Assembly: GCA_944324655.1 (NCBI GenBank)
Contig: CALUXF010000007.1
Coordinates: 880-64,879 of the forward strand
DNA from: Candidatus Avelusimicrobium aviculae
GTDB taxonomy: Bacteria; Elusimicrobiota; Elusimicrobia; Elusimicrobiales; Elusimicrobiaceae
Length of the DNA: 64,000 nt
Direction of reading: 5' to 3'
Shown: in pieces, positions 1-64,000 of the stretch
Numbering within the stretch: position 1 is the first letter of the stretch
Layout: each line of letters opens with the position of its first letter
The notes under the pieces: model-generated
Database searches by the model: none
What the model was told of the DNA's origin: nothing
The model's input: only the letters and a program-made list of their open reading frames with translations
Position numbers and translations under genes: made by a program

Positions 1-281
1 TCTTGATAGCGTTTTAAAATGCGGTGTTGGGTTTCTGGGAAAGGATAGGCTTGTTTTACAGTATGCGCAAATTCTTCTTGTATTTGTTTTTGACGCCGCT
101 TATGAAATAACGAGGGGGTAATGCTTCCCTTTGGTTGTAAAACATTGGCCTTAATGGCCTCAATAGTTTGCGCCGCTTTTGTTTTTTGCAGAACAAGGGC
201 ACGCCAAGTTTGGGCTTGTGATGCAAGGCAAACAAGCAGCGGTACGGCGGCACAGAAAATGGTTTTGATAACGCGGCGCAT
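1..281 (-). CDS. Hypothetical secreted protein, partial (runs off the window start)
   Basis: Translated by hand (not in the ORF track): AGGAGA RBS, ATG at 281, MRRVIKTIFCAAVPLLVCLASQAQTW..., open to position 1; signal-peptide-like N-terminus. Confidence 0.7.
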   Translation of the reverse strand, partial: MRRVIKTIFCAAVPLLVCLASQAQTWRALVLQKTKAAQTIEAIKANVLQPKGSITPSLFHKRRQKQIQEEFAHTVKQAYPFPETQHRILKRYQ

Positions 282-419
282 AATATAAAATCTCCTACAC
301 ACAGGATAGAAAAATAATTGTTTTCTTTAAAGGGCTTTTGGGACGGTTGTTGCGCCCACCCGGAAGTTGAATAAATAAACCCCGCGATAAGGCGGGGTTA
401 TTTCAGAATAAATATATAA

Positions 420-965
420 TTATTTATGTCCGTATTTGCTGATGTTTTGCAGGGCATCCATCCACATTTTCAAAAAAGCTTTGGTGCGCTGCGCTTTTTC
501 TTGTGCAATGGCTTCACGCATTTGGTTTAATTGGGTTTGAAGCAAAAACATATGTCTATTGTTGGCGGCGTCAAAAACAATTCCGTCTTTTTCCAACAAT
601 TTTCCGGCTTGGCTGAAGGCTTTTAACAATTCTTGGTTGCGTTTTTGCATTCTTTTATAGGAGGAATGCGCCAGCATGCTTTCCGAAAGGCGCATGATGG
701 CAAATTCTTCCGTGCCTTGCAGGTAGGGATGTTGTTTATCCAAAACGTTGGTTGCGGATTCTAAAATGGTTTGGGCGTTTTCCTCTAATATTTTTTCCAC
801 GCTTTGATATAAATCCGCAAAGGAATATCCTTGGGGTAAAGTGCGGACGGCTTTGAGCGCTGCGTTTTTAATAGGGGTTAATTCTGCGGAAATGGGCGCA
901 GGCTGTGCAAAAGCGGCGCAGCTGAAAATAAGTAAGCCAAAAACAGCTATGATTTGCTTTTTCAT
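420..965 (-). CDS. Hypothetical secreted alpha-helical protein
   Basis: AGGAG RBS, signal peptide MKKQIIAVFGLLIFSCAAFA, helical body, hairpin downstream at about 376-403. Confidence 0.75.
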   Translation of the reverse strand: MKKQIIAVFGLLIFSCAAFAQPAPISAELTPIKNAALKAVRTLPQGYSFADLYQSVEKILEENAQTILESATNVLDKQHPYLQGTEEFAIMRLSESMLAHSSYKRMQKRNQELLKAFSQAGKLLEKDGIVFDAANNRHMFLLQTQLNQMREAIAQEKAQRTKAFLKMWMDALQNISKYGHK

Positions 966-1186
966 AAAAGCTCCTTGTCAAAAGTAATATACTGCATATA
1001 AAAAATTTAGTTAATTTTGTTATTTGCCCAAAAGGGCCAAAGGACCTATTTCCGTGTGTTTTTTGGACCTACCCCGTTTTTGGGCCCTGTGAGAGACGCC
1101 TTAAAAATACTAAAATATTCATATCCCGCAATATGGTTTTGTTCTAAAACCGTATGGGAAAATTTTTTAGGACTTCAATTATTCAT

Positions 1187-3025
1187 ATGAACAATACCCG
1201 TCAGGACGTAAGAAACGTGGCCATTATTGCGCACGTAGACCACGGCAAGACCACTATTGTGGATTCTTTGTTAAAATTTGCTGGAGAATTTAACGTAAAA
1301 GAAGGCCAGGCGCAGGAAACGGTGCTGGATTCCAACCCGTTGGAGCGTGAGCGCGGCATTACCATTTTAGCCAAATGCACTTCCATTGAATATAAAAATC
1401 ACACCATTAATATTGTTGACACTCCCGGCCATGCTGATTTCGGCAGTGAAGTGGAACGCGTGCTGCGTATGGTGGACGGCGCCATTTTAATGGTGGACGC
1501 GGTGGAAGGCCCCATGCCGCAAACCCGTTTTGTGCTTCGCAAAGCCTTGGCTTTGGGGCTGCGTCCTATTGTGGTAATCAATAAAATGGACCGGGACCAC
1601 GTCCGCCCCAGTGAAGTGGTGGACGAAGTGTTCAATCTCTTTATGGAACTGGGCGCTACGGACGAGCAGCTGGATTTCCCTATTATTTACGCTTCCGGCC
1701 GCGCCGGCTGGGCCAGCTTGAAAATGGAAGAGCCCGGCAAAGACATTGCCCCCGTGTTGGATACCATTTTATCCCATGTACCCGCGCCTGTGGCCATGCC
1801 GGACGCTCCCTTACAGATGCAGGTAACCATGCTGGACTATAATAACTTTTTGGGTCATGTGGGCATTGGGCGCATTTTAGCCGGTAAGGTAACCCGCGGG
1901 CAAAATGTGGTGCTTATCCACCACGACGGTTCCACCACTCCCGCCAAAGCCGTTAAGATAGAACGTTTTATGGGGCTTGGCAAACAAGATTTGGAAAGCG
2001 CCTGCGCCGGGGATATCGTATCCATAGCCGGTTTGGAAGGCGTGGACGTGGGAGACACCATCTGCCAGCCGGACGCGTTAAAACCGCTGCCGCCGTTGGC
2101 TATTGACGAGCCCACCATGTCTATGGACTTTATGGTGAACGACAGCCCCTTCGCCGGCAAAGAAGGCAAATTTGTAACCAGCCGCCATTTAAAAAACCGT
2201 TTGGAAAAAGAAGCCCAAACCAATGTGGGTTTAAAGGTGGAACAGCTGGAAGGGGAAGGGCGTTTTAAAGTATACGGCCGCGGGGAACTGCACCTGACTA
2301 TTTTAATTGAAAATATGCGCCGCGAAGGTTTTGAGCTGGCGGTATCCTCGCCCGAGGTTATTTATAAAGAAGAAAACGGGCAGGTGTTGGAGCCTATGGA
2401 ATACCTTATTTTGGATATACGCAGTGAATTCCAGGGCGCTGTTTTCACCATGCTGGGCACCCGCGCCGCCAAGTTGGAAAATATGGTGGCGGAGGGCGAA
2501 GACCGCCTGCGCCTGGAATATTTAATTCCTTCCCGCGCGCTGATTGGTTTTAAAAATGAATTTTTGACCAATACCCGCGGTACGGGCATTATGCACCACA
2601 GCTTTAAAGGTTTTTATCCTAAAGTGAACGTGCCTCCGCTGCGCCATAACGGGGTATTGATTGCCAAAGAAGACGGAGAAACCACCCCTTACGCCTTGTT
2701 TGCTTTGGAAAACAACGGGGAGCTTTTCTTGGGCCCCAATATAAAAGTATACGCCGGGGAAATTGTAGGCCAAAACTCGCGCGATAATGATTTGGTGGTA
2801 AACCCTTGCAAGGCCAAACATTTAAGCAATATGCGCAGCAAAGCAAGCGATGAATCCTACACCCTCACCCCGCCCCGCGTGATGAGCTTGGAACAAGCGG
2901 TGGAATATATTGCGCCGGATGAATTGGTGGAAATTACGCCCACCTCTTTGCGCTTGCGCAAGAAGATTCTTTCCCACTTGCTTCGCAAACGCAGCGAACG
3001 CGCCAGCGAGGAAGAAGAAGCTTAA
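1187..3025 (+). CDS. typA: Translational GTPase TypA/BipA
   Basis: [41 protein letters not shown]; start moved from 1154 to MNNTRQ at 1187. Confidence 0.97.
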
Positions 3026-3046
3026 TCCCTGCCAATACGTTTCCAT

Positions 3047-3080
3047 ACCGGGCATTCTCTTTGGGGACTGCCCGGTTTTT
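3047..3080 (+). terminator. Intrinsic terminator after typA
   Basis: ACCGGGCA...TGCCCGGT stem followed by a T run. Confidence 0.7.
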
Positions 3081-3265
3081 ATTTGGCGAGGAAAAACGCT
3101 TAAAAAGTGTGTAAAAACGACGTATAAAAACCCCTGCCTGAGTTGGCGGGGGGTTAAAATGCTTATTCCGGAAATTTATGCCGCAATAAATGGCATTAAC
3201 TGATTAAATCCGCCGTATTGTTTCTGCGTGTGGGCCGCGGAAATATGCCGGCCGAAGGCAAGGGG

Positions 3266-4057
3266 TTAACCGCGTGTTATTTTGGCGCGCAAACGCCATA
3301 AACCCATCCGCCAAGCGGGTAATATGTTTAAAGGCGTAGAAAGGGGGGAAGAAAGTTTATTTACCCCTTTTTGGGAGGAAAAAGTAACGCCGTATACGGG
3401 GCGCAGCGCTTCTTCTAATTCTTTAGAGGGAACTCCCCACGGGTAGAAAAAAGCGTTTATGGATAGTTTATGCAATTTTTCCAGCCGGGCTTTGCTTTCG
3501 CCGGCCTGCCAGGCCGCTTGCTGTGTGTCCAGTTCGCTCAATTTGGTATATGAGAGCCCGTGCGAGGCAAAACTGACCCATTTGCTTTTTCTCAGTTCGG
3601 CCAGTTCGCTTTCAGTTAGGGTGTTTTGCCAGGCCTCTTGCCGCGGGTCCTGCCAGGCATTGTATTGGCCTATGTGTTCCGCGCAAAGACACACGCAGGC
3701 TTTTATTTCCCGCTCTTGCAAAAGGGGAAATACTTCTTTATAAAAGCTTTCCAAACCGTATTTAAAAACCAATAACACCGGTTTTGGGGGAAGCGAAACC
3801 CCTTCTTTAAACGCCAGTAAATCTTCCGGCGTAACCGGGGTAAAACCCAGCTTTAATACCCAATCCAGCTTTTTGGCCAGTTTTTGGGGGGATATCCATT
3901 CTTTATAAAGGGCCGACCCTTTAGGAGCTTGCCCCACTTTGCCAAAACAAAGCACCGGCAAAAGCGGGGTTTTGTGTTTCCAAAAAGGGAAATACAGCCC
4001 GCAAAAAAGCAAACCGCCCGCCAGCGCCAGGCAAACAGACATGATAATGTAAAGCAT
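3266..4057 (-). CDS. Polysaccharide deacetylase (CE4/NodB)-fold membrane-anchored protein with degenerate catalytic motifs
   Basis: N-terminal TM helix; PPKPVLLVFKYG (cf. TFDDG), FASHGLSY (cf. HTxxH), FYPWG (cf. YPYG). Confidence 0.8.
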   Translation of the reverse strand: MLYIIMSVCLALAGGLLFCGLYFPFWKHKTPLLPVLCFGKVGQAPKGSALYKEWISPQKLAKKLDWVLKLGFTPVTPEDLLAFKEGVSLPPKPVLLVFKYGLESFYKEVFPLLQEREIKACVCLCAEHIGQYNAWQDPRQEAWQNTLTESELAELRKSKWVSFASHGLSYTKLSELDTQQAAWQAGESKARLEKLHKLSINAFFYPWGVPSKELEEALRPVYGVTFSSQKGVNKLSSPLSTPLNILPAWRMGLWRLRAKITRG

Positions 4058-4812
4058 TATTGGTTATCCCGTGTGTGCAAAAGCCACAGTTTCATGTATT
4101 TCACAAAAATGTAAAAGGTGGAAAAAGAGGCCCAAATAAAACCGCGTATTCCGTCTAAAAAACCCAGTTTGAACACGTAGCGGCGCAAAAATTCCAGCGG
4201 CAGGATAAACAAAACCGCTATAAAACTGCGTTTTTTACCCTTTTCGTACATGGTTTGGGCGGCTAATGTGGTATATTTGTTAAATTTTTCAAAATAAGTT
4301 TCTATGTCATTATAAGAATAATGCATAAAAACATTTTTTAAGCGGCCCGTGCGGCCTTCTACGCACAGCCGTTCATGCACCAGGCCCCCTTCGTAGCGGG
4401 CTTTTTGGGCGCGCACCAAACGCAAAATGTGTTCTTTTTTCAGGCCGCCGTGCCGCATGCGTTTGCCTAAGAAACAGTTTACGCGCGTCAGCTCAAAGCC
4501 GTCATAATCCGTATTTTGTACGGCTTGGCGGATTTCCTGCGCCAGCTGAGGGGTAAGCACTTCGTCGGCGTCCAAAGAAAGGGCCCAGGTTGTTTTTACT
4601 TGGTCCAAGGCAAAGTTTTTTTGCGCGGTAAACCCTTCAAAAGGGTGGGTAAATACGCGCGCGCCAAACTGCTGGGCGATGGCGGCGGTATCATCGGTAG
4701 AATCGTCCACCAATACAATTTCGTCCACCAGCTCTTTGGCGCTGGCAAGACATTTGGCTATTTTATCGGCTTCGTTGCGTGCGATGATAAACAAAGTGAT
4801 TTGCGTCGTCAT
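4057..4812 (-). CDS. Glycosyltransferase family 2 (WaaE/KdtX-like, LPS core)
   Basis: IIARNEADKIAKCL, LVDDSTD, LSLDADE, VHE, FLDGIRGFIWA. Confidence 0.9.
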   Translation of the reverse strand: MTTQITLFIIARNEADKIAKCLASAKELVDEIVLVDDSTDDTAAIAQQFGARVFTHPFEGFTAQKNFALDQVKTTWALSLDADEVLTPQLAQEIRQAVQNTDYDGFELTRVNCFLGKRMRHGGLKKEHILRLVRAQKARYEGGLVHERLCVEGRTGRLKNVFMHYSYNDIETYFEKFNKYTTLAAQTMYEKGKKRSFIAVLFILPLEFLRRYVFKLGFLDGIRGFIWASFSTFYIFVKYMKLWLLHTRDNQ

Positions 4813-5061
4813 AAATTTTATTTTATCATTTAGCCCGCTTAAAAGAAATAGCCTAAAAAGGGAAACCCCCCTGGCAGGGTTTGGGACCAGAGGGGTTTGG
4901 GGGATTAAATGAAAATTTATTCTCTTTCTATATTATTAAAATATAACTTTTGTTCGTTTTTCAACAGGGCCATTGGACCCAAAATCAAAAATATTTTGTG
5001 CCTAGAAGCTTTTGGGCCTTTTGTTGTATAATTTGTTAGGACCTAATAAAAGGGGGAAAAT

Positions 5062-5664
5062 ATGAAAAAAACCATTTTGCTGTTTGCCGTTTGTTTGTGT
5101 GCGGCGGCGTGCCAAACGCTGCCTACCTCTTCGGAATATTTAGCCCGGGGGGACGGTTATTTTAAAGACGGAAAAATAGAACAGGCTCTGAAAGCCTATG
5201 ATAAAGCCTTGGCTTTAAACCCGGACCGTACCGATATTTACGCTTCCCGCGGCGCGGCTTATTTCTTCAAAGGCGATTATGTTTCCGCACAAAATGACTT
5301 TTTAACCGTGGTGGAGAAAAACCCCTATCAGGCGGACGCTTACACGGCGCTGGGTTCTGCCCTGGCCGCTTTGGGCGATTATGACAACGCGTTAAAAATG
5401 TTTAGCATTTCTTTAAATTTAAACCCTTCCAAGCCGGAAACGTTTTTTTCCCGCGGCGGCGTGTTTTTTATGCAAGGGGAATATGATAAAGCCATTGCCG
5501 ATTATACGTCCGTCATTTTGTTAGCTCCCGCCGCAGAAGTGTACAACGCCCGCGGCGCGGCTTATTTAAAGAAAGGGGACACTGCCAAAGCGGAAGATGA
5601 TTTTAATGTGGCAAAAGGGGGCCGCTTCCCGGAAAAATTAAACGAATATTCTATGATAGACTAA
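5062..5664 (+). CDS. TPR-repeat lipoprotein
   Basis: Lipobox CAAAC, about five TPR units (AYASRGAAYF, AYTALGSAL, FFSRGGVF, VYNARGAAY). Confidence 0.9.
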   Translation: MKKTILLFAVCLCAAACQTLPTSSEYLARGDGYFKDGKIEQALKAYDKALALNPDRTDIYASRGAAYFFKGDYVSAQNDFLTVVEKNPYQADAYTALGSALAALGDYDNALKMFSISLNLNPSKPETFFSRGGVFFMQGEYDKAIADYTSVILLAPAAEVYNARGAAYLKKGDTAKAEDDFNVAKGGRFPEKLNEYSMID

Positions 5665-5736
5665 ATTTTTCGTCGGGAATTAAATTTTCTTGCGCAGTTA
5701 ATCTTGGTTTTGGTATAATATTTTTGTCAGATTTAA

Positions 5737-5810
5737 GTCACCGTAGCTCAGCTGGTTAGAGCGAGCGTTTCATAAGCGCTAGGTCGGTGGTTCGAGCCCA
5801 CCCGGTGACA
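5737..5810 (+). tRNA. tRNA with CAT anticodon (elongator Met or Ile2), CCA not encoded
   Basis: GTCACCG/CGGTGAC acceptor, GCTC/GAGC D-stem, AGCGT-TTCATAA-GCGCT anticodon arm, GGTGG-TTCGAGC-CCACC T-arm; TATAAT upstream at 5714. Confidence 0.95.
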
Positions 5811-5816
5811 TTTTTT

Positions 5817-5844
5817 ACCCTTCGCTTTGGCGAAGGGTTTTTTA
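5817..5844 (+). terminator. Terminator after the CAT-anticodon tRNA
   Basis: ACCCTTCGC-TTTG-GCGAAGGGT plus T run. Confidence 0.85.
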
Positions 5845-5909
5845 TATGTAAAAACCAGTGCAAAAAATAAAAAAATGTATTATAGTATATATAGTACGGA
5901 GAAACTGTT

Positions 5910-6596
5910 ATGAAAAAACTTTCTGTCCTTTTTTTATTGTTAGCCGCTGGTTTGCCGCTGTGCGCTCAGTCTACCTGTGAAACGCGGGTGGACCGTAATT
6001 TGGATAAAACAACCATGCAAAAAGTGCATTATTGTTTATATCCGGAAGAAGAGCCCAGCACGGAGCCGGAATCCCAGGTAATTTATTTTGCGGCCTATGA
6101 TTCCCGCGCGCCGCGTCCTTCTCAAAAACCCAGAATCCCCATGGAGATTGTCCAGCCGGAGGGGGCTGTATATCACGAAGAAGCCCTTTCTAAAAACAGA
6201 GAATACTGGGAAGCCAAACATTACCCGCTTTTTACCAATGATATCCCGTCTTCTGAAGATGAGCGGGAAGTAAACTGCGCCGTGATGGAGCTGTTCCCCG
6301 GTTCCACCTTTGTTCCGCCGCCCACGGCAACGCGTATTATTATGTATCGTAACGGGCGGGACGGGGCTTATAACGGCCCGGTCACTGTATTGTACGGCGG
6401 GAAAGAAGTGGCCTTGCGTGATAATGGAGACGGCACTTTTTCTATCCCGGGTACGGAAGACGAAGACGGGAAACCGTTAACGGGGTATTTCGCTTACGAC
6501 CCTACCGGCGCGGAAAATAAAGAAAACGAAGTGTATTATAAACCGTCGGTCAGTTTAAGCACGACAAGAGGAAACCCCTATTTTAAATCCAAATAA
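5910..6596 (+). CDS. Hypothetical secreted protein
   Basis: Signal peptide MKKLSVLFLLLAAGLPLCA; no family recognised. Confidence 0.7.
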   Translation: MKKLSVLFLLLAAGLPLCAQSTCETRVDRNLDKTTMQKVHYCLYPEEEPSTEPESQVIYFAAYDSRAPRPSQKPRIPMEIVQPEGAVYHEEALSKNREYWEAKHYPLFTNDIPSSEDEREVNCAVMELFPGSTFVPPPTATRIIMYRNGRDGAYNGPVTVLYGGKEVALRDNGDGTFSIPGTEDEDGKPLTGYFAYDPTGAENKENEVYYKPSVSLSTTRGNPYFKSK

Positions 6597-6632
6597 AGGA
6601 GCGGCGCCCGCCTGGGCTGTGAGAAATTTTTT

Positions 6633-6905
6633 ATGCAAAAAATTGTAGCTTATTTAAAAAAGCCGTTTGAAGCCAAAGGCATGGTCATTGGCGTGGTGGA
6701 CACCTGTTTAAAAGCGGTTACGGTGTTTGTTTGGGGATATTTGACGGTGGTGTTGTGTTCCCTGTTTTTTAATTCGTTATTGATTGATTATAACCCGTTA
6801 AATAAACTGTGGTGGTTTTCTTACTGCTTTTTTATTTTCTTTGGGGCTACGTTGCTGGCGTATATCTTGTTGTTTGTGCGCACGTACGACGAAGAGGACG
6901 AATAA
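6633..6905 (+). CDS. Small two-TM membrane protein
   Basis: Two long hydrophobic segments, acidic C-tail YDEEDE. Confidence 0.7.
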   Translation: MQKIVAYLKKPFEAKGMVIGVVDTCLKAVTVFVWGYLTVVLCSLFFNSLLIDYNPLNKLWWFSYCFFIFFGATLLAYILLFVRTYDEEDE

Positions 6906-6969
6906 ACCCCACTCTGCTTTTATTCACCGGCGCGAGCTAACGGCTTTGCGCCGTTTTTATTATCAGCCT

Positions 6970-7536
6970 ATGAAGAAACATACCCTCAATACTCCCCGTC
7001 TTTATTTGCGCGGGTTTATGCCGCAAGATGCCGGGGATTTGCTGGCTTATTTAGCCTGTCCCCGTTCCAATTGTTTTTTGGATGAAAAACTATCTTCTTT
7101 AGAGGCAGCCAAGCAAAGCATCGCCCAGCGCAGCCAAGACCCGCTGCAATTAGCCCTGGTTCTTAAAGAAGAGCAAACCGTTATAGGCCATGTGTTTGCC
7201 CGGAAAGAAAGCCCGGATACGTATAGCGTAGGGTGGTGCCTGAATGCCCGTTATGAAGGAAAAGGATACGCGTTTGAGGCGGCTTGTGCGTATTTGTCTT
7301 TCTTGTTTTTTTCTCAGAACGCGCGGCGGGTGTACGCTTATGTGCAGGAAGGAAATACGCGTTCCCAAAAACTGTGTGAGAAGTTAGGCTTTCGCCGGGA
7401 AGGTTTGTTTAAGGAGTTTATTTCTTTCACAACATCGCCGGACGGTTCCCCTGTATACGAAAACACGTTGCAATACGCCATTTTGAAAAAAGAGTGGGAA
7501 AAAATCCACAATATGGAAATTGCCCAAGCGGAGTAA
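6970..7536 (+). CDS. GNAT acetyltransferase, RimJ/RimL family
   Basis: LNTPRLYLRGF, YEGKGYAFEA, GNTRSQKLCEKLGFRREG; start moved to ATG 6970. Confidence 0.9.
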   Translation: MKKHTLNTPRLYLRGFMPQDAGDLLAYLACPRSNCFLDEKLSSLEAAKQSIAQRSQDPLQLALVLKEEQTVIGHVFARKESPDTYSVGWCLNARYEGKGYAFEAACAYLSFLFFSQNARRVYAYVQEGNTRSQKLCEKLGFRREGLFKEFISFTTSPDGSPVYENTLQYAILKKEWEKIHNMEIAQAE

Positions 7537-7560
7537 CTTAGACCAAACAAAACGGCTTAA

Positions 7561-8457
7561 TCAGTTTATTTGCTGCAAAATGCGGCGGGCTTCTGTCCGG
7601 TCTTTTTTTAATTGGCTTACTAAGGCGTCTAATCCGTTAAATTTGGTTTCGTCGCGCAGTTTTTCATAAAAGTATACGGTGATTTCTTTCCCGTAAATAT
7701 CTTGGTTAAAATCAAAGATATGCACTTCCACCAGCGGAATGGAGGACTGTATGGTATTTACCGTGGGGCGAAAGCCTATATTGCAAAAACCTTGATATAC
7801 TTTTCCTTCCGCCAGTACCTTCACCGCAAACACACCCAAAGGCAGTATTTTGTATATTCCCGTATCCAAATTGGCGGTGGGAAAGCCCAGCGTGCGCCCC
7901 AATTTGTTTCCTACAATCACGGTGCCGGTTACTTCATACGGGCGGCCTAAAAACGCGTTTGCTTGGGCAATATCGCCGGCCGCCAGCGTCTTGCGGATTA
8001 AAGAGGAAGATATTTTTTGTTCCCGGCAAGACAAAAAATCCAAGACTTCAAAGGGCAAATCCCGTTTTAAGCACTCCGTGCGCAAAAAATCGGCCGAGCC
8101 TTGGCGGTCCTTGCCAAAGGCAAAATCTTTGCCTATTAAAAGACCTCCCATTTGATAGCGGGTTAATAATTCGTTAAAGAAATCAGCCGGGGACTGATTG
8201 TGTATTTTGTCAAAATCCAACGCGATGGTTTTTGCCGCGCTGGCTTTTTGCAGAAGTAATTTTTTTTCCTGCGGGGTGGTAAGTATAGTCATTTCCGGGT
8301 GAGGGGCCAGCAAGGTTTTGGGCGGAAGGGGGAAATACAACACCAACGGCTGCTGCAATGCGTGGGCCGCCAGTACGTTCAAACGGTTAAACAAAAACTG
8401 GTGGCCGGCGTGCACGCCGTCAAAAGTTCCTATGGTAATAAAATGTTTAGTTTTCAT
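7561..8457 (-). CDS. ribF: Bifunctional riboflavin kinase/FAD synthetase
   Basis: IGTFDGVHAGHQ, ISSSLIR, LGRTLGFPTAN, VEVHIFDF, KLRDETKF. Confidence 0.96.
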   Translation of the reverse strand: MKTKHFITIGTFDGVHAGHQFLFNRLNVLAAHALQQPLVLYFPLPPKTLLAPHPEMTILTTPQEKKLLLQKASAAKTIALDFDKIHNQSPADFFNELLTRYQMGGLLIGKDFAFGKDRQGSADFLRTECLKRDLPFEVLDFLSCREQKISSSLIRKTLAAGDIAQANAFLGRPYEVTGTVIVGNKLGRTLGFPTANLDTGIYKILPLGVFAVKVLAEGKVYQGFCNIGFRPTVNTIQSSIPLVEVHIFDFNQDIYGKEITVYFYEKLRDETKFNGLDALVSQLKKDRTEARRILQQIN

Positions 8458-9196
8458 GGGCTTGCGGCTCCGGCCGGCTCTGCGGGACGGGAATAAAACG
8501 GGAGTAGATGGTGCCCGGCGTACTGTCTTTTATTAAGGCCCCGTCAAAGGCGTCTTTCACGTCCAAGTCCCCTATGCGGGTTCGTCTCAGCGCGCAAATA
8601 TGTCCCGTGGTGCCTAATTTTTGGGCCAACATCCACCCCATAGAACGTACATAAGTGCCGCAGGAACAGGTAAGCGTAAAGGCAATTTGGTTGTTGGGGA
8701 GCAGCGTGATATTACTCCACTGCAAAATACGCACGGTGTTATAGCGGCGTTCTATTTCGTGCCCGTTGCGGGCTAGGTCGTACATGCGTTCCCCGCCGAT
8801 TTTTTTAGCGCTGAAAAAGGGGATAGGCTGCTCCACCTCGCCGGTTAGGGTTTGGGTGGCTTGTTGAACGTCCTGCAGGGTAAATGGGGGGATGGGAGCG
8901 GTTTGGGTTTCCTCTCCGTATGCGTCCCAGGTATCCGTTTCCCGTCCCAGCTCAAGGACGGCGTCATACGTTTTGGTTTGTTTTAAAAAATAGTCTTGCT
9001 GTTTGGTGGCGTCTCTTCCCACCAAAAGCAACAATAAACCGGAAGCCATAGGATCCAACGTGCCGCTGTGTCCTATCTTTTTAACGTGCAAAGCTTTGCG
9101 CGTTAAGATAATAATATCATGGGACGCGTAATCTTTGGGTTTATCTACCAAAAACAGCCCGCTGATAAGCGGTTTACCGAATTTTTTTGACGACAT
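8447..9196 (-). CDS. truB: tRNA pseudouridine(55) synthase
   Basis: KIGHSGTLDPMASG, SAKKIGGERMYDLAR, CSCGTYVRS. Confidence 0.95.
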   Translation of the reverse strand: MSSKKFGKPLISGLFLVDKPKDYASHDIIILTRKALHVKKIGHSGTLDPMASGLLLLLVGRDATKQQDYFLKQTKTYDAVLELGRETDTWDAYGEETQTAPIPPFTLQDVQQATQTLTGEVEQPIPFFSAKKIGGERMYDLARNGHEIERRYNTVRILQWSNITLLPNNQIAFTLTCSCGTYVRSMGWMLAQKLGTTGHICALRRTRIGDLDVKDAFDGALIKDSTPGTIYSRFIPVPQSRPEPQAHEN

Positions 9197-10172
9197 TTTT
9201 CACTACTTCGGCCAGTTCTCCGGTAACGTCTTCCAGTGCTTTGCCGGTTACTTTAAAGCCGGAGGCGCGGGCATGGCCCCCGCCGCCAAATTTTTGGGCT
9301 ATTTGGCTTACGTCTACCGCGTTGCGCGCGCGCAGGTTTACGGAAACTTTATCATCTTCTTCTTTAATAAGGGCGGAAACTTCCACCCCGGGTATCATGG
9401 TGGGCTGGCTGACTATCCCCTGTGTTTGGGCCGGGGTGGCGCCCAAAGCCTCAAAATCGCGCTTAGTGAGCACAATTTGGCTGTATTTGTTGTCAAAACG
9501 CAGTTCCATTTTTTCTAAAGCGCGGCCCAAGAGTTTTAAGTCTATGTAGGGCTTGGTAAAGTAAATGACTTGGTTGATTTGCGCGATATCCGCCCCCAAA
9601 GCCACCAAGGCGGACGCCACGCGCAGCGCCTCCGCGCTGGTGTTGCTGTGCAGAAAGCGGCCGGTGTCCGTTTCCAGCCCGGTATAGAGGCAGGTGGCCT
9701 CGTCCGGCGTGGGGAGAAGGCCGTCCTCACTGTTTTCAAAAAGTTGGAAAATAATTTCTGCCGTAGAGCTGGCGGAAGAATCTATATAATTAATATGACC
9801 GTATTCATCGCTGATTAAATGGTGGTCTATATTAATAATGGTTTTTGCGTTTTTAAGTACGTTTTCCAAGTCTCCGCCGCGGGTGCGGTCGGAACATTCC
9901 AGCAAAATCACGGTGTCAAATTTGGGGTTTGCCGGCAGTTTGTTTACGTGTATGTTTTGCAAACCGGGCAGAAATTGCAAATCATTGCCAATGGCGGGGG
10001 TGGCGTAGGCGTAAGACTTTTTACCCAAGCGGCTGAGCAAAGAAACCATGGTTAATGTGCAGCCCAGGGAGTCCCCGTCCGGGTTTTGATGCCCGGCAAT
10101 AAAAAAACTTTTGCCGTTTTTTAAGGCTTGCCAAATAGAGGCAAAGATGGTTTCTCTAGTTTTCTGCTTCAT
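9174..10172 (-). CDS. nrnA: DHH/DHHA1 phosphoesterase (NrnA-like nanoRNase/pAp phosphatase)
   Basis: HQNPDGDSLG, NIDHH, DTGRF, GGGGHARASG; conserved position between rbfA and truB. Confidence 0.9.
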   Translation of the reverse strand: MKQKTRETIFASIWQALKNGKSFFIAGHQNPDGDSLGCTLTMVSLLSRLGKKSYAYATPAIGNDLQFLPGLQNIHVNKLPANPKFDTVILLECSDRTRGGDLENVLKNAKTIINIDHHLISDEYGHINYIDSSASSTAEIIFQLFENSEDGLLPTPDEATCLYTGLETDTGRFLHSNTSAEALRVASALVALGADIAQINQVIYFTKPYIDLKLLGRALEKMELRFDNKYSQIVLTKRDFEALGATPAQTQGIVSQPTMIPGVEVSALIKEEDDKVSVNLRARNAVDVSQIAQKFGGGGHARASGFKVTGKALEDVTGELAEVVKNVVKKIR

Positions 10173-10524
10173 GTTTTTCCTTCTCTATAATTTGGAAAAT
10201 AGATTCCACCCGGGAGGCTTGCTCCGGGGTGTTGTCGTATTCAAAGCTAAAAGAAGGAATGCGTTTTAAATGCAGGCGGTGGCGGAGTAAAGCCCCAATT
10301 TCTTTGCGCAGCAAAGATAACGCTTCCTGGGTTTTCTTTTTATCTTCCGGGCTGCCAAATACGGAAAAATACACTTTGGCGGAAGATAAATCTTTAGATA
10401 CATGCACCGAGGTAATCGTCACAAAACCGCCCAATTCCCCGTCGGCGGACATTTTGGTTACATGGGTGTTTATTTCTTCTAAAAAAAGGGTTTCCAAGCG
10501 TTTTATTCTGTCTATCATAAACAT
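10156..10524 (-). CDS. rbfA: Ribosome-binding factor A
   Basis: VTITSVHVSKDLSSAKVYFS, LHLKRIPSFSFEYD. Confidence 0.95.
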   Translation of the reverse strand: MFMIDRIKRLETLFLEEINTHVTKMSADGELGGFVTITSVHVSKDLSSAKVYFSVFGSPEDKKKTQEALSLLRKEIGALLRHRLHLKRIPSFSFEYDNTPEQASRVESIFQIIEKEKHEAEN

Positions 10525-10553
10525 ATTATACCATTTTGAAAGCTGGGTTTTTG

Positions 10554-11911
10554 TTGTAAAAAAAGATGGCTTTTACAAGAAACTAAAGTATATTATTTAT
10601 AGAAGGTTTTGGGGCTGCCCAAAAACTTTCCGCTTGAGGATGCGGCATACATGATTTATAGTAAGTGGTGGTGCTGATCATTGGTATTTTGGCCAGTGTG
10701 GCGTTGCTCCAGTATACCAAAGCGGTGGAAAAATCCCGCTCTACGGAGGCTATTTCTTTGCTGAGCAATTTGGCGAAAGCAGAGGAGATTTACGCCTTAG
10801 CCGCCAATTCATACACCAATGATATGAACGCATTGGATATCCAAATGCCTAATATCACGGGTACGGGGCTGGTAAGCTTTATGCAGACCAACTCTTTTAC
10901 CATTACCATTCGCAACGCGAACGGGGCGGATGTTTTTACTGCTACGGCTACGCGCGGCGGCTCTTCCAATGCGGGTTCCGCTAATTATAACTACACCATT
11001 GTGGCGCGTATGGCGCGTGGGCAGTCTTTGCAGATGTGGTGCCAACCTGGTACGGTTACCACTGTAGCTGCCTCGGCCCCGGCCTTAACCGGTACTTCTG
11101 AGGCTGTCAGAATGTGCAAGAGTATTGCCAATGGTGACGCCAACGGTTATATTATGGGGGGAAGAAAATTAGACGTTGTGGCCTAATGTACTGTTACCGG
11201 TCCAATTCTTAGATTATTGTGCTATAAATAGTGCTATTAAGAAATGTGCATCATTTTTTGTAATAAAAGCTTGTTTTTTATAATAAACTAAAGTATATTA
11301 TTTATAGAAGGTTTTGGGCCTGCCTAAAAACCTTCCGCTTGAGGATGCGGCATGCATGATTTTATAATAGGAGAGTATTTATGAACAAGAAAGGTTTTAC
11401 CTTAATTGAGTTGCTGGTGGTGGTGCTGATCATTGGTATTTTGGCCAGTGTGGCGTTGCCCCAGTATACCAAAGCGGTGGAAAAATCCCGCTCTACGGAG
11501 GCTATTTCTTTGCTGAGCAATTTGGCGAAAGCGCAGGAAATATATGCCTTAGCCACCAATTCATACACCAATGATATGAACGCATTGGATATCCAAATGC
11601 CTAATATCACGGGAACAGGGGTGGTAAGCTCTATGCAGACCAACTCTTTTACCATTACCATTCGCAACGCGAACGGGGCGGATGTTTTTCAGGCTACGGC
11701 TACGCGCGGCGGCTCTTCCAATGCGGGTTCCGCTAATTATAACTACACCATTGTGGCGCGTATGGCGCGTGGGCAGTCTTTGCAGATGTGGTGCCAACCT
11801 GGTACGGTTACCACTGTAGCTGCCTCGGCCCCGGCTTTAACCGGTACTTCTGAATCTGTCAGAATGTGCAAGAGTATTGCCAATGGTAATGCCAACGGCT
11901 CTATTATGGAG
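10554..11911 (+). repeat. Tandem duplication of pilin promoter, leader and gene (about 10554-11157 vs 11258-11911)
   Basis: Both copies share aactaaagtatattatttatagaaggttttggg...ccgcttgaggatgcggcat upstream and near-identical coding sequence. Confidence 0.95.
10665..11186 (+). pseudogene. 5'-truncated (silent) type IV pilin copy
   Basis: About 94% identical in protein to the 11381 pilin over the shared region, but about 46 bp carrying the RBS, ATG and MNKKGFTLIELL are missing; the -10 TATAAT of copy 2 reads TACAAG here; reading frame otherwise open. Confidence 0.8.
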
Positions 11912-11914
11912 TAA
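11381..11914 (+). CDS. Type IV pilin (PilE-like, Elusimicrobium type)
   Basis: Class III signal KKG/FTLIELLVVVLIIGILASVAL with E5, C-terminal Cys pair, AGGAGAG RBS. Confidence 0.95.
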   Translation: MNKKGFTLIELLVVVLIIGILASVALPQYTKAVEKSRSTEAISLLSNLAKAQEIYALATNSYTNDMNALDIQMPNITGTGVVSSMQTNSFTITIRNANGADVFQATATRGGSSNAGSANYNYTIVARMARGQSLQMWCQPGTVTTVAASAPALTGTSESVRMCKSIANGNANGSIME

Positions 11915-11926
11915 GTTTTTACGGAT

Positions 11927-11956
11927 AAAAAACCCCGCCTGATGGCGGGGTTTTTT
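11927..11956 (+). terminator. Terminator after the pilin
   Basis: AAAAAACCCCGCC-TGAT-GGCGGGGTTTTTT. Confidence 0.9.
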
Positions 11957-12044
11957 ATGTCTATGCGGTGAGGCGCAGTGTAGGCAAGAACAAAAACACC
12001 ACCCCAATTTGGGGCGGTGTTTTTTGTTAGTTTAAATGCTTGGT

Positions 12045-12416
12045 TTAGTTTTGCCCGGGGGCTTTTTTGGTGTCTCCCATTTTGGCTAAATGCATATCTA
12101 CATCCAAAGAATACACCAAACAGCCTTTGGGTTGTTCTTTTAGCAGGGGAAGCAGTTCCCTGTCCATAAAACCGTTTATTTTATCGGCTTCGTCTACCAT
12201 TTCCATTACCACCGGGTATTTTTCCACCAGTTCAAAATAACGGGTGTTGCGTAAAACGCTGCTGGGGCCATAGCCCAGCATGGCGCGGCTGGCGGTAACG
12301 CCGGCTAAGCCAAAATCTTTGGCTTTTTTGGCGATGATTTCATACAGCAGTACATGGTTTATACGGTCCGTACTGCTTAAATATACTTTTAAAAGCTTCA
12401 TTTTTTTGCTTTCCAT
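12045..12416 (-). CDS. DUF190 family (PII-like) protein
   Basis: LLKVYLSSTD...LYEII...GLAGVTASRAMLGYG...PVVMEMVD pattern. Confidence 0.8.
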   Translation of the reverse strand: MESKKMKLLKVYLSSTDRINHVLLYEIIAKKAKDFGLAGVTASRAMLGYGPSSVLRNTRYFELVEKYPVVMEMVDEADKINGFMDRELLPLLKEQPKGCLVYSLDVDMHLAKMGDTKKAPGQN

Positions 12417-12548
12417 GTTAAGGCCCCCTGGGGAAGTGTCCCTTTTTGTATTATAACAGAAATTATTTTTGTTGGGGTAAGGAAGGGAAAAATTTCAAAG
12501 AAAACAAAAAACCCCAGCTTTTCCGCCGGGGTTTTGAATGTTTTGTTT

Positions 12549-14882
12549 TTACATTTTTATACGTCTTGTAATATTATCTTTGCGGAAACATTCTATGGTG
12601 TCTCCTTCCAAAACGCCTTTAAAGCCGGCTACCAAAATACCGCATTCGTAGCCTTTTTCCACTTCTTTTACATCGTCTTTAAAGCGTTTTAAGCCTTCAA
12701 TGCGCCCGCGGCCCACTTCTTCGGCCCCGCGTTTAATGCGCACTTCATAACCGCGCACCATTTTGCCGCTGTCCACCAAAGAACCGGAAATCAAGCCGGA
12801 GCTTAATTTCATCACTTTTTTAATGGTGGCGGAGCCGATTAAGGTTTCCACCACGTCTGGTTCCAGCAAGCCTTCCATAGCGGCTTTGATGTCTTCCAGC
12901 AGTTCAAAGATAATGGTGTAGAGGCGTATTTCTATGCCTTCGTGTTCGGCTTCCGCCTGGGCTTTGTTTTCAACGTCCACATGGAAACCGATTACCACCG
13001 CGTTGCTGGCTTTGGCAAGCAGAATGTCAGACTCGTTAATATTTCCGGGGGCGGAAAGGATAATATCCAGTTCCACCTCGTCGGACGGAATACGCAACAG
13101 GGCATCTTTAATGGCTTCAATGGAGCCTTGCACGTCAGCTTTCAGGATGATTTGCAGTTTTTTCACGCTGTTTCCGTCCCCGTCTTTGCGCAAGTTCATT
13201 AAAGAAACCTGTTTGCGGTGGGCTTGAGAATCTTCTTTCTGCGCCAGCTTGCGTTTTTCTGCCGCGTAGCGGGCTTCTTTTTCGCTTTCCATGATGTAGA
13301 GCGTATCGCCCACCTGCGGGGGTTCCCCGTTGATGCCTAAAATTTCCGCCGGCACGCTGGGGCCTATTTTTTGGTAGCGCTGGGAATTTTCGTCAATCAG
13401 CGCGCGTATGCGCCCATAGCTGGTGCCCACGATAAACGGGTCGCCCACTTTCATGGTGCCTTTTTGCACCAATACGGTGGCTACCACGCCGCGTTTATTG
13501 TCGCGCTTGGATTCCAAAATAACGCCTACGCCCAGGCGGTCCGGGTTGGCTTTTAATTCCATAATTTCCGCTTGGAGGGAAATCATTTCCAAGAGTTTAT
13601 CAATATTGATTTTTTTCTTGGCGGAGATTTCTACAAAAATGGTATTGCCCTGCCATTCTTCCGGCACTAAACCGCGGGAAGCCAAGTCTTGCTTTACGCG
13701 GTCCGGGTTGGCGCCGGGGAGATCTATTTTATTAATAGCCACAATAATGGGGGCTCCGGCGGCTTTGGCGTGCTCCATGGCTTCTATGGTCTGGGGCATA
13801 ATGCCGTCCGTGGCGGAAACCACTAATACCACAATATCCGTAGCTTGCGCCCCGCGTGCGCGCATGGCGGTGAAAGCCTCGTGCCCGGGGGTGTCTAAAA
13901 ACGTAAGGGAACCGCGGGGGGTTTTTACCCGGTACGCGCCGATATGTTGGGTAATGGCGCCGGCCTCTCCTTCCGCAACGTGGGAGCTGCGTATCGCGTC
14001 CAACAGGCTGGTTTTGCCGTGGTCCACGTGCCCCATAATGGTAATTACCGGGCTGCGGGGTTTTAAAGAGGCAGGGTCGTCCTGCTGTTCCATGATGTGC
14101 AGGGTTTCCTGGTCCAAATCTTCTTCCGCCATATCGGCTTCAAAGCCGCATTCGCTCAAGATAAGCTCAATCATGTCTTTTTCAAGACGCTGGTTGATGG
14201 TGGCGAACACGCCCAGGCCCATTAATTTTTTGATGAAATCATTAATTTTGAAATTCATCTTTTCGGCCAGTTCTTTCACCGTGGGGGTGCCCACGATGCG
14301 GATTTTTTTGGAATCCTTTACCGGGGCCGCTTCCTGCTGGGGTTTTACATGGCCGTGGCGGTCCAAATGGGCCGGCTGAGCCTGCGGCTGTGCGGGACGC
14401 GGCGCGGGTTGCTGAGCCGGTGCCGGTTTGGGAGCCGGCTGTGGTTGGGCTTGTTGCACAGCGGGGCGCGGTTCCGCGGCCGGTTTGGCGGCTTGGGGCG
14501 CGTTTTGCTGCGGGGCAGGCGGAACGACGGGTTCCGGCTGCGGCGCGGGCTTAGCGGGCTGCGGGGCCGGTTGTTCCACGGGTTGTTTTTCAACCGGTTT
14601 AACTTCTTGCTGTACCGGTTGGGCCGCTTCCGGCGCTTTAGCGGGAAGCGGCTCTTTTTTGTGCGCCGCGCGGGTGGAAGCTTTTTTGGTTGTTTTGGGC
14701 TTCTCCTGCGTTGTTTTTTTAGCCGTGGTTTTGCGCGCGGCCGGTTTTTTGGCGGTTTTCGGTTTATCTTCCGCCGGTTTTTTTGCGGCTGTTTTTTTGG
14801 CGGCCGGTTTTTTTGCTGCCGCTTTTTTAGCCGGGGAGGTTTTTTCGTCTTCCGCCTTAGTTGGCTTCTTCGCTGTGGTCAT
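12549..14882 (-). CDS. infB: Translation initiation factor IF-2 with a Lys/Ala- and Pro/Gln-rich N-terminus
   Basis: [43 protein letters not shown]. Confidence 0.98.
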
Positions 14883-16245
14883 CCGTTACCTCCTCTTGGG
14901 GTTCTTGGGCCCCTTGCTGGGCGGCTAAATATTTTTTTGCCCCTTCAATAATTTTAGCGGCGGTCTTTTCACCCACGCCTTGCAACGTGGCCAAGTGTTC
15001 CGGCTCTACGGAAGCGATTTTTTCTACCGTGGTGAAACCCGCTTTTTGCAGCACTTCAGCCATTTTCGGGCCGATGCCTTCCACATCCGCCAGGGCGGAT
15101 TGGATTTGCTCGCTGGCTTCTTTGCCTTCTTGGGCTTTCTGGGATTCGCTCTTGACTTCCAAATTCCAGCCGGTCAATTTGCTGGCCAGTTTAATGTTTT
15201 GCCAGTCTTTGCCGATGGCAATAGCCAGTTGGTCATCGGGCACGATGATGGTGGCTTTTTTGTCGCTCAAGCTGTCAATTTTTACATAGTTGGCTTTAGC
15301 CGGGGAAATGGCGTTCATCAGCACGGTGGAAACATCGGCGGAATAATTGATTAAATCAATGCGTTCGCCGGAAAGTTCGTTCATTACCGCGCGGATGCGT
15401 ATGCCGCGCATGCCCACGCACGTGCCGATAGGGTCAATTTTGTGGTCAATGCTGGAAACCAGCACCTTGGCGCGGAAGCCAGGGTCTCTTTGAATATTTT
15501 TGATTTCCACAATGCCTTCATTAATTTCCGGCACTTCCACTTTAAACAGTTCTTCCATAAACTGCGGGCTGGTGCGGGATAAAATGATGTACGGCCCGCG
15601 CTGGCCTTTATCCATTTTAAAAGCGGCGGATTTATAGCGGGAAAGCACCGGGTCGTCCCCCACGTTGGCCAGGTCCGTCTGGCTGAGCACTTTGGCGATA
15701 ATGGCTTTTACGCGGGAACCGTTTACATAACGTTCTTTTTTAATTTGTTCGCAATACGGCAGTATGGCTTCCACTTTGCCCAGGTCTACAATAATATCCC
15801 GGTCGGAAAAGCGGCGTACGGAACCGGTAATCACTTCGCCTTCGCGGGGTTTGTATTCTTTGTAGAAATTTTCGCGCTCAATGCCGCGTACTTTTTGAAT
15901 TAACACCTGCTTGGCGATTTGCGCCGCAATGCGGGAGAAGTCTTCCACGTCCAGCGTGTTGGTTACGATATCGCCCGCTTTAGGGTGTTTGATATAAGCT
16001 TTGGCTTGTTCCAAATCAATTTCCGTTTCCGGGTTGGTTACGGTTTCCACCACGTTTAAGGTTTGAAAAGCTTTGATGGAGCCGGCTTCGGTATCAATTT
16101 TGGCGCTTATCTGCGCGGTTTTGCCCAAGTTTTTGCGCAGGGCGGAAACCAGGGCGTCCTCAATCGTTTTTAAAATGTCTTCGCGTTTGATGTTTTTTTC
16201 TCTTTCCAGGCCTTCTAATGCCATGACTAAATCTTTTGCTTCCAT
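14857..16245 (-). CDS. nusA: Transcription factor NusA
   Basis: RIAAQIAKQV, S1 and KH domains, RDPGFRAK, C-terminal HhH. Confidence 0.97.
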   Translation of the reverse strand: MEAKDLVMALEGLEREKNIKREDILKTIEDALVSALRKNLGKTAQISAKIDTEAGSIKAFQTLNVVETVTNPETEIDLEQAKAYIKHPKAGDIVTNTLDVEDFSRIAAQIAKQVLIQKVRGIERENFYKEYKPREGEVITGSVRRFSDRDIIVDLGKVEAILPYCEQIKKERYVNGSRVKAIIAKVLSQTDLANVGDDPVLSRYKSAAFKMDKGQRGPYIILSRTSPQFMEELFKVEVPEINEGIVEIKNIQRDPGFRAKVLVSSIDHKIDPIGTCVGMRGIRIRAVMNELSGERIDLINYSADVSTVLMNAISPAKANYVKIDSLSDKKATIIVPDDQLAIAIGKDWQNIKLASKLTGWNLEVKSESQKAQEGKEASEQIQSALADVEGIGPKMAEVLQKAGFTTVEKIASVEPEHLATLQGVGEKTAAKIIEGAKKYLAAQQGAQEPQEEVTDDHSEEAN

Positions 16246-16303
16246 TGTGTTTTGTTCTCCTTAATTATTAAATTAACGCGGCCGTGTAATGCGGCCGCTT
16301 GGG

Positions 16304-16765
16304 TTAAAATTCAAGTACCGGGTCCAGCGTGGCTTTTTTGATGTTGTCATACTCAAAACGATAATTATTGGTGCCGTCCGCCAGCACGAAGCCGTTATCA
16401 TCCGCCAGGGCGATAATGCCCGTAAAAAAGCCCAAGCCGTTTAACGGGGTTTTTAAAATTACTTTTACGCGTTCGTTTACAAAACGCTGGTAATGCTGGG
16501 GTTTTTTTAATACGCGGTGCACGCCGGGGGAAGATACTTCCAGCACGTAGGCGCCGTCTATTAAATTTTCCATTTCCAAAATAGCGTCTATTTTGTCGGT
16601 CAGTTCGCCGCAGTCGTCCAGCGTTACGCCGCCGGCTTTGTCTACAAAGAACTGAAGCACTTTTTTATGGCCCTGGGTTTGAATGACTAAATCCACCAGT
16701 TCCACGTTTAGCTGCTCAAGGGCTTTGCTTACGGTTTCTTCTATGGTTTTAGGGTCTCTCATCAT
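16304..16765 (-). CDS. rimP: Ribosome maturation factor RimP
   Basis: FVDKAGGVTLDDC, YVLEVSSPGVHRVL; start moved to ATG 16765. Confidence 0.93.
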   Translation of the reverse strand: MMRDPKTIEETVSKALEQLNVELVDLVIQTQGHKKVLQFFVDKAGGVTLDDCGELTDKIDAILEMENLIDGAYVLEVSSPGVHRVLKKPQHYQRFVNERVKVILKTPLNGLGFFTGIIALADDNGFVLADGTNNYRFEYDNIKKATLDPVLEF

Positions 16766-16893
16766 AAAACTAATCCTTAGGGGGGTAAAATAAACTTCCC
16801 TATTAAGTAAAGAGCGACTTGTTGCCAAGTCGCTCCTTTCAGAACAATTCTATCTTAACATTATGGGGGGCCTCTGTCAACCCCGGGCGGCTG

Positions 16894-17208
16894 TTAAGAA
16901 AACCACTTAACACCCACCACGCCTATTACAATGAGCGCCAGCCCCGCCACACGGCCCGGGTTTTTGCCCTCGCCAAATACAAGCATATTAATTAATACCG
17001 CCCCCGCTGTACCGGCGCCAATCCACACCGCGTAGGCCGCACTGACGGGTAAAAACTGAAATGCCCAGTACAGCAGTATAAAAGAGGCCGCAAACCCGCC
17101 GCAAAAACCCATTAAACGGGGCAGCGTTTTGCGCTGGCTAAATTTTTTAAGGCCAATTACACCGGCTATTTCTGCCGCGGCCGCCGCAAATACTAAAAGC
17201 CACATCAT
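16894..17208 (-). CDS. SMR (DMT) family exporter subunit
   Basis: Four TM helices, conserved Glu (AAAEIAG), AYAVWIGAG. Confidence 0.9.
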   Translation of the reverse strand: MMWLLVFAAAAAEIAGVIGLKKFSQRKTLPRLMGFCGGFAASFILLYWAFQFLPVSAAYAVWIGAGTAGAVLINMLVFGEGKNPGRVAGLALIVIGVVGVKWFS

Positions 17209-17549
17209 AATGCACCTCCCGGCGTTTGGGGCCTGTCCGACAGTTTTAAAATAATTACGCCCGCTATCAGCACCGCAATAAAAACCAGCTGAAGCGGCTG
17301 GAACGCCTCTTTAAACAGCAGCCAATCCATCAGAGCCGTCCCGGCTGAGCCCACCGCCGCAAACACGGCATATACGGTTCCGGTGGGCAGGCCCTGGCAT
17401 GCTTTGGTAAGGAAATAAAAATCCGTTACAATTACCAATACTACCAGTGCCCAGTGCCAAAACTTGCTTGCGCTGTTAAAACCATAGACCCACAATAACT
17501 CAAACAAACAAGTAAGGGCAACAAATATCCAAGGATTCACTTTCTTCAT
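17205..17549 (-). CDS. SMR (DMT) family exporter subunit (paired)
   Basis: LFELLWVYG, LPTGTVYAVFAAVG; start moved to ATG 17549. Confidence 0.9.
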   Translation of the reverse strand: MKKVNPWIFVALTCLFELLWVYGFNSASKFWHWALVVLVIVTDFYFLTKACQGLPTGTVYAVFAAVGSAGTALMDWLLFKEAFQPLQLVFIAVLIAGVIILKLSDRPQTPGGAL

Positions 17550-17565
17550 AAAACACCTCTGGCAG

Positions 17566-18138
17566 TTAGTCCATAGGCACCCCCAAAGCGCGTTCAATAA
17601 ACAAACAGGTTTCTTTTTTTTGAGTAGCAATCTCTTCTTCGTCTACTTGGTTAAACAGGTAAACTTGTTCGGCTGCTTCTTCTATACAGCCGATTAATAT
17701 GCGGGCTGTCATTTCCGGCCGGGTACCCACGGCCAGCAGGCGGATGTTTTGATTTAAAAAGTTTTTTATCCACTCGTAAATGGGTGCGTATAACGCTTCC
17801 CACCTGGTAATATGCTGGCTTTGGGTTAAACCGGTATATAAGAAGGCCAATATATCCCGGTATTTGCCAACGGCATTAAAAACGGCCTCTACGATTTGGT
17901 TTAGCTGCTGCCGGAGGGGGGCCTGCGGGTTTACGGTGCGTTTTATTTCTTTTTCCATTTTTGCCACCATGTCCTGCGCAATGGCCGGCATAACGGCCAG
18001 TTTGGAAGGAAAATATAAATAAAACGTGCCCTGAGCCACCCCGGCTTCTTTTACAATGTCTGAAACTTTTGTTTTTTCTAAACCTTGCTTTTTAAACACC
18101 GCCATAGCGGCGTGAACCAATTTTGTTTTGGTATCCAT
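17566..18138 (-). CDS. TetR family regulator (B. subtilis YvdT-like)
   Basis: HTH VSDIVKEAGVAQGTFYLYFPSK; C-terminal WEALYAPIYEW...TARILI; start moved to ATG 18138. Confidence 0.92.
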   Translation of the reverse strand: MDTKTKLVHAAMAVFKKQGLEKTKVSDIVKEAGVAQGTFYLYFPSKLAVMPAIAQDMVAKMEKEIKRTVNPQAPLRQQLNQIVEAVFNAVGKYRDILAFLYTGLTQSQHITRWEALYAPIYEWIKNFLNQNIRLLAVGTRPEMTARILIGCIEEAAEQVYLFNQVDEEEIATQKKETCLFIERALGVPMD

Positions 18139-18163
18139 TGAACCTCTTTGCTGTAAAAAAGGT

Positions 18164-18215
18164 GAATATGACTGACTGTCAGTCATATTCTACCTGTAAA
18201 AATGGCCTTTGTCAA
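18164..18215 (-). promoter_or_regulatory. Sigma70 promoter overlapped by a 27-bp perfect palindromic operator
   Basis: Minus strand TTGACA (18215-18210), 17 bp, TAGAAT (18192-18187); GAATATGACTGAC-T-GTCAGTCATATTC at 18164-18190. Confidence 0.9.
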
Positions 18216-18263
18216 GGGGGATGAAAGAACCCTTGTTTACCCCAAAAAAGCTATAATAAAACC

Positions 18264-18800
18264 ATGACATTTTTACCAAGCCGCACACCCGCTGTTTTGC
18301 GCCCCGCCCAAGAAGGGGAAGAAAAAACCGCTTTTAATATAATAGAAGCGCGGGTAACGTGGCTTGAGCAAAAAGGCATTAGCCAATGGCCCCGGGGGCA
18401 TTATTTATCCGTATTTAACCAAGCCTATTTTAAAAAAGCCCAGGAAAAGGGGGAGCTGTGGCTGCTTGAGCAAAACGGACGCACAGCGGCCTGTGCCGTA
18501 CTGCTGGAGAAGGACGAGCGTTGGGGGCAGGACAATACCCCTGCCTGGTACGTGCACAATTTAGCTTCTTGGCCCCATTGCCCGGGGGCCGGGGCCCAGC
18601 TTTTGACACTGGCCGAGCAGGAAGCCGCCCGCCGTGGCAAACGCTACTTGCGGCTAGACTGCCTAACCGGTGCCCGCAAATTAAATGCCTATTACCGCAC
18701 CAAGGGCTACCTTTTTTGCGGGTATTGGAAACAGCCGGAATATAAAGGCAACTTGCGCCAAAAATTATTACAGACGGAGGACACCCGTGAAACCGCTTAA
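18264..18800 (+). CDS. GNAT acetyltransferase
   Basis: YVHNLAS...GAGAQLL, YLRLDC, KLNAYYRTKGY. Confidence 0.88.
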   Translation: MTFLPSRTPAVLRPAQEGEEKTAFNIIEARVTWLEQKGISQWPRGHYLSVFNQAYFKKAQEKGELWLLEQNGRTAACAVLLEKDERWGQDNTPAWYVHNLASWPHCPGAGAQLLTLAEQEAARRGKRYLRLDCLTGARKLNAYYRTKGYLFCGYWKQPEYKGNLRQKLLQTEDTRETA

Positions 18801-19440
18801 CCATTTATTGCTTTCCATCTTTTTACTGTTACCGGCCTTTGTATCCGCCCAACAATATACCACGGTAAACGGCCAAAAAGAGTTTGCCGATTTGGCGGAC
18901 TGGGGCGCCTATCACGGGGGGGAGTTCTCTTTTGGCATGGGGGTTACCTCAAGCCCCAATTCTCCGGACGGTGGGGGCAACTATACCAAAAACGGCGCGG
19001 TGGTTGGCGGCACGTGGCTGGTAACGATGACGCCGCATATCTCCAGCGGGTTTGATTATACCTACGCGGGCTTTCGCACGCCGGCCCCGGTGCAAAATGT
19101 GCGTTATACGCTGGAGGCGCAGGAAGTTTTTGCCGCTTTTAAATTGAAATGGGACATAGCGCCCCGCTTCCGTTTATACTTGCCGGTAGGGTTGGGAGCT
19201 GCCTATTTGAGCCTTACCCAGCGTAAAGACGGCATGGAGTTAAAACGCGGCAAATGGGCTTTTGCGGCATACGGAGGCGCTGGGGCGGAAGTGGATATTA
19301 CGCCTACGGTGTTTGCGGGGGTGGAGTATCGCTACGTACAGCCCTTTATCCAAACCGGTGATTTGGACTCGATGGGCGGTTCCTCCCGTTACTTTCAGTT
19401 CCATCACCTGTTTTTGCGTTTAGGCAAACGTTTTGATTAA
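18787..19440 (+). CDS. Outer-membrane beta-barrel protein (OmpA-TM/Ail-like)
   Basis: GTG start 18787, signal peptide, alternating aromatic beta strands (LYLPVGLGAAY, GVEYRY), ends LFLRLGKRFD. Confidence 0.8.
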   Translation: MKPLNHLLLSIFLLLPAFVSAQQYTTVNGQKEFADLADWGAYHGGEFSFGMGVTSSPNSPDGGGNYTKNGAVVGGTWLVTMTPHISSGFDYTYAGFRTPAPVQNVRYTLEAQEVFAAFKLKWDIAPRFRLYLPVGLGAAYLSLTQRKDGMELKRGKWAFAAYGGAGAEVDITPTVFAGVEYRYVQPFIQTGDLDSMGGSSRYFQFHHLFLRLGKRFD

Positions 19441-19504
19441 GCTTTTGATAAAGACCCTTTTTGGAGTGTAAACAAGCGCTTTTAAGCTGGTTAAAAAGAA
19501 AAAT

Positions 19505-19534
19505 AAAAACCCCCGGTTTAAGCCGGGGGTTTTT
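19505..19534. terminator. Bidirectional terminator between the beta-barrel gene and proS
   Basis: AAAAACCCCCGG-TTTAAG-CCGGGGGTTTTT. Confidence 0.9.
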
Positions 19535-19547
19535 ATGGGTAAGTAAC

Positions 19548-21269
19548 TTATTTTTTAATGATTTCCGGCAGTTTTTCGGCGGCTTCGGCCAGGTTCCAGC
19601 GCACAGCTTCTTTGTCGGTGCGTTTTTTGTATTCGCACTGGCCGTCTTTTACGGTGCGGCTGCTTACCACCAGGCGGTGGGGAATGCCGATGAGGTCCGC
19701 GTCTTTAAATTTAATGCCGGCGCGTTCGTCGCGGTCGTCCATTAAGACGGATATGCCTTTGGCTTCCAGCGCGGCGGAAATTTCGTCCGCGTGTTTTTTA
19801 ACGTCCGGGTTGGAGTCATAATCAATGGCTATCAGGCACACGTCAAACGGGGCAATGGGTTCCGGCCAGATAATGCCGTTGTCGTCGTGGGATTGTTCTA
19901 TGGCGGCGGCCACCACGCGGCTTACCCCAATGCCGTAGCAACCCATAATCATCGGCTGGGCTTTTTGGTTTTCGTCCAAATAGGTGGCGCCCATAGCGTC
20001 GGAATATTTGGTGCCCAGTTTAAATACGTGGCCCACTTCTATCCCGCGTGTAAACTGGAAGGGTTTGCCACAGCGGGGGCACAAATCCCCGGCGGAAGCT
20101 ACTTTTAAATCCGCGTATACGTCTACCTGAATATCGCGCAGGGGGGTAACGTTTAAGGTGTGTACGTCTTTTTCGTTCCCGCCGGATACGCCGTTTACTA
20201 TGCCTTTTACGTAATTATCGGCGTAAATCATAATTTCCGGGTGTTTTTCTTTGAGCCCCTGCGCCCCGGCGAAACCCACAAAAGAGCCTGTGACTTGGGT
20301 GTAGGTTTCTTCGTCCGCTTTTACCAGTTCCGTGCATTTAAGCAGGGAACGGAATTTAGGCTCGTTTAGTTCATGGTCCCCGCGCACCAAGGCCACCACG
20401 GGTTTTCCGTCCGCCATAAACAGTAAGAGCTTAATCAGCTTGCTGGTGGGTACGTGCAGCATGTTGGCCACGTCCTCAATGGTGTAGGCCTTGGGGGTGG
20501 GCACGTTTTGCATGGGTTTTAAATCGGCCTCGTTTAAGGGGGCGAATTCAGGGCATTTTACTTCGGCTTTTTCCGTATTGGCGGCATAACCGCAGGAACA
20601 ATCGGCAATGGCGTCTTCGCCGTTATCGGCCAGCACCATAAACTCGTGCGAAAAATTCCCGCCGATGGCGCCGGTGTCCGCTTCCACCGCTTTAAATTTA
20701 AACCCGCAGCGGGTAAATACGCGCTGGTAAGCGTTATACATGCGTTGGTACCAGTCGGAAGCGTCCGCGTCCGTGGCGCAGAAAGAATAGGCGTCTTTCA
20801 TATAAAATTCCCGGGCGCGCATCACGCCAAAACGGGGGCGTATTTCGTCGCGGAATTTAGTGCCAAACTGATACAGGCATTTGGGCAGCTGTTTGTAAGA
20901 AGAAATGTCTTTTCTTACTAAATCGGTAATTACTTCTTCGGCGGTGGGGGCTACGCAGAATTCTCCGCCTTTGCGGTCTTTAATTTTTAATAACTGGTCC
21001 CCAAAGTGGGCCCAGCGGCCGGTTTCTTCCCACAGTTCTTTGGGCTGGATAACGGGCAGCCACAATTCGCACGCGCCGGCGCGGTCCATCTCTTCGCGTA
21101 TGATTTGCTCCACCTTTTTAAGCACTTTCATGCCCAGCGGCAGCCATTCATACAGCCCGCTGGCCAGCTTGCGGATAAGCCCCGCGCGTATCATGAGCTT
21201 GGCGGAAAGATTGTCCGCGTCTTTTGGCGCTTCTTTTAGCGTAGGTACGTAGTAATTAGATAATTTCAT
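19548..21269 (-). CDS. proS: Proline--tRNA ligase (with editing domain)
   Basis: FRDEIRPRFGVMRAREFYMKDAYSF, GIEVGHVFKLG, MGCYGIGVSR. Confidence 0.98.
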   Translation of the reverse strand: MKLSNYYVPTLKEAPKDADNLSAKLMIRAGLIRKLASGLYEWLPLGMKVLKKVEQIIREEMDRAGACELWLPVIQPKELWEETGRWAHFGDQLLKIKDRKGGEFCVAPTAEEVITDLVRKDISSYKQLPKCLYQFGTKFRDEIRPRFGVMRAREFYMKDAYSFCATDADASDWYQRMYNAYQRVFTRCGFKFKAVEADTGAIGGNFSHEFMVLADNGEDAIADCSCGYAANTEKAEVKCPEFAPLNEADLKPMQNVPTPKAYTIEDVANMLHVPTSKLIKLLLFMADGKPVVALVRGDHELNEPKFRSLLKCTELVKADEETYTQVTGSFVGFAGAQGLKEKHPEIMIYADNYVKGIVNGVSGGNEKDVHTLNVTPLRDIQVDVYADLKVASAGDLCPRCGKPFQFTRGIEVGHVFKLGTKYSDAMGATYLDENQKAQPMIMGCYGIGVSRVVAAAIEQSHDDNGIIWPEPIAPFDVCLIAIDYDSNPDVKKHADEISAALEAKGISVLMDDRDERAGIKFKDADLIGIPHRLVVSSRTVKDGQCEYKKRTDKEAVRWNLAEAAEKLPEIIKK

Positions 21270-21805
21270 TTGGTGTTATCCTCTGAATTAGGCACAGGAA
21301 GGCCTATTTTTTCTAATGGTAAGTATTCAAAATAATAAAAACAGTGTACAGAATGAATGTAATCTAACACATCTTTATATTCAGGTTTTCTAAACCAGTT
21401 ACTTAAAATATAGATATATTCAACATCAATATTTAATTGTGCCAATAATTTCTGATATTGTTTCTTTTTAAAATCACAAGTTTGCAGTTTTTCGTCAACG
21501 GAACCTGCAACCTGTTGGAATTTCACTTCTATAATATAAAGCGTATTTTTAATGATTACAAAAATGGAATCATCTGGAAGCAGACGTTTAGAAATGATAT
21601 TTTTCCAGTTTATTCCGTTTTCTTCCAAGAACTTGTAAAACGCAAATTTTTTATATGTCCGTGCTACTTCCTGTTCTTGAAAATAGACTATATTGTCTTT
21701 AACTTGGTAGTCTTTTTGTTTGGACAGAAAAGTCAATATATCAGTCTTGCCTTCAAATGCAAGTCCTGTTTTCGTGTTGGCTCCGCCAATGCCACCTGTT
21801 TTCAT
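21266..21805 (-). CDS. Putative type II restriction endonuclease, PD-(D/E)XK fold
   Basis: LLPDDSIF...IIEVKFQ motif; coupled to a DNA methylase; AT-rich. Confidence 0.75.
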   Translation of the reverse strand: MKTGGIGGANTKTGLAFEGKTDILTFLSKQKDYQVKDNIVYFQEQEVARTYKKFAFYKFLEENGINWKNIISKRLLPDDSIFVIIKNTLYIIEVKFQQVAGSVDEKLQTCDFKKKQYQKLLAQLNIDVEYIYILSNWFRKPEYKDVLDYIHSVHCFYYFEYLPLEKIGLPVPNSEDNTK

Positions 21806-22602
21806 TTTTCGTTTCCTCTGTTTAGTAATGTTTCATACCGTTTAACTGATAAATCTAAATATTTTTTTTCTGTATCAATGCCGATAAATCTACGTTTATA
21901 AAATACAGCTGCTAAACCAGTAGTGGAACTGCCAGTAAAAGGATCTAATATTAAATCCTTAGGATTGGTGCTGGCCAGAACTATTCTTCTTAATAAATCA
22001 AAAGGTTTCTGAGTCGGATGTTTTCCGAAAGCTTTTTCTGTTGCTTTTGGCGTATTAATGGCCCATACAGAACGCATCTGTAAGTTAGGTTTTTTTAAAA
22101 AATCTTCCGGCCAGTTCCCATTTTTCATGGAATCATAATTGAATGTATGTTTAGCTTTTTTGTCTTTTCTGGCCCAAATCAGTGTTTCATGGCTGGCTGT
22201 AAAAAAGCGGCAACTTAAGTTAGGAGAAGCATTGGGTTTAAACCAAGCGATATCATTTAAAATATGATAGCCGTTTCTTTGCAAGGCATATCCACACTGA
22301 TAAATAGAGTGATAAGTACCGCTGATCCAAATAGTTCCTTCAGGTCTTAAAATACGTTTACATGAAGCTATCCAGTCATTTTGAAATTTAAAATCTTCAT
22401 CAAAGCCGTTACTTTTATCCCATGCCCCTTTATTTACACACACTCTACGTCCGGATTGTACAGAAAATCCACCATTGGATAACATGTAAGGAGGATCTGC
22501 AAAAATCATGTCAAAACTGTTGTCTGGAAACTGTTGCATAATTTCCAAGCAGTTACCTTGATACAGAGTAAAGTTTTTATTATGATAAAACGGTTTTGTC
22601 AT
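21802..22602 (-). CDS. DNA amino-methyltransferase, beta class (DpnA-like)
   Basis: MIFADPPY...LSNGG, NLSCRFFT, HPTQKP, LDPFTGSSTT, FIGID: motif order and text recall DpnA. Confidence 0.9.
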   Translation of the reverse strand: MTKPFYHNKNFTLYQGNCLEIMQQFPDNSFDMIFADPPYMLSNGGFSVQSGRRVCVNKGAWDKSNGFDEDFKFQNDWIASCKRILRPEGTIWISGTYHSIYQCGYALQRNGYHILNDIAWFKPNASPNLSCRFFTASHETLIWARKDKKAKHTFNYDSMKNGNWPEDFLKKPNLQMRSVWAINTPKATEKAFGKHPTQKPFDLLRRIVLASTNPKDLILDPFTGSSTTGLAAVFYKRRFIGIDTEKKYLDLSVKRYETLLNRGNEK

Positions 22603-23681
22603 TTTCCGAACTCGTTTATTTTTTCAATTAAAAAATCCACCCATTTTTCTTGGGGAAGCTTAAACATGGTTTGGCCTTTTTCAAAGTACAAACCTTCGCC
22701 CACGCCGCCGGCTATGCCAAAATCGGCGTCGCGCGCTTCGCCGGGGCCGTTTACCACGCAGCCCATAACGGCTATTTTAAGGCCGGTGGCTTTTTGCAGC
22801 AGGGCTTTGTCGTTATAAATGCGCTCTTCCAGCGCGTGCACGGTGTCTTTTACGTTTACTTGCGTGCGCCCGCAGGTGGGGCAGGAAATTAAATTGGGGC
22901 CGTATTCCCTTAATCCCAACGCTTTTAAAATTTCATACGCGGCGCGTACTTGCATGCGGGGGTCTTCCGTCAGGGAAACGCGGATGGTGGCCCCAATGCC
23001 TTTTTGTAAAAGCGTCCCCAGCGCGATGGCGCTTTTTACCGTTCCGCTTAAAAAGCTGCCGGCTTCGGTCAGGCCGATGTGAAGCGGAATGTCAGACTGG
23101 GAGGCAAAAAGCTCATTGGCTTTTAAGGTGCGGTAAAAATTGTCAGACTTTAAAGACACCACTACATTGTGAAAGTTTAGCTGTTCCAGCACGTTGGCCT
23201 GTTCCAACGCTTCCTGCACCATAACTTCGGCCCATTTCTCGTCCGTCAGTTCCACCTGGCCGGACACGCTTTTTAAATATTTAACCGAACCCGCGTTCAC
23301 CCCAATGCGTATGGCTACGCCGTGGTCTTTGCAGGCGCGCACCACTTCTTTGGTGTTTTCTATACTGCCGATGTTGCCGGGGTTAATGCGCACTTTGTCC
23401 ACGCCTTGTTTTACGGCTTCCAAAGCCAGTTTGTAGTCAAAATGAATATCCGCCACCAGGGGGGAGTGTATGCGTTTTTTTATCTCTCCTATGGCTTGCG
23501 CGGCCTGCATATCAGGTACGGCTACGCGGTTGATTTCACAGCCGGCGTTTTCCAGCAGGTTGATTTGTGCGGCGGTGGTTTGCGCGTCGCGCGTATCGGT
23601 ATTGCACATGCTTTGCACGCGCACGGGGTGGCCGGTTCCCAGCGTATAAGGGCCTACTTTTACCAATCTGGTTTTATACAT
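22599..23681 (-). CDS. ispG: HMBPP synthase
   Basis: VRVQSM, VADIHFDY, RINPGNIG, HIGLTEAG, SCPTCGR, VMGCVVNGPGEA. Confidence 0.97.
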   Translation of the reverse strand: MYKTRLVKVGPYTLGTGHPVRVQSMCNTDTRDAQTTAAQINLLENAGCEINRVAVPDMQAAQAIGEIKKRIHSPLVADIHFDYKLALEAVKQGVDKVRINPGNIGSIENTKEVVRACKDHGVAIRIGVNAGSVKYLKSVSGQVELTDEKWAEVMVQEALEQANVLEQLNFHNVVVSLKSDNFYRTLKANELFASQSDIPLHIGLTEAGSFLSGTVKSAIALGTLLQKGIGATIRVSLTEDPRMQVRAAYEILKALGLREYGPNLISCPTCGRTQVNVKDTVHALEERIYNDKALLQKATGLKIAVMGCVVNGPGEARDADFGIAGGVGEGLYFEKGQTMFKLPQEKWVDFLIEKINEFGK

Positions 23682-24812
23682 TTAGTTTGCCTCTTGGGTT
23701 GATTGGGGTGCGTTTTCCTGCGTACCCGGTTGGGCGGAAGCCTCGGCCGCGGGAGCCTTGGGCGCAAAGAAAATGCGTTTTACGTCAGAGTAAGACGCAT
23801 ACAGCACTAACAATATCAGTGCGTAAAAACCGCAGTTCATTGCCGCGTTTACCACCCGTTCTGAAGGTAACTTTCCGGTTAGCCCTTCCAGCAAAAACAC
23901 CAGGGCGTAGCCGCCGTCCAGTATGGGGATAGGGAACAAGTTAAACATTCCCACCGCCAGGGACAGCATCCCAATTAAAAATATAAAGTTTACCAGTTCC
24001 CCGTGCGCCGTTTTATGAATGATGTTTACAATGCCGATGGGGCCGGCCAAATCCGGCGCTTTTTTGTGGGTAAAGCTTTCCCACAGGGAAACTAAAGAAA
24101 ATTTGGTCCAGTACCAGCACTGGTATACGCCCAGCCAGGCGGATTCAAAAATACCCACCGGCCTCATTACCGGCGCGGCCGTAATGCCGATAATATGGGG
24201 CTGTTCGGGCAAAAAGTCCGCGTCTTTTAACGTAAACTGCAGGGTTTCATCCCCGCGTTTTACGCTTAAAGCCAAATCTTGTTTGCGGGCCTCAACGGCG
24301 GGGGTTAATTCTTTCCACGAGGAAATTTCTTTCCCGTCCACGCTTAAAATGACGTCTCCGGGTTCTAAGCCGGCTTTGGCGGCGGGGTAGTTTTCGCTTA
24401 CGGCGCCCACTTGGGCGGGCAGCAGGGCGGTGTCCGTTTCCGGCATGCCTTTTACGTAAATAATCCCGGCAAACACAATAGCCGCCAGTACGTAGTTAAA
24501 CAAAGCGCCGTTTACCACCATAAAAAACTTGGCGTACCATTTTTTGGCGGCAAATTCATAGGATTTGGGGCCTTCTTTCGCGTCCTTAGGGTGGAACATC
24601 TGCCCGGCGGGCTCCACAAACCCGCCAAAAGGAATGGCGCGGATTTGGTAATCCGTATCGCCTTTCTTTTTATGCCATAAAATCTTGCCAAACCCAAATG
24701 AAAATTCTTTCACGCGTATGCCGGTTAAACGGCAGGCCAGAAAGTGCCCAAATTCGTGTATAATCACAATCGGGCTGAGTACAACAATAACGGCTATAAC
24801 GGATAAAAGCAT
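23682..24812 (-). CDS. rseP: RIP metalloprotease with PDZ domain
   Basis: HEFGH, PDZ, FNLFPIPILDGG. Confidence 0.95.
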   Translation of the reverse strand: MLLSVIAVIVVLSPIVIIHEFGHFLACRLTGIRVKEFSFGFGKILWHKKKGDTDYQIRAIPFGGFVEPAGQMFHPKDAKEGPKSYEFAAKKWYAKFFMVVNGALFNYVLAAIVFAGIIYVKGMPETDTALLPAQVGAVSENYPAAKAGLEPGDVILSVDGKEISSWKELTPAVEARKQDLALSVKRGDETLQFTLKDADFLPEQPHIIGITAAPVMRPVGIFESAWLGVYQCWYWTKFSLVSLWESFTHKKAPDLAGPIGIVNIIHKTAHGELVNFIFLIGMLSLAVGMFNLFPIPILDGGYALVFLLEGLTGKLPSERVVNAAMNCGFYALILLVLYASYSDVKRIFFAPKAPAAEASAQPGTQENAPQSTQEAN

Positions 24813-24820
24813 TTTTCCTC

Positions 24821-26017
24821 CTAAATAATGGCTTTGCGGTAGCTTTTGCTTTGCAAAGAAACCAAGGCGGCTTCCCGTGCCATGGCGTCCGCCTCGGCCG
24901 CTTGGTTTAAGTTTACCTTGCCGCCGCCGCTGTGCGTGTTTTTAAGCACGGTGTAAATTAGTTTGGGGATATCCGTAAATTTAATTTCTTCTTTTAAGAA
25001 GCTGTCTACGGCCACTTCGTCCACCGCGCTTAACACCGCCGGATAAATGCCGCCCAAGCGGTACGCTTCAAAAGCTAAAGACAAGCAGGGAAAGCGTTCA
25101 AAATCCGGCTCCATAAATTCCAGCTTGGCTACCTCAAATAAATTTAATTTTTGGGCGGGGGAGGGTTTGCGCTCCGGGTAGGTAATGGCGTATTGTATGG
25201 GCAGGCGCATGTCCGGCGCGCCCATTTGCGCCAGGATAGACCCGTCCACATATTCCACCGCGGAGTGTATGATAGACTGCGGGTGAATGACAATTTGCAC
25301 TTTTTCTTCCGGCAAATTGAATAAATTCATAATTTCAATGGCTTCAAAGCCTTTGTTCATCAGGGTGGCGGAGTCTATGGTAATTTTTTTGCCCATTTTC
25401 CAGCGCGGGTGTTTTAACGCTTCCTGCGGGGTGACGGTAGACAAAGCCGCTTTGCGTTTGGCAAACGGCCCGCCGGAAGCGGTTAAAAAGACGCGGGAAA
25501 TGCGGTCCTGCATTTTGTTGTAGGTGGTTTCGTCCGCGTCGGTTAAACATTGAAAAATGGCCGAGGGTTCGCTGTCTACCGGAATAATAGCCGCTTCCCA
25601 GCGTTGGCATTCTTCCATAATGGTTTTTCCGGCCATGACCATTGGTTCTTTATTGGCCAAGGCGATGGTTTTGCCCGCCTTGATGGCGCTGATTAAAGGC
25701 ATAAAGCCCACCGCGCCCACCAAGCCGTTAATCACCAAATCGGCCGAGGGTAAAGAAGCCAAAAAAGTAAAACTTTCCATTTCCGGCGGCAACAGGCGGG
25801 TGCCTTTGGGCATTTGGTCTTTTACCTGCTCGTACGCTTGCGGATTCATTAAGGCGGCAAAGCGGGGTTTAAAGTCATGGATTTGTTTTAAAAACAAGTC
25901 CACATTATTATTTGCCGTTAGCCCGATGACGCGGTAATCCGCCCCCAGCCCGGCAATGCAGGAAAGCGCAGACGTGCCGATAGAACCGGTGGAACCTAAA
26001 ATGACGATATTTTTCAT
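24821..26017 (-). CDS. dxr: 1-deoxy-D-xylulose-5-phosphate reductoisomerase
   Basis: LGSTGSIG, LANKE, PVDSE, KITIDSATLMNKGFE. Confidence 0.97.
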   Translation of the reverse strand: MKNIVILGSTGSIGTSALSCIAGLGADYRVIGLTANNNVDLFLKQIHDFKPRFAALMNPQAYEQVKDQMPKGTRLLPPEMESFTFLASLPSADLVINGLVGAVGFMPLISAIKAGKTIALANKEPMVMAGKTIMEECQRWEAAIIPVDSEPSAIFQCLTDADETTYNKMQDRISRVFLTASGGPFAKRKAALSTVTPQEALKHPRWKMGKKITIDSATLMNKGFEAIEIMNLFNLPEEKVQIVIHPQSIIHSAVEYVDGSILAQMGAPDMRLPIQYAITYPERKPSPAQKLNLFEVAKLEFMEPDFERFPCLSLAFEAYRLGGIYPAVLSAVDEVAVDSFLKEEIKFTDIPKLIYTVLKNTHSGGGKVNLNQAAEADAMAREAALVSLQSKSYRKAII

Positions 26018-26832
26018 AACGTATACAACACCGTATAATAGAATACGGGGGCTAATAAAAGATACGAGTCAAACCGGTCTAAAAAACCGCCGTGTCCGGG
26101 CAGCAGGTTGGAAGAGTCTTTCACCCCCATGGAGCGTTTCAGTACGGATTCAGCCAAATCAGACACTTGCCCGATTACCGCCACCAACAGCCCCATTAAG
26201 GCCGCGCTTTGCACGGTAAATAAAGTGGGCAAAAGCAATTTTTGCATGGCAATGGCCGCCCCAATGGCAAGCACCGTGCCGCCAATGGCGCCTTCCCATG
26301 TTTTTTTAGGGCTTACTTCTTGGTTTAATTTATGGCGGCCCAAAAAGCGGCCGGTAAAATAGGCGCCCGTATCGCTTACCCAGACGGTAATGAACATAAA
26401 GAAAGTAAGGTATTCCCCATAGTGGGCAATTTCACGTATATTAATTAAATGCGCCAAAGACCAAGGGATTAAAAACACGCCCGTAAAGGTATTGCATACC
26501 CGTTCCCAAGAGCGGTGGGGGGTTAAGATTTCCACAAATAATATGCCAAAGATGATGATGCTCATGGCCAGGGGGTATAAATTATCCGGCATGTCTACCC
26601 CGTCCAGCTGGGTGCGGCCCAACACGGCGGCCAGCGCCATTAGCAGGCCAAAAAACAGCAAGCTGAAGCGGTGCACCGGATGTTTCCCGGCGGTAAGCGC
26701 AAGCCCGTATTCATACAGGCACAGCGCGATGATACAGCCCACCAAGGCCATATAGAAAAAACCGCCGTAATGAATGGCGGGAAGGATTACGCCTAAGCCG
26801 ATAACGGCGGTGATTACTCTGGGTAATAGCAT
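26014..26832 (-). CDS. cdsA: Phosphatidate cytidylyltransferase
   Basis: SPKKTWEG, KDSSNLLPGHGGFLDRFDS. Confidence 0.96.
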   Translation of the reverse strand: MLLPRVITAVIGLGVILPAIHYGGFFYMALVGCIIALCLYEYGLALTAGKHPVHRFSLLFFGLLMALAAVLGRTQLDGVDMPDNLYPLAMSIIIFGILFVEILTPHRSWERVCNTFTGVFLIPWSLAHLINIREIAHYGEYLTFFMFITVWVSDTGAYFTGRFLGRHKLNQEVSPKKTWEGAIGGTVLAIGAAIAMQKLLLPTLFTVQSAALMGLLVAVIGQVSDLAESVLKRSMGVKDSSNLLPGHGGFLDRFDSYLLLAPVFYYTVLYTL

Positions 26833-26883
26833 ATATTTATTTTAGCATAATTCACTACGCCGCGCAGGGAGGAAAAAGATTTT

Positions 26884-27387
26884 TTAGATGAGTCTTTCAA
26901 ACGCGGCGCGTTTGCCGTGTTTGCGCACAAAAATCGTTCCGCAGGGGGTAAAGCCGTTTTTGTTGAGCAGATTTAAGGTGGGGGTGTTTTGTTCATGCGT
27001 GTCTACCCGCAAAGACTGCATGCCTTGTTTGCGGGCTTCTTGTACGGAATATTCCAACACGGCCTGGGCCAGCCCTTTGCGGCGCATGGAGGGCAATACC
27101 GCCAAGCGGTGCACCACGCCGTAAGGCCCGGCGCAAAGCCAAGCGCCGTCGTAAATAGAGGAGTAAAAAGGGTCATCACAAAAGCACAAAGCAAAGTAGC
27201 CTACGGGCTGTTGTTCTTGTTCTATGATATAGGCGTAGCCGCGGGAGAGGTCTTTTTCCAAATCGCTTAGGGCGGGGTATCCGTCCTGCCACTGATTAAT
27301 GCCTTTGCGGCAAAATTCGGCCTGTACCTGTTGGATAATGTCCAAGGCAAGGGGAATGTCTGCTGCGGTGCAGGGGCGGATAATCAT
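26884..27387 (-). CDS. GNAT acetyltransferase
   Basis: WQDGYP, VHRLAV...RRKGLA, LRVDTHEQN; start moved to ATG 27387 (GGAGGAG RBS, TAATG overlap). Confidence 0.88.
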   Translation of the reverse strand: MIIRPCTAADIPLALDIIQQVQAEFCRKGINQWQDGYPALSDLEKDLSRGYAYIIEQEQQPVGYFALCFCDDPFYSSIYDGAWLCAGPYGVVHRLAVLPSMRRKGLAQAVLEYSVQEARKQGMQSLRVDTHEQNTPTLNLLNKNGFTPCGTIFVRKHGKRAAFERLI

Positions 27388-28079
27388 TAACTCCTCCGTT
27401 TGGCGGGTTTGGGGGTAAGCGTTAGTTTTGCGTTGTTTGCCACCCAAAGCGCAGTGCGGCTGTTTTCAAAAAGGTAGCATATTTCTTCAGCGCAAGCCAG
27501 CGCTTTTTTTGATAATTGGGGGCTTTTGGCTCCCACGGCGCGCAGCGCTTTGTTTACGGCTTTGTATACGGCGGGGCGGGCGTCTGCCGCTCCGTTTTTT
27601 ATAAGGGGGAGCATTTTTTGCAAGTCAGCCGCCGGCGTTTTGGCGCGCGGAGCGGCCAGTGCGCATACCATCATAAACCCGGCGCGGCGGGTAAGCTCTC
27701 TTTCCTGTTTTATCCAGCGTTCGGCCAGTTTTAGGGGATTTTTGGTTTTGGTAAAAAGTTCGGCGGCGCATAAATCGCATACATCTTGGCTTTCTATGTC
27801 TTGCGCCCAAGCGTTTAGGGCGGTTTGCGTCATGCAGGAAACGTCCGCCAGCAAGGCGGCCATCAAGCGCGCGCCGTGGCGGCGGGTTTGCCAAAGCGCC
27901 AAGGCCAGTTCATGGTCCGGCCGGGGAAGGGCTTTGGATAAGCTTCTGATAATGCCTAAAGTGGCTCCGTCCGCCTGTTCTCCAAGCCGGGAGGTTTGCC
28001 GTTGTTTAGAGGCGCGGATAGAGTGGCGTTCTATGCGCCGGAGCAGTTCTTCCGCGCGGGCACGGGTAAGCGGGTTCAT
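27387..28079 (-). CDS. DNA alkylation repair protein (AlkD-like HEAT-repeat)
   Basis: LALALWQT...ARLMA, WIKQERELTRRAGF, YKAVNKALRAVG. Confidence 0.75.
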   Translation of the reverse strand: MNPLTRARAEELLRRIERHSIRASKQRQTSRLGEQADGATLGIIRSLSKALPRPDHELALALWQTRRHGARLMAALLADVSCMTQTALNAWAQDIESQDVCDLCAAELFTKTKNPLKLAERWIKQERELTRRAGFMMVCALAAPRAKTPAADLQKMLPLIKNGAADARPAVYKAVNKALRAVGAKSPQLSKKALACAEEICYLFENSRTALWVANNAKLTLTPKPAKRRS

Positions 28080-28081
28080 GG

Positions 28082-28774
28082 TTAGATGCCTCCAAAGCGG
28101 CGGGTGCGGCGGGCGTATTCGTCCAGGGCGTTTTTAAAATCCTGCTCGGAAAAATCCGGCCACAGGATATCGGTAAAATAAAACTCCGTATACGCGCATT
28201 GCCATAACAAAAAATTGGAAAGCCGTTTTTCGCCCGATGTGCGTATCAGCAAATCCGGGTCCGGCAGGGCGGGCTGGTATAAACAGCGCTGCAAGTCTTG
28301 CTCGGTGGGTTTGGTGATGCCTTGTGAGGCCAGCTGGGCAAAAGCGTCCAGTAATTCCGCGCGGGAGCCGTAGTTTAACGCCAAGTTTACCGTAAGCCCC
28401 GTTTTTTGCGCGGTGGCTTGGGTTACGCGGGCAATTTTTTCCTGTATGGCGGGGGAAAGCGGTTCTTTACGCCCGCTTACCAATAAACGGATATTGTTTT
28501 TTTGCGCGGTTTGGGCATATTTGTCCAAGGTTTGTTCCAGTAAGCGCATTAAGCCGTCAATTTCTTCTTGGGGGCGGGACCAATTTTCCGTGGAAAAGGC
28601 GTAAAAGCTTAGCACGTCCACCCCGTATTTTTGCGCGGCGTTAATCACGCGCTCAACGGCTTTGGCGCCGGCGTTGTGCCCGGCTAAACGCGGCAAGCTT
28701 TTTTGTTTGGCCCAGCGTCCGTTTCCGTCCATAATAATGGCCACATGGCGGGGGGTGGATTTTGTAATAGACAT
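28082..28774 (-). CDS. uppS: Undecaprenyl diphosphate synthase
   Basis: HVAIIMDGNGRWA, FSTENW, IRTSGEKRLSNFLLWQ; start moved to ATG 28774. Confidence 0.97.
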   Translation of the reverse strand: MSITKSTPRHVAIIMDGNGRWAKQKSLPRLAGHNAGAKAVERVINAAQKYGVDVLSFYAFSTENWSRPQEEIDGLMRLLEQTLDKYAQTAQKNNIRLLVSGRKEPLSPAIQEKIARVTQATAQKTGLTVNLALNYGSRAELLDAFAQLASQGITKPTEQDLQRCLYQPALPDPDLLIRTSGEKRLSNFLLWQCAYTEFYFTDILWPDFSEQDFKNALDEYARRTRRFGGI

Positions 28775-28880
28775 AAAATAGATTTTATCTTTTTTGGGCA
28801 ATTTTGCCAAAATGCACTTAAAATGCGGAAGATAAAAAACCCGCTTTTGAAAGCGGGTTTTTGGGGTTCGCAAAGAGCGG

Positions 28881-29444
28881 TTAAATTTTCATAATCTCGG
28901 CTTCTTTTGCTTTGATGGTCTGGTCAATATCGGCGATAAAACCGTCAGTCGCTTTTTGAACGTCATTTTCGTAACGTTTCAAGTCGTCTTCGGTAATTTC
29001 ACCGGCTTTTTGGGCTTTTTTGAGTTTTTCCAGTATGTCACGGCGGTTGTTGCGCACGGCCACTTTAAAATCTTCGCTCATTTTGGCAATGTTTTTGGCC
29101 AGTTGTTTGCGGCGGTCTTCCGTCATGGAAGGCAAGGTAATGCGGATTACTTTGCCGTCATTTACCGGGCTGGCGCCCAAGTCCGCCTTTTGCAGGGCTT
29201 TGTCTATATCGTTCAAAGCGCTCATGTCCCAGGGTTGTACTTCCAACGTTTTGGCGTCCAGTACGTTAATCATGGCCATTTGCTTGATAGGGGTGGGCGT
29301 GCCGTAATAATCTACACGGATATTTTCCAACAAAGCGGCGCTGGCGCGGCCGGTGCGAATGGTGGCCAAATCGTGTGATAAACGGGTGACGTGGCCGGCC
29401 ATTTCCGTTTTGGTTTTGCTGATAAGGGCGCTGATTGCTTCCAT
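28881..29444 (-). CDS. frr: Ribosome recycling factor
   Basis: IRTGRA, IRVDYYG, PSMTEDRR. Confidence 0.97.
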   Translation of the reverse strand: MEAISALISKTKTEMAGHVTRLSHDLATIRTGRASAALLENIRVDYYGTPTPIKQMAMINVLDAKTLEVQPWDMSALNDIDKALQKADLGASPVNDGKVIRITLPSMTEDRRKQLAKNIAKMSEDFKVAVRNNRRDILEKLKKAQKAGEITEDDLKRYENDVQKATDGFIADIDQTIKAKEAEIMKI

Positions 29445-29743
29445 AAACTCCTCTTTACAGTTTTAGTTTAAATATATTCCCATTATAGCAATTCTTTAAA
29501 ATACTGGAAAATTTATTATACCGCTTAGAAAAGCAGTCCCTTTTTTGTAGGTTTAGTTTTCTTGACCCTTATGGGGTTATTTGGTAGACTTTAAAAAATA
29601 AATTCCTCTTGGATTTTACGAGGGATTTTATTTGTTGTTGATCATTTTTTTGTACTATCCAAATTTTTGCCGGCAGCAAGTTTTTGCTAAAGGGCAGAGC
29701 AACCTTTTTACCCTGTCTGCCGGGAGCTAAGGGGTTTGTTCTT

Positions 29744-30520
29744 ATGAAAGTTGCTATTCTTGCCGGGGGTCTTGGCACCCGTTTAAGCGAAGAAACCGAA
29801 TTGAAACCTAAACCGATGGTGGAAATCGGCGGTTATCCCATCTTATGGCATATCATGAAAATCTATTCCGCTTACGGATACAATGATTTTGTGATTCTTA
29901 CCGGTTATAAATCCCACGTTATTAAAGATTTCTTTGTAAATTATTATCAGCGTTATTCTGACATTACCATAGATATGGTGCATAATGCCGTGCAGGTGCA
30001 TAAGACCCGCCATGAACCGTGGACGGTTACCATGCTTTATACCGGCCAGGATACCATGACCGGCGGGCGCATCAAACGGGCGCAGGAATACTTGGGCAAA
30101 GAACCGTTTATGCTTACTTACGGGGACGGCGTGAGCGACATTAATATTCCCGCGCTTTTGGAGTCCCATAAAGCCAGCGGGAAAACCGTCACCATGACGG
30201 CGGTGAAACCCTTGGGCCGCTTCGGCGCTTTGCGGCTGGACGGGGAGGACAACATCACCTCTTTTATGGAAAAACCGCAAGGGGACGGCGCTTGGATTAA
30301 CGGCGGCTTTTTTGTGTGCGAGCCGGAAGTTTTTGATTTTATACCAAAAGGGGATAACGTTATTTTTGAACGCGCCCCCTTGGAAAATTTAGCTTCCAGC
30401 GGCAAGCTGCACGCTTATAAACACACCGGTTTTTGGCGCCCCATGGATACCTTGCGTGACAAAAATGACCTTACCGCCCTTTGGAAAGAGGGCAAAGCCC
30501 CTTGGAAGATTTGGAAGTAG
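29744..30520 (+). CDS. rfbF: Glucose-1-phosphate cytidylyltransferase
   Basis: ILAGGLGTRLSEET..KPKPMVEIG, LTYGDG, FWRPMDTLRD; start moved to ATG 29744. Confidence 0.96.
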   Translation: MKVAILAGGLGTRLSEETELKPKPMVEIGGYPILWHIMKIYSAYGYNDFVILTGYKSHVIKDFFVNYYQRYSDITIDMVHNAVQVHKTRHEPWTVTMLYTGQDTMTGGRIKRAQEYLGKEPFMLTYGDGVSDINIPALLESHKASGKTVTMTAVKPLGRFGALRLDGEDNITSFMEKPQGDGAWINGGFFVCEPEVFDFIPKGDNVIFERAPLENLASSGKLHAYKHTGFWRPMDTLRDKNDLTALWKEGKAPWKIWK

Positions 30521-30523
30521 CCT

Positions 30524-31591
30524 ATGTTCAACCATATTTATAAAGGCCGCCGGGTGCTGGTTACCGGGCATACGGGTTTTAAGGGAAGCTGGCTCTGCGT
30601 TTGGCTGAAGCGCTTAGGGGCAGAAGTATGCGGCTATGCCTTGGCTCCGGAAACAGAACCCGCTTTGTTTCATGTGCTTCGCGGGCAAGAAGGCATCAGC
30701 CACCATATAGGGGATTTGTTGGACGCCGAACATTTACATAAAACGGTAAAAGATTTTCAGCCAGAAATTATTTTTCATTTAGCCGCCCAGCCTTTGGTAC
30801 GCCTCTCTTACGCGGAGCCGGTGCGCACCTATGCCGTTAACGTAATGGGCACGCTAAACGTGTTGGAAGCCGCCCGCGCCGTGCCTAGCGTGCGGGCTTT
30901 TGTAAATGTTACTACCGATAAATGCTACGAAAATAAAGAAACCGCCCGCGGATACAAAGAAGATGACCCCATGGGTGGGTATGATATGTATTCTTCTTCC
31001 AAAGGATGTGTGGAAATTTTGTCCGCCTCATACCGCCGTTCTTTTTTGCAGGAAAGCGGGTTTGCCTTGGCTACGGCCCGGGCGGGAAACGTGATTGGCG
31101 GGGGGGACTGGGCGGCTGAGCGGCTTGTGCCGGATTGCATGCGCGCGTTGAATGCGGGAAAAGAAATTGAAATCCGCTGCCCGAGTGCCGTCCGCCCTTG
31201 GCAGCACGTGCTGGAGCCGCTGTCCGGCTATTTGCTTTTAGGGCAAAAACTCTTGGAAGAAGGCAGGGCTTATGCGGAAGGGTTTAATTTCGGCCCGGAT
31301 GAAAAAAGCGTGTTTACAGTGGGGGAAATGGCCCGGCTGGCCGTAAAATGCTATGGGCAAGGTTCCGTGCGGGTACAGCGCAGGGATAATTTGCATGAAG
31401 CCACTTTGCTTACGCTGGATATTACCAAAGCGCGCAAGCGGCTTGGCTGGATACCCACTTACACGGCAACGCAGGCCGTAGCCGCCGCGGTGGAATGGTA
31501 TAAACGGTTTTACGCCGGGGAAGAAATGTTGCCTTTTACTGAAGAGCAAATTAAAAATTTTGAAGGAAGTTTAGCATGGAAAAAGAATTAA
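30524..31591 (+). CDS. rfbG: CDP-glucose 4,6-dehydratase
   Basis: TGHTGFKGSWL, HLAAQPLV, TTDKCY, YSSSK, RPWQHVLEPL. Confidence 0.96.
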   Translation: MFNHIYKGRRVLVTGHTGFKGSWLCVWLKRLGAEVCGYALAPETEPALFHVLRGQEGISHHIGDLLDAEHLHKTVKDFQPEIIFHLAAQPLVRLSYAEPVRTYAVNVMGTLNVLEAARAVPSVRAFVNVTTDKCYENKETARGYKEDDPMGGYDMYSSSKGCVEILSASYRRSFLQESGFALATARAGNVIGGGDWAAERLVPDCMRALNAGKEIEIRCPSAVRPWQHVLEPLSGYLLLGQKLLEEGRAYAEGFNFGPDEKSVFTVGEMARLAVKCYGQGSVRVQRRDNLHEATLLTLDITKARKRLGWIPTYTATQAVAAAVEWYKRFYAGEEMLPFTEEQIKNFEGSLAWKKN

Positions 31592-32928
31592 GAAAAGCCG
31601 TACAAGACGCGGCCCGCGCCTATTACCGCGCCGTTTACGGGGACCCGAAAGCGTTAACCTATATTCCCGCCTCCGGCAAATTGTTGGACGAAGACGACCT
31701 GGCCGGCATGATAGACGCCAGCTTGGATATGTGGCTTACTTCCGGGCGTTTTAATGACCAGTTTGAAAAAGACTTTGCCCAGTATTTAGGGGTTCCGTTT
31801 GCTTTGTCCACCAATTCGGGTTCTTCCGCCAATTTGTTGGCGATTAGCGCGCTTACTTCGCATAAGCTGGGGGAAAGACGCCTTAAAAAAGGCGATGAGG
31901 TGATCACCGTAGCGGCGGGGTTTCCCACCACGGTAAACCCGATTATCCAGCAGGGGTTAGTGCCGGTGTTTGTGGATTGTGAAATAGGCACGTATAATAT
32001 AGACGCTTCCCAGATAGAAGCCGCTCTTTCCCCAAAAACCAAAGCCGTTTTTATCGCCCATACGCTGGGAAATATGTTTGATTTGCAAACCGTTTTGGAT
32101 GTTTGCCAAAAACATAATTTATGGCTGATTGAAGATTCCTGCGACGCGCTTGGCGCCCAATGGAACGGCAAAAAAGCGGGGACCATCGGCCATATAGGCA
32201 CATACAGCTTTTACCCGGCCCACCATATGACCATGGGCGAGGGCGGCGCCGTGGTGACCAGCGACCCGGCTTTGTACCGTATTTTGCTTTCTTTTAGAGA
32301 CTGGGGGCGGGACTGCTGGTGCAAACCGGGGGTGGATAATACCTGTAAAAACCGTTTTAACATGCAGCTTGGCAAACTGCCCTTTGGCTATGACCACAAA
32401 TATACTTATTCCCACGTGGGTTTTAACTTAAAAATTACGGACTGGCAAGCCGCTTTAGGTGTAAGCCAGTTAAAAAAACTGCCCGGTTATTTATTAAAAC
32501 GCAAACAAAACGCGGAGTTCTTGGCTGAAAAGCTGGCGGATTTAAATGAATATTTCATTTTGCCCAAAGCGGCTGAAAACGTGCGCCCGTCTTGGTTCGG
32601 GTTTTTAATTTCCGTCAGGAAAGACGCTCCTTTTACCAAGCAACAGCTGGTTGAATTTTTGGAGCAAAACGGCGTGGGAACGCGCCAGCTGTTTGCCGGC
32701 AATTTGCTGCGCCAGCCGATGATGACGGAGAACGATATCCCTCTTCGCATTAAAAATTCCGGGCTGCTTAATTCCCGCAATTTAAAAGAGAAGGACTTTG
32801 CCCTCCTCCCCAATACGGACTTTATTATGAACCACACTTTTTGGGTGGGAACGTTCCCTCGTTTGGGCAAAAAAGAGCTGGAAAAAACAGCCGCTTTAAT
32901 CCATCGGTTTGCCGGAGCGCTGAAATGA
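31576..32928 (+). CDS. rfbH: CDP-4-keto-6-deoxyglucose 3-dehydrase (E1, DdhC)
   Basis: DMWLTSGRF, SFYPAHHMTMGEGG (His in place of the PLP Lys), GRDCWCKPGVDNTC, YDHKY. Confidence 0.95.
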   Translation: MEKELRKAVQDAARAYYRAVYGDPKALTYIPASGKLLDEDDLAGMIDASLDMWLTSGRFNDQFEKDFAQYLGVPFALSTNSGSSANLLAISALTSHKLGERRLKKGDEVITVAAGFPTTVNPIIQQGLVPVFVDCEIGTYNIDASQIEAALSPKTKAVFIAHTLGNMFDLQTVLDVCQKHNLWLIEDSCDALGAQWNGKKAGTIGHIGTYSFYPAHHMTMGEGGAVVTSDPALYRILLSFRDWGRDCWCKPGVDNTCKNRFNMQLGKLPFGYDHKYTYSHVGFNLKITDWQAALGVSQLKKLPGYLLKRKQNAEFLAEKLADLNEYFILPKAAENVRPSWFGFLISVRKDAPFTKQQLVEFLEQNGVGTRQLFAGNLLRQPMMTENDIPLRIKNSGLLNSRNLKEKDFALLPNTDFIMNHTFWVGTFPRLGKKELEKTAALIHRFAGALK

Positions 32929-33809
32929 AAAAAATCCTGCTTACGGGCGGCAACGGTTTTATAGGCAAAAACATACAAGAAAGCTATTTGAGCCAAAAGT
33001 ATGAAATTACCGCCCCGCGCAGTTTTGAGTTAGACTTAACGGATACGGACGCGGTGGACGCGTATTTTTCCGCGCATCAGTTTGACGTTGTCCTCCACGC
33101 CGCCGCCAAGCCCGGCCACCGCAACGCCAAGGACCCTTCCAACCTGTTTTACACCAATGTAAGAATGTTTGAAAATTTGGTGCGTAACAAAAGCCGTTTT
33201 GGCAAGCTGATTCATTTTGGTTCCGGCGCGGTGTATGACGCTTCGGCCGATAACCGCCGGGTAAAAGAAAGCCAAATCGGCCTGCGCATGGGAAAAGACG
33301 AGCACAGCTTTTGCACGTATGTAGTGCATAAGCAAATAGAACATTTGGATCATTTTGTGGATTTAAATATTTTTGGCATTTTTGGCAAATATGAGGACTG
33401 GCAAATACGCTTTATTTCTAACGCCATTTGCAAAACATTGTTTGGCTTGCCTATCACGCTGCGCCAAAACCGCCGTTTTAGTTATTTGTACGTAAATGAT
33501 TTAATGCCCGTTTTGGAGTATTTTATAGAAAACACTGCCCGTTATAAAAGCTATAACGTGGTGCCGGACGAGGAAACCGAGCTTCTATCCGCCGCCCAAA
33601 CGGTGGCCGAGGTAAGCGGCACTCAAAGTGGCATACAGGTGGCAAAAGAAGGGTATGGCTTAAATTACAGCGGGGATAACGCGCGGCTGAGGGAGGAGAT
33701 ACCCTCTTTGCGCTTTACCCCATTCACGCAGGCCGTACGGGAATTATACCGCTGGTACGCGGATAATAAAACCATGCTAAACAAAGAATTTTTATTGAGG
33801 GATAAATGA
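32925..33809 (+). CDS. NAD-dependent epimerase/dehydratase (extended SDR)
   Basis: TGGNGFIG, FGSGAVY, IFGIFG; start moved to ATG 32925. Confidence 0.88.
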   Translation: MKKILLTGGNGFIGKNIQESYLSQKYEITAPRSFELDLTDTDAVDAYFSAHQFDVVLHAAAKPGHRNAKDPSNLFYTNVRMFENLVRNKSRFGKLIHFGSGAVYDASADNRRVKESQIGLRMGKDEHSFCTYVVHKQIEHLDHFVDLNIFGIFGKYEDWQIRFISNAICKTLFGLPITLRQNRRFSYLYVNDLMPVLEYFIENTARYKSYNVVPDEETELLSAAQTVAEVSGTQSGIQVAKEGYGLNYSGDNARLREEIPSLRFTPFTQAVRELYRWYADNKTMLNKEFLLRDK

Positions 33810-33819
33810 AGGAGAATCT

Positions 33820-34635
33820 ATGAACGCGTTAGAAAAACAAATGCTGGAAACCTTAACAGATTTAAAACAAAATCATCATGTTTTGGGCATTAAAGCCGAG
33901 TTTGAGGCCGAAGGCACCCGTATGGAAGAAGCATTGCGGTTAAAAGAAGTGGTTACTAAAGCGGGGCTGGATTTGGTGATAAAAGTGGGCGGATGTGAAG
34001 CCATTAAAGACATGTTTGACGCGCGTGTCATAGGCGTAAAAGGCATTGTGGGGCCGATGATTGAAACCGCCTACGCCATGAGCAAATATGTAAAAGCCAC
34101 GCGTTTTGTGTTCCCGGAAGATGAAAGAAAAGAAACGGAATTTTTTGTAAACGTGGAAACAAAAACCGGGATAAAAAATTTAGACGAAATGATGGCCTTG
34201 CCGGAATTTAATGACTTGGCGGGTATTGTGCTGGGCCGTGTGGATTTAACGGGCAGCATGGGCTTAACGCGGGAAGACATTAACTCTGAGGAAGTTTTTT
34301 CCATCGCGCAGGAAGTAAGCCTTAAAATGCAAAAAGCCGGTAAAAAAATGGTAATAGGAGGGGGCGTTTCCGCCGCTTCTTTGCCGTTTTTTAAACGCTT
34401 GCCCCAAGGGGCTTTAACCAAGTTTGAAACCCGCAAAATTATTTTTGACGCGCAGTCCGCCCTGCGGGACCCTAATGCGGATAAAGGCATTTTAAAGGCC
34501 GTTGGGTTTGAACTGATGTGGCTTAAAAACAAACGGGATTTTTACGGCATGATTTTTAAAGAAGACGCCCAACGCATTGAAATGCTGGAAGCCCGCTATA
34601 AAAATTTAATTGAGCAGGCGGGGGGCCATTTATGA
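33820..34635 (+). CDS. HpcH/HpaI aldolase/citrate-lyase family protein
   Basis: KAEFEAEG, KVGGCEA, GPMIET, NVET, GRVDL. Confidence 0.8.
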   Translation: MNALEKQMLETLTDLKQNHHVLGIKAEFEAEGTRMEEALRLKEVVTKAGLDLVIKVGGCEAIKDMFDARVIGVKGIVGPMIETAYAMSKYVKATRFVFPEDERKETEFFVNVETKTGIKNLDEMMALPEFNDLAGIVLGRVDLTGSMGLTREDINSEEVFSIAQEVSLKMQKAGKKMVIGGGVSAASLPFFKRLPQGALTKFETRKIIFDAQSALRDPNADKGILKAVGFELMWLKNKRDFYGMIFKEDAQRIEMLEARYKNLIEQAGGHL

Positions 34636-35297
34636 AAACCGCTTTGATAACGGGCGCCAGCCGGGGCATAGGCAAGGCCATAAAAGCGCTTTTAGAGGAG
34701 GAGCGGGGGTTTAGCGTGTACGCCCCTTCCCGTCAGGATATGGACCTGACCCAAGAAACCTCTATTAACGCGTATTTGGCAACAATCCCCCATGGGGTGG
34801 ATGTGTTGGTTAATTGCGCCGGCGTGAACGATTTGGCCGGCTTAGAGGAAATTACAGACGAGAAAATAAACAAAATGTTGTCTGTTAATTTGTTGGCGCA
34901 GCTGCATTTAATTAAGTGGGCCGCCCCTTTTATGAAGGAAAAAAAATACGGACGGATTGTTAATTTTTCTTCTATTTGGGGGGAATTTTCCAAAACCAGA
35001 AGGCTGTTATATTCCATGGCAAAAGCGGGAATAAACGGCTTAACCCGCGCCGCGGCGGTGGAATTGGCCCCGTATAATATTTTAGTCAATGCGGTGGCTC
35101 CCGGTTTTGTAAATACGGAAATGACCTGCGTAAACAATACGCCCGAGCAAATTAAACAGATTGTGCAGCAGCTGCCCGTTAAACGTTTAGCCCAGCCTGA
35201 CGAAATAGCGCAATTAGTGGGGTTTTTAGCGTCGGAACAAAATTCTTTTATGACGGGGCAGGTATTGTATGTTGACGGAGGTTTTTCATGCGTTTAG
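34632..35297 (+). CDS. Short-chain dehydrogenase/reductase
   Basis: TGASRGIG, NCAG, YSMAK, VAPGFVNT. Confidence 0.92.
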   Translation: MKTALITGASRGIGKAIKALLEEERGFSVYAPSRQDMDLTQETSINAYLATIPHGVDVLVNCAGVNDLAGLEEITDEKINKMLSVNLLAQLHLIKWAAPFMKEKKYGRIVNFSSIWGEFSKTRRLLYSMAKAGINGLTRAAAVELAPYNILVNAVAPGFVNTEMTCVNNTPEQIKQIVQQLPVKRLAQPDEIAQLVGFLASEQNSFMTGQVLYVDGGFSCV

Positions 35298-36367
35298 AAA
35301 CTTTGCCCATACATTCCCATATACGCGATTATACGGTTCAATTAGAACCTAATCCCCGGTTTGTCCAGGATTTACTGAAAGAAGAATTGAGTTTTTGGGT
35401 AGTGGATAAAAATGTTTGGCAATTATATAAAGAGCCGCTTTTTTCTTCCGCCAAAACGGATAATTTTTACATATTAGACGCTAAAGAAGAAAACAAAACG
35501 CTGGATTGCGTATGTGAAATTTATAAAAAAATTTTAACCTTGGCTCCTAAAAGAAATTTGCATTTAATTTCCATGGGGGGCGGTATTGTACAGGACGTAA
35601 CCGGCTTTGTAGCCTCCACTTTATACCGGGGTATTCGGTGGACTTTTATCCCCACCACATTATTGGCCCAGGTGGATAGCTGCATTGGGGCAAAAACTTC
35701 TTTAAATTTTTTGCATTATAAAAATTTAATAGGTTCTTTTTACCCGCCGGACCGCGTGCGCGTATGGCCCGGGTTTGTAAATACGCTGAAAACGCTGGAT
35801 TATTATTCCGGCATTGGGGAAATGGCCAAACTGCATTTAATGGCGGGGGAAGATACCACCCAAAAATTTATCGCCAATTTACCTGCGTTGGATAAAAGAG
35901 ATGAGGCCGTATTGTTGGATTTTATATCCGCCTGTCTGCGCATTAAAAAAAGTTATATAGAAAAAGATGAGTTTGATACCGGGATACGCAATTTATTAAA
36001 CTACGGGCATTGTTTCGGGCACGCTTTAGAAAGCGCGTCTTGCTTTAAAATCCCGCATGGGCAGGCGGTGGTGCTGGGCATGCTGCTTGCCAACAGATAC
36101 GCTTCCCAAAACGGCATGCTGCAAAAACAACAGGAAGAATTTGTTAGAAAAGAAATGCTTTTGCCTATTTTAAAAATAAACGCGGGTGACCTCCCCGCCC
36201 GGCCGGAGGAAGCCGTTGCCGCCATGAAACATGATAAAAAAAATGTGGGCAAAGGGCTGGCGTTAATTATTTTAGAGGATAACTACCAGCTGCGCAAATT
36301 AACGGATGTTTCTTTAGAAAGCGCTTCTTTGTTACTGCAGCGGCTGAAAAATTTGATTTATGATTAA
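35288..36367 (+). CDS. 3-dehydroquinate synthase-like sugar-phosphate cyclase (AroB-related)
   Basis: GGGIVQD, PTTLLAQVDSCIGAKT, GEMAK, LNYGHCFGHALE. Confidence 0.88.
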   Translation: MRLETLPIHSHIRDYTVQLEPNPRFVQDLLKEELSFWVVDKNVWQLYKEPLFSSAKTDNFYILDAKEENKTLDCVCEIYKKILTLAPKRNLHLISMGGGIVQDVTGFVASTLYRGIRWTFIPTTLLAQVDSCIGAKTSLNFLHYKNLIGSFYPPDRVRVWPGFVNTLKTLDYYSGIGEMAKLHLMAGEDTTQKFIANLPALDKRDEAVLLDFISACLRIKKSYIEKDEFDTGIRNLLNYGHCFGHALESASCFKIPHGQAVVLGMLLANRYASQNGMLQKQQEEFVRKEMLLPILKINAGDLPARPEEAVAAMKHDKKNVGKGLALIILEDNYQLRKLTDVSLESASLLLQRLKNLIYD

Positions 36368-38153
36368 AACATCGGATTATTTGGTTCAAAAGTTGGAAAC
36401 GCTGGGAGTGGATACGGTTTTTATGGTGTCCGGCGGCGGCGCCATGCATTTGGACGACAGCTTTGGCAGAAGTCAAAAAATCCGCCTGATTTGCAACCAT
36501 AACGAGCAAGCCTCCTCCATGTGCGCCGAGGGCTATGCCCGCGCTAATCAAAAATTAGCGGTGGCTTGCGTTACCACCGGCCCCGGCGGACTGAACTGTT
36601 TAAACGGGGTGTTTGGCGCATGGACGGACAGCGCCCCTGTATTGTTTATTTCCGGACAGGTAAAATACACCACCACCACGGCTTCCTGCCCGCAAGTATC
36701 TTTGCGCCAGCTGGGTGACCAGGAAGTGGACATCATCAGCGTGGTGCGCCCGCTTACCAAATACGCCCGCATGGTGACGGATCCGTATGATATTGACGCC
36801 GCCTTAGAAGAAGCCGTTTACTTTGCCGTTTCCGGCCGCCCCGGCCCCGTATGGCTGGATATACCGCTTAACGTACAGGCGGCCCTCATCAACCCTTCCC
36901 AATTAAAAAAATTTGCCGTTTCGGCGGCGGGAAATAAAGACATTTCCGCCGCTTTAGCGCAAGCGGCCCATTTGCTGCAAAACGCCAAACGCCCGCTGTT
37001 AGTGGCGGGAAACGGGATTCATTGCGCCAAGGCGCAAAAAGCGTTGCGGGCTTTTTTAGACAAAACCCACATACCCGTAACAACCACTTTTAACGGGTTT
37101 GATTTGCTCGCTTCAGAGGATCCGCTTTTTGCGGGGCGTATCGGCACCGTAGGGCAGCGCGCGGGAAACTTTGTACTGCAAAATGCCGACGTTATTTTGT
37201 TTGCGGGTACGCGCAATAATATACGCCAGGTAAGTTATAACTGGGAAAATTTTGCTAAAAACGCTAAAAAAATAGTGGTGGATATAGACCCGGCCGAACT
37301 GCAAAAGCCTACCGTCCATCCGGATGTGGCCTTATGCGCGGACGTGGGGCAAGTGCTCTCTTCTTTAACAGAGCAATTAACGGGGCCGCTTGCCGTTGAG
37401 CCTTGGAGGGAGTATTGCCGCCAAATGAAGGCCAAATACCCGCCTCTGCGGGAGTTTTCTATCCAAGGGCAAGACAAAGTGCACCCCTATTTGTTTATGC
37501 AGCGGCTGAGCCGTATTTTGCCGGAAAATGCCAGGGTGGTTGCTTCCAACGGGACGGCGTGCGTGGCGTTTTTCCAAGCGTTTGAGTCCAAAGAAGGCCA
37601 GCGGCTGTTGTTAAACTCGGGCGATGCTTCTATGGGTTACGGCCTGCCGGCGGCCATAGGCGTATGCGCGGCGGAGAAAAACGCTCCGGTTGTTTGCTTG
37701 GAGGGGGACGGCAGCCTGATGATGAATTTGCAGGAATTGCAAACTTTAAAGACCAATCAGCTGCCCGTTAAATTGTTTGTGATTAAAAATGGGGAGTATA
37801 TTTCCATTATTCAAACCCAGCGCAACTTTTTTGAAGGCCGTTTAACCGCCTGTAATAAAGACAGCGGGGTGGAAGTTCCGGATTTTGTAAAAGTGGCCCA
37901 AGCGTTTGGTTTACCCGCCGTACGTATTGTTAAAAATGACGAACTGGCGGATAAAATAAAGGAAGTGTTAAACACCCCGGGCCCGGTAGTTTGTGAGTTG
38001 GAGTGTACGGAAAATTATACCTTTGCGCCCAAGCTTTCCGCCCGCAAGCTGGAAGACGCAAGCATGGTCAGCCCGTCGCTGGAAGATATGTTCCCGTTTT
38101 TGGAGCGTGAGGAACTGGCGGAAAATATGTCCATCTCCCGGAAAGAAAAATAA
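36360..38153 (+). CDS. ThDP-dependent enzyme (acetolactate synthase/YerE-like)
   Basis: HNEQAS, TTGPGG, GPVWLDIP, MGYGLPAAIG, GDGSLMMNLQEL. Confidence 0.92.
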   Translation: MIKTSDYLVQKLETLGVDTVFMVSGGGAMHLDDSFGRSQKIRLICNHNEQASSMCAEGYARANQKLAVACVTTGPGGLNCLNGVFGAWTDSAPVLFISGQVKYTTTTASCPQVSLRQLGDQEVDIISVVRPLTKYARMVTDPYDIDAALEEAVYFAVSGRPGPVWLDIPLNVQAALINPSQLKKFAVSAAGNKDISAALAQAAHLLQNAKRPLLVAGNGIHCAKAQKALRAFLDKTHIPVTTTFNGFDLLASEDPLFAGRIGTVGQRAGNFVLQNADVILFAGTRNNIRQVSYNWENFAKNAKKIVVDIDPAELQKPTVHPDVALCADVGQVLSSLTEQLTGPLAVEPWREYCRQMKAKYPPLREFSIQGQDKVHPYLFMQRLSRILPENARVVASNGTACVAFFQAFESKEGQRLLLNSGDASMGYGLPAAIGVCAAEKNAPVVCLEGDGSLMMNLQELQTLKTNQLPVKLFVIKNGEYISIIQTQRNFFEGRLTACNKDSGVEVPDFVKVAQAFGLPAVRIVKNDELADKIKEVLNTPGPVVCELECTENYTFAPKLSARKLEDASMVSPSLEDMFPFLEREELAENMSISRKEK

Positions 38154-38168
38154 ACTTTTGGGGCTCAA

Positions 38169-38591
38169 ATGAATTATTTTAAACAATTTTTTAACTGCTT
38201 AATAAATTTTATACACCGCTTAACGGGGTTATCCGTCCGATTCATTACGTTTTTGTTTGTAGGGGTTTTAAATACGGCGGTTGGCTATGGGCTGTATGTA
38301 TTTTTTGTATGGCTTGGTTTTAATTATATCTGGGCTCCTTTTTGTTCCACGGTATTGGGGGTGCTTTTTAATTTTAAAACCATAGGCGGCATTGTGTTTA
38401 AAAGCCATGATAACCGCTTGATTTTTAAGTTCTTTGGCGTATATGCTATTGTATACATATGTAATGTATCGGGGCTTAAGGCGCTTGCTTGGTGCGGAAT
38501 AGAAAATTTATATATATCCGGCGCCATATTGGTTTTGCCTTTGGCCTTTTTAGGTTTTTTTCTAAACAAAAAATGGGTGTTTAACAAGTAA
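38169..38591 (+). CDS. gtrA: GtrA family flippase
   Basis: RFITFLFVGVLNTAV, four TM helices, FLNKKWVF. Confidence 0.9.
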   Translation: MNYFKQFFNCLINFIHRLTGLSVRFITFLFVGVLNTAVGYGLYVFFVWLGFNYIWAPFCSTVLGVLFNFKTIGGIVFKSHDNRLIFKFFGVYAIVYICNVSGLKALAWCGIENLYISGAILVLPLAFLGFFLNKKWVFNK

Positions 38592-38592
38592 T

Positions 38593-39534
38593 ATGAAAAA
38601 GAAAATATCAATTATTTCCAGCGCATATAATGAAGAAGAAAATATCCGCGAGTTATACGAGCAGGTAAAAAGCCAAATGGCTTTGCTGGCGGATAAATAT
38701 GACTATGAGCAAATTGTGCTGGACAATGCCTCTACGGACAACACCTTAACTGAGCTGCGCAAAGTAGCCGCGCAAGACCCGCGTTTTAAGGTGATTGTGA
38801 ACGCGCGTAATTTTGGGCATATCCGTTCCCCTTATTATGGTATTTTACAGTGCCAGGGGGACGCGGTTATCTATTTGGCTTCTGATTTGCAAGACCCGCC
38901 TTCCCTTATTCCACAGTTTCTATCCAAATGGGAGGAGGGGTATAAAGTGGTTTTGGCGCAGAAAAACCAAAGTAAAGAGTCTTGGCTCTTTTTTGCCGTG
39001 CGCCGGCTGTATTATTGGTTGCTTAATTTGGTAAATGATTCCGGCGCCCACTTGCTTTCTAATTGCACCGGTTTTGGTTTATATGATAAATGCGTGGTGG
39101 CTGAATTGCGCAAGTTGGACGAACCCTACCCGTATTTAAGGGGTCTGGTATGTGAGTTGGGGTATTCTCTTGCGTTAGTCCCTTTTGTTCAGCCGGTGCG
39201 CAAACGCGGTATTACCAAAAATAATTTTTATGCATTGTACGATAATGCTATGACGGGTTTTACCAATCATTCCAAAGTGCCTTTGCGTTTGGCCGCTTTG
39301 GGTGGGTTTATATTGGGTATGATTAGCTTTGTTTTGGCGTTGGTCTATTTGGTATTAAAGCTGTTGTATTGGGATTATTTCCCCATGGGCACGGCGCCTA
39401 TTTTATTGGCGGTATTGTTTTTCTCTTCCGTGCAGTTGTTTTTTATTGGAATTATTGGGGAATACATTGGCGCTATTCTTACCCAGGTGCTAAAACGCCC
39501 GCTTGTGATAGAAAAGGAAAGAATTAATTTTTAG
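38593..39534 (+). CDS. GtrB-like polyprenol-phosphate glycosyltransferase (GT2)
   Basis: AYNEEENI, DNASTD, RNFG, SDLQDPP, two C-terminal TM helices, IIGEYIG...RP. Confidence 0.9.
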   Translation: MKKKISIISSAYNEEENIRELYEQVKSQMALLADKYDYEQIVLDNASTDNTLTELRKVAAQDPRFKVIVNARNFGHIRSPYYGILQCQGDAVIYLASDLQDPPSLIPQFLSKWEEGYKVVLAQKNQSKESWLFFAVRRLYYWLLNLVNDSGAHLLSNCTGFGLYDKCVVAELRKLDEPYPYLRGLVCELGYSLALVPFVQPVRKRGITKNNFYALYDNAMTGFTNHSKVPLRLAALGGFILGMISFVLALVYLVLKLLYWDYFPMGTAPILLAVLFFSSVQLFFIGIIGEYIGAILTQVLKRPLVIEKERINF

Positions 39535-39583
39535 TTCTTCTTTTTTGTTTCAAGCGCTTTGCTGACAGCGCGGCTTGCATATT

Positions 39584-39617
39584 AAAAAATCCCCCGGTTT
39601 GCTCCGGGGGATTTTTT
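39584..39617. terminator. Bidirectional terminator closing the sugar cluster
   Basis: AAAAAATCCCCGG-TTTGCT-CCGGGGATTTTTT. Confidence 0.88.
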
Positions 39618-39644
39618 ATGCCAAAAACAAAACGGTTTGGGCGT

Positions 39645-40718
39645 TTATTGGGCCTTTTGTTTTAGCTGCGCCAGTCTTTGATTAATGGCTTGTTGCTGAT
39701 ATTCTTTGCTGTGGCGTTTAAGAAAATCTTGTTTCGTCGTTTCCAGTTTGTTAAGTTTCTGCCGCAGGAAATCAATTTCTTTCTGCGGAAAGCCTTGTTT
39801 TTGCGCTTCTTCTATGTTAGCTTTTGTAAAATTGATGTGTTTTTGTATGAGGACCTTTATCAAAGGATAGCGCGAAAAAGGAATCATTTTATTAACAGAA
39901 GCCATTTCCTGTTGGGAGAATATGCTTTGTATGGCCTTTGCATCTTGTTTGATAATTTCGGCTTGTACTTCAGTGGCGGCTTGACGGTAAGCTGGGTCTT
40001 GCATTTTAGGATTTTGCTCCTCGCCGTAGGTCTGCGCGGCAGGAGCGGGCGGCATTTGTTCTGCCGTGTTGTTTGCGGGAATGGGGGATATTGCTTTGTA
40101 TTCGGTCGCGTTAGAAGCGGAAGCTTTTTCTCTTTGTTTTTTTAATTCTTCTAGTAAACTTGTTTCCCTCTCGGTGCCCAGGGGCACGTATAATTGGGCG
40201 GAGGGGGGCATAAAATCCGGCGGCAAGCCATCGTCGGCAGAGATGTTTGCCGGGGAAGTCGTATCCTGAGGAAATAAGACTTTCTTCTCCCGCAAAGGCG
40301 TTTCAGACTCCTCTGTTGTAGCGGCGGAAGGAGCCAGCGTTGTTGTTTGGCTTGTGTTGGATAACACATCTTCTTCTTGTAAAGGATTTACGGGAGCCGT
40401 TTGGGTTGCCGGGGCCGAAGCGTACGGTACGGACTGCGTTTTTTTAACAAACAGTTGGGGCAGGTTAAAAACTTGCCATGCTGCTCCGGTAAAAATAAAG
40501 ACCAATAGGGCTTGAATAGCGGCAAATATTAACTTAAAAGAAAAACTTGTTTGATAGCTTTTGGCATTAAATGGAAGCCAAGAACATACCAAAAACCAAG
40601 CCGCCAGCAAGGCGACGTAGAGCGTCCACAGATTCCATGGGATTTTCCCGCTTATCATCAAGTAAACATAAAAGAGATAAACAATGCTTAAAAAAATTTT
40701 AAGGGCTTTATTTTTCAT
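39645..40718 (-). CDS. Hypothetical membrane protein (three N-terminal TM helices, P/A/T-rich linker, helical C-domain)
   Basis: Hydrophobic N-terminus, low-complexity middle; no family recognised. Confidence 0.7.
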   Translation of the reverse strand: MKNKALKIFLSIVYLFYVYLMISGKIPWNLWTLYVALLAAWFLVCSWLPFNAKSYQTSFSFKLIFAAIQALLVFIFTGAAWQVFNLPQLFVKKTQSVPYASAPATQTAPVNPLQEEDVLSNTSQTTTLAPSAATTEESETPLREKKVLFPQDTTSPANISADDGLPPDFMPPSAQLYVPLGTERETSLLEELKKQREKASASNATEYKAISPIPANNTAEQMPPAPAAQTYGEEQNPKMQDPAYRQAATEVQAEIIKQDAKAIQSIFSQQEMASVNKMIPFSRYPLIKVLIQKHINFTKANIEEAQKQGFPQKEIDFLRQKLNKLETTKQDFLKRHSKEYQQQAINQRLAQLKQKAQ

Positions 40719-40753
40719 GCAAGTATAGAGAATAATTTGATAAATGTTCCCAT

Positions 40754-41482
40754 TTAGTAAATGAGCGTGCCTATCTCTTCCCCGGCCAGGGCGCGTTTAA
40801 TATTGCCTTTTTGATGGAGATTAAATACTTGGATAGGCAATTTATTTTCCAAGCATAAAGCCAAAGCGGCCGTATCCATAAATTGTAGTTGTTTGGCAAT
40901 GGCTTCCGCATAAGTGATTTTATGGATTAGCTTGGCGTTGGGGTTCTTTTTGGGGTCGCTGTCGTATACGCCGTCTACCTGGGTGGCTTTTAACAGCACA
41001 TCGGCATTAATTTCCGAAGCGCGCAGCGCGGCGGCGCTGTCCGTAGTAAAAAACGGGTTTCCCGTGCCACCCGCAAAAATAACAATGCGGCCTTTTTCCA
41101 AATGGCGCAAGGCTTTGCGGCGCACGAAAGGTTCCGCCAGTTGATAAATGTTAATAGAGGTTAATACCCGGGTGGGGGCACCGGCCTCTTCCAGGGCGGA
41201 CTGCAGGGCCAAAGCGTTGATTACCGTAGCCAGCATGCCCATATTGTCTGAATTGACGCGGTCAATTACTCCGCCTCCGTCGCGCAGGCCGCGCCAAATG
41301 TTTCCGCCACCCAGCACAATGGTCAGCTCACAATTTCCGCAGCGGTACGCGTCCGCAATTTCCACGGCAATTTCTTTTAGTGCTTGGGGGTTAATCCCCC
41401 GGTGTCCTTCATTAATTAAAGCTTCCCCGGAAAGTTTCAGAAGTACTCTTTTTTTATTGTGCGGATCGGCGGCATTTGTCAT
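40754..41482 (-). CDS. pyrH: Uridylate kinase
   Basis: LLKLSGEAL, GGGNIWRG, GTGNPFFTTDSAAALRA, VDGVYDSDP. Confidence 0.97.
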   Translation of the reverse strand: MTNAADPHNKKRVLLKLSGEALINEGHRGINPQALKEIAVEIADAYRCGNCELTIVLGGGNIWRGLRDGGGVIDRVNSDNMGMLATVINALALQSALEEAGAPTRVLTSINIYQLAEPFVRRKALRHLEKGRIVIFAGGTGNPFFTTDSAAALRASEINADVLLKATQVDGVYDSDPKKNPNAKLIHKITYAEAIAKQLQFMDTAALALCLENKLPIQVFNLHQKGNIKRALAGEEIGTLIY

Positions 41483-41625
41483 ACAGGTAACCTCTCTTAA
41501 AATCTTTTATCTATTCTATCACAAAAACAGTAAAAAGTGCGTACTTTAAGGTTTACGCTTTTTTCTCTCCGCCCGCCGATATGGCAGACGGACAGAAAAA
41601 AGCCCCTCCGAAGAGGGGCTTTCAA

Positions 41626-42453
41626 TTAGAAACGAACGAAACGCACAACCTTTAATTCACAACCCAAGTCGTTGGATTCTTCTTTTAAATAATCCAGTAC
41701 GCTTTTTTTGTTGTCTTTAATGGTCATTTGTTCCAACAGGCAGTTTTCTTTGGCGAATTTTTTTACTTTGCCGGGCAGCATTTTTTCAATGGCGGCTTCC
41801 GGTTTGCCTTCGTTTAAAGCCTGCGTTCTGTAAATTTCCAATTCTTTATCAATGACGGACTGCGGAATGTCTTTCGCGTCCACCCAGCAGCTTTGCATAC
41901 CCACCGTGTGCATGGCCAGGCTGCGGGCGATGTCTTTCACTTTGGCGGCGTCTTTGGCGGTGCCGGTTACGGCAAGCTCCAAGAGGGAAGCTTTTTTATT
42001 GTCGGCGTGAATGTAATATTCAATTACCGCGTCTTTGGCCGGGGTCCAGTTATAAGCGCCTTTTAAAGTGGTGTTTTCACCAAATTTGGGGGCTTTTTCC
42101 GCAATCATGGATTTGATGTGTTCGTCGTTGGCGTAGTCGGTAATTTCGGGGTGGGCCAACACATATTCGGCCAATTCGTCGGCCAGTTTAATGAAATCTT
42201 CGGTTTTGGCTACAAAGTCCGTTTCACAGCCTAAGTATACCATGGCGTAGTTTTTGCCGTTGGTTTTAACGGAAACGCGGCCTTCTTTGGTTTCACGGTC
42301 GGAGCGTTTGGCCATATCCGCCAAGCCTTTTTTGCGCAGGAAAACGATGGCTTGTTCCATATCGTTTTTGGTTTCCAGCAAGGCTTTTTTGCAGTCCATA
42401 AGGCCCGCGCCGGTTTTTTCTCTTAATACTTTAATATCTTCTGCTAAAGACAT
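41626..42453 (-). CDS. tsf: Elongation factor Ts
   Basis: LREKTGAGLMDCKKAL, CETDFVA, VVRFVRF. Confidence 0.97.
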   Translation of the reverse strand: MSLAEDIKVLREKTGAGLMDCKKALLETKNDMEQAIVFLRKKGLADMAKRSDRETKEGRVSVKTNGKNYAMVYLGCETDFVAKTEDFIKLADELAEYVLAHPEITDYANDEHIKSMIAEKAPKFGENTTLKGAYNWTPAKDAVIEYYIHADNKKASLLELAVTGTAKDAAKVKDIARSLAMHTVGMQSCWVDAKDIPQSVIDKELEIYRTQALNEGKPEAAIEKMLPGKVKKFAKENCLLEQMTIKDNKKSVLDYLKEESNDLGCELKVVRFVRF

Positions 42454-42492
42454 GTTCTCTCCTGTACGACTAATAGGGTAAATCTGTTTAAA

Positions 42493-42526
42493 GTCCGTTT
42501 CCGCCTGCGTGCAAGCGGAAACGGAC
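42493..42526 (-). terminator. 12-bp hairpin between rpsB and tsf (attenuator or processing site)
   Basis: GTCCGTTTCCGC-N10-GCGGAAACGGAC with flanking A/T runs. Confidence 0.7.
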
Positions 42527-42538
42527 GTTTATAAACTA

Positions 42539-43600
42539 TTATTTGGCTGCTTCCGCTTCTTTGGAGGCTTCTTCGGCTTTTACTTCTTGCGCTTTAGGAG
42601 CTTCTTCCTTGGCGGCTTTTTTGGTTCTGGTCGTTTTTTTGGCGGCCGGTTTTTTAGCGGCGGTTTTCTTTACTTTCTTTTCCGCGGCTTCTTCGGCGGC
42701 CGGTTCTTCGGCCTTGGCTTCTTCTGCTTTGGGGGCTTCTTCGGCTTTTACTTCTTGCGCTTTAGGAGCTTCCTGTTTGGCAGCTTCGGCTTTGGCTTCT
42801 TCTTCCAGGGCGGCTTTTTCGCCGGCCAGCATAGCGCTTTCAAAGGCCTGAGCCATTACCGGGTTTTCAGCCGGTTTGCCTTCTTCGGCGGCTTCGGCGG
42901 GTTTATTGACGGCTTCCATTTCAGCTCTGGCTTCTAGGATAGAGTCGGCAATAGCGCCGCAGAATAATTTGATGGAGCGGGCCGCATCGTCGTTACCGGG
43001 TATCGGTACGTCAATCAAGTCCGGGTCGGCGTTGGTATCGCACACGGCTACCACGGGAATGCCCAATACGCGGGATTCGCGCACGGCGCCGGCGGTGTCC
43101 ACAGGGTCAATTACAAAAACGACGTCCGGCAATACTTTCATATCGCGGATGCCGCCCAGCAATTTTTGCAAGCGGAGCATTTCTTTGGTCAGTCTGCTGG
43201 CTTCCTTTTTGGAAATGGCCTTGAAGACGCCCGAAGCTTCCCATTTTTCCAGTTCGTTAAGTCTTTCTACGGATTTCTTAACGGTTTGGAAGTTGGTTAA
43301 CGTGCCGCCCAGCCATTTTTCGTGAATGCAGTAAGCGCCGCAGCGGGCAGCTTCGGCCTGAATGGCTTCCTGGGCTTGTTTTTTGGTGCCAACGAACAAG
43401 AATTTAGAACCTTTTTTGGTTTCTTCTTTGATAAAAGCGCAGGCTTTTTTCAGTTCTTTGGCGGTTTTTTGAAGGTCCAAAATGTGTACGCCGTTTCTTT
43501 CTCCAAAGATAAAGCGGCCCATTTTGGGGTTCCAGCGGGAAGTTTGGTGCCCAAAGTGCACGCCGGCTTCCAGCATGGCTTTCATAGATACGTTGCTCAT
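42539..43600 (-). CDS. rpsB: 30S ribosomal protein S2 with a long Ala/Glu/Lys-rich C-terminal tail
   Basis: [36 protein letters not shown]. Confidence 0.98.
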
Positions 43601-43740
43601 GTTTTCTCCTGTAAGCGTCCGCCCAAATTAGGGAAGGGGTTTCCCCGGCGGCGGCTCGCTTTGGGTGTCGTCGGGACAGGCTTTGATTTACTAACTTTTT
43701 CGCTCTCCCGCTCAAAATACACCCTATGCTCATTATAGCA
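43601..43740 (-). promoter_or_regulatory. Extended -10 promoter and structured rpsB leader
   Basis: Minus strand TGCTATAAT, then GGGTGT...ACACCC and CCGCC...GGGG-AAA-CCCC...GGCGG stems before the AGGAGA RBS. Confidence 0.55.
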
Positions 43741-43804
43741 TAAATAAACAAAAGCCGCATTCCTATTATATAAGGAACGCGGCTTTTGAGGTTTGTGTTT
43801 ATGT

Positions 43805-44326
43805 TTAGAAGCGTCCGTTCACCAACACCATGGCGGGGAACCAGCCGTTTTCGGCAATGTTTAAAATACCGATTTGCAAACCGTAAATTTGTTTGGCATA
43901 GTTTACAAAACCAAACTGCAAGCCGTTCATGTCTTCAGCTTGGTTAAAGAAGCCCAGCTGGGCGCCGCTTACGTGGCGGCCGGACAAGTTCACCAACCCT
44001 AATTGGGCCCCGGTTAAATGGGTGTTTTTGGTAAAAGCGGCCCATTGGGCGCCGGTTACGTCTTCGGCCAAGCTGATAAGCCACGCCGCGCTTACGCCGC
44101 GCAGTTCATAGCGGGTTTGGGCCATTACCAAATCCAGCTGGACACCATAAACTTCATTGGTGTGGGAGCCGATACCAAAATCAATCCCGTGAATGGTTTG
44201 GGTATTGGCCGGTGCGGCGATAGCCAAATTGTTCCACAACGAAAGTTTAAAAACCCCCGCGTTGCTGGCGGCAAAAGAGGCGCCGGCGGACATTAAGCAT
44301 AAGACCAACAGTACAACTTTTTTCAT
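43805..44326 (-). CDS. Secreted GxQxGxxN repeat protein (LA_2272-like surface repeat)
   Basis: Signal peptide; GAQLGLVN, GAQLGFFN, GLQFGFVN, GLQIGILN; C-terminal Phe. Confidence 0.8.
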   Translation of the reverse strand: MKKVVLLVLCLMSAGASFAASNAGVFKLSLWNNLAIAAPANTQTIHGIDFGIGSHTNEVYGVQLDLVMAQTRYELRGVSAAWLISLAEDVTGAQWAAFTKNTHLTGAQLGLVNLSGRHVSGAQLGFFNQAEDMNGLQFGFVNYAKQIYGLQIGILNIAENGWFPAMVLVNGRF

Positions 44327-44437
44327 GAACCCTCCTTAACTTAATTTACAGATATTTTATTTTATCACTTTTTAGCGTTAAGAAAGGCAAAAAAGTGTAT
44401 AAATTGCTAAAATATATAATAATATTGAGGTATGGTT

Positions 44438-45937
44438 ATGAAAATAAAATTGGCGTCTTTTAACCCTTTAACCGCAGACATACGCGGAAATAAAGAACAT
44501 ATCATCGCTTTGCTTAAGGCCCCCGCCCCCGCGGCGGATTTGCTGGTTCTGCCGGAAGCGGCCTTGTGCGGCTGCCCCATGTTGGATTTGTTTGAAGATG
44601 AACGCCTGCTGAAAGAAACCCTTTCTTCTTTAAAAGAAATCGCCAAAGAAACCAAAAACACGGCCTGCGTGCTTGGCTTTCAGGATAAGCTGGGCAAGGA
44701 TTTTGTGTCCGCGGCGGCTTTTATTTATAAGGGTAAAATTACCAAAATTTATGACAGTGAAGTCGTTTCTCTGGCCGGGAAAGATTTGCAAATTATATTG
44801 GGTGACTTGCAAGACGCGCCCGCCCAAGACGCCGATATCATTATCCACCTTTCCGCCCGCCCGTATGAAAAAGGCAACGTGCCTGAACGTTTGGACGCGC
44901 TTAAAAAGTTTGCCAAAAAGCGCGGGGTGCCGGTGCTGGAGTGCAACTTGTTAGGAGGGGGGGACGGTTTAATTTTTGACGGCCTTTGCGCCTGCGCCAA
45001 CAAAAAAGGGGAGCTTACCTTGCTGGGGGAACTCTTCCGCGAACGGGTAAGCCTGTGGGACAGTGAGGAAAAATCCCAGCCTCTTACCTATAAAGCGGAC
45101 CCGCGCGGGGAAGTGTTGGACGCGCTTTCCTTTGGGTTGGGCGATTTTGTGCAAAAAGCCGGTTACAGCAAAGTAATTTTTGGTTTAAGCGGCGGGTTGG
45201 ATTCCGCCGTAACGGCTGTACTGGCCGCCAGCGCATTAGGGGGGGAAAGCGTGTATGCCGTTTCTCTTCCGTCTTATTGCACCAGTGATTTAAGCAAATC
45301 CTTAGCCGGCCAGCTGGCCCGCAATTTGGGCATTAATTTAGAGGAAGTAGCCGTTAAACCGGTGCTGGAGGGTATGAAAAATGCCGTGGGGCACATCGTT
45401 TCCCACTTAAAAGACGTAACGGAACAGAAACTCCACTCCCGCCTGCGCGCCAATATTTTGTTTACACTGGGCGGAGAATACGGCGCCATGCCTATTTCTA
45501 CCGATGATTTAAGCGAACTTTCCGTAGGCAGCTGCGTGCTGTACGGTGATACGGCCGGGCGTTTGCTGCCTATTGGGGACGTGTTTAAAACGGAATTGTA
45601 CGATTTGGCCGCTTACATTAACAAGAACCGGGAAATTATCCCCCAAGGGATTATAGACCGCGCGCCCACTTCGGAACTTCGCCCCAACCAAAAGGACGAG
45701 GACACCCTGCCCGCCTATCCGCTGCTGGATAAAATTATCCCGCTGTACGTGGCCCAGGGTCTGACCCCGCAGGAAATTGCCCGCAAGTGCAAAGCCCCGC
45801 TGGAAACGGTGACGGACGTGTGCCGCCGCATAGACGCGGCTGATTATAAACGCGCCCAAACCGCGCCTATTTTAAAAGTAACCCGCCGTCTGTTTACGGA
45901 TTTACAGCGTCCCGTTACCAAAAAAATAAATCTTTAA
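44438..45937 (+). CDS. nadE: NAD+ synthetase with a degenerate N-terminal nitrilase domain
   Basis: GLSGGLDS, LYGD, IGDVFKTELY, PTSELRPNQKDED. Confidence 0.9.
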   Translation: MKIKLASFNPLTADIRGNKEHIIALLKAPAPAADLLVLPEAALCGCPMLDLFEDERLLKETLSSLKEIAKETKNTACVLGFQDKLGKDFVSAAAFIYKGKITKIYDSEVVSLAGKDLQIILGDLQDAPAQDADIIIHLSARPYEKGNVPERLDALKKFAKKRGVPVLECNLLGGGDGLIFDGLCACANKKGELTLLGELFRERVSLWDSEEKSQPLTYKADPRGEVLDALSFGLGDFVQKAGYSKVIFGLSGGLDSAVTAVLAASALGGESVYAVSLPSYCTSDLSKSLAGQLARNLGINLEEVAVKPVLEGMKNAVGHIVSHLKDVTEQKLHSRLRANILFTLGGEYGAMPISTDDLSELSVGSCVLYGDTAGRLLPIGDVFKTELYDLAAYINKNREIIPQGIIDRAPTSELRPNQKDEDTLPAYPLLDKIIPLYVAQGLTPQEIARKCKAPLETVTDVCRRIDAADYKRAQTAPILKVTRRLFTDLQRPVTKKINL

Positions 45938-46004
45938 TTTGAAACGCCGCAAACCGGGTAAGATGCCGCATTCTGCCCGGTTTTTTTGCGCGCCTGCGTA
46001 TAGT

Positions 46005-47363
46005 ATGAAGAAATGGTTAAAAAATAAACCGCTGCGCCGCCAGCTTTTTAGTCTTACCAGCCCTATTTTTGTGGAAACGCTGCTTATTATGCTTTTAGGG
46101 ACTACGGACGTGGTGATGCTCAGCCGGTATTCCGATGATACCGTCGCCGCCGTGGGGGTGGTGAACCAGCTGCTTAATTTGGTGTTTATTTTATACGGTA
46201 TTACCACGCTGGGCACGTCCGTCTTGTGCGCGCAGTATTTGGGCGCCCGTCAAAAAAACAATGTGATGCAAACCATCGGCGTTTCCATTACGGTAAACCT
46301 GGTGGTGGGGCTGGCGGTCAGCGCGGGGCTTTATTTGCTGGCGCCGCAGTTGCTGGGGCTGATGGGCCTGTCGGACGAATTAATCGGGCGCGGGAAAACG
46401 TATATGCAAATTGTGGCCGGGTTTTCTTTTATACAGGCGGTGGCTATGACGATGTCCTCCGTCTTAAGAAGCCACAATAAAGCCTATTACCCCATGTATG
46501 TTACGCTGCTAATGAATATTTTAAACATAGCCGGCAATTACCTGCTTATTTTTGGCAAGTGGGGGTTCCCGGCTTTAGGCGCGCTGGGGGCGGCCGTGTC
46601 CACATCCGTGTGCCGGTTTATTGCGCTGCTGCTTTTGGGATGTATTCTGTTTAAAAAAGTGGTGCCTCAGTTCACCCTCTCTTGCTTAAGGCCGTTCCCG
46701 TGGGATAAGGTAAAAAATCTGATGATTATCGGCCTTCCGGCGGCGGGGGAACAGGTGTCTTACAATTTGTCCCAGGTGGTGATTACCTATTTTTCCGTTC
46801 TGATTGGCACGGCGGCTTTAACCGCCCGCACTTACGCCATGAATATTGTGATGTTTTCTTACGTGTTTTCCATCGCGCTGGGGCAGGGGGCGGCCATATC
46901 CATTGGGCATTTGGTGGGGGCGGATAGGGACAACGCGGCCTTTTCGGTTGAGAAATATTCCATTCATTTGTCTGTTCTTATCAGCGTGCTTATTTCTATT
47001 TTAACCGCTTTGGTGGGTACGAATATTTTTAAAATGCTGTCTGCTAATCCGGACGTTATTAAAATCGGCGCGGTGGTATTATATATTGACATTGTGCTGG
47101 AAATAGGCCGGGCGGTGAATATCACTTCCGTCAATTCCCTCAATGCGGCGGGGGACGTGTTTTACCCGTTTATTACCGGCATTATTGTTATGTGGGGCGT
47201 TGCCACGCTGTGCGCGTACATACTGGGCGTGTGGTGGGGCTGGGGGCTGGCCGGCATATGGCTGGCGATGGCCCTTGATGAAAACATCCGCGCCGTGATT
47301 TTTGAGCGCCGCTGGAAAAGCCGCAAATGGCAAAGCAAAGCCTTTGCACGGCGCAAGGCCTAA
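46005..47363 (+). CDS. MATE family efflux transporter
   Basis: About 12 TM helices, VAAVGV, GLPAAGEQ; start moved to ATG 46005. Confidence 0.92.
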   Translation: MKKWLKNKPLRRQLFSLTSPIFVETLLIMLLGTTDVVMLSRYSDDTVAAVGVVNQLLNLVFILYGITTLGTSVLCAQYLGARQKNNVMQTIGVSITVNLVVGLAVSAGLYLLAPQLLGLMGLSDELIGRGKTYMQIVAGFSFIQAVAMTMSSVLRSHNKAYYPMYVTLLMNILNIAGNYLLIFGKWGFPALGALGAAVSTSVCRFIALLLLGCILFKKVVPQFTLSCLRPFPWDKVKNLMIIGLPAAGEQVSYNLSQVVITYFSVLIGTAALTARTYAMNIVMFSYVFSIALGQGAAISIGHLVGADRDNAAFSVEKYSIHLSVLISVLISILTALVGTNIFKMLSANPDVIKIGAVVLYIDIVLEIGRAVNITSVNSLNAAGDVFYPFITGIIVMWGVATLCAYILGVWWGWGLAGIWLAMALDENIRAVIFERRWKSRKWQSKAFARRKA

Positions 47364-47383
47364 AATTTGCTAAAATATAGCCT

Positions 47384-47872
47384 ATGAACGACTTTTACCG
47401 TGATTACGACGTACCGCAGGATTTAAAATTTAAAACCGCCGATATTTTGCGCATGGGCGGGTTGGAGTGCTCCGCCCAATTAAGCCCCAAATATTTTGAA
47501 CGGGTGTTTACCGCCCCCAATAAAATAACGGCCGTTACGGTGGAGATTTCTTTTTCCGTGGCGGATAAAAATATATTGGTGCGCGGGCGCGTTTGGGGCA
47601 AGAGAGACGTTCAATGCGCACGCTGTTTAAAAATGGCCGCGCAGAATTTTGAAGAAGAATTTGTAGAAACATATAGCACGAAATCAGAAATAATTGATAT
47701 AATGTTACTTGTGGAACAAACGCTGGCTTTGACCGAAGAAATACGCTTTCTTTGCAAGCCGGACTGCAAGGGGCTGTGCCCCGTATGCGGCCAAGACTTA
47801 AACGCCGCCCAGTGCGGATGCAAGCCGGAGTGTTTGTCGCCTTTTGCCGAATTAAAAGGTAAATTCAAGTAA
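47384..47872 (+). CDS. yceD: YceD/DUF177 protein
   Basis: CARCL, LCKPDCKGLCPVCGQDLN, PFAEL; upstream of rpmF. Confidence 0.88.
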   Translation: MNDFYRDYDVPQDLKFKTADILRMGGLECSAQLSPKYFERVFTAPNKITAVTVEISFSVADKNILVRGRVWGKRDVQCARCLKMAAQNFEEEFVETYSTKSEIIDIMLLVEQTLALTEEIRFLCKPDCKGLCPVCGQDLNAAQCGCKPECLSPFAELKGKFK

Positions 47873-47914
47873 GAATTAATTGATTTTTACTGATGTATAC
47901 AGGAGTAATAAACA

Positions 47915-48127
47915 ATGCCGAATCCGAAGAAAAAACACACTCGTTCCCGCCGGGATTTGAGAAGATCGCACAATTCTGTGATTGAAGTGGCCCAGTTGGT
48001 GGAATGCCCTAACTGCAAATCCGCCCGCTTGCCGCACAATGTTTGCCCGAAATGCGGTTTTTATAAAGACCGGGTGGTTGTGGCTCCCAAAGCGGCCAAA
48101 ACCGAAGAAAACACTGAAGCTAAATAA
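47915..48127 (+). CDS. rpmF: 50S ribosomal protein L32 (Zn-binding type)
   Basis: MPNPKKKHTRSRR, CPNC...HNVCPKCGFY. Confidence 0.96.
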   Translation: MPNPKKKHTRSRRDLRRSHNSVIEVAQLVECPNCKSARLPHNVCPKCGFYKDRVVVAPKAAKTEENTEAK

Positions 48128-48136
48128 ATCTTTCTT

Positions 48137-49183
48137 ATGAAAATAGCCCTGGACGCCTTAGGCGGAGATTACGGCGCTAAACCCAATGTATTGGGCGCGT
48201 TGAAAGCGGCAAAAACCCTGGGTATTGAAGTAATACTGGTGGGAGATGAAACCGTTATTAAGCGCGAGCTTAAAGAGCTGGGATATGATACTTCCCTGCC
48301 CGCCGGGATTTCTGTTGTACATGCTCCGGATACCATTGACATGGGTGCGGAACCCGCTAAAGAGTGCCGCAATAAAAAAGGAGCCAGCATTATTGTCTGC
48401 GCTGATTTGGTGCATAAAGGCGAGGCCGATGCGTTTGTTTCCGCCGGCCACTCCGGGGCGGCTATGGTCGCTTCCCTTTTCCGCATGGGACGCATTAAAG
48501 GGGTGGTTCGCCCCGCTATTGCAACCCCCATGCCCACCTATAAAGGCGTAAGCCTTCTTTTAGATGGCGGCGCCAATGCGGACTGCAAACCCATTCATTT
48601 ATTGCAGTTTGCGGTAATGGGTTCGGCCTATATGGAAAAGGTGTTTGATTTAAAATCCCCTTCCGTACGTATTCTTTCTATTGGTGAAGAAGAAACGAAG
48701 GGGAATTTTTTAGTTAAACACACCATACCCCACATGCGTGAAATTGGGGTAAATTTCCTGGGCACCATGGAAGGGCGCGATGTAAACACCGGCGAAACGG
48801 ACGTGATTGTTTGCGACGGTTTTGTGGGAAACATTGTGCTTAAAATGGCAGAAGGCTTAGCCAAAACCATGATTCATATGATTAAGCGGGAAATTAAAAA
48901 ACGTCCGCTTGCCATACTGGGGGCTTTGCTTGCGCGCGGCGCGTTCAAAGCGGTGAAAGACCACACTAACCCCGATTGTTACGGCGGCGCTCCTTTAGTG
49001 GGGGTAAACGGCGTGGCTATTATTTCCCACGGCAAATCCAACGAAACGGCCATTTTTCACGCGCTTAAAACGGCCAAGCGGTTGGTGGAAAAGAACTTTG
49101 TGGGGGATATTGCTTCCCGCATCGCTTCGTTAAAAGACACTTTCTCCGCCATAGAAGCAGAAATGCAGGAGGAAGACAAATAA
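48137..49183 (+). CDS. plsX: Phosphate acyltransferase PlsX
   Basis: IALDALGGD, SAGHSGA, DGGANAD, VCDGFVGN, SHGKS. Confidence 0.96.
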   Translation: MKIALDALGGDYGAKPNVLGALKAAKTLGIEVILVGDETVIKRELKELGYDTSLPAGISVVHAPDTIDMGAEPAKECRNKKGASIIVCADLVHKGEADAFVSAGHSGAAMVASLFRMGRIKGVVRPAIATPMPTYKGVSLLLDGGANADCKPIHLLQFAVMGSAYMEKVFDLKSPSVRILSIGEEETKGNFLVKHTIPHMREIGVNFLGTMEGRDVNTGETDVIVCDGFVGNIVLKMAEGLAKTMIHMIKREIKKRPLAILGALLARGAFKAVKDHTNPDCYGGAPLVGVNGVAIISHGKSNETAIFHALKTAKRLVEKNFVGDIASRIASLKDTFSAIEAEMQEEDK

Positions 49184-49923
49184 TGGATTTTAAAGGAAAA
49201 AATATTATTGTTACCGGCGCCACCCGCGGCATTGGTTTAACCATTGCCGAGGCGTTTGCCAAGCAAGGGGCCAATGTGGCCATTTGCGGCACGCGTGAAG
49301 ACGCCGTAAACAAAGCGGCGGAAAATTTAGCCGCTTTTGGGGGTAAAGTACTGGGCCGCGCGGTAAATATTTCCCGCGCCCAAGAGTGTGACGCCTTTGT
49401 GGCGGACGTAGTAAAAGAATTTGGGTCCTTGGACGTGCTGGTAAACAACGCCGGCATTACCAAGGATAACTTGGCCGTGCGTATGACGGAAGAAGACTGG
49501 CGCGCCGTGATTGACGTAAATTTAACGGGAACGTTTTTTATGTCTAAGGCGGCGCTAAAGGTAATGTTTAAAAAACGCGCGGGCAATGTAGTAAACATTT
49601 CCTCCGTGGTGGGGGAAATGGGCAATGCGGGCCAAGCCAATTACGTGGCCAGCAAAGCGGGTATTATCGGTCTTACCAAAACCTTAGCCAAAGAGTTTGG
49701 TTCCCGCAATATCCGCGTGAACGCGGTGGCGCCGGGCTTTGTGCGTACGGCTATGACGGACGCACTGCCGCAGGACGTGAAAGAAAAAGCCTTGGAAAAC
49801 GTGCCGCTTAAAAGATTTGCAGAAACGCAAGACATTGCCAAGGCAGTGTTGTTCTTGGCAAGCGAAGATGCCTCTTATATAACGGGGCATATTCTGTCCG
49901 TCAACGGCGGACTTTATATTTAG
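49183..49923 (+). CDS. fabG: 3-oxoacyl-ACP reductase
   Basis: [30 protein letters not shown]. Confidence 0.95.
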
Positions 49924-49966
49924 TTGGGATAAGGGGATACCCTTTTTAAAAACATCGGAGGACAAA

Positions 49967-50209
49967 ATGTCTGAAAATATACAAGAAAGAGTCAAAAATA
50001 TCATTGTTGAACAGTTGGGCGTAGAAGCCGACCAAGTAAAACCGGAAGCCCAGTTCGTCAACGACTTAGGCGCCGATTCTTTGGACACGGTGGAACTCAT
50101 CATGGCCTTGGAAGAGGAATTTGACATCGAAATCCCTGACGAAAAAGCCGAAAAGATTAAAACCGTGGGCGAAGCCATTGAATACATTGAAGCCAACGCC
50201 AAAAAATAA
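49967..50209 (+). CDS. acpP: Acyl carrier protein
   Basis: [20 protein letters not shown]. Confidence 0.97.
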
Positions 50210-50211
50210 TC

Positions 50212-50877
50212 GTGTTTACGGAAATTGAGCGTATCATTGGATACAGCTTCAAAAATAAAGAAGTTTTAAAGGAAGCACTCACTCACAAGTCTTTTGCCGG
50301 GGAACACCGCAGCGCCAAACATAACGAGCGCCTGGAGTTCCTGGGGGACAGCATATTAGGAGCTATCGTTGCGGATTATATCTACAACCAATGCCCTCAT
50401 GTGGAAGAGGGAGTGCTTTCTAAAATTAAATCTAACTTGGTTTCACGCCATAATCTTTATTTTTGGGGTAAAGAGATGGACTTAGGGTCTTTTATTGCCT
50501 TGGGTCACGGTGAAATTGCCACGGGCGGCCGTACGCGCGACAGTATTATCTCCAACGCGGTGGAAGCCGTAATCGGCGCCGTATATATAGACGGCGGATA
50601 CCAAGCGGCCGAAGCGGTAGTTTTGCCTTGGGTAAAAACCCAACATTTAACGCAGGACAGCGGGGATTTTAAAAGTTTATTGCAGGAGTTTGTGCAAAAA
50701 CGCAGCAAACACACCCCGTTGTATGAAGTGATACAAACCGTTGGACCGGAACATGATAAAGTTTTTACCGTACGGGTTAGTTTAGACGGTAAAGAACTGG
50801 GCATAGGCAAGGGCCGCAATAAAAAACAGGCAGAGCAAAGCGCTGCGGAAAACGCGTTTGAGCACTTAAAAAAATAA
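50212..50877 (+). CDS. rnc: Ribonuclease III
   Basis: HNERLEFLGDSIL, dsRBD (GRNKKQAEQSAA). Confidence 0.97.
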   Translation: MFTEIERIIGYSFKNKEVLKEALTHKSFAGEHRSAKHNERLEFLGDSILGAIVADYIYNQCPHVEEGVLSKIKSNLVSRHNLYFWGKEMDLGSFIALGHGEIATGGRTRDSIISNAVEAVIGAVYIDGGYQAAEAVVLPWVKTQHLTQDSGDFKSLLQEFVQKRSKHTPLYEVIQTVGPEHDKVFTVRVSLDGKELGIGKGRNKKQAEQSAAENAFEHLKK

Positions 50878-50881
50878 GTTT

Positions 50882-52222
50882 ATGGATAAAAAAACCACCT
50901 CTAAAATAACCGCCCCTATCGGGAAGATACAGGTCAAAGTACAAGAATCTTTGCTCCGTAAACCCTTGGTATGGGTGGGTATTTTGGCGGTGGTTCCTTT
51001 TGTAATAATGTTTGCTTTTACATTTAAAAGCGGGTTTACTCCTTCTGACGGAAACAGAAAGATAGAAAAAATCATCGTATCTAAAACCCCTATGGAAATG
51101 GCCGAAGAGGCCACCCAGGCTTTGCAGCGTAATGACGTGCAAAGTTTTTTTGACATTATAGAGAAAGCCAAAGATTATAATTTGGTCAACAGCAAGGGGG
51201 ACTCTATGCTCCTGGTAGCTGTTTCTTTAGGAAATTATGATGCGGTGCTTCGCTTATTGTCTTTAGGGGCGGATGTAAATAAGCAAAATTCTTACACGCG
51301 CGACACGCCTGTTCTGCGCAGTTTATATACCAATCATGATGATATTACCCGCTTGTTAGTGGCGTCTGACGCTAATTTGAATTTAGAAAACAACTACCGT
51401 CATTCACCCATATTTGTAGCCGTGGAACGCCAAAAAGGCGAATTTGTGGATTTGTTTATTACTTCCGGCGCGCAGGCGGGTATTAATTCCGATAATCTGT
51501 TCCGCTGGGTAACCAAACGCAATTTAATAGGCATATTGGCTATGTTAAAAGGCGGTATTGACCCCAATGTAAAAAATGAACAGGGCAATACCCCGCTTAT
51601 TATCGCGGCTTCTTTGGGGGATGTGGAGGCCGTGCGCAATTTACTGGCCTATCGGGCTGACCCCAATGCCGCAAATAAAGACGGGAACACCGCCTTAATT
51701 TATGCCGCCCGTTATAACCACCCGCAAATTATTTATGAATTGATGCGCCCCTACTCATTGGTGGCTCCGGTAGACGTGAATATTCAAAACAAACAGGGGC
51801 AAACGGCTTTGTATTGGGCGGCTTCCCGTGGGTATGAGGAAGCGGTAAAGCGTTTGCTGGCCGCTAATACCAACCGTGACCTGAAGGATAAAGACGGCTT
51901 AACCGCGCGTGACATAGCGCAAAAAAAAGGCCGCCGCAACATTGTGGCTTTGTTTGATATGGATCCTACGGCATTAAAGAATATGGTGACAGAAATGGAT
52001 AATGCCCGTATTGCCGAACGAAAACGCCAGGAAGAAGCCGCCAAAGCCAAAGAGCTTGCTGAAAAACAGAAGCAAGAGGCCGCCCAGGCCCAAGCCCAAA
52101 AGCAGGCCGGCTATATTGGCCGCCGGCGCCGCCAGAAAAAGAAGGAAATGGTGCAGCCCACTTCCGCGCTGGACCAGCAAACCCCTACCCGCAATGCTTT
52201 TTCCCGTCGCAACCGTCAATAA
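50882..52222 (+). CDS. Membrane-anchored ankyrin-repeat protein
   Basis: One TM helix, about seven ankyrin repeats (GNTPLIIAA, GNTALIYAA, GQTALYWAA), coiled-coil and basic C-tail. Confidence 0.92.
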   Translation: MDKKTTSKITAPIGKIQVKVQESLLRKPLVWVGILAVVPFVIMFAFTFKSGFTPSDGNRKIEKIIVSKTPMEMAEEATQALQRNDVQSFFDIIEKAKDYNLVNSKGDSMLLVAVSLGNYDAVLRLLSLGADVNKQNSYTRDTPVLRSLYTNHDDITRLLVASDANLNLENNYRHSPIFVAVERQKGEFVDLFITSGAQAGINSDNLFRWVTKRNLIGILAMLKGGIDPNVKNEQGNTPLIIAASLGDVEAVRNLLAYRADPNAANKDGNTALIYAARYNHPQIIYELMRPYSLVAPVDVNIQNKQGQTALYWAASRGYEEAVKRLLAANTNRDLKDKDGLTARDIAQKKGRRNIVALFDMDPTALKNMVTEMDNARIAERKRQEEAAKAKELAEKQKQEAAQAQAQKQAGYIGRRRRQKKKEMVQPTSALDQQTPTRNAFSRRNRQ

Positions 52223-52535
52223 GACGTCTAAACGTTTTTCAATCCGCCCCAACAAATAATTGGGGCGGATTTTTTAATATTTTACATCTCAGGGGCGTAA
52301 GCCGGGGGCGTTGCTTCGTAAATACATTGCACAATAAAGCCCAAATATAACCCCAGTGGTCAATTAGGCGAAGGATTTGCCTATGTTAATGATATTCAGG
52401 ACGGGAAACCAAGAAATTCCCCATAGTATTTCATAAAGCGTTCAAAATACGCCGAAATGGGTACATTGATAAGGCACCGCATTATCTATAAAAAGCCGTT
52501 CATAAACGGATGGATATTTATTTAAAACAGGCAAT

Positions 52536-52568
52536 AAAAAACCGCACGCTTTTTAGCGTGCGGTTTTT
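52536..52568 (-). terminator. Terminator after asnS
   Basis: AAAAAACCGCACGCT-TTTT-AGCGTGCGGTTTTT. Confidence 0.88.
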
Positions 52569-52581
52569 GACAACAGAAGGG

Positions 52582-53880
52582 TTACGGATGGATTTTATCC
52601 ATCATGCGCGGGAACGGAATTGTTTCACGCACGTGCTGTAAACCGCAAATCCAGCGTACCATGCGTTCAATTCCCATACCAAAGCCGGAATGAGGCACAC
52701 TGCCGTAGCGGCGCAAATCCAAATACCAATCGTATCCTTGCGGGTCCAGCCCTTGTTCTTTTATACGGGCAAGCAGGGCGTCATAATCGGCTTCTCTTTC
52801 ACTTCCGCCGATAATCTCCCCGGCGCCTTCCGGCCCAATCACGTCCACCGCCAGCACCACTTTGGGGTTTTTGGGGTCGCGTTTCATATAAAAGGCTTTA
52901 ATGGCGGCCGGGTAGCGGTGAATCATAATCGGGGTATCGTAATCTTCACCCAGCAGGGTTTCTTCGTCCCCGCCTATATCGCCGCCCCAAGGGGTATTGT
53001 TGCCTTTTTTGTGCAGGATTTCAATCGCGTCCGTATAATCAATGCGGGGAAATTTCTTTTCCACCGTGGCTTGCAGTTTGGCGGTGTCGCGTTCCAAGGT
53101 TTTTAAATCGTCTGCGCGGTTTTTAAGCACTTGGCCCACAATGTATTTAATAAAGTCTTCAGCCAAGTCCATATTATCGTCTAAATCATTATAAGCCACT
53201 TCCGGTTCCACCATCCAAAATTCAGTCAAATGGCGGCGGGTTTTGCTTTTCTCGGCGCGGAAGGTGGGGCCAAAGCAATAGGTGCGGCCCAAAGCCATGG
53301 CGGAGGCTTCCCCATACAGCTGACCGCTTTGGGAGAGAAAAGCTTTTTCGCCAAAGTAATCGGTTTCAAACAAGGTGCTGGTTCCTTCGCAGGCGGCGGG
53401 GGTTAAAATAGGGGAATCGGAAAGGATAAAACCGTTTTTGTGTAAATACTCACGGATAGCAAAAATGATTTCATCGCGTATGCGCAAAATAGCCGTTTGT
53501 TTGGCGGAGCGCAGCCACAAGTGGCGGTAGTGCATTAAAAATTCCGGACCGTGCTCTTTTGGGGAGATGGGGTAGTCTTTCGCCATTTGCAGCACTTCCA
53601 AATTTTTTACGCCCAGTTCATAGCCCAGGGGGGAGCGTTTGTCTTCCCGCACCGTGCCGGTAACCAGGATAGAGGACTCTTGGGTTACTTTATCGCCCAA
53701 TTCAAATTGTTCGGGGGAAACTTCGCCTTTAAACATGACGCATTGGATAATGCCGCTACCGTCACGCAACTGTAAAAAGTGTAATTTTCCGCTGGAGCGT
53801 TTGTTATACAGCCAGCCCTTTAAAGTGATTTCTTGGCCTAGATATTGGCCCACGTCTTTGACGCGAATTTTACTAGACAT
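52582..53880 (-). CDS. asnS: Asparagine--tRNA ligase
   Basis: [49 protein letters not shown]. Confidence 0.97.
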
Positions 53881-54093
53881 ATTCTTCCTCTTACAATGAA
53901 ATAAAATACTTATTATATTTTAGCTTTTTGAGGGGGAAAATAAAACCGCCTCATTTACAGGGAAAAGAAGAAACGATTATTTTTATTTTTTTCCGCCGAG
54001 GAGTACAGTAAAAAATTTTTATTTTTAGGTTTGTATATGCTATAATAAATATGTTCTTAGAAGTTCCCGCGCTAAGAAATCCAACCAAATTTC

Positions 54094-54169
54094 GGGCGTG
54101 TAGCTCAGCTGGGAGAGCGCCTCGTTCGCAACGAGGAGGTCGTCGGTTCGATCCCGATCACGTCCACCA
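54094..54169 (+). tRNA. tRNA-Ala(CGC)
   Basis: GGGCGTG/CACGTCC acceptor with G3:U70, CCTCG-TTCGCAA-CGAGG anticodon arm, TTCGATC T-loop, encoded CCA. Confidence 0.96.
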
Positions 54170-54452
54170 TTTTAAACACCACGCTTAAGCGTGGTTTTTT
54201 ATTTCATAAGAGGCGCTGGAACGCTTCCGAAGTGAGCGCAGGAGGTCGTTCGGGCGGGTCCGGGTCACGTCCACCATTTTAAACACCACGCTTAGGCGTG
54301 GTTTTTTATTTCATAAGAGGCGCTGGAACGCTTCCGAAGTGAGCGCAGGAGGTCGCTCGGGCGGGTCCGGGTCACGTCCACCATTTTAAACACCACGCTT
54401 AGGCGTGGTTTTTTATTTCATAAGAGGCGCTGGAACTCTTCCGAAGTAGCGC
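54170..54452 (+). repeat. 107-bp tandem repeat (two full units plus one partial) of terminator, spacer and a degenerate tRNA-Ala-like segment
   Basis: TCACGTCCACCA begins at 54158, 54265 and 54372; units 54170-54276 and 54277-54383 differ at two positions; partial unit 54384-54452. Confidence 0.95.
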
Positions 54453-54601
54453 TTTTAATACATATGGCCCAACCTCCGCTTTATCTCTTGTTTGGGACCG
54501 CTTTCCAAAAGCTGTTCTGCAAACGCAGGGCGGCTTGTTTAATCCGGGTTTTGACGGAGATATTTCTATTCTTTCCTCTTAAAATGCTAAAATAAAACTA
54601 T

Positions 54602-55831
54602 ATGGCTAAATTAGTACGCGGGTTTAGAGATATTTTTGAACCCCAATCCCAAAATTTTACTGAGCTGGAAAACTGCGCCCGCGGCGTATTTTCCTTATAT
54701 GGCTTTGGCGAACTGCGCCTGCCTACCGTGGAACTGAAAGAATTATTCGTTAAATCCACCGGCGAAACGACGGACATCGTCCAAAAAGAAATGTATGCGT
54801 TTGAGGACGCCGGCCACCGCCAGTTGGCTATCCGCCCGGAAGGCACTCCCGGCGTGGTGCGCGCCTATTTGGAAAATAACTTTGTGCAGGCCGCGCCCGT
54901 GCAAAAATTTTATTACATCGGCAATATGTTCCGCGCGGAACGCCCCCAGGCGGGCCGCTACCGTGAGTTTGAGCAAATCGGCGCGGAATATATCGGCAAT
55001 TCCGCCCCGGCGGCGGATGCGGAAGTGATTTTGATGTTAAAAGACATCGTTTCGCGTTTTGGCGCAAAAAACTATTGCGTTAAAATTAACAGCCTGGGGT
55101 GTGACAAATGCCGCCCGCTTTACCGCCAAGCTTTAATTGATTTCTTGTCTAAAGAAAAAGACACTTTGTGCGAAAACTGCCAAACCCGTTTGGAGAAGAA
55201 CCCTCTTCGCGTTTTAGACTGCAAGATAGACGGCGCCCGCTTTGCCGGCCGCGTGCCCACCATGCAGCTCTGCCCGGAGTGCCAAGCCCATTTTGACGAA
55301 GTGCAATCCCTTTTAAAAGGCAAGATAGACTTTGTGGTAGACCCTATGCTTGTGCGCGGGCTGGATTATTATTCCCGCACCGTGTTTGAGTTTCAAGCGG
55401 GGGACGCTTCCCAAAACGCCATAGCGGCCGGCGGCCGTTATGATACGCTGGTTAAAAATATGGGCGGGCCCGCCACGCCGGCTATCGGCTGGGCGATGGG
55501 GGCAGAACGCGTGATAGCCGCCCGGGGGGAAGTAACCCGCCCGCAGCCAAAAAGCGTGTGTGTGGTGTCTATGGACAAACAATGCAACGAAACAGCTTTT
55601 AATATCATGCAGTCTTTGCGTGAGGCGGGCATCCGCACCGAAGGCGGACTTTTTGATAAAAACATCAAAGGCCAAATGAAACAGGCCGACCGCTGCCACG
55701 CTTCTTACGCGGTTATTTTAGGGACGGACGAACTGGCTCAGCGCCAAGCCACTTTTAAAGACTTGGCCACCGGGGAACAGAAAAAGATTTCATTTGACGT
55801 ATTAACCCAAGAGGTAAAAAAAGCATTATGA
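54602..55831 (+). CDS. hisS: Histidine--tRNA ligase
   Basis: RPEGTPG, FRAERPQAGRYREFEQ, LVRGLDYY, GGRYD. Confidence 0.97.
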   Translation: MAKLVRGFRDIFEPQSQNFTELENCARGVFSLYGFGELRLPTVELKELFVKSTGETTDIVQKEMYAFEDAGHRQLAIRPEGTPGVVRAYLENNFVQAAPVQKFYYIGNMFRAERPQAGRYREFEQIGAEYIGNSAPAADAEVILMLKDIVSRFGAKNYCVKINSLGCDKCRPLYRQALIDFLSKEKDTLCENCQTRLEKNPLRVLDCKIDGARFAGRVPTMQLCPECQAHFDEVQSLLKGKIDFVVDPMLVRGLDYYSRTVFEFQAGDASQNAIAAGGRYDTLVKNMGGPATPAIGWAMGAERVIAARGEVTRPQPKSVCVVSMDKQCNETAFNIMQSLREAGIRTEGGLFDKNIKGQMKQADRCHASYAVILGTDELAQRQATFKDLATGEQKKISFDVLTQEVKKAL

Positions 55832-57573
55832 AAAGAACCAATTATTGTGGGGAGGTAACCTCCAAATTTTTAGGCACGCGCCAAACCCTTTGCGGGTGGG
55901 TGAACAGCTACCGCGACCACGGCGGCGTACTGTTTATAGACCTGCGTGACCGCAGCGGCATATGCCAAGTGGTGGTGGAGCCTTCCAAACCGTTTTTTAA
56001 CGAAGCGTCAACCGTGCGCAATGAATATGTGATAGAAGTTACCGGCACGGTAACCAAACGTATTGAGGGCGCCGTAAACGCAAATATGAAAACCGGGGAA
56101 ATTGAACTGGTGGCGGAAGAATTTAAAATTTTAAACACGTCTATTCCTCTTCCTTTTGATGTGGAAAAATCCCGCTCGGTAACGGAAGAAACCCGCTTAA
56201 AATACCGCTACCTGGATTTGCGCAACCCAAAAATGTACGCCAATTTATTGTTGCGCCACCGCTTGTCCCAGGCGGCCCGGCGGTATTTGGACGGGCAGGG
56301 CTTTTTAGAAGTGGAAACCCCTATTTTAACCCGCTCCACGCCGGAAGGCGCGCGCGATTATTTGGTTCCTTCCCGCGTGCACCATGGGGAGTTTTACGCC
56401 CTTCCCCAAAGCCCTCAGATGTTTAAGCAAACGTTAATGGCCAGCGGGATTGACCGCTACTTCCAACTGGCGCGCTGTTTCCGCGATGAAGACTTGCGCG
56501 CGGACCGCCAGCCCGAGCATACGCAGATTGATATGGAAATGTCTTTCGTTACCATTAATGATATTCACGAGGTGGTGGAAGGCTTAATGAAAACGCTTTT
56601 TGCTACCGCGGGGGAAGATATTTCCGTTCCGTTCCCAAAAATTCCTTATAAAGAAGCCATGAGCAAATACGGTTCCGACAAGCCTGACTTGCGCTATGAT
56701 TTGGAAATGAAAGATGTTTCCGGCGTGTTCAAAAATACTTCTTTTAAAGTATTTGCTGACGTGTTGGGAAAAGGGGGGGAAGTTCGCTCTCTCGTATCCC
56801 AAGGCGGGGCCGCCACGCCGCGCGCGCAGGTGGATAAGCTGGTGGATTTGGCTAAAAAGAACGGTGCCAAAGGCTTGGTATGGTTCAAATACAAAGAAGG
56901 GAAGCTGGACAGCCCTTCCGCCAAATTCTTTACCGAACAGGAACTGAAAGATTTAATCACCCACAGCGGCGCCCAAGAGGGAGATTTAATTTTACTGGGG
57001 AGCGACCAGTTCGCCCCGCTGTGCGCTTTTATGGGGGCCTTGCGCAAAGAATTGGTTAAAAATTTCACCCCCAAGTGTAAGTGGGCTTTTGCCTGGATTA
57101 CGGATTTCCCGCTTTTGGAATACGTGCCGGAAGAAGACCGCTGGGACGCGGCCCACAACCCTTTTACGGCCGCCCACGAAGAAGATTTGGATAAGCTGGA
57201 AACGGACCCCGGCTCCGTGCGTTCCTATCAGTTTGACTTGGTGCTTAACGGCAACGAGCTGGCCTCCGGCTCCGTGCGCAACTGCCGCCGGGACGTGCAG
57301 GAACGCATTTTGGCTTTGATGAAACACTCTAAAGAAGAGTCCGCCCGCCGTTTTGGCATGTTGTTAAACGCGTTGGAAGCGGGCGCGCCTCCTCACGGCG
57401 GCATTGGCCTGGGGCTGGACCGCATTACCGCGCTTTTGGCGGGGGAAGAGTCTATCCGTGAGGTTATCGCTTTCCCCAAAACGGCGCAGGCCGTCTGCCC
57501 GTTGACGGATTCCCCCAACGTGGTGGACGATATCCAGTTAAAAGAATTGGCTTTAGCTATTGTAAAAGAATAG
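55828..57573 (+). CDS. aspS: Aspartate--tRNA ligase
   Basis: RDHGGVLF, LPQSPQMFKQ, FRDEDLRADRQPE, PPHGGIGLGLDR. Confidence 0.97.
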   Translation: MKRTNYCGEVTSKFLGTRQTLCGWVNSYRDHGGVLFIDLRDRSGICQVVVEPSKPFFNEASTVRNEYVIEVTGTVTKRIEGAVNANMKTGEIELVAEEFKILNTSIPLPFDVEKSRSVTEETRLKYRYLDLRNPKMYANLLLRHRLSQAARRYLDGQGFLEVETPILTRSTPEGARDYLVPSRVHHGEFYALPQSPQMFKQTLMASGIDRYFQLARCFRDEDLRADRQPEHTQIDMEMSFVTINDIHEVVEGLMKTLFATAGEDISVPFPKIPYKEAMSKYGSDKPDLRYDLEMKDVSGVFKNTSFKVFADVLGKGGEVRSLVSQGGAATPRAQVDKLVDLAKKNGAKGLVWFKYKEGKLDSPSAKFFTEQELKDLITHSGAQEGDLILLGSDQFAPLCAFMGALRKELVKNFTPKCKWAFAWITDFPLLEYVPEEDRWDAAHNPFTAAHEEDLDKLETDPGSVRSYQFDLVLNGNELASGSVRNCRRDVQERILALMKHSKEESARRFGMLLNALEAGAPPHGGIGLGLDRITALLAGEESIREVIAFPKTAQAVCPLTDSPNVVDDIQLKELALAIVKE

Positions 57574-57641
57574 TAAACACCCCGGGCAAGCCCGGGGTTA
57601 TTTTTACACGCTTTAGCGTTTTATGGCATAATAAAAATAGT

Positions 57642-58664
57642 ATGAAGATAACGCGTTTTTGCTTTTCTGTTTTACTCTTTGCGGCGGCCTGTTCTCCTTC
57701 CGGACAGGGGGACGACTTGGCTTCCGCCCGGCCCACGCGTGAAGCCAATGTGGCGCGTTATTTGGCCAAAGCCAAAGAAAACCAACGCTTGGCGCAAGAA
57801 CGCCGCCAACCTATTAACGCCCAAAAACCGGTTAATGTGGAGCAGGTTAAAACCCAGGCGGGGGAGGACTTCTTTCCTACCCTGCCTGCGGAAATGGCCG
57901 CGGTAAAAGCCAATTTAGAAAAACGCGTGCGTGATGAATACGGTGAGGCTGCCGCCGCCCAAGCGGGCGCTATTATTTTGGCCTACCATAAAGACGCGCA
58001 AGCCGCCGCCAAGCAAGCCCAAAACCCGCAAGAAATGGCCGCCGCTTTACGCCGGTTGGATGAACAATACCAGCAAAAATTAAACGCTTTTTTAGATGAG
58101 CAAGTGGCTCTGAAGTGGGTTATTCCCACGCAAAAGCAGTTGGATTTGGCTCGCGCGGAAATGGAACATAAAAATAAAGAGATGTTAAAAAATATAGGGG
58201 AATTATACGGGCCCGTCTGCGCGCAAAAAGCGGAACCGGTATTAAAAACGGCGGTTGAAAACTATATGCAGGTGTTTGCCTCTGCCAAAGACGGAGCGGA
58301 AATGCAGCGGCGCAGCCGGGAGGTTATGCAAGACTCAGACGCGCAGCTGGCCGCCATTGTGGCCCAATACGGGGACCCGAAAGGCCCCATGAGCGAGGAA
58401 GACCTGCAGGCTATGCGCGCGGAAATGATTGCCGCCTATCAGGAAGTGGAAAACAAGTTTGAGCGTTTGTACGGGCAAGAAGCCGTGGCGCAAATACGCC
58501 CGTTTTTTAATCAAATTTTAAAAAATGCCGCCGCTGTAGGCGCGGCGGATACGCGCCAAAGCTATAAACGGGAAGAATTGGACCGTTTAAATAAGATTTA
58601 TCAAGAGCAGCTGGCCAATATGCAAAAACGTTTTAACGAACGTATCAAACAAAGAGCAAAATGA
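57642..58664 (+). CDS. Hypothetical helical-repeat lipoprotein
   Basis: Lipobox FAAAC; three roughly 60-aa repeats starting EYG, LYG, LYG. Confidence 0.75.
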   Translation: MKITRFCFSVLLFAAACSPSGQGDDLASARPTREANVARYLAKAKENQRLAQERRQPINAQKPVNVEQVKTQAGEDFFPTLPAEMAAVKANLEKRVRDEYGEAAAAQAGAIILAYHKDAQAAAKQAQNPQEMAAALRRLDEQYQQKLNAFLDEQVALKWVIPTQKQLDLARAEMEHKNKEMLKNIGELYGPVCAQKAEPVLKTAVENYMQVFASAKDGAEMQRRSREVMQDSDAQLAAIVAQYGDPKGPMSEEDLQAMRAEMIAAYQEVENKFERLYGQEAVAQIRPFFNQILKNAAAVGAADTRQSYKREELDRLNKIYQEQLANMQKRFNERIKQRAK

Positions 58665-58716
58665 TAAAAAATAAATCCCGGTGTGTTGGAATTCGGGTTT
58701 TGACCATATTTAGATT

Positions 58717-60567
58717 ATGAAAAACAAAATATTAATTTACTTAGCCGTTTTTATTATTCTTTTATTATGCGCGGGGGTGTTGGCGTTGGTGTCTTCGTCT
58801 TCTTCCAACCGCCAAAAACAACCGATGTATATGGGTTCATCTTCCGCCGTAACAGACCCGGCCTCTCCCGCTCATTTTCAACGTACGCTGGCGGATTTAA
58901 AAGACCAGGAATTATTGGGCTTGCCCTCCCCTCAATCTTTACCGCCGGCCGGGCCTGGCGGTATTACCGCCAGCGGGCGCGCACCCTTGCTGGAGGCCGG
59001 TTTACCCGCAGGCGGAAAGGAAAGTTTTTCTCCGCTTTCCGCTTATGCGCCGGCGCGCGGGCCCAAGCAAGAGACCCGTTTAAAAGGACGGCTGCCGGGC
59101 GGATCTGCTTCCGCTTCTACGGCTGGGAAAGGGGGGGCTTCTTCTGCCATGGAAGTCAGCTCAGGCGGCGCGGTTCAGGGCGTCGCGGATTTGCGCGATA
59201 GCGACTCTTATAAAAAAGCCAATGAAACGCTTTTGTCTTATTTAGCCCCTAAGGACCGCCAAAAACAAGAAGCGCTTATGCGGGAAATGGATACTTTAAG
59301 CAATAATTTAAGTAACGCCCTGGCGCGCGCCATGGCCCCTAAATCCAAACGCCAGGCCATGGTGGAAAAATATACCCGCCGTTCCGGGCCGGAGGCTTTA
59401 AAAGGGAACGATAATCCGTTTGCGGACGTAGTAAGCCAAATTGCTTCCCAAAAATCTTCCGTGGTGCAAAGCATGACGGATAACTTTGGCGCCGCGGCCG
59501 GGCAGCAGGCGGGTAAAATTATGGACAGCTTTCAAAAAGAAGCTTCCGCCGTGGCTAACCGTACGGATTTAACCCAACAGCAAAAAGGCGATGAAATACG
59601 CAAATTAAACAATAAATACCAACGCCAGTTAAACGAGTTGACGCGTGCCGGCTCCTTGCAAAAAATGGAAGCGGAACAACGCCAGGAAAATGAAGACTAT
59701 TTGGCTTTGCTTCGCAGCAATTTTAACCCGGAAACGGAATCCGCCGCCCGTGAAATATTGGATAATTTCACCACGCAAAAAATGCAGCTTATCCAGCAAG
59801 GGCTGCCCGCGGCGGATTTTCAGGAAAAATATTTGAAACTCAAACAAGAGGCTGATGACAAAGTAAAAGAAGCCGTCTTTAAAGCCAATCCCACCCGTAT
59901 GGATACGGCGGAAGTGTTGGAAAACATCAACCGCCAAACCGCCAAAGCGCAAATGGAGCGTGACAAAGCCGCCGTGGAGGCCGGCTTAAAGCAGGACCAA
60001 ACCGTCTATGTTTCTGAAGATGTAAAACAAAAATACCGCGATAATTTTGCCGCTCAGCGAGCCAAAGATGTAAAAGCAGTGGCACAGGCTTACGGCCCGG
60101 AAGTGGCGGCCCAGTTTGAGCAAATTGATATGGCGTACGAAAAAGAAGTGCTGGAAAATTTTGATTCCCAGGAAGGGCGTTTGTCCGTAAACGAAAAGAA
60201 CCAAGCCGCTGTGGAAAAGCGCAACCAAGCGGTGCAGGCTTTGCTGGAAAAAGCCCAAAATGACCCGGCTTTTAAACAAAAGCAAGCCGCGCAAATGGAA
60301 ACGGAAATAAAGAAACAAAACGAGCAAACCCTTTCCCAAATCATGCAAAGCGAAGAAATGCGCCAATGGCCTTCTTCCGCAAAGAAAGAGTATGAAAAAC
60401 AGGCCCGCGCCATTTTGGACGATATGGCCAAACAGCTTGCCCAGGCGGCTGTTAACGCCAAAGACCAAAAATCGTACGAGCAGGACGCCCAGCGCATTCA
60501 GCAGGCGGCCCAACAAAAGCTGCAAAATATCCAGGTGTCTGTGCCTCAGCCCCAGCCGGCGCAGTAA
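58717..60567 (+). CDS. Hypothetical membrane-anchored helical-repeat protein
   Basis: N-terminal TM helix, S/G/P-rich linker, Q/E/K/A-rich repeats similar to those of the upstream lipoprotein. Confidence 0.75.
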   Translation: MKNKILIYLAVFIILLLCAGVLALVSSSSSNRQKQPMYMGSSSAVTDPASPAHFQRTLADLKDQELLGLPSPQSLPPAGPGGITASGRAPLLEAGLPAGGKESFSPLSAYAPARGPKQETRLKGRLPGGSASASTAGKGGASSAMEVSSGGAVQGVADLRDSDSYKKANETLLSYLAPKDRQKQEALMREMDTLSNNLSNALARAMAPKSKRQAMVEKYTRRSGPEALKGNDNPFADVVSQIASQKSSVVQSMTDNFGAAAGQQAGKIMDSFQKEASAVANRTDLTQQQKGDEIRKLNNKYQRQLNELTRAGSLQKMEAEQRQENEDYLALLRSNFNPETESAAREILDNFTTQKMQLIQQGLPAADFQEKYLKLKQEADDKVKEAVFKANPTRMDTAEVLENINRQTAKAQMERDKAAVEAGLKQDQTVYVSEDVKQKYRDNFAAQRAKDVKAVAQAYGPEVAAQFEQIDMAYEKEVLENFDSQEGRLSVNEKNQAAVEKRNQAVQALLEKAQNDPAFKQKQAAQMETEIKKQNEQTLSQIMQSEEMRQWPSSAKKEYEKQARAILDDMAKQLAQAAVNAKDQKSYEQDAQRIQQAAQQKLQNIQVSVPQPQPAQ

Positions 60568-60881
60568 ACAATATCCAAGTTATTTCAAAACCCCGCTTTT
60601 TGCGGGGTTTTTTATAGGGATAACTAAATACCCCTAAACTATTTCCTGTATACATAGCGGCGCAAAGCTTAACCCAGCAACCCGCCCCGCCTGTTTCAGA
60701 GGGGGATTTTAGGTTCCGGGTGTCTTTATTTCTTTTGCAATAAGACAAATGTTTAACGCCGTGTTTATGAGTGAGAAAATTTCTCCCTGTTTTATGGACA
60801 GGGTATTTGACTTGGTAGAGTAAAATAAAGAAGGTCTGTTGTAAAACAGACCCTAAAAAATACCGGCTTGCCGCGGCGGGG

Positions 60882-62981
60882 TTATTTATCTTTATTTAAT
60901 TTTGCCTGCGGGAAATAGTGGTACAAAATGGTTTTGTAATCCTGCCCGGCTTCGGCCCGGCCGGCGGCGCCCGTTTGGCAAAATCCCACGCCGTGTCCCC
61001 ATCCTCCGCCGTAGAAAACAAAGTTTTTCAGTTTTTTATTTTCGTAATTGGGCTGTACGATAAAATAACTGCTTCTAAGCATGCCGGGCCCCAAATTGCC
61101 GCGGATGACGTTTTCTTTATTTAAAATAACGCTGCCTTTCGTGCCTTTTACCTGTACCCGGTTTACATAGCCGGAGCGCCCTCGGCGAAGCGGAATAATG
61201 GCGGTAATGGAGCCTATGTCTTTGCGGCGTTTGCGGCGGATGACTTGGCGCAGGTCTTCCTCTTCCACCACGCGGGTCCAGCGGTAAGCGGCCAGGCTTA
61301 CGTTCTTATCATAGCGGCTGTAAGCGTCGTGCGCGTGTTGGAGAAGGTCTTTAAAATGATAGGGCTGTAAATGCTCAAAATCAAAATCTTTATAGTCAGA
61401 CACCGGGTGTAAATACACGTGTTCAAACCAGCCCGCTTCTTTAGCGCTTTGGGTAATGCCGCCGCAATTGGCTGAAAACACGGCTTCTATCGGTTTTTTA
61501 TTGTAGACCATAATTTCGCCCATGGTGGATTCTACCGACGCGTTTCCCCGCTCGCTTTCCGCGCTGACGCCTTTATAAACCTGGCAGTTTTGCGTGTCGC
61601 ATAAATCATAACCGTAAGCGTTGTGCTTGCCCATGTGTTTTAAAGCGTATGTGCGCGCCAGCACCGCCTGCGCGCGCAGCGCGTTAATGGGAAAAGGAAT
61701 AGGCATTTCAGAAGAAATCACGCCTTCCAGGTATTCTTCCAACATCAGCACGTTGACGGGCACCAACGCGTTTAAAGACGTATTATGCAGTATTTCCAAA
61801 TCGCCGCGGTATTCTTTGTCGTCCACGCTGGCCCACGTCATGCCGGCACCGCTCATCAACGCGCGCACGATAATGGTGGGGGCGTCTTCGCCGGAGGGAA
61901 CGTCCACCGTGACGCGTACTCCTTTTTTAAAAGGGTATTTTTTGCCGGAAGGGGAAAGCAAAAAGGGTTTTCCGTCTTTTAATTCAGCGGTCCATTCTTC
62001 CTTGGCTTTTCCGCGAAGCAGCTTTTTCCCGCCGGCTAATTCTTTTACCGTAAAATCATGTGAGGGAGAGAATTTAACCGTTTTGCGCGCGCTTGGGCGG
62101 CCGCTGGAACGGGTTCCCAAACCGATGCGTATTTCCTGCGCGTCTTGCGGGGGAACAATGAATTTTTTTATGAACGTGTGCTGGGTTAATTCTTTGGTGG
62201 GGGTTAATTCTTTTTCTGATTTTGTCAGCCGCGGGCGCAAATCCGCCATGGCTTTGTTAACGGAGGGCAAGTTCTTTTCTAAAGAATAAATCATGCGGTA
62301 TTGGCGGTAAGCCTCGTTATAATCCCCCAGCTTGGCCAGTGCGGCGGCGTAATGTTCTTTTGCTTCCAAGGCTTGATGGTCGTACGTAGACGCTTTTTTA
62401 AAATGCTGGGCCGCCTTCTGATAGTTTTTTTCTTTCTCATACAACAGCCCCAATAAGTAGTTGGATAAAGCCCGGTGGTTTTTGCCTTTGGCGGCGGTTT
62501 GCAGGTTGTAGAGGGCCAGTTTGTCTTCCCCCATGCCCATTTGGGCGCGCGCCAGATTAATATATAAAAATTCTGCCCTCCCTGGTTTGCTTACCAGCAA
62601 AGACAACAGCATCTCCGCCGCGGAGTATTGCCCGTCAGCCAGGTAAGCTTCCGCCATAAACTCGGTAATGGTTTCATCGTTGGGATAATATTTATGGGCG
62701 GCGCTCATAATGTCTACCGCCTGTTTGGGACTGCCCAGCTCCATAGCGATAAAAGCGGCGTTTAAAAAAGCGTCTTTATCATGAGTTTGTTTGGATATTT
62801 CCAAATATTTTTCCAAGCTTTCTTTAGGTTTATAAGAAAAATATAAATCCGCCGCCTCTTTTAGCTGGGTTTGTGCGTCATTATTTTCAGTATCTGCCGG
62901 GGCGGCGTGCGTTGCGGCGGCAAACAGCAAAAAACTGGCTGTAAACACGCAAAAAGTTTTTATTTTATAGCCTAATCCCAT
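60882..62981 (-). CDS. TPR plus SpoIID/LytB domain protein (peptidoglycan hydrolase-like)
   Basis: Signal peptide, TPRs, LEEYLEGVISSEM...ALRAQAVLARTY, LCDTQNCQVY, GWGHGVG; start moved to ATG 62981. Confidence 0.9.
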   Translation of the reverse strand: MGLGYKIKTFCVFTASFLLFAAATHAAPADTENNDAQTQLKEAADLYFSYKPKESLEKYLEISKQTHDKDAFLNAAFIAMELGSPKQAVDIMSAAHKYYPNDETITEFMAEAYLADGQYSAAEMLLSLLVSKPGRAEFLYINLARAQMGMGEDKLALYNLQTAAKGKNHRALSNYLLGLLYEKEKNYQKAAQHFKKASTYDHQALEAKEHYAAALAKLGDYNEAYRQYRMIYSLEKNLPSVNKAMADLRPRLTKSEKELTPTKELTQHTFIKKFIVPPQDAQEIRIGLGTRSSGRPSARKTVKFSPSHDFTVKELAGGKKLLRGKAKEEWTAELKDGKPFLLSPSGKKYPFKKGVRVTVDVPSGEDAPTIIVRALMSGAGMTWASVDDKEYRGDLEILHNTSLNALVPVNVLMLEEYLEGVISSEMPIPFPINALRAQAVLARTYALKHMGKHNAYGYDLCDTQNCQVYKGVSAESERGNASVESTMGEIMVYNKKPIEAVFSANCGGITQSAKEAGWFEHVYLHPVSDYKDFDFEHLQPYHFKDLLQHAHDAYSRYDKNVSLAAYRWTRVVEEEDLRQVIRRKRRKDIGSITAIIPLRRGRSGYVNRVQVKGTKGSVILNKENVIRGNLGPGMLRSSYFIVQPNYENKKLKNFVFYGGGWGHGVGFCQTGAAGRAEAGQDYKTILYHYFPQAKLNKDK

Positions 62982-63044
62982 ATTCGCCCCGTGAATGAAA
63001 TTTTGTAAGATATAACGTATATTATTTTTATATTTTACAAAACT

Positions 63045-63938
63045 ATGACGCAACAACTACCACAATGGCTTAAAGATTTAGTAGGCAAAAATAAAGCCGC
63101 CTTACGTACGCAGGCGGCATTAAACGCGCAGCATGAACTGGATAAATGCGCCCTGCATACGGTATGCGTAGAAGCAAAATGCCCCAACCGCGGGGAATGT
63201 TTTAACTGCGGGGACGCCACCTTTATGATTTTGGGCGACACCTGCACCCGCAACTGCCGTTTTTGCGCCGTGCGTAAGGGGTGTCCTTCTCCGGTGGACG
63301 AAGGGGAAGCCCTGCGCGTTGCCCAAACGGTAAAAGACTGGAATTTGCGCTATGTGGTGCTTACCTCACCCACCCGGGACGATTTGCCGGACGGAGGCGC
63401 CGGGCATTTTGCGGCTGTCATGTGCCGGATTACCCAAATAAATCCCTCCGTTCTTTGCGAACCGCTTATCCCGGATTTAAAAGCCAACCCGGCGGACATC
63501 CAAACCGTTTTGGACGCGAACCCCGCCGTTTTGGCGCATAATATAGAAACGGTGGAGGAACTTTCCAAACAAATACGCGGGGGGGCGGAATACCGCCGTT
63601 CTTTAACCGTGTTGGAAACCTCCAAAAAATTGGCGCCGCACGTGCTGACCAAAAGCGGCATTATGGTAGGGTTAGGTGAAACTGACCAGCAAATAAAAAA
63701 CGCTTTGCGGGATTTGCGTTTGGCCGGTGTGGATTTATTAACCATAGGGCAGTATTTAAGCCCGTCCTCCGCCCATCACCCGGTGGAAAGATATCCCCTG
63801 CCGCAGGAATATCAGGAATGGGAAAAATACGCCCTGTCTATTGGTTTTAAGGGGGCAGCCTGCGGCCCGTTGGTGCGCAGCAGCTACCGGGCGGGGGCAT
63901 TGTACCGCCGCGCGGTGGGCAGTTTACAGGCTAAATAG
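63045..63938 (+). CDS. lipA: Lipoyl synthase
   Basis: TVCVEAKCPNRGEC, CTRNCRFC, RSSY. Confidence 0.96.
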   Translation: MTQQLPQWLKDLVGKNKAALRTQAALNAQHELDKCALHTVCVEAKCPNRGECFNCGDATFMILGDTCTRNCRFCAVRKGCPSPVDEGEALRVAQTVKDWNLRYVVLTSPTRDDLPDGGAGHFAAVMCRITQINPSVLCEPLIPDLKANPADIQTVLDANPAVLAHNIETVEELSKQIRGGAEYRRSLTVLETSKKLAPHVLTKSGIMVGLGETDQQIKNALRDLRLAGVDLLTIGQYLSPSSAHHPVERYPLPQEYQEWEKYALSIGFKGAACGPLVRSSYRAGALYRRAVGSLQAK

Positions 63939-63952
63939 TATATAATATACAT

Positions 63953-64000
63953 ATGAAAAGATTTTTAATAATGTTTTTTTCCTTGGGGTTAACGGCCGCC
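63953..64000 (+). CDS. Start of a secreted protein, partial at the window end
   Basis: ATG 63953 MKRFLIMFFSLGLTAA, signal-peptide-like; TATAAT just upstream. Confidence 0.5.
   Translation, partial: MKRFLIMFFSLGLTAA

What the first reader, a model, noticed from the sequence alone, without database searches (positions are those of the whole stretch)
10554..11914. Silent plus expressed type IV pilin pair with mosaic divergence (pilS/pilE-like antigenic variation candidate)
Seen: the upstream copy has lost the RBS, start codon and prepilin leader (about 46 bp), and its -10 reads TACAAG instead of TATAAT, yet its frame is intact. Differences are clustered: six in 27 nt near 11531, four in 21 nt near 11611, ACT/CAG at 11690, and several near the C-terminal Cys region. 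These patches flank a perfectly identical 143-nt tract (11693-11835), and many changes inside the patches are synonymous. Established: Neisseria pilS cassettes lack promoter and N-terminus and donate patches to pilE by gene conversion; Elusimicrobium minutum carries dozens of pilE-like genes. Inference: the patchy pattern fits segmental gene conversion among a large pilin repertoire, which to my knowledge is not described for this phylum. An ordinary decaying duplicate is the alternative.
Basis: partly seen in the sequence, partly recalled or inferred. Interest (0 to 1): 0.7.

Follow-up and report, generated by a model that had tools for sequence, protein, structure and literature searches.

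The report
Decaying leaderless pilin duplicate beside live gene
A chicken-gut Elusimicrobiaceae bacterium carries a working type IV pilin gene with a broken, leaderless duplicate just upstream; the patchy differences between them fit ordinary gene conversion and decay, not a Neisseria-style antigenic-variation system.

Summary
Copy 2 (11381-11914) is a complete prepilin gene with a terminator, and it is transcribed in gut metatranscriptomes. Copy 1 (10665-11186) is 95.6% identical but has several lesions:
- a 47-bp deletion removes the ribosome-binding site, ATG, leader and the first mature residues;
- the promoter core is scrambled;
- it carries P22L;
- it has lost its stop codon and terminator.

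The differences are clustered (P about 0.01-0.03).

The pilS/pilE reading is not supported:
- There is only one silent copy.
- All homologues of at least 70% identity that I looked up are single-copy orthologues at the same rbfA-pilin-DUF190 site.
- Copy 1 is missing from some strains of the same species and from all sister lineages.
- It is frameshifted in another strain, seen in two independent assemblies.
- It evolves 2-3 times faster than copy 2.
- There is no G4 motif nearby.
- It cannot account for 15 of the 19 changes in the most divergent expressed allele.

Comparison between strains suggests that the 143-nt identical tract was copied from the expressed gene into the dead copy. That is homogenisation, the opposite direction to antigenic variation. 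Most "mosaic" contigs cannot be trusted, because assemblers pop bubbles.

Verdict: a young, strain-polymorphic pilin pseudogene undergoing concerted evolution. Interest is low to moderate.

The parts
10549..10657 (+). U1: degenerate copy of the pilin promoter and 5' UTR. It is homologous to 11254-11362. The -35 equivalent reads TGGCTT (10567-72) instead of TTGTTT. TACAAG (10574-79) replaces TATAAT. The hairpin copy lies at 10602-10630.
   Evidence: family D2, 85% identity. Searches show that the sister lineage P0123 and the single-copy strains carry the U2-type core, so the 6 changes in 16 nt of U1 are derived.
10658..10664 (+). Deletion junction. 47 bp are missing relative to about 11363-11409 of copy 2 (second TATAAT, Shine-Dalgarno sequence, ATG, leader MNKKG and the first mature residues including E5). 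In-frame stops TAG (10659) and TAA (10662) sit here.
   Evidence: The junction is identical in all two-copy contigs and occurs as its own 31-mer unitig in runs X1, X2 and X3.
10665..11186 (+). Copy 1: leaderless pilin pseudogene (mechanical ORF of 173 aa starting at GTG). It is homologous to copy 2 as far as 11160. It carries P22L (10708), S84F, Q104T, N170D and loss of the stop codon.
   Evidence: (ComP_DUS domain only, no N_methyl).
11161..11253 (+). Unique 93-nt spacer between the copies. It holds 9 read-through codons and the TAA at 11184-86. There is no terminator. It is not homologous to the 3' flank of copy 2, and its origin is unknown.
   Evidence: found only in two-copy loci. (absent from JGI metagenome contigs).
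11254..11380 (+). U2: intact promoter and 5' UTR of the expressed gene. Elements: -35 TTGTTT 11272-77, -10 TATATT 11294-99, a 9-bp-stem hairpin 11307-11335, and the Shine-Dalgarno AGGAG 11369-73.
   Evidence: (I1). The elements are conserved in orthologues. The promoter assignment is an inference.
11381..11914 (+). Copy 2: complete type IVa prepilin of 177 aa. It has the leader MNKKG|FTLIELL, E5, P22 and the cysteines C138 and C163.
   Evidence: N_methyl 6.9e-9, ComP_DUS 1.1e-10. (matches to solved PilA/PilE structures). (copy-2-specific contigs in four metatranscriptomes).
11925..11958 (+). Intrinsic terminator of copy 2: a perfect 15-bp stem followed by a T-run.
   Evidence: I11. The Rfam hits are only terminator look-alikes.

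Best explanation
Copy 2 is the functional pilin gene of a chicken-gut Elusimicrobiaceae species. It is probably a major pilin, it is syntenic across the genus, and it is transcribed. Copy 1 is a young, strain-polymorphic partial tandem duplicate that has been inactivated at least three times: its promoter core is scrambled, a 47-bp deletion removed the ribosome-binding site, start codon and leader, and it has lost its stop codon and terminator. It is drifting as a pseudogene.

The two copies lie 0.75 kb apart and are about 95% identical, so ordinary RecA-type homologous recombination occasionally copies short tracts between them (concerted evolution). In the lineage of this window, a central tract of at least 143 nt in copy 1 was overwritten by copy 2 sequence. 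The divergent patches are the unconverted remainder: old allele states and copy-1-specific mutations, plus a few newer changes in copy 2.

Shown: the anatomy, the presence/absence polymorphism, the frameshifted allele, the faster rate of copy 1, and transcription of copy 2. Inferred: that copy 1 is silent, that conversion is the cause of the patchiness, and the direction of conversion.
For: **Ancestral state**
- Orthologues at 89%, 72% and 70% identity, and the near-conspecific P0123 lineage, are all single-copy between rbfA and DUF190.
- Three contigs of the same species and run X13 have one copy. They show a real novel junction in which the rbfA flank abuts a U2-type promoter.

**Decay of copy 1**
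- Polarising the differences with outgroups gives 7 nonsynonymous to 3 synonymous changes derived in copy 1. These include P22L and the stop loss. Copy 2 has 2 to 3.
- Copy 1 is further than copy 2 from every outgroup: 63 versus 50, 87 versus 81, and 97 versus 89 differences.
- Tajima-type counts worked out by hand from the table are 17 versus 4 with the closest outgroup (chi-square 8.0). With the other two outgroups they are 14 versus 8 and 14 versus 6, which is not significant or borderline.
- The promoter core has 6 changes in 16 nt.
- L106 and L107 carry a 1-nt frameshift at 10806. They come from two studies and two assemblers, and the remnant protein is on 4 contigs.
- Other contigs show further indels.

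**Conversion**
- The differences are clustered.
- In strains L004, L106 and L009, and in run X6, copy 1 carries 4-7 extra differences inside the tract that is identical in the window. Two of them (10958 A, 11014 A) are shared with outgroup alleles. This makes the window's version the converted one.
- All four combinations of the 10979-88 cluster and the 11014-18 cluster exist, only 25 nt apart. In each case one state equals the copy 2 state.

**Expression**
- Four metatranscriptome runs hold contigs with copy-2-specific letters.
Against: - Short-read assemblies and Logan contigs pop bubbles. Three runs of one study (X1, X2, X3) give three different mosaics of the repeat body, at depths between 1x and 2x. 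The apparently homogenised copy 1 of L002 and L005, and part of the haplotype table, may therefore be artefacts.
- The four-gamete argument depends on the L104/P0135 haplotype.
- The relative-rate excess is significant only with the closest outgroup, which may itself recombine with this lineage.
- Silence of copy 1 is not shown. The metatranscriptome samples may hold single-copy strains.
- The 93-nt spacer means this is not a clean tandem duplication, and its origin is unexplained.
- Copy-1-type letters do occur in some expressed alleles (X13; GAC at codon 170 in P0124; A159 in P0001). Transfer from copy 1 into copy 2 is therefore not excluded.
Confidence: 0.7

Rival explanations
1. Minimal pilS/pilE-like system. 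Copy 1 is a maintained silent cassette that donates patches to the expressed pilin by non-reciprocal gene conversion. This would create surface variants that help evade host immunity or phages in the chicken gut.
For: - The architecture matches: a 5'-truncated, promoter-damaged copy sits next to an expressed gene.
- Copy-1-type letters are found in expressed or single-copy alleles. X13 has them at 11614-31, 11690-92, 11836 and 11854-55. P0124 has GAC at codon 170. P0001 has A159.
- The differences are clustered.
Against: - There is only one cassette, with 11 amino-acid differences.
- The cassette is absent from some strains and from all sister lineages, and it is frameshifted in others.
- No G4 motif lies within about 6 kb.
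- Only one residue differs between the two cysteines.
- 15 of the 19 differences in the most divergent expressed allele (L106 copy 2) are absent from that strain's own copy 1. Its 9-change cluster at 11797-11824 resembles a sister-species allele instead.
- The shared copy-1-type letters can also be old allelic polymorphism.
Confidence: 0.1
2. There is no exchange between the copies at all. The patchiness comes from chance, multi-nucleotide mutations and uneven constraint along the gene. The mosaic alleles seen between strains are assembly chimeras.
For: - The clustering P values are only 0.01-0.03.
- Several patches combine independent changes on both lineages, patch 2 for example.
- X1, X2 and X3 demonstrate bubble-popped mosaics.
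- L018 is a graph-cycle contig and L019 is a chimeric contig.
Against: - The 143-nt tract is not intrinsically conserved, since orthologues differ a great deal there.
- Real 31-mers show two versions of copy 1 in that tract: ACT with 10958 C in X3, and ACT with 10958 A plus 6 more changes in X6.
- The recombinant combinations lie only 25 nt apart, which is shorter than the final assembly k-mers.
Confidence: 0.12
3. Relic of an allele replacement. Copy 1 is the old resident allele. DNA carrying a newer allele entered by natural transformation. It integrated with one homologous end and one illegitimate end, the 93-nt spacer being donor or filler DNA. The old gene was left truncated and silenced.
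For: - Copy 1 keeps ancestral-type residues (E52, A159, Y174, and D/E129 in L004-type alleles) that are shared with P0123, P0003 and P0008.
- The spacer is not homologous to the normal 3' flank.
- U1 keeps the ancestral G at 10552.
Against: - Copy 1 and copy 2 are each other's closest relatives: 23 differences between them, against at least 50 to any other lineage.
- The spacer has no match anywhere that I searched.
- Single-copy strains carry the copy-2-type allele with the normal flanks on both sides.
Confidence: 0.08

Closest known systems
Neisseria gonorrhoeae / N. meningitidis pilE-pilS pilin antigenic variation
   Same: There is an expressed full-length type IV pilin gene plus a copy that lacks a working promoter, ribosome-binding site, start codon and N-terminal coding sequence. 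The sequence differences come in patches separated by identical tracts, which can serve as recombination anchors.
   Different: - Neisseria has many pilS copies in several loci. Here there is one.
- The Neisseria system depends on a G4-forming sequence and an sRNA upstream of pilE (PMC3547852, PMC13463697). No G4 motif is present here.
- Neisseria variation is concentrated in the loop between the cysteines (knowledge of the system, not tested here). Here only one residue differs there.
- pilS copies are conserved donors, and transfer runs from pilS into pilE without changing pilS. Here the copy is strain-polymorphic, frameshifted in one strain, and appears to be the recipient.
Concerted evolution of tandem or duplicated bacterial genes by RecA-dependent gene conversion (general knowledge, for example tuf gene pairs and rRNA operons)
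   Same: Two nearby copies in direct orientation at about 95% identity. Long identical tracts are interrupted by short divergent patches. The degree of identity varies between strains.
   Different: One partner here is non-functional, so conversion only delays its decay. It does not maintain two working genes.
Tandem pilin paralogue pairs such as Legionella pneumophila PilA1/PilA2 (PMC13170364)
   Same: Two related type IV pilin genes lie side by side.
   Different: In Legionella both are complete genes predicted to be major pilins, and the pair is present in nearly all species. Here the upstream copy lacks the leader and start codon and is present in only some strains.

Membership tests
Type IVa pilin (copy 2) | Class III signal peptide with G|F cleavage site, E5, and a hydrophobic N-terminal helix | tested here: met
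   The N-terminus reads MNKKG|FTLIELLVVVLIIGILA. Pfam N_methyl E = 6.9e-9. The model has a helix over residues 8-57.
Type IVa pilin (copy 2) | Globular beta-sheet head with a C-terminal disulfide pair, and similarity to solved pilins | tested here: met
   C138 and C163 are present. ComP_DUS E = 1.1e-10. phmmer matches Thermus PilA 6xxd (4.5e-11), Pseudomonas and Neisseria PilE. The fold search was inconclusive: the model pLDDT is 67 and the best hit, N. meningitidis pilus 8p3b, has E = 0.046.
pilE/pilS-type antigenic variation system | An expressed full-length pilin gene with its own promoter | tested here: met
   Copy 2 is complete. Contigs with copy-2-specific letters occur in four metatranscriptomes.
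pilE/pilS-type antigenic variation system | Silent copy lacking promoter, ribosome-binding site and N-terminal coding region | tested here: met
   The 47-bp deletion and the mutated promoter core are shown. Actual silence was not measured.
pilE/pilS-type antigenic variation system | A repertoire of several silent cassettes | tested here: not met
   tblastn finds no other pilin in the 64-kb window. Among the top 120 database relatives, the only ones without a leader are alleles of copy 1 itself. The whole genome was not available.
pilE/pilS-type antigenic variation system | Non-reciprocal transfer from the silent copy into the expressed copy, generating variants of the expressed gene | tested here: inconclusive
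   The inferred direction is copy 2 into copy 1. Copy 1 cannot explain 15 of the 19 changes in allele P0124. A few letters shared between copy 1 and expressed alleles are ambiguous. No phased reads were available.
pilE/pilS-type antigenic variation system | A cis-acting G-quadruplex-forming sequence upstream of the expressed gene | tested here: not met
   The only motif with four runs of three or more G in the window is at 4877-4903, about 6.5 kb away.
pilE/pilS-type antigenic variation system | The silent locus is conserved among strains | tested here: not met
   It is absent from L001, L008, L010 and X13 and from all sister lineages. It is frameshifted in L106 and L107.
Pseudogene (decaying duplicate) | Inactivating lesions, relaxed constraint, and presence/absence polymorphism | tested here: met
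   Lesions are shown. The rate excess and the 7:3 versus 2:3 nonsynonymous-to-synonymous counts are; the numbers are small. The polymorphism is shown.
Concerted evolution by gene conversion | Identical tracts longer than chance, and recombinant haplotypes among strains | tested here: inconclusive
   Clustering has P = 0.01-0.03. The four-gamete test fails at sites 25 nt apart. There is k-mer support for two versions of the tract. However, assembly bubble-popping was demonstrated.

The most novel reading that the evidence does not exclude
A one-cassette, pilS-like reservoir in a non-pathogenic gut Elusimicrobiaceae species. The leaderless copy stores an older pilin allele and occasionally exchanges short patches with the expressed gene in both directions. 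This would give lineages that carry it a modest, heritable way to vary a surface antigen or phage receptor. It would be an early evolutionary stage of the kind of system that Neisseria has elaborated.
Probability: 0.1. Interest if true: 0.6.

Novelty: new member of a known kind. Interest (0 to 1): 0.3.

Why it matters
It matters mainly as a caution and as a small case study.

A silent-plus-expressed pilin pair with mosaic divergence looks like antigenic variation when only one genome is read. Comparison across strains and sister species shows a recent, dispensable, decaying duplicate that is being homogenised by its live neighbour.

The case also shows that mosaics of near-identical repeats in short-read metagenome assemblies and Logan contigs can be produced by bubble popping. 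They should not be read as recombinants without phased reads.

If the minority reading were true, it would extend cassette-based pilin variation to a new phylum and to a commensal. It would also show an incipient stage of such a system.

Tried and rejected
- **Genome collection scan.** A scan of genome contigs with the pilin did not return the source species; the best hit was 52% identical. I could not count pilin paralogues genome-wide.
- **Long reads.** No Nanopore or PacBio runs were available.
- **Raw reads.** The only raw-read run, X21, placed 12 reads on the locus. That is too few to phase.
- **Logan contigs of X1-X3.** I first read them as homogenised copies at double depth. I rejected this once three runs of the same study gave three different mosaics.
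- **L018 / P0133.** This is a leader-bearing gene with the copy 1 tail on a 766-nt contig that begins and ends in the spacer. I treated it as a graph cycle, although a real third copy cannot be excluded.
- **L019 / P0136.** Here the pilin is fused to unrelated glycosidase and AraC-type genes, and I treated it as a chimeric contig.
- **Rfam.** Nothing reached a gathering score. The hits are only terminator look-alikes.
- **Spacer searches.** I searched for the spacer in the window, in all fetched loci and in JGI metagenomes. It has no other home.
- **Fold search.** It was not significant because the model is mediocre (pLDDT 67).
- **Intact frame of copy 1.** I rejected this as evidence of selection. 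By my own rough estimate, with roughly 13-18 substitutions on its branch, escaping a stop codon is expected more often than not.
- **Literature.** I found no report of pilin cassette variation in Elusimicrobiota.
Full report
**1. What is in the sequence**

Between rbfA (10156-10524, minus strand) and a DUF190 gene (12045-12416, minus strand) lie two pilin-related units in direct orientation.

*Copy 2 (11381-11914)* encodes a 177-aa prepilin.
- The leader and N-terminus read MNKKG|FTLIELL, with E5, P22 and two cysteines (C138, C163).
- Pfam gives N_methyl (6.9e-9) and ComP_DUS (1.1e-10).
- The sequence matches solved type IVa pilins, namely Thermus PilA 6xxd at 4.5e-11, Pseudomonas PilA and Neisseria PilE.
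- It has a Shine-Dalgarno AGGAG at 11369-73 and a perfect 15-bp terminator stem at 11925-58.

*Copy 1* aligns to copy 2 in two blocks with different offsets.
- 10549-10657 matches 11254-11362, and 10665-11160 matches 11417-11912.
- This means 47 bp are missing. The gap removes the ribosome-binding site, the ATG, the leader and the first mature residues.
- Two in-frame stops precede the remaining GTG ORF (10665-11186, 173 aa).
- After 11160 the homology ends. Copy 1 has no native stop or terminator and reads 9 codons into a unique 93-nt spacer (11161-11253).

*The differences between the copies.*
- The coding overlap has 22 differences in 495 nt.
Nine codons differ synonymously and eleven non-synonymously.
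- The clustering is modestly non-random, with P between 0.003 and 0.03 depending on the statistic.

*The promoter.* The elements conserved in orthologues are TTGTTT (11272-77), a 16-nt spacer, then TATATT (11294-99). In copy 1 the core carries 6 changes in 16 nt, and comparison with single-copy strains and a sister lineage shows these changes are derived.

**2. Whose gene it is**

- Relatives are Elusimicrobiaceae pilins; the names given by sources include Candidatus Avelusimicrobium.
- The runs that hold the locus are chicken and other bird gut metagenomes.
- The rest of the window is housekeeping: infB, nusA, rimP, truB, ribF, isoprenoid and sugar-nucleotide genes, and tRNA synthetases. None of the window ORFs I scanned is pilus machinery.

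**3. Comparison with relatives**

*Presence and absence of copy 1.*
- The exact copy 2 protein is on at least 22 contigs.
- Of the ten I fetched, six have both copies and L007 starts inside copy 1. Three (L001, L008, L010) have one copy with rbfA 152 nt upstream.
- The single-copy junction is a novel sequence that also appears in a k=31 Logan contig (L010) and in run X13, so it is not a collapsed assembly.
- Homologues at 89% (P0002, P0003), 72% (P0010) and 70% (P0008) identity are all single genes in the same rbfA-pilin-DUF190 slot. So is the near-conspecific P0123 lineage, whose infB is 96% identical.
- Hence a single copy is ancestral. The duplicate arose once, since all copies share the same deletion and spacer, and it is polymorphic within one species. 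The looked-up relatives down to 70% identity are orthologues, so no close paralogue is known that could have donated the patches.

*Rate and kind of change.*
- Polarising the 22-23 differences with outgroups shows that copy 1 keeps some old states, such as E52 and Y174. In L004-type alleles it also keeps an acidic residue at 129.
- It also carries its own derived changes: P22L, T59A, S84F, Q104T (three adjacent bases), N170D, E177G and the stop loss. That is 7 nonsynonymous to 3 synonymous, against 2 to 3 for copy 2.
- Copy 1 is further than copy 2 from every outgroup (63 versus 50, 87 versus 81, 97 versus 89 differences).
- Unique-change counts taken by hand from that table are 17 versus 4 with the closest outgroup (chi-square 8.0). 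With the other two they are 14 versus 8 and 14 versus 6.

*Further damage in other strains.*
- L106 and L107 come from different studies and assemblers. Both have a 1-nt deletion at 10806 that frameshifts copy 1, and the remnant protein is on four contigs.
- L105 has a 33-nt duplication and a 33-nt deletion in copy 1. L104 has a further 42-nt deletion.

Together these are the marks of a pseudogene.

**4. Exchange between the copies**

*Evidence for conversion.*
- In L004, L106, L107, L009 and run X6, copy 1 carries 4-7 extra differences (10958, 10979-80, 10988, 11014-18). These fall inside the tract that is identical between the copies in the window.
- Two of these states are shared with outgroup alleles.
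- Real 31-mers support both versions next to the copy-1-specific ACT at 10938-40 (X3 versus X6).
- All four combinations of the 10979-88 and 11014-18 clusters occur, 25 nt apart. In each case one state equals the copy 2 state.
- The simplest reading is short-tract conversion from copy 2 into copy 1 that erases copy-1-specific changes. The window's 143-nt identical tract would be one such event.

*The opposite direction is not shown.*
- The most divergent expressed allele (P0124, the copy 2 of L106) differs from the window's copy 2 at 19 sites. Fifteen of them are absent from that strain's own copy 1.
- Its 9-change cluster at 11797-11824 resembles a sister-species allele.
- This points to recombination between strains as the source of variation in the expressed gene.
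- Copy-1-type letters in X13, P0001 and P0124 could be old polymorphism.

**5. A strong caveat**

- Runs X1, X2 and X3 belong to one study. Each gives a single body contig at 1.3-1.9 times the flank depth, and each has a different mixture of copy 1 and copy 2 patches. That is bubble popping.
- L018 is a graph cycle and L019 is a chimeric contig.
- The "homogenised" copy 1 of L002 and L005 may therefore be an artefact.
- Only linkages shorter than the assembly k-mer, or features reproduced by independent assemblers, are relied on here.
- No long reads exist for this locus, and the one raw-read run is too shallow.

**6. Expression**

Four metatranscriptomes contain contigs with copy-2-specific letters. 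In X25 the contig spans 11433-11921. None covers the copy 1 junction or the spacer. Copy 2 is therefore transcribed in vivo. Silence of copy 1 is plausible from its lesions but unproven.

**7. Comparison with pilE/pilS**

- What is shared is the architecture.
- Not met: a repertoire of cassettes, a G4 element, variation focused between the cysteines, and conservation of the silent locus.
- The direction of transfer is inconclusive, and the evidence leans towards the opposite of what the model needs.
- The locus is therefore not a member of that kind of system. At most it could behave as a weak one-cassette analogue, to which I give a probability of about 0.1.

**8. Verdict**

This is an ordinary but well-documented case: a young, strain-polymorphic, multiply inactivated pilin duplicate that is decaying and being partly homogenised by its functional neighbour. 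The origin of the 93-nt spacer is unexplained. Interest 0.3; it is a new member of a known kind.

Noticed in passing
window 11307-11335 (and 10602-10630): There is a hairpin with a 9-bp stem (GAAGGTTTT...AAAACCTTC) in the presumed 5' UTR of the pilin, also present with one mismatch in copy 1. It has no Rfam match. It could be a regulatory or stabilising element of the pilin mRNA.
   Followed up: partly
L104 2379-3690 (equivalent to window 10525-12050): In one scaffold both copies are damaged. Copy 1 has an extra 42-nt deletion. Copy 2 has a 45-nt in-frame deletion of the leader and N-terminal helix (MNN|GILAS), and its 3' third is replaced by unrelated sequence. Both deletions end at the same TGGTATTTTGG just after a GATC site. 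Either the pilus has really been lost in that strain or this is an assembly artefact.
   Followed up: partly
L008, L009 and L019 downstream of the terminator (equivalent to window about 11958); loose ends in X3 and X8: In some strains the sequence right after the pilin terminator changes to TATAACTACTGCTCACAATAAACCCCGGGCGTAAGCC... and the contigs end soon after. This suggests a strain-specific insertion, possibly a repeat or a mobile element, between the pilin and DUF190. In a sister species (L101) an IS200/IS605-type Y1 transposase lies next to DUF190.
   Followed up: no
window 11387-11446; loose ends in runs X5, X6 and X8: Other pilin genes in the same metagenomes share 31 nt or more of identical N-terminal coding sequence, but have different upstream sequence (for example ...TAACTTAGGAGGAAGTTATG) and different bodies. 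So k-mer graphs join unrelated pilin genes at this point.
   Followed up: no
window 21266-22602 (minus strand): An N6/N4 DNA methyltransferase (PF01555, E = 6e-55) overlaps by 4 bp a 179-aa ORF with no Pfam match. This may be a small restriction-modification pair. I note it because restriction-modification systems were recently tied to Neisseria pilin variation (PMC13321361).
   Followed up: no
window 50882-52222 (plus strand): A 446-aa protein with several ankyrin repeats sits between RNase III and an aspartyl/asparaginyl-type tRNA synthetase. Ankyrin repeats are eukaryote-like and often mark host-interaction proteins in symbionts.
   Followed up: no
window 4877-4903 (plus strand): This is the only canonical G-quadruplex motif in the window (GGGTTTGGGACCAGAGGGGTTTGGGGG). 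It lies in the intergenic region upstream of a TPR protein gene, about 6.5 kb from the pilin.
   Followed up: no
window 12549-14882 (minus strand, infB): The N-terminal third of IF-2 is a long low-complexity region rich in Pro, Ala, Lys and Gln. Its length varies between related contigs (777, 776, 771 and 671 aa).
   Followed up: no

What the first reader, a model, noticed from the sequence alone, without database searches (positions are those of the whole stretch)
29744..39534. CDP-3,6-dideoxyhexose pathway extended by aldolase, sugar cyclase and ThDP enzyme, feeding a GtrAB lipid-carrier module: candidate branched or carbocyclic sugar decoration system
Seen: ten tightly coupled genes: rfbF-rfbG-rfbH(E1)-epimerase-HpcH aldolase-SDR-DHQS-like-ThDP enzyme-gtrA-gtrB-like. 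There is no wzx, wzy, other glycosyltransferase or gtrC, and the cluster lies antisense inside the pyrH-frr gap. Established: RfbF/G/H give CDP-4-keto-3,6-dideoxyglucose; ThDP enzymes such as YerE add a C2 branch at C4 (yersiniose); DHQS-family cyclases make carbocycles from sugar phosphates; GtrA/GtrB load one sugar on undecaprenyl phosphate and flip it. Inference: the product is a higher-carbon branched or carbocyclic 3,6-dideoxy sugar (erwiniose, caryophyllose or caryose class), delivered as a single residue to a periplasmic acceptor such as LPS or possibly the pilins. Gtr systems normally carry glucose or similarly simple sugars, so this pairing is unusual.
Basis: partly seen in the sequence, partly recalled or inferred. 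Interest (0 to 1): 0.65.

Follow-up and report, generated by a model that had tools for sequence, protein, structure and literature searches.

The report
Caryophyllose-type branched-sugar island with lipid carrier
An 11-kb accessory island in a small gut Elusimicrobiaceae genome carries the same parts list as the Mycobacterium marinum caryophyllose locus, so it most likely makes a long-branched 3,6-dideoxy sugar and loads it on a lipid carrier; the pathway type is known, and only the dehydroquinate-synthase look-alike has no described job.

Summary
The ten genes are real. They are co-directional, mostly overlapping or 1-15 bp apart, and end at a perfect hairpin. In 13 same-genus genomes pyrH and frr lie 45 bp to 1.9 kb apart; here the gap is 11.3 kb, so this is an accessory island.

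The parts list matches the annotated M. marinum caryophyllose locus (GT87, DHQS-family, aldolase, ThDP enzyme, GT2, RfbF/H/G). It also fits the published aldolase + YerE-like ThDP scheme for acyl-branched sugars. The ThDP enzyme's best solved relative is JanthE, a YerE-like enzyme. The GT2's best solved relative is GtrB.

The AroB-like gene is the only one in the genome, but aroC and aroA are absent, and so is any AroB in most congeners. It belongs to an SDR-linked clade (TIGR04425) separate from housekeeping AroB, keeps every DHQS active-site residue, and has one invariant Ser-to-Cys change.

My reading is that the aldolase, DHQS-like enzyme and SDR build an omega-deoxy 2-keto acid by eliminating a phosphate. 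The ThDP enzyme then grafts it onto CDP-4-keto-3,6-dideoxyglucose. GtrB/GtrA move the sugar to the outer face, and a GT-C encoded elsewhere (two GT87-like genes) finishes the transfer. Ring closure is not excluded.

This is a new member of a known kind.

The parts
29562..29590 (+). Promoter-like site in the 300-bp frr/rfbF divergent spacer
   Evidence: TTGACC-17-TAGACT with an upstream TG. This is a consensus match only, and the number of such sites in the region is not above the shuffled expectation.
29744..30520 (+). rfbF, glucose-1-phosphate cytidylyltransferase
   Evidence: TIGR02623, 400.2 bits (cut-off 300), aligned from residue 21 of the TTG-29684 ORF, so the start is ATG 29744. Homologues are 257-274 aa.
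30524..31591 (+). rfbG, CDP-glucose 4,6-dehydratase
   Evidence: TIGR02622, 477.8 bits (cut-off 278).
31576..32928 (+). rfbH (E1), CDP-4-keto-6-deoxyglucose 3-dehydrase
   Evidence: NF011936, 672 bits. SFYPAHH (His for Lys) and the cluster motif C189-X57-C247-X-C249-X7-C257.
32925..33809 (+). Extended SDR, probably the YerF-like reductase of the branch ketone (function inferred)
   Evidence: Epimerase and RmlD_sub_bind domains; only distant matches to GDP-fucose synthase and RmlD, which are reductases. It always sits between rfbH and the aldolase in close relatives.
33820..34635 (+). HpcH/HpaI-family class II pyruvate aldolase (maker of the donor keto acid)
   Evidence: PF03328, 52.3 bits (cut-off 25); weak matches to HpaI and YfaU; 72-89% identity among the 120 best homologues. 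The same family name ('aldolase/citrate lyase family') is given to MMAR_2331.
34632..35297 (+). Classical SDR, obligate partner of the DHQS-like gene
   Evidence: adh_short_C2, 160 bits. It lies directly upstream of the DHQS-like gene in about 30 loci from many phyla.
35288..36367 (+). DHQS-like enzyme of family TIGR04425 (proposed phosphate-eliminating lyase; ring closure not excluded)
   Evidence: TIGR04425, 404.7 bits against 400; aroB model 258.6 bits, below its 305 cut-off; all 13 DHQS active-site residues are kept; the clade is split from AroB at 100/97 support. Cys132 is invariant (32/32 and 120/120), against Ser in AroB.
36360..38153 (+). YerE/JanthE-like ThDP-dependent carboligase
   Evidence: best solved relative is 8RPH at 387.6 bits, against at most 269.5 for any acetolactate synthase. 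8RPH is JanthE, a YerE-like enzyme. The GDG motif is at residue 449.
38169..38591 (+). GtrA-family small membrane protein (putative flippase of the lipid-linked sugar)
   Evidence: PF04138, 51.7 bits; four hydrophobic segments.
38593..39534 (+). GtrB-like polyprenyl-phosphate glycosyltransferase (GT2)
   Evidence: best solved relatives are Synechocystis GtrB sll0501 (160 bits) and ArnC (102 bits); two C-terminal transmembrane helices (240-258, 272-290). PgfS 180 bits, ArnC 111 bits, both below their cut-offs.
39583..39618 (.). Perfect 15-bp hairpin with A/T-rich arms, a likely bidirectional terminator that closes the operon
   Evidence: repeat I23: TAAAAAATCCCCCGG / CCGGGGGATTTTTTA with a 6-nt loop, lying between the gtrB stop (39534) and the stop of the 357-aa - strand ORF (39645).
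39645..40718 (-). 357-aa ORF inside the island: N-terminal hydrophobic segments, then a Pro/Ala/Thr/Gln-rich low-complexity region. Probably not part of the pathway.
   Evidence: no Pfam match; sequence; no homologue at E<=1e-10 over at least half its length in the 13 fetched pyrH-frr regions of same-genus genomes.

Best explanation
The island encodes a caryophyllose-type pathway for a long-branched 3,6-dideoxyhexose, plus its transfer to a polyprenyl-phosphate carrier.

Proposed steps:
1. RfbF, RfbG and RfbH (E1) convert glucose-1-phosphate to CDP-4-keto-3,6-dideoxyglucose. Electrons come from a general reductase, because no E3 gene exists.
2. In parallel, the HpcH-type aldolase condenses pyruvate with an aldose phosphate to give a DAHP-like 3-deoxy-2-ulosonate omega-phosphate. 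Erythrose-4-phosphate is the best guess for the aldose.
3. The DHQS-like enzyme uses the DHQS chemistry of transient NAD+ oxidation and beta-elimination of phosphate. Its coupled SDR reduces the resulting omega-1 ketone. The product is an omega-deoxy 2-keto acid, such as 3,7-dideoxyheptulosonate.
4. The YerE/JanthE-like ThDP enzyme decarboxylates that acid and adds it to C4 of the CDP-keto sugar. The extended SDR reduces the branch ketone.
5. The GtrB-like GT2 transfers the sugar from CDP to undecaprenyl phosphate, and GtrA flips it.
6. A GT-C enzyme encoded elsewhere puts it on an envelope acceptor. There are two GT87-like candidates.

Shown here: the gene families, the conserved synteny, the island status, the match of parts list with M. 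marinum, and that the DHQS-like gene is not a housekeeping AroB.

Inferred: every substrate, the order of steps, the non-cyclising outcome and the acceptor.
For: Families and coupling.

Parts list. [quoted passage not shown] Mutants in 2331, 2332 and 2333 lack caryophyllose (PMC9306805 and PMC5706390).

Published scheme. An aldolase makes the keto acid, a YerE-like enzyme adds it to CDP-4-keto-3,6-dideoxyglucose, and a reductase follows (PMC9306805).

ThDP enzyme. It is closest to JanthE (8RPH, 387.6 bits) rather than to acetolactate synthases (at most 269.5 bits).

Aldolase logic. One Bacillota locus replaces the HpcH aldolase with an HMGL-like domain, the Pfam family of BphI-type pyruvate aldolases (family membership from my own knowledge; ErwI is BphI-like per PMC9306805), fused to GtrA.

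DHQS-like enzyme:
- All DHQS residues are kept, including those that by my knowledge of the A. nidulans structure bind the carboxylate (K250, R264). The substrate is therefore a DAHP-like acid.
- It belongs to an SDR-linked clade separate from AroB.
- The same pair occurs beside cytidylyltransferase, SIS and aldolase genes. By established knowledge of the CTP_transf_3 family, those enzymes also need an intact 2-keto acid.
- Cys132 is invariant.

Lipid carrier. GtrB is the best solved relative. GtrB homologues sit in 10 of 17 cassette loci, with GT87, YfhO, PMT_2 or an unclassified 647-aa polytopic membrane protein beside them. The genome has two accessory GT87-like genes.

Island status.

No shikimate pathway.
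Against: - No MMAR, ErwE or YerE sequence was available, so the match to M. marinum rests on annotation and parts list, not on measured orthology.
- The DHQS-like enzyme keeps every residue of a true cyclase. By my knowledge of the DHQS literature, the enol product of DAHP cyclises to dehydroquinate spontaneously, so a linear product needs active diversion.
- At least one cassette also carries a HAD phosphatase next to the DHQS-like gene. A pure 'phosphate removed by elimination' model does not require that.
- No E3 reductase is found in the island, in relatives' cassettes or in the genome.
- No GT-C lies in the island. The 647-aa membrane protein that follows gtrB in the closest relatives has no homologue in this genome.
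- No glycan chemistry exists for this organism.
Confidence: 0.6

Rival explanations
1. The DHQS-like enzyme does close a ring. It would act on the aldolase product, or on the phosphorylated branch after ThDP coupling. The cassette would then make a sugar carrying or fused to a dehydroquinate-type carbocycle (caryose- or bradyrhizose-like chemistry), delivered through GtrAB.
For: All DHQS catalytic residues are intact. Solved DHQSs are the best structural relatives (144 bits). NCBIfam names the family a '(cyclizing)' phospholyase. By my knowledge, cyclisation of the eliminated intermediate is chemically spontaneous.
Against: A DHQ-type aldol consumes the C2 ketone that the YerE-like enzyme needs in its donor (PMC9306805). 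The same SDR + DHQS-like pair sits beside CTP_transf_3 cytidylyltransferases; by established knowledge these activate 2-keto-3-deoxy acids, and I judge that a saturated tertiary carbocycle would be a poor glycosyl donor. The conserved carboxylate-binding residues argue against action on a CDP-sugar-bound branch. M. marinum, with the same parts list, makes the acyclic caryophyllose.
Confidence: 0.15
2. Two pathways are merely co-located. RfbFGH, the ThDP enzyme and the extended SDR would make a short-branched yersiniose-type sugar from pyruvate. The aldolase, DHQS-like enzyme and SDR would make an unrelated product, such as a quinate-like compound or a separate acid sugar.
For: The SDR + DHQS-like pair is modular and occurs without ThDP or rfb genes in many loci. 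JanthE accepts pyruvate as well as longer donors.
Against: The order epi-ald-sdr-dhqs-thdp, with overlapping junctions, is kept across four phyla. The aldolase is the most conserved protein of the cassette. The M. marinum aldolase mutant loses caryophyllose. A second, free product would have no activating enzyme or transferase in the island.
Confidence: 0.1
3. The DHQS-like gene is the organism's 3-dehydroquinate synthase, with the aldolase acting as a substitute DAHP synthase for aromatic biosynthesis.
For: It is the only AroB-like gene in the genome, and it keeps the full DHQS active site.
Against: aroC is absent, and aroA gives only an 85-bit match that I take to be MurA. 20 of 24 congeners have no AroB-like gene. 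Its aroB score is below the cut-off. It falls in a clade separate from AroBs that have shikimate-gene neighbours. It lies in an accessory island.
Confidence: 0.02

Closest known systems
Caryophyllose sub-locus of the Mycobacterium marinum lipooligosaccharide cluster (MMAR_2327 to MMAR_2336)
   Same: Same parts list: RfbF, RfbG, RfbH, an aldolase/citrate-lyase-family protein, a 3-dehydroquinate-synthase-family protein, a ThDP-binding enzyme and a GT2, plus a GT87. In the window's genome the GT87-like genes lie elsewhere. Mutants of the aldolase, ThDP enzyme and GT2 lack caryophyllose.
   Different: Different phylum (Elusimicrobiota) and a different, unknown acceptor, since there are no trehalose-based LOS genes. 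A separate GtrA gene is present. The GT-C is not in the island. Orthology was not measured because the mycobacterial sequences could not be fetched.
Unifying scheme for acyl-branched sugars (Steitz et al. 2022, PMC9306805): YerE/YerF for yersiniose, ErwE/F/I/J for erwiniose, MyGE for gastriose, and the R. palustris cluster
   Same: CDP-4-keto-3,6-dideoxyglucose is the acceptor, a pyruvate aldolase makes a functionalised 2-keto acid donor, a YerE-like ThDP enzyme joins them, and a reductase follows.
   Different: That scheme gives no role to a DHQS-family enzyme or its SDR, and it does not say where the deoxy-aldehyde for the caryophyllose donor comes from. Erwiniose uses a BphI-type aldolase plus an acetaldehyde dehydrogenase instead.
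JanthE from Janthinobacterium sp. HH01 (PDB 8RPH, 8RPI, 8RPJ)
   Same: It is the best solved relative of the window's ThDP enzyme (387.6 bits over residues 2-590), and it is a YerE-like ketone-accepting carboligase.
   Different: JanthE has a CDG ThDP motif; the window's enzyme has the canonical GDG. The physiological substrates of JanthE are unknown.
3-dehydroquinate synthase AroB and the sugar phosphate cyclases (DOIS, EEVS, DDGS)
   Same: Same fold, and all 13 DHQS active-site residues are kept.
   Different: Below the aroB cut-off. Separate clade. Always paired with an SDR. Invariant Cys for Ser two residues after the D146 equivalent. No shikimate pathway in the genome. Scores against DOIS, EEVS and DDGS structures (106, 103 and 57 bits) are lower than against DHQS (144 bits).
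GtrA/GtrB/GtrC O-antigen glucosylation, and the CsbB/YfhO and ArnC/ArnT three-component systems
   Same: A GtrA-family protein plus a GtrB-type GT2 with two C-terminal transmembrane helices. In relatives a GT-C (GT87, YfhO or PMT_2) lies beside them.
   Different: The predicted donor is a CDP-linked 12-carbon branched sugar rather than UDP-glucose. No GT-C is in the island.

Membership tests
Caryophyllose-type (YerE-like) acyl-branched 3,6-dideoxyhexose cassette | The CDP-4-keto-3,6-dideoxyglucose arm: RfbF, RfbG and RfbH/E1 | tested here: met
   all three equivalog models score well above their cut-offs. E1 iron-sulfur motif and His-for-Lys.
Caryophyllose-type (YerE-like) acyl-branched 3,6-dideoxyhexose cassette | A YerE-like (ketone-accepting) ThDP carboligase rather than an acetolactate synthase | tested here: met
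   JanthE (8RPH) 387.6 bits against at most 269.5 for any ALS. All ALS equivalog models score far below their cut-offs. No tree against YerE, ErwE or MMAR_2332 was possible.
Caryophyllose-type (YerE-like) acyl-branched 3,6-dideoxyhexose cassette | A pyruvate aldolase encoded beside the ThDP enzyme | tested here: met
   PF03328, 52.3 bits against 25. NCBI calls its homologues 'aldolase/citrate lyase family', the same name as MMAR_2331.
Caryophyllose-type (YerE-like) acyl-branched 3,6-dideoxyhexose cassette | A DHQS-family gene in the locus, as MMAR_2329 is | tested here: met
   The match is at annotation level only.
Caryophyllose-type (YerE-like) acyl-branched 3,6-dideoxyhexose cassette | A YerF-like reductase of the branch ketone | tested here: inconclusive
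   the extended SDR is only distantly like GDP-fucose synthase and RmlD. No YerF sequence was available.
Caryophyllose-type (YerE-like) acyl-branched 3,6-dideoxyhexose cassette | Sequence orthology to MMAR_2329, MMAR_2331, MMAR_2332 and MMAR_2333 | not tested
Caryophyllose-type (YerE-like) acyl-branched 3,6-dideoxyhexose cassette | The branched sugar is actually present in a glycan | not testable with these tools
   Needs GC-MS and NMR of envelope material.
CDP-3,6-dideoxyhexose pathway (Yersinia/Salmonella ddh/rfb type) | A dedicated E3 reductase (plant-type [2Fe-2S] plus an FNR-like domain) partnering E1 | tested here: not met
   no ORF with both motifs in the cassette loci or the genome; the only NAD_binding_1 protein is a 289-aa ORF on another contig. 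By my knowledge, SpnQ-type 3-dehydrases work with general reductases, so this does not block the chemistry.
3-dehydroquinate synthase AroB (TIGR01357) | Score at or above the curated cut-off | tested here: not met
   258.6 bits against 305.
3-dehydroquinate synthase AroB (TIGR01357) | DHQS catalytic and substrate-binding residues | tested here: met
   the equivalents of R130, D146, K152, N162, E194, K197, K250, R264, N268, H271, H275, H287 and K356 are all present.
3-dehydroquinate synthase AroB (TIGR01357) | Works within a shikimate pathway | tested here: not met
   no aroC and no aroA; most congeners lack any AroB-like gene; separate clade.
TIGR04425 (AroB-related putative sugar phosphate phospholyase) | Score at or above the curated cut-off | tested here: met
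   404.7 bits against 400.
Sedoheptulose-7-phosphate and glucose-6-phosphate cyclases (EEVS, DDGS, DOIS) | Closer to these than to DHQS, with the DHQS carboxylate-binding residues replaced | tested here: not met
   ValA 102.6, DDGS 56.5 and DOIS 105.8 bits, against DHQS 144 bits. K250 and R264 are kept.
GtrA/GtrB/GtrC three-component glycosylation | A GtrA-family membrane protein | tested here: met
   PF04138, 51.7 bits against 26.1.
GtrA/GtrB/GtrC three-component glycosylation | A GtrB-type polyprenyl-phosphate GT2 with C-terminal membrane helices | tested here: met
   GtrB sll0501 160 bits, ArnC 102 bits; helices at 240-258 and 272-290.
GtrA/GtrB/GtrC three-component glycosylation | A GT-C transferase encoded next to gtrAB | tested here: not met
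   none in the island. Candidates lie elsewhere, at G000:C2:32876-34132 and C25:9276-10541 (GT87).
GtrA/GtrB/GtrC three-component glycosylation | UDP-glucose as donor | not testable with these tools
   Donor specificity needs an enzyme assay.

The most novel reading that the evidence does not exclude
The DHQS-like enzyme closes a ring. This widespread cassette would then make a sugar bearing or fused to a dehydroquinate-derived carbocycle, which a GtrB-like enzyme loads from a CDP donor onto undecaprenyl phosphate. That would be a first genetic route to carbocyclic bacterial sugars.

A less exotic but more likely novelty concerns the same gene pair. TIGR04425 plus its SDR may be a two-enzyme 'eliminative dephosphorylation' device that writes the methyl terminus of caryophyllose-type branches, with the invariant Cys132 diverting the enolate from the aldol ring closure. 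I put that at about 0.45.
Probability: 0.15. Interest if true: 0.8.

Novelty: new member of a known kind. Interest (0 to 1): 0.42.

Why it matters
Long-branched 12-carbon sugars such as caryophyllose are known from very few cultured bacteria, and they shape how hosts see the cell surface. This locus, and the hundreds of close homologues in gut metagenomes, suggest that uncultured gut Elusimicrobia, Gastranaerophilales and Clostridia decorate their envelopes with such sugars through a lipid-carrier route.

The cassette also points to an undescribed job for a dehydroquinate-synthase paralogue and its reductase. They may supply the terminal deoxy group of the side chain, a step the published biosynthetic scheme leaves open. 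A three-enzyme assay would test that directly.

Tried and rejected
- **Housekeeping AroB:** rejected.
- **EEVS, DDGS or DOIS-type cyclase:** rejected on PDB scores and residues.
- **IolD or CDH-type ring-cleaving ThDP enzyme:** considered. It was dropped because JanthE is by far the best solved relative.
- **The 357-aa ORF next to gtrB as the missing GT-C:** rejected. It has only N-terminal hydrophobic segments followed by low-complexity sequence, and no Pfam match.
- **Homologue of the 647-aa membrane protein that follows gtrB in the closest relatives:** none in this genome.
- **E3 reductase:** a motif scan and a PF00175 search found none.
- **Flanking direct repeats or integrase as signs of a mobile element:** no convincing repeats.
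- **Literature linking a DHQS to CDP-sugar branching:** no paper found. The supplement of PMC9306805 is not held, and Sarkar et al. 2011 is not held.
- **Active-site comparison of cyclases in the paper library:** not found, so residue roles rest on my own knowledge of the A. nidulans DHQS structure.
- **Early assumption that fetched loci were not reaching the Python box:** this was my misreading. One file holds many records.

Full report
**What is there**

Ten + strand ORFs run from 29684/29744 to 39534. Pfam and NCBIfam identify them as follows:
- RfbF: TIGR02623, 400 bits.
- RfbG: TIGR02622, 478 bits.
- RfbH/E1: NF011936, 672 bits.
- An extended SDR.
- An HpcH/HpaI aldolase: 52 bits against a cut-off of 25.
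- A classical SDR.
- A DHQS-like protein: it passes TIGR04425 ('AroB-related putative sugar phosphate phospholyase (cyclizing)', 404.7 bits against 400) but not the aroB model (258.6 bits against 305).
- A 597-aa ALS-like ThDP enzyme.
- GtrA.
- A GT2 resembling PgfS and ArnC.

RfbH has the E1 hallmarks: His in place of the PLP lysine, and C189-X57-C247-X-C249-X7-C257. Two starts need adjusting, judged from homologue lengths and model alignments: rfbF at ATG 29744 and the extended SDR at ATG 32925. Junctions range from a 16-bp overlap to a 15-bp gap. A perfect 15-bp hairpin at 39583-39618 closes the operon.

The flanks are frr, uppS, cdsA and dxr on one side, and a 357-aa ORF with no family match, pyrH, tsf and rpsB on the other. 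All of these are on the - strand.

**Genomic setting**

The window lies in a 1.62-Mb, 95%-complete genome. The closest named relative of its DHQS-like gene is an Elusimicrobiaceae MAG.

In 13 same-genus genomes pyrH and frr are 45-131 bp apart in seven, and at most 1.9 kb apart in the rest. Here they are 11.3 kb apart, so the cluster is an insertion. No flanking repeats or integrase were seen.

Another member of the genus (G019) carries the same ten genes at a different site. There they are followed by a 647-aa polytopic membrane protein and a further 377-aa ORF, as in the closely related metagenome locus L053, where the genes after the 647-aa protein are GT2s. The cassette therefore moves between sites.

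**Not an AroB**

However:
- aroC is absent, and aroA gives only an 85-bit match that I take to be MurA.
- 20 of 24 congeners have no AroB-like gene at all.
- In a maximum-likelihood tree, the DHQS-like proteins that sit next to an SDR form one side of a 100/97 branch. AroBs from loci without the SDR partner, whose neighbour families recur and which I took to be shikimate genes (not annotated), form the other side.

**A conserved cassette**

I called ORFs in 50+ related loci and compared them with the window's proteins. The block rfbF-rfbG-rfbH-SDR-aldolase-SDR-DHQS-ThDP, or a permutation of it, recurs in Elusimicrobiota, Gastranaerophilales, Bacillota and Bdellovibrionota.

The aldolase is the most conserved member, at 72-89% identity among the 120 best database hits. 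The SDR + DHQS-like pair is the invariant core.

In one Bacillota locus the HpcH aldolase is missing. A GtrA-HMGL-like fusion takes its place. The HMGL-like domain is, by my knowledge, the Pfam family of BphI-type pyruvate aldolases, and ErwI is described as BphI-like in PMC9306805. This is a non-orthologous replacement that fits 'an aldolase supplies the donor'.

**Link to known biology**

Steitz et al. 2022 (PMC9306805) showed that long-branched 3,6-dideoxy sugars (erwiniose, caryophyllose, gastriose) arise in three steps. An aldolase makes a functionalised 2-keto acid. A YerE-like ThDP enzyme adds it to CDP-4-keto-3,6-dideoxyglucose. A reductase follows.

The window's ThDP enzyme scores 387.6 bits against 8RPH and at most 269.5 against any acetolactate synthase. 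8RPH is JanthE, a YerE-like enzyme.

The RefSeq annotation of the M. marinum LOS locus, read from the supplement of PMC12395582, gives:
- MMAR_2327: GT87
[quoted passage not shown] - MMAR_2332: ThDP-binding
- MMAR_2333: GT2
- MMAR_2334: RfbF
- MMAR_2335: RfbH
- MMAR_2336: RfbG

Mutants in 2331, 2332 and 2333 lack caryophyllose. The window's island therefore has the same parts list as the one locus genetically tied to caryophyllose. I could not fetch the mycobacterial sequences, so this is a match of parts lists, not measured orthology.

**What the DHQS-like enzyme does (inference)**

All 13 DHQS active-site residues are present in every member of the SDR-linked clade. These include the two that, by my knowledge of the A. 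nidulans structure, hold the DAHP carboxylate (K250, R264). The substrate should therefore be a DAHP-like 3-deoxy-2-ulosonate phosphate, which is what pyruvate plus an aldose phosphate would give with the aldolase.

The pair occurs in two main kinds of context, and these interleave in the tree:
- with the YerE-like enzyme, as here;
- with a CTP_transf_3 cytidylyltransferase, a SIS isomerase, Gfo/Idh/MocA and 2-hydroxyacid dehydrogenases, an aminotransferase and, in Bacteroidota, an HpcH aldolase.

By established knowledge of both enzyme families (not tested here), each of these downstream enzymes needs an intact 2-keto acid. A DHQ-type aldol would consume that ketone.

I therefore favour a non-cyclising outcome: DHQS-style oxidation and phosphate elimination, followed by SDR reduction of the omega-1 ketone, giving an omega-deoxy 2-keto acid. 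For a seven-carbon substrate this is 3,7-dideoxyheptulosonate. By my derivation from the caryophyllose structure, that is the C7 donor its C6 branch requires; the published scheme instead draws that donor as pyruvate plus a deoxy-aldehyde and does not say where the aldehyde comes from.

The only position that separates the clade from AroB is Cys132 (the motif is DSC, against DSS in AroB). It is invariant in 32 of 32 locus proteins and 120 of 120 database homologues, and it lies between two substrate-binding residues. It is a candidate for diverting the enolate from ring closure, but this is speculation.

Three points count against this reading. The catalytic set of a true cyclase is intact. 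By my knowledge, cyclisation of the DAHP-derived enol is spontaneous. And one cassette also carries a HAD phosphatase.

**Delivery**

The GT2's best solved relatives are Synechocystis GtrB (160 bits) and ArnC (102 bits). It has two C-terminal membrane helices.

GtrB homologues sit in 10 of 17 cassette loci. A GT-C often lies beside them: GT87 in L011, L025 and L072; YfhO in L013; PMT_2 in L072; and an unclassified 647-aa polytopic protein in L053 and L071. M. marinum likewise has a GT2 plus a GT87.

In the window's island no GT-C is present, and the 647-aa protein has no homologue in the genome. Two GT87-like genes exist elsewhere, at G000:C2:32876-34132 and C25:9276-10541.
- The C25 gene is found in 6 of 31 genus genomes, including both genomes that carry the cassette.
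- The C2 gene is found in 2 of 31.

This co-occurrence is suggestive at best. The acceptor is unknown. Two type IV pilin-like genes lie 18 kb away, with nothing to link them to the island.

**Gaps**
- No E3 reductase is found in any cassette locus or in the genome. By my knowledge, some 3-dehydrases use general reductases.
- The role of the extended SDR is unresolved: YerF-like branch reductase, or an epimerase or 4-reductase.
- The branch length is a guess, based on how closely the DHQS-like active site resembles one built for DAHP.

**Earlier notes of this scan**

These were consulted, after I had formed the reading above. They describe the same cassette in other genomes and reach the same two readings. 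They are not independent evidence.

**Verdict**

This is a new member of a known kind. The one piece of open enzymology is the TIGR04425 enzyme and its SDR.

Noticed in passing
L017:5646-13199, L019, L048, L049 (Bacteroidota); L030:4095-11100, L026, L015, L028 (Pseudomonadota): The SDR + DHQS-like pair also sits in a second conserved context, without rfb or ThDP genes. Its neighbours there are a SIS isomerase, Gfo/Idh/MocA, a D-2-hydroxyacid dehydrogenase, a class I/II aminotransferase, a CTP_transf_3 cytidylyltransferase, an MptE-like (Maf-type) protein, DUF386/YhcH and, in Bacteroidota, an HpcH aldolase. It looks like an undescribed pathway for a CMP-activated acid sugar.
   Followed up: partly
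L070:8597-11704 (G020, same genus); L006 (G005): A third context, within the window's own genus: SDR, a divergent DHQS-like gene (32-35% identity) and an FGGY-family sugar kinase, next to Mla-type transporter genes.
   Followed up: partly
L013:5379-7475: A 698-aa fusion of a GtrA domain with an HMGL-like aldolase domain. It stands in for the HpcH aldolase in a Bacillota version of the cassette. A YfhO GT-C follows the gtrB homologue at 12171-14888.
   Followed up: partly
L076:5428-5820, 7204-7599, 11089-14069: In one metagenome cassette, two 23S_rRNA_IVP-family genes are wedged between the rfb genes, a HAD phosphatase follows the DHQS-like gene, and the ThDP enzyme is 770 aa long with a DUF559 insertion.
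   Followed up: no
window 39645-40718 (-): A 357-aa ORF inside the island with N-terminal hydrophobic segments and a long Pro/Ala/Thr/Gln-rich region. It has no family match, and no homologue at E<=1e-10 in the 13 fetched pyrH-frr regions of same-genus genomes.
   Followed up: partly
whole genome G000 and genus: The genome lacks aroC and aroA, and most congeners lack any AroB-like gene. This small-genome genus therefore appears to have no shikimate pathway.
   Followed up: partly
window 10665-11186 and 11381-11914 (+): Two type IV pilin-like genes (ComP_DUS and N_methyl motifs) lie about 18 kb from the island. Nothing links them to it.
   Followed up: no
G000:C2:32876-34132 and G000:C25:9276-10541: Two GT87-like polytopic membrane proteins, both accessory in the genus (found in 2 of 31 and 6 of 31 genomes). 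G006 has both, but shows neither a TIGR04425 hit nor an frr hit in its fragmented assembly.
   Followed up: partly
L057, L059, L060, L063, L066, L069 (pyrH-frr gaps of 0.7-1.9 kb): Some congeners have a smaller, unexamined insertion at the same pyrH-frr site. The site may be a recurrent insertion spot.
   Followed up: no
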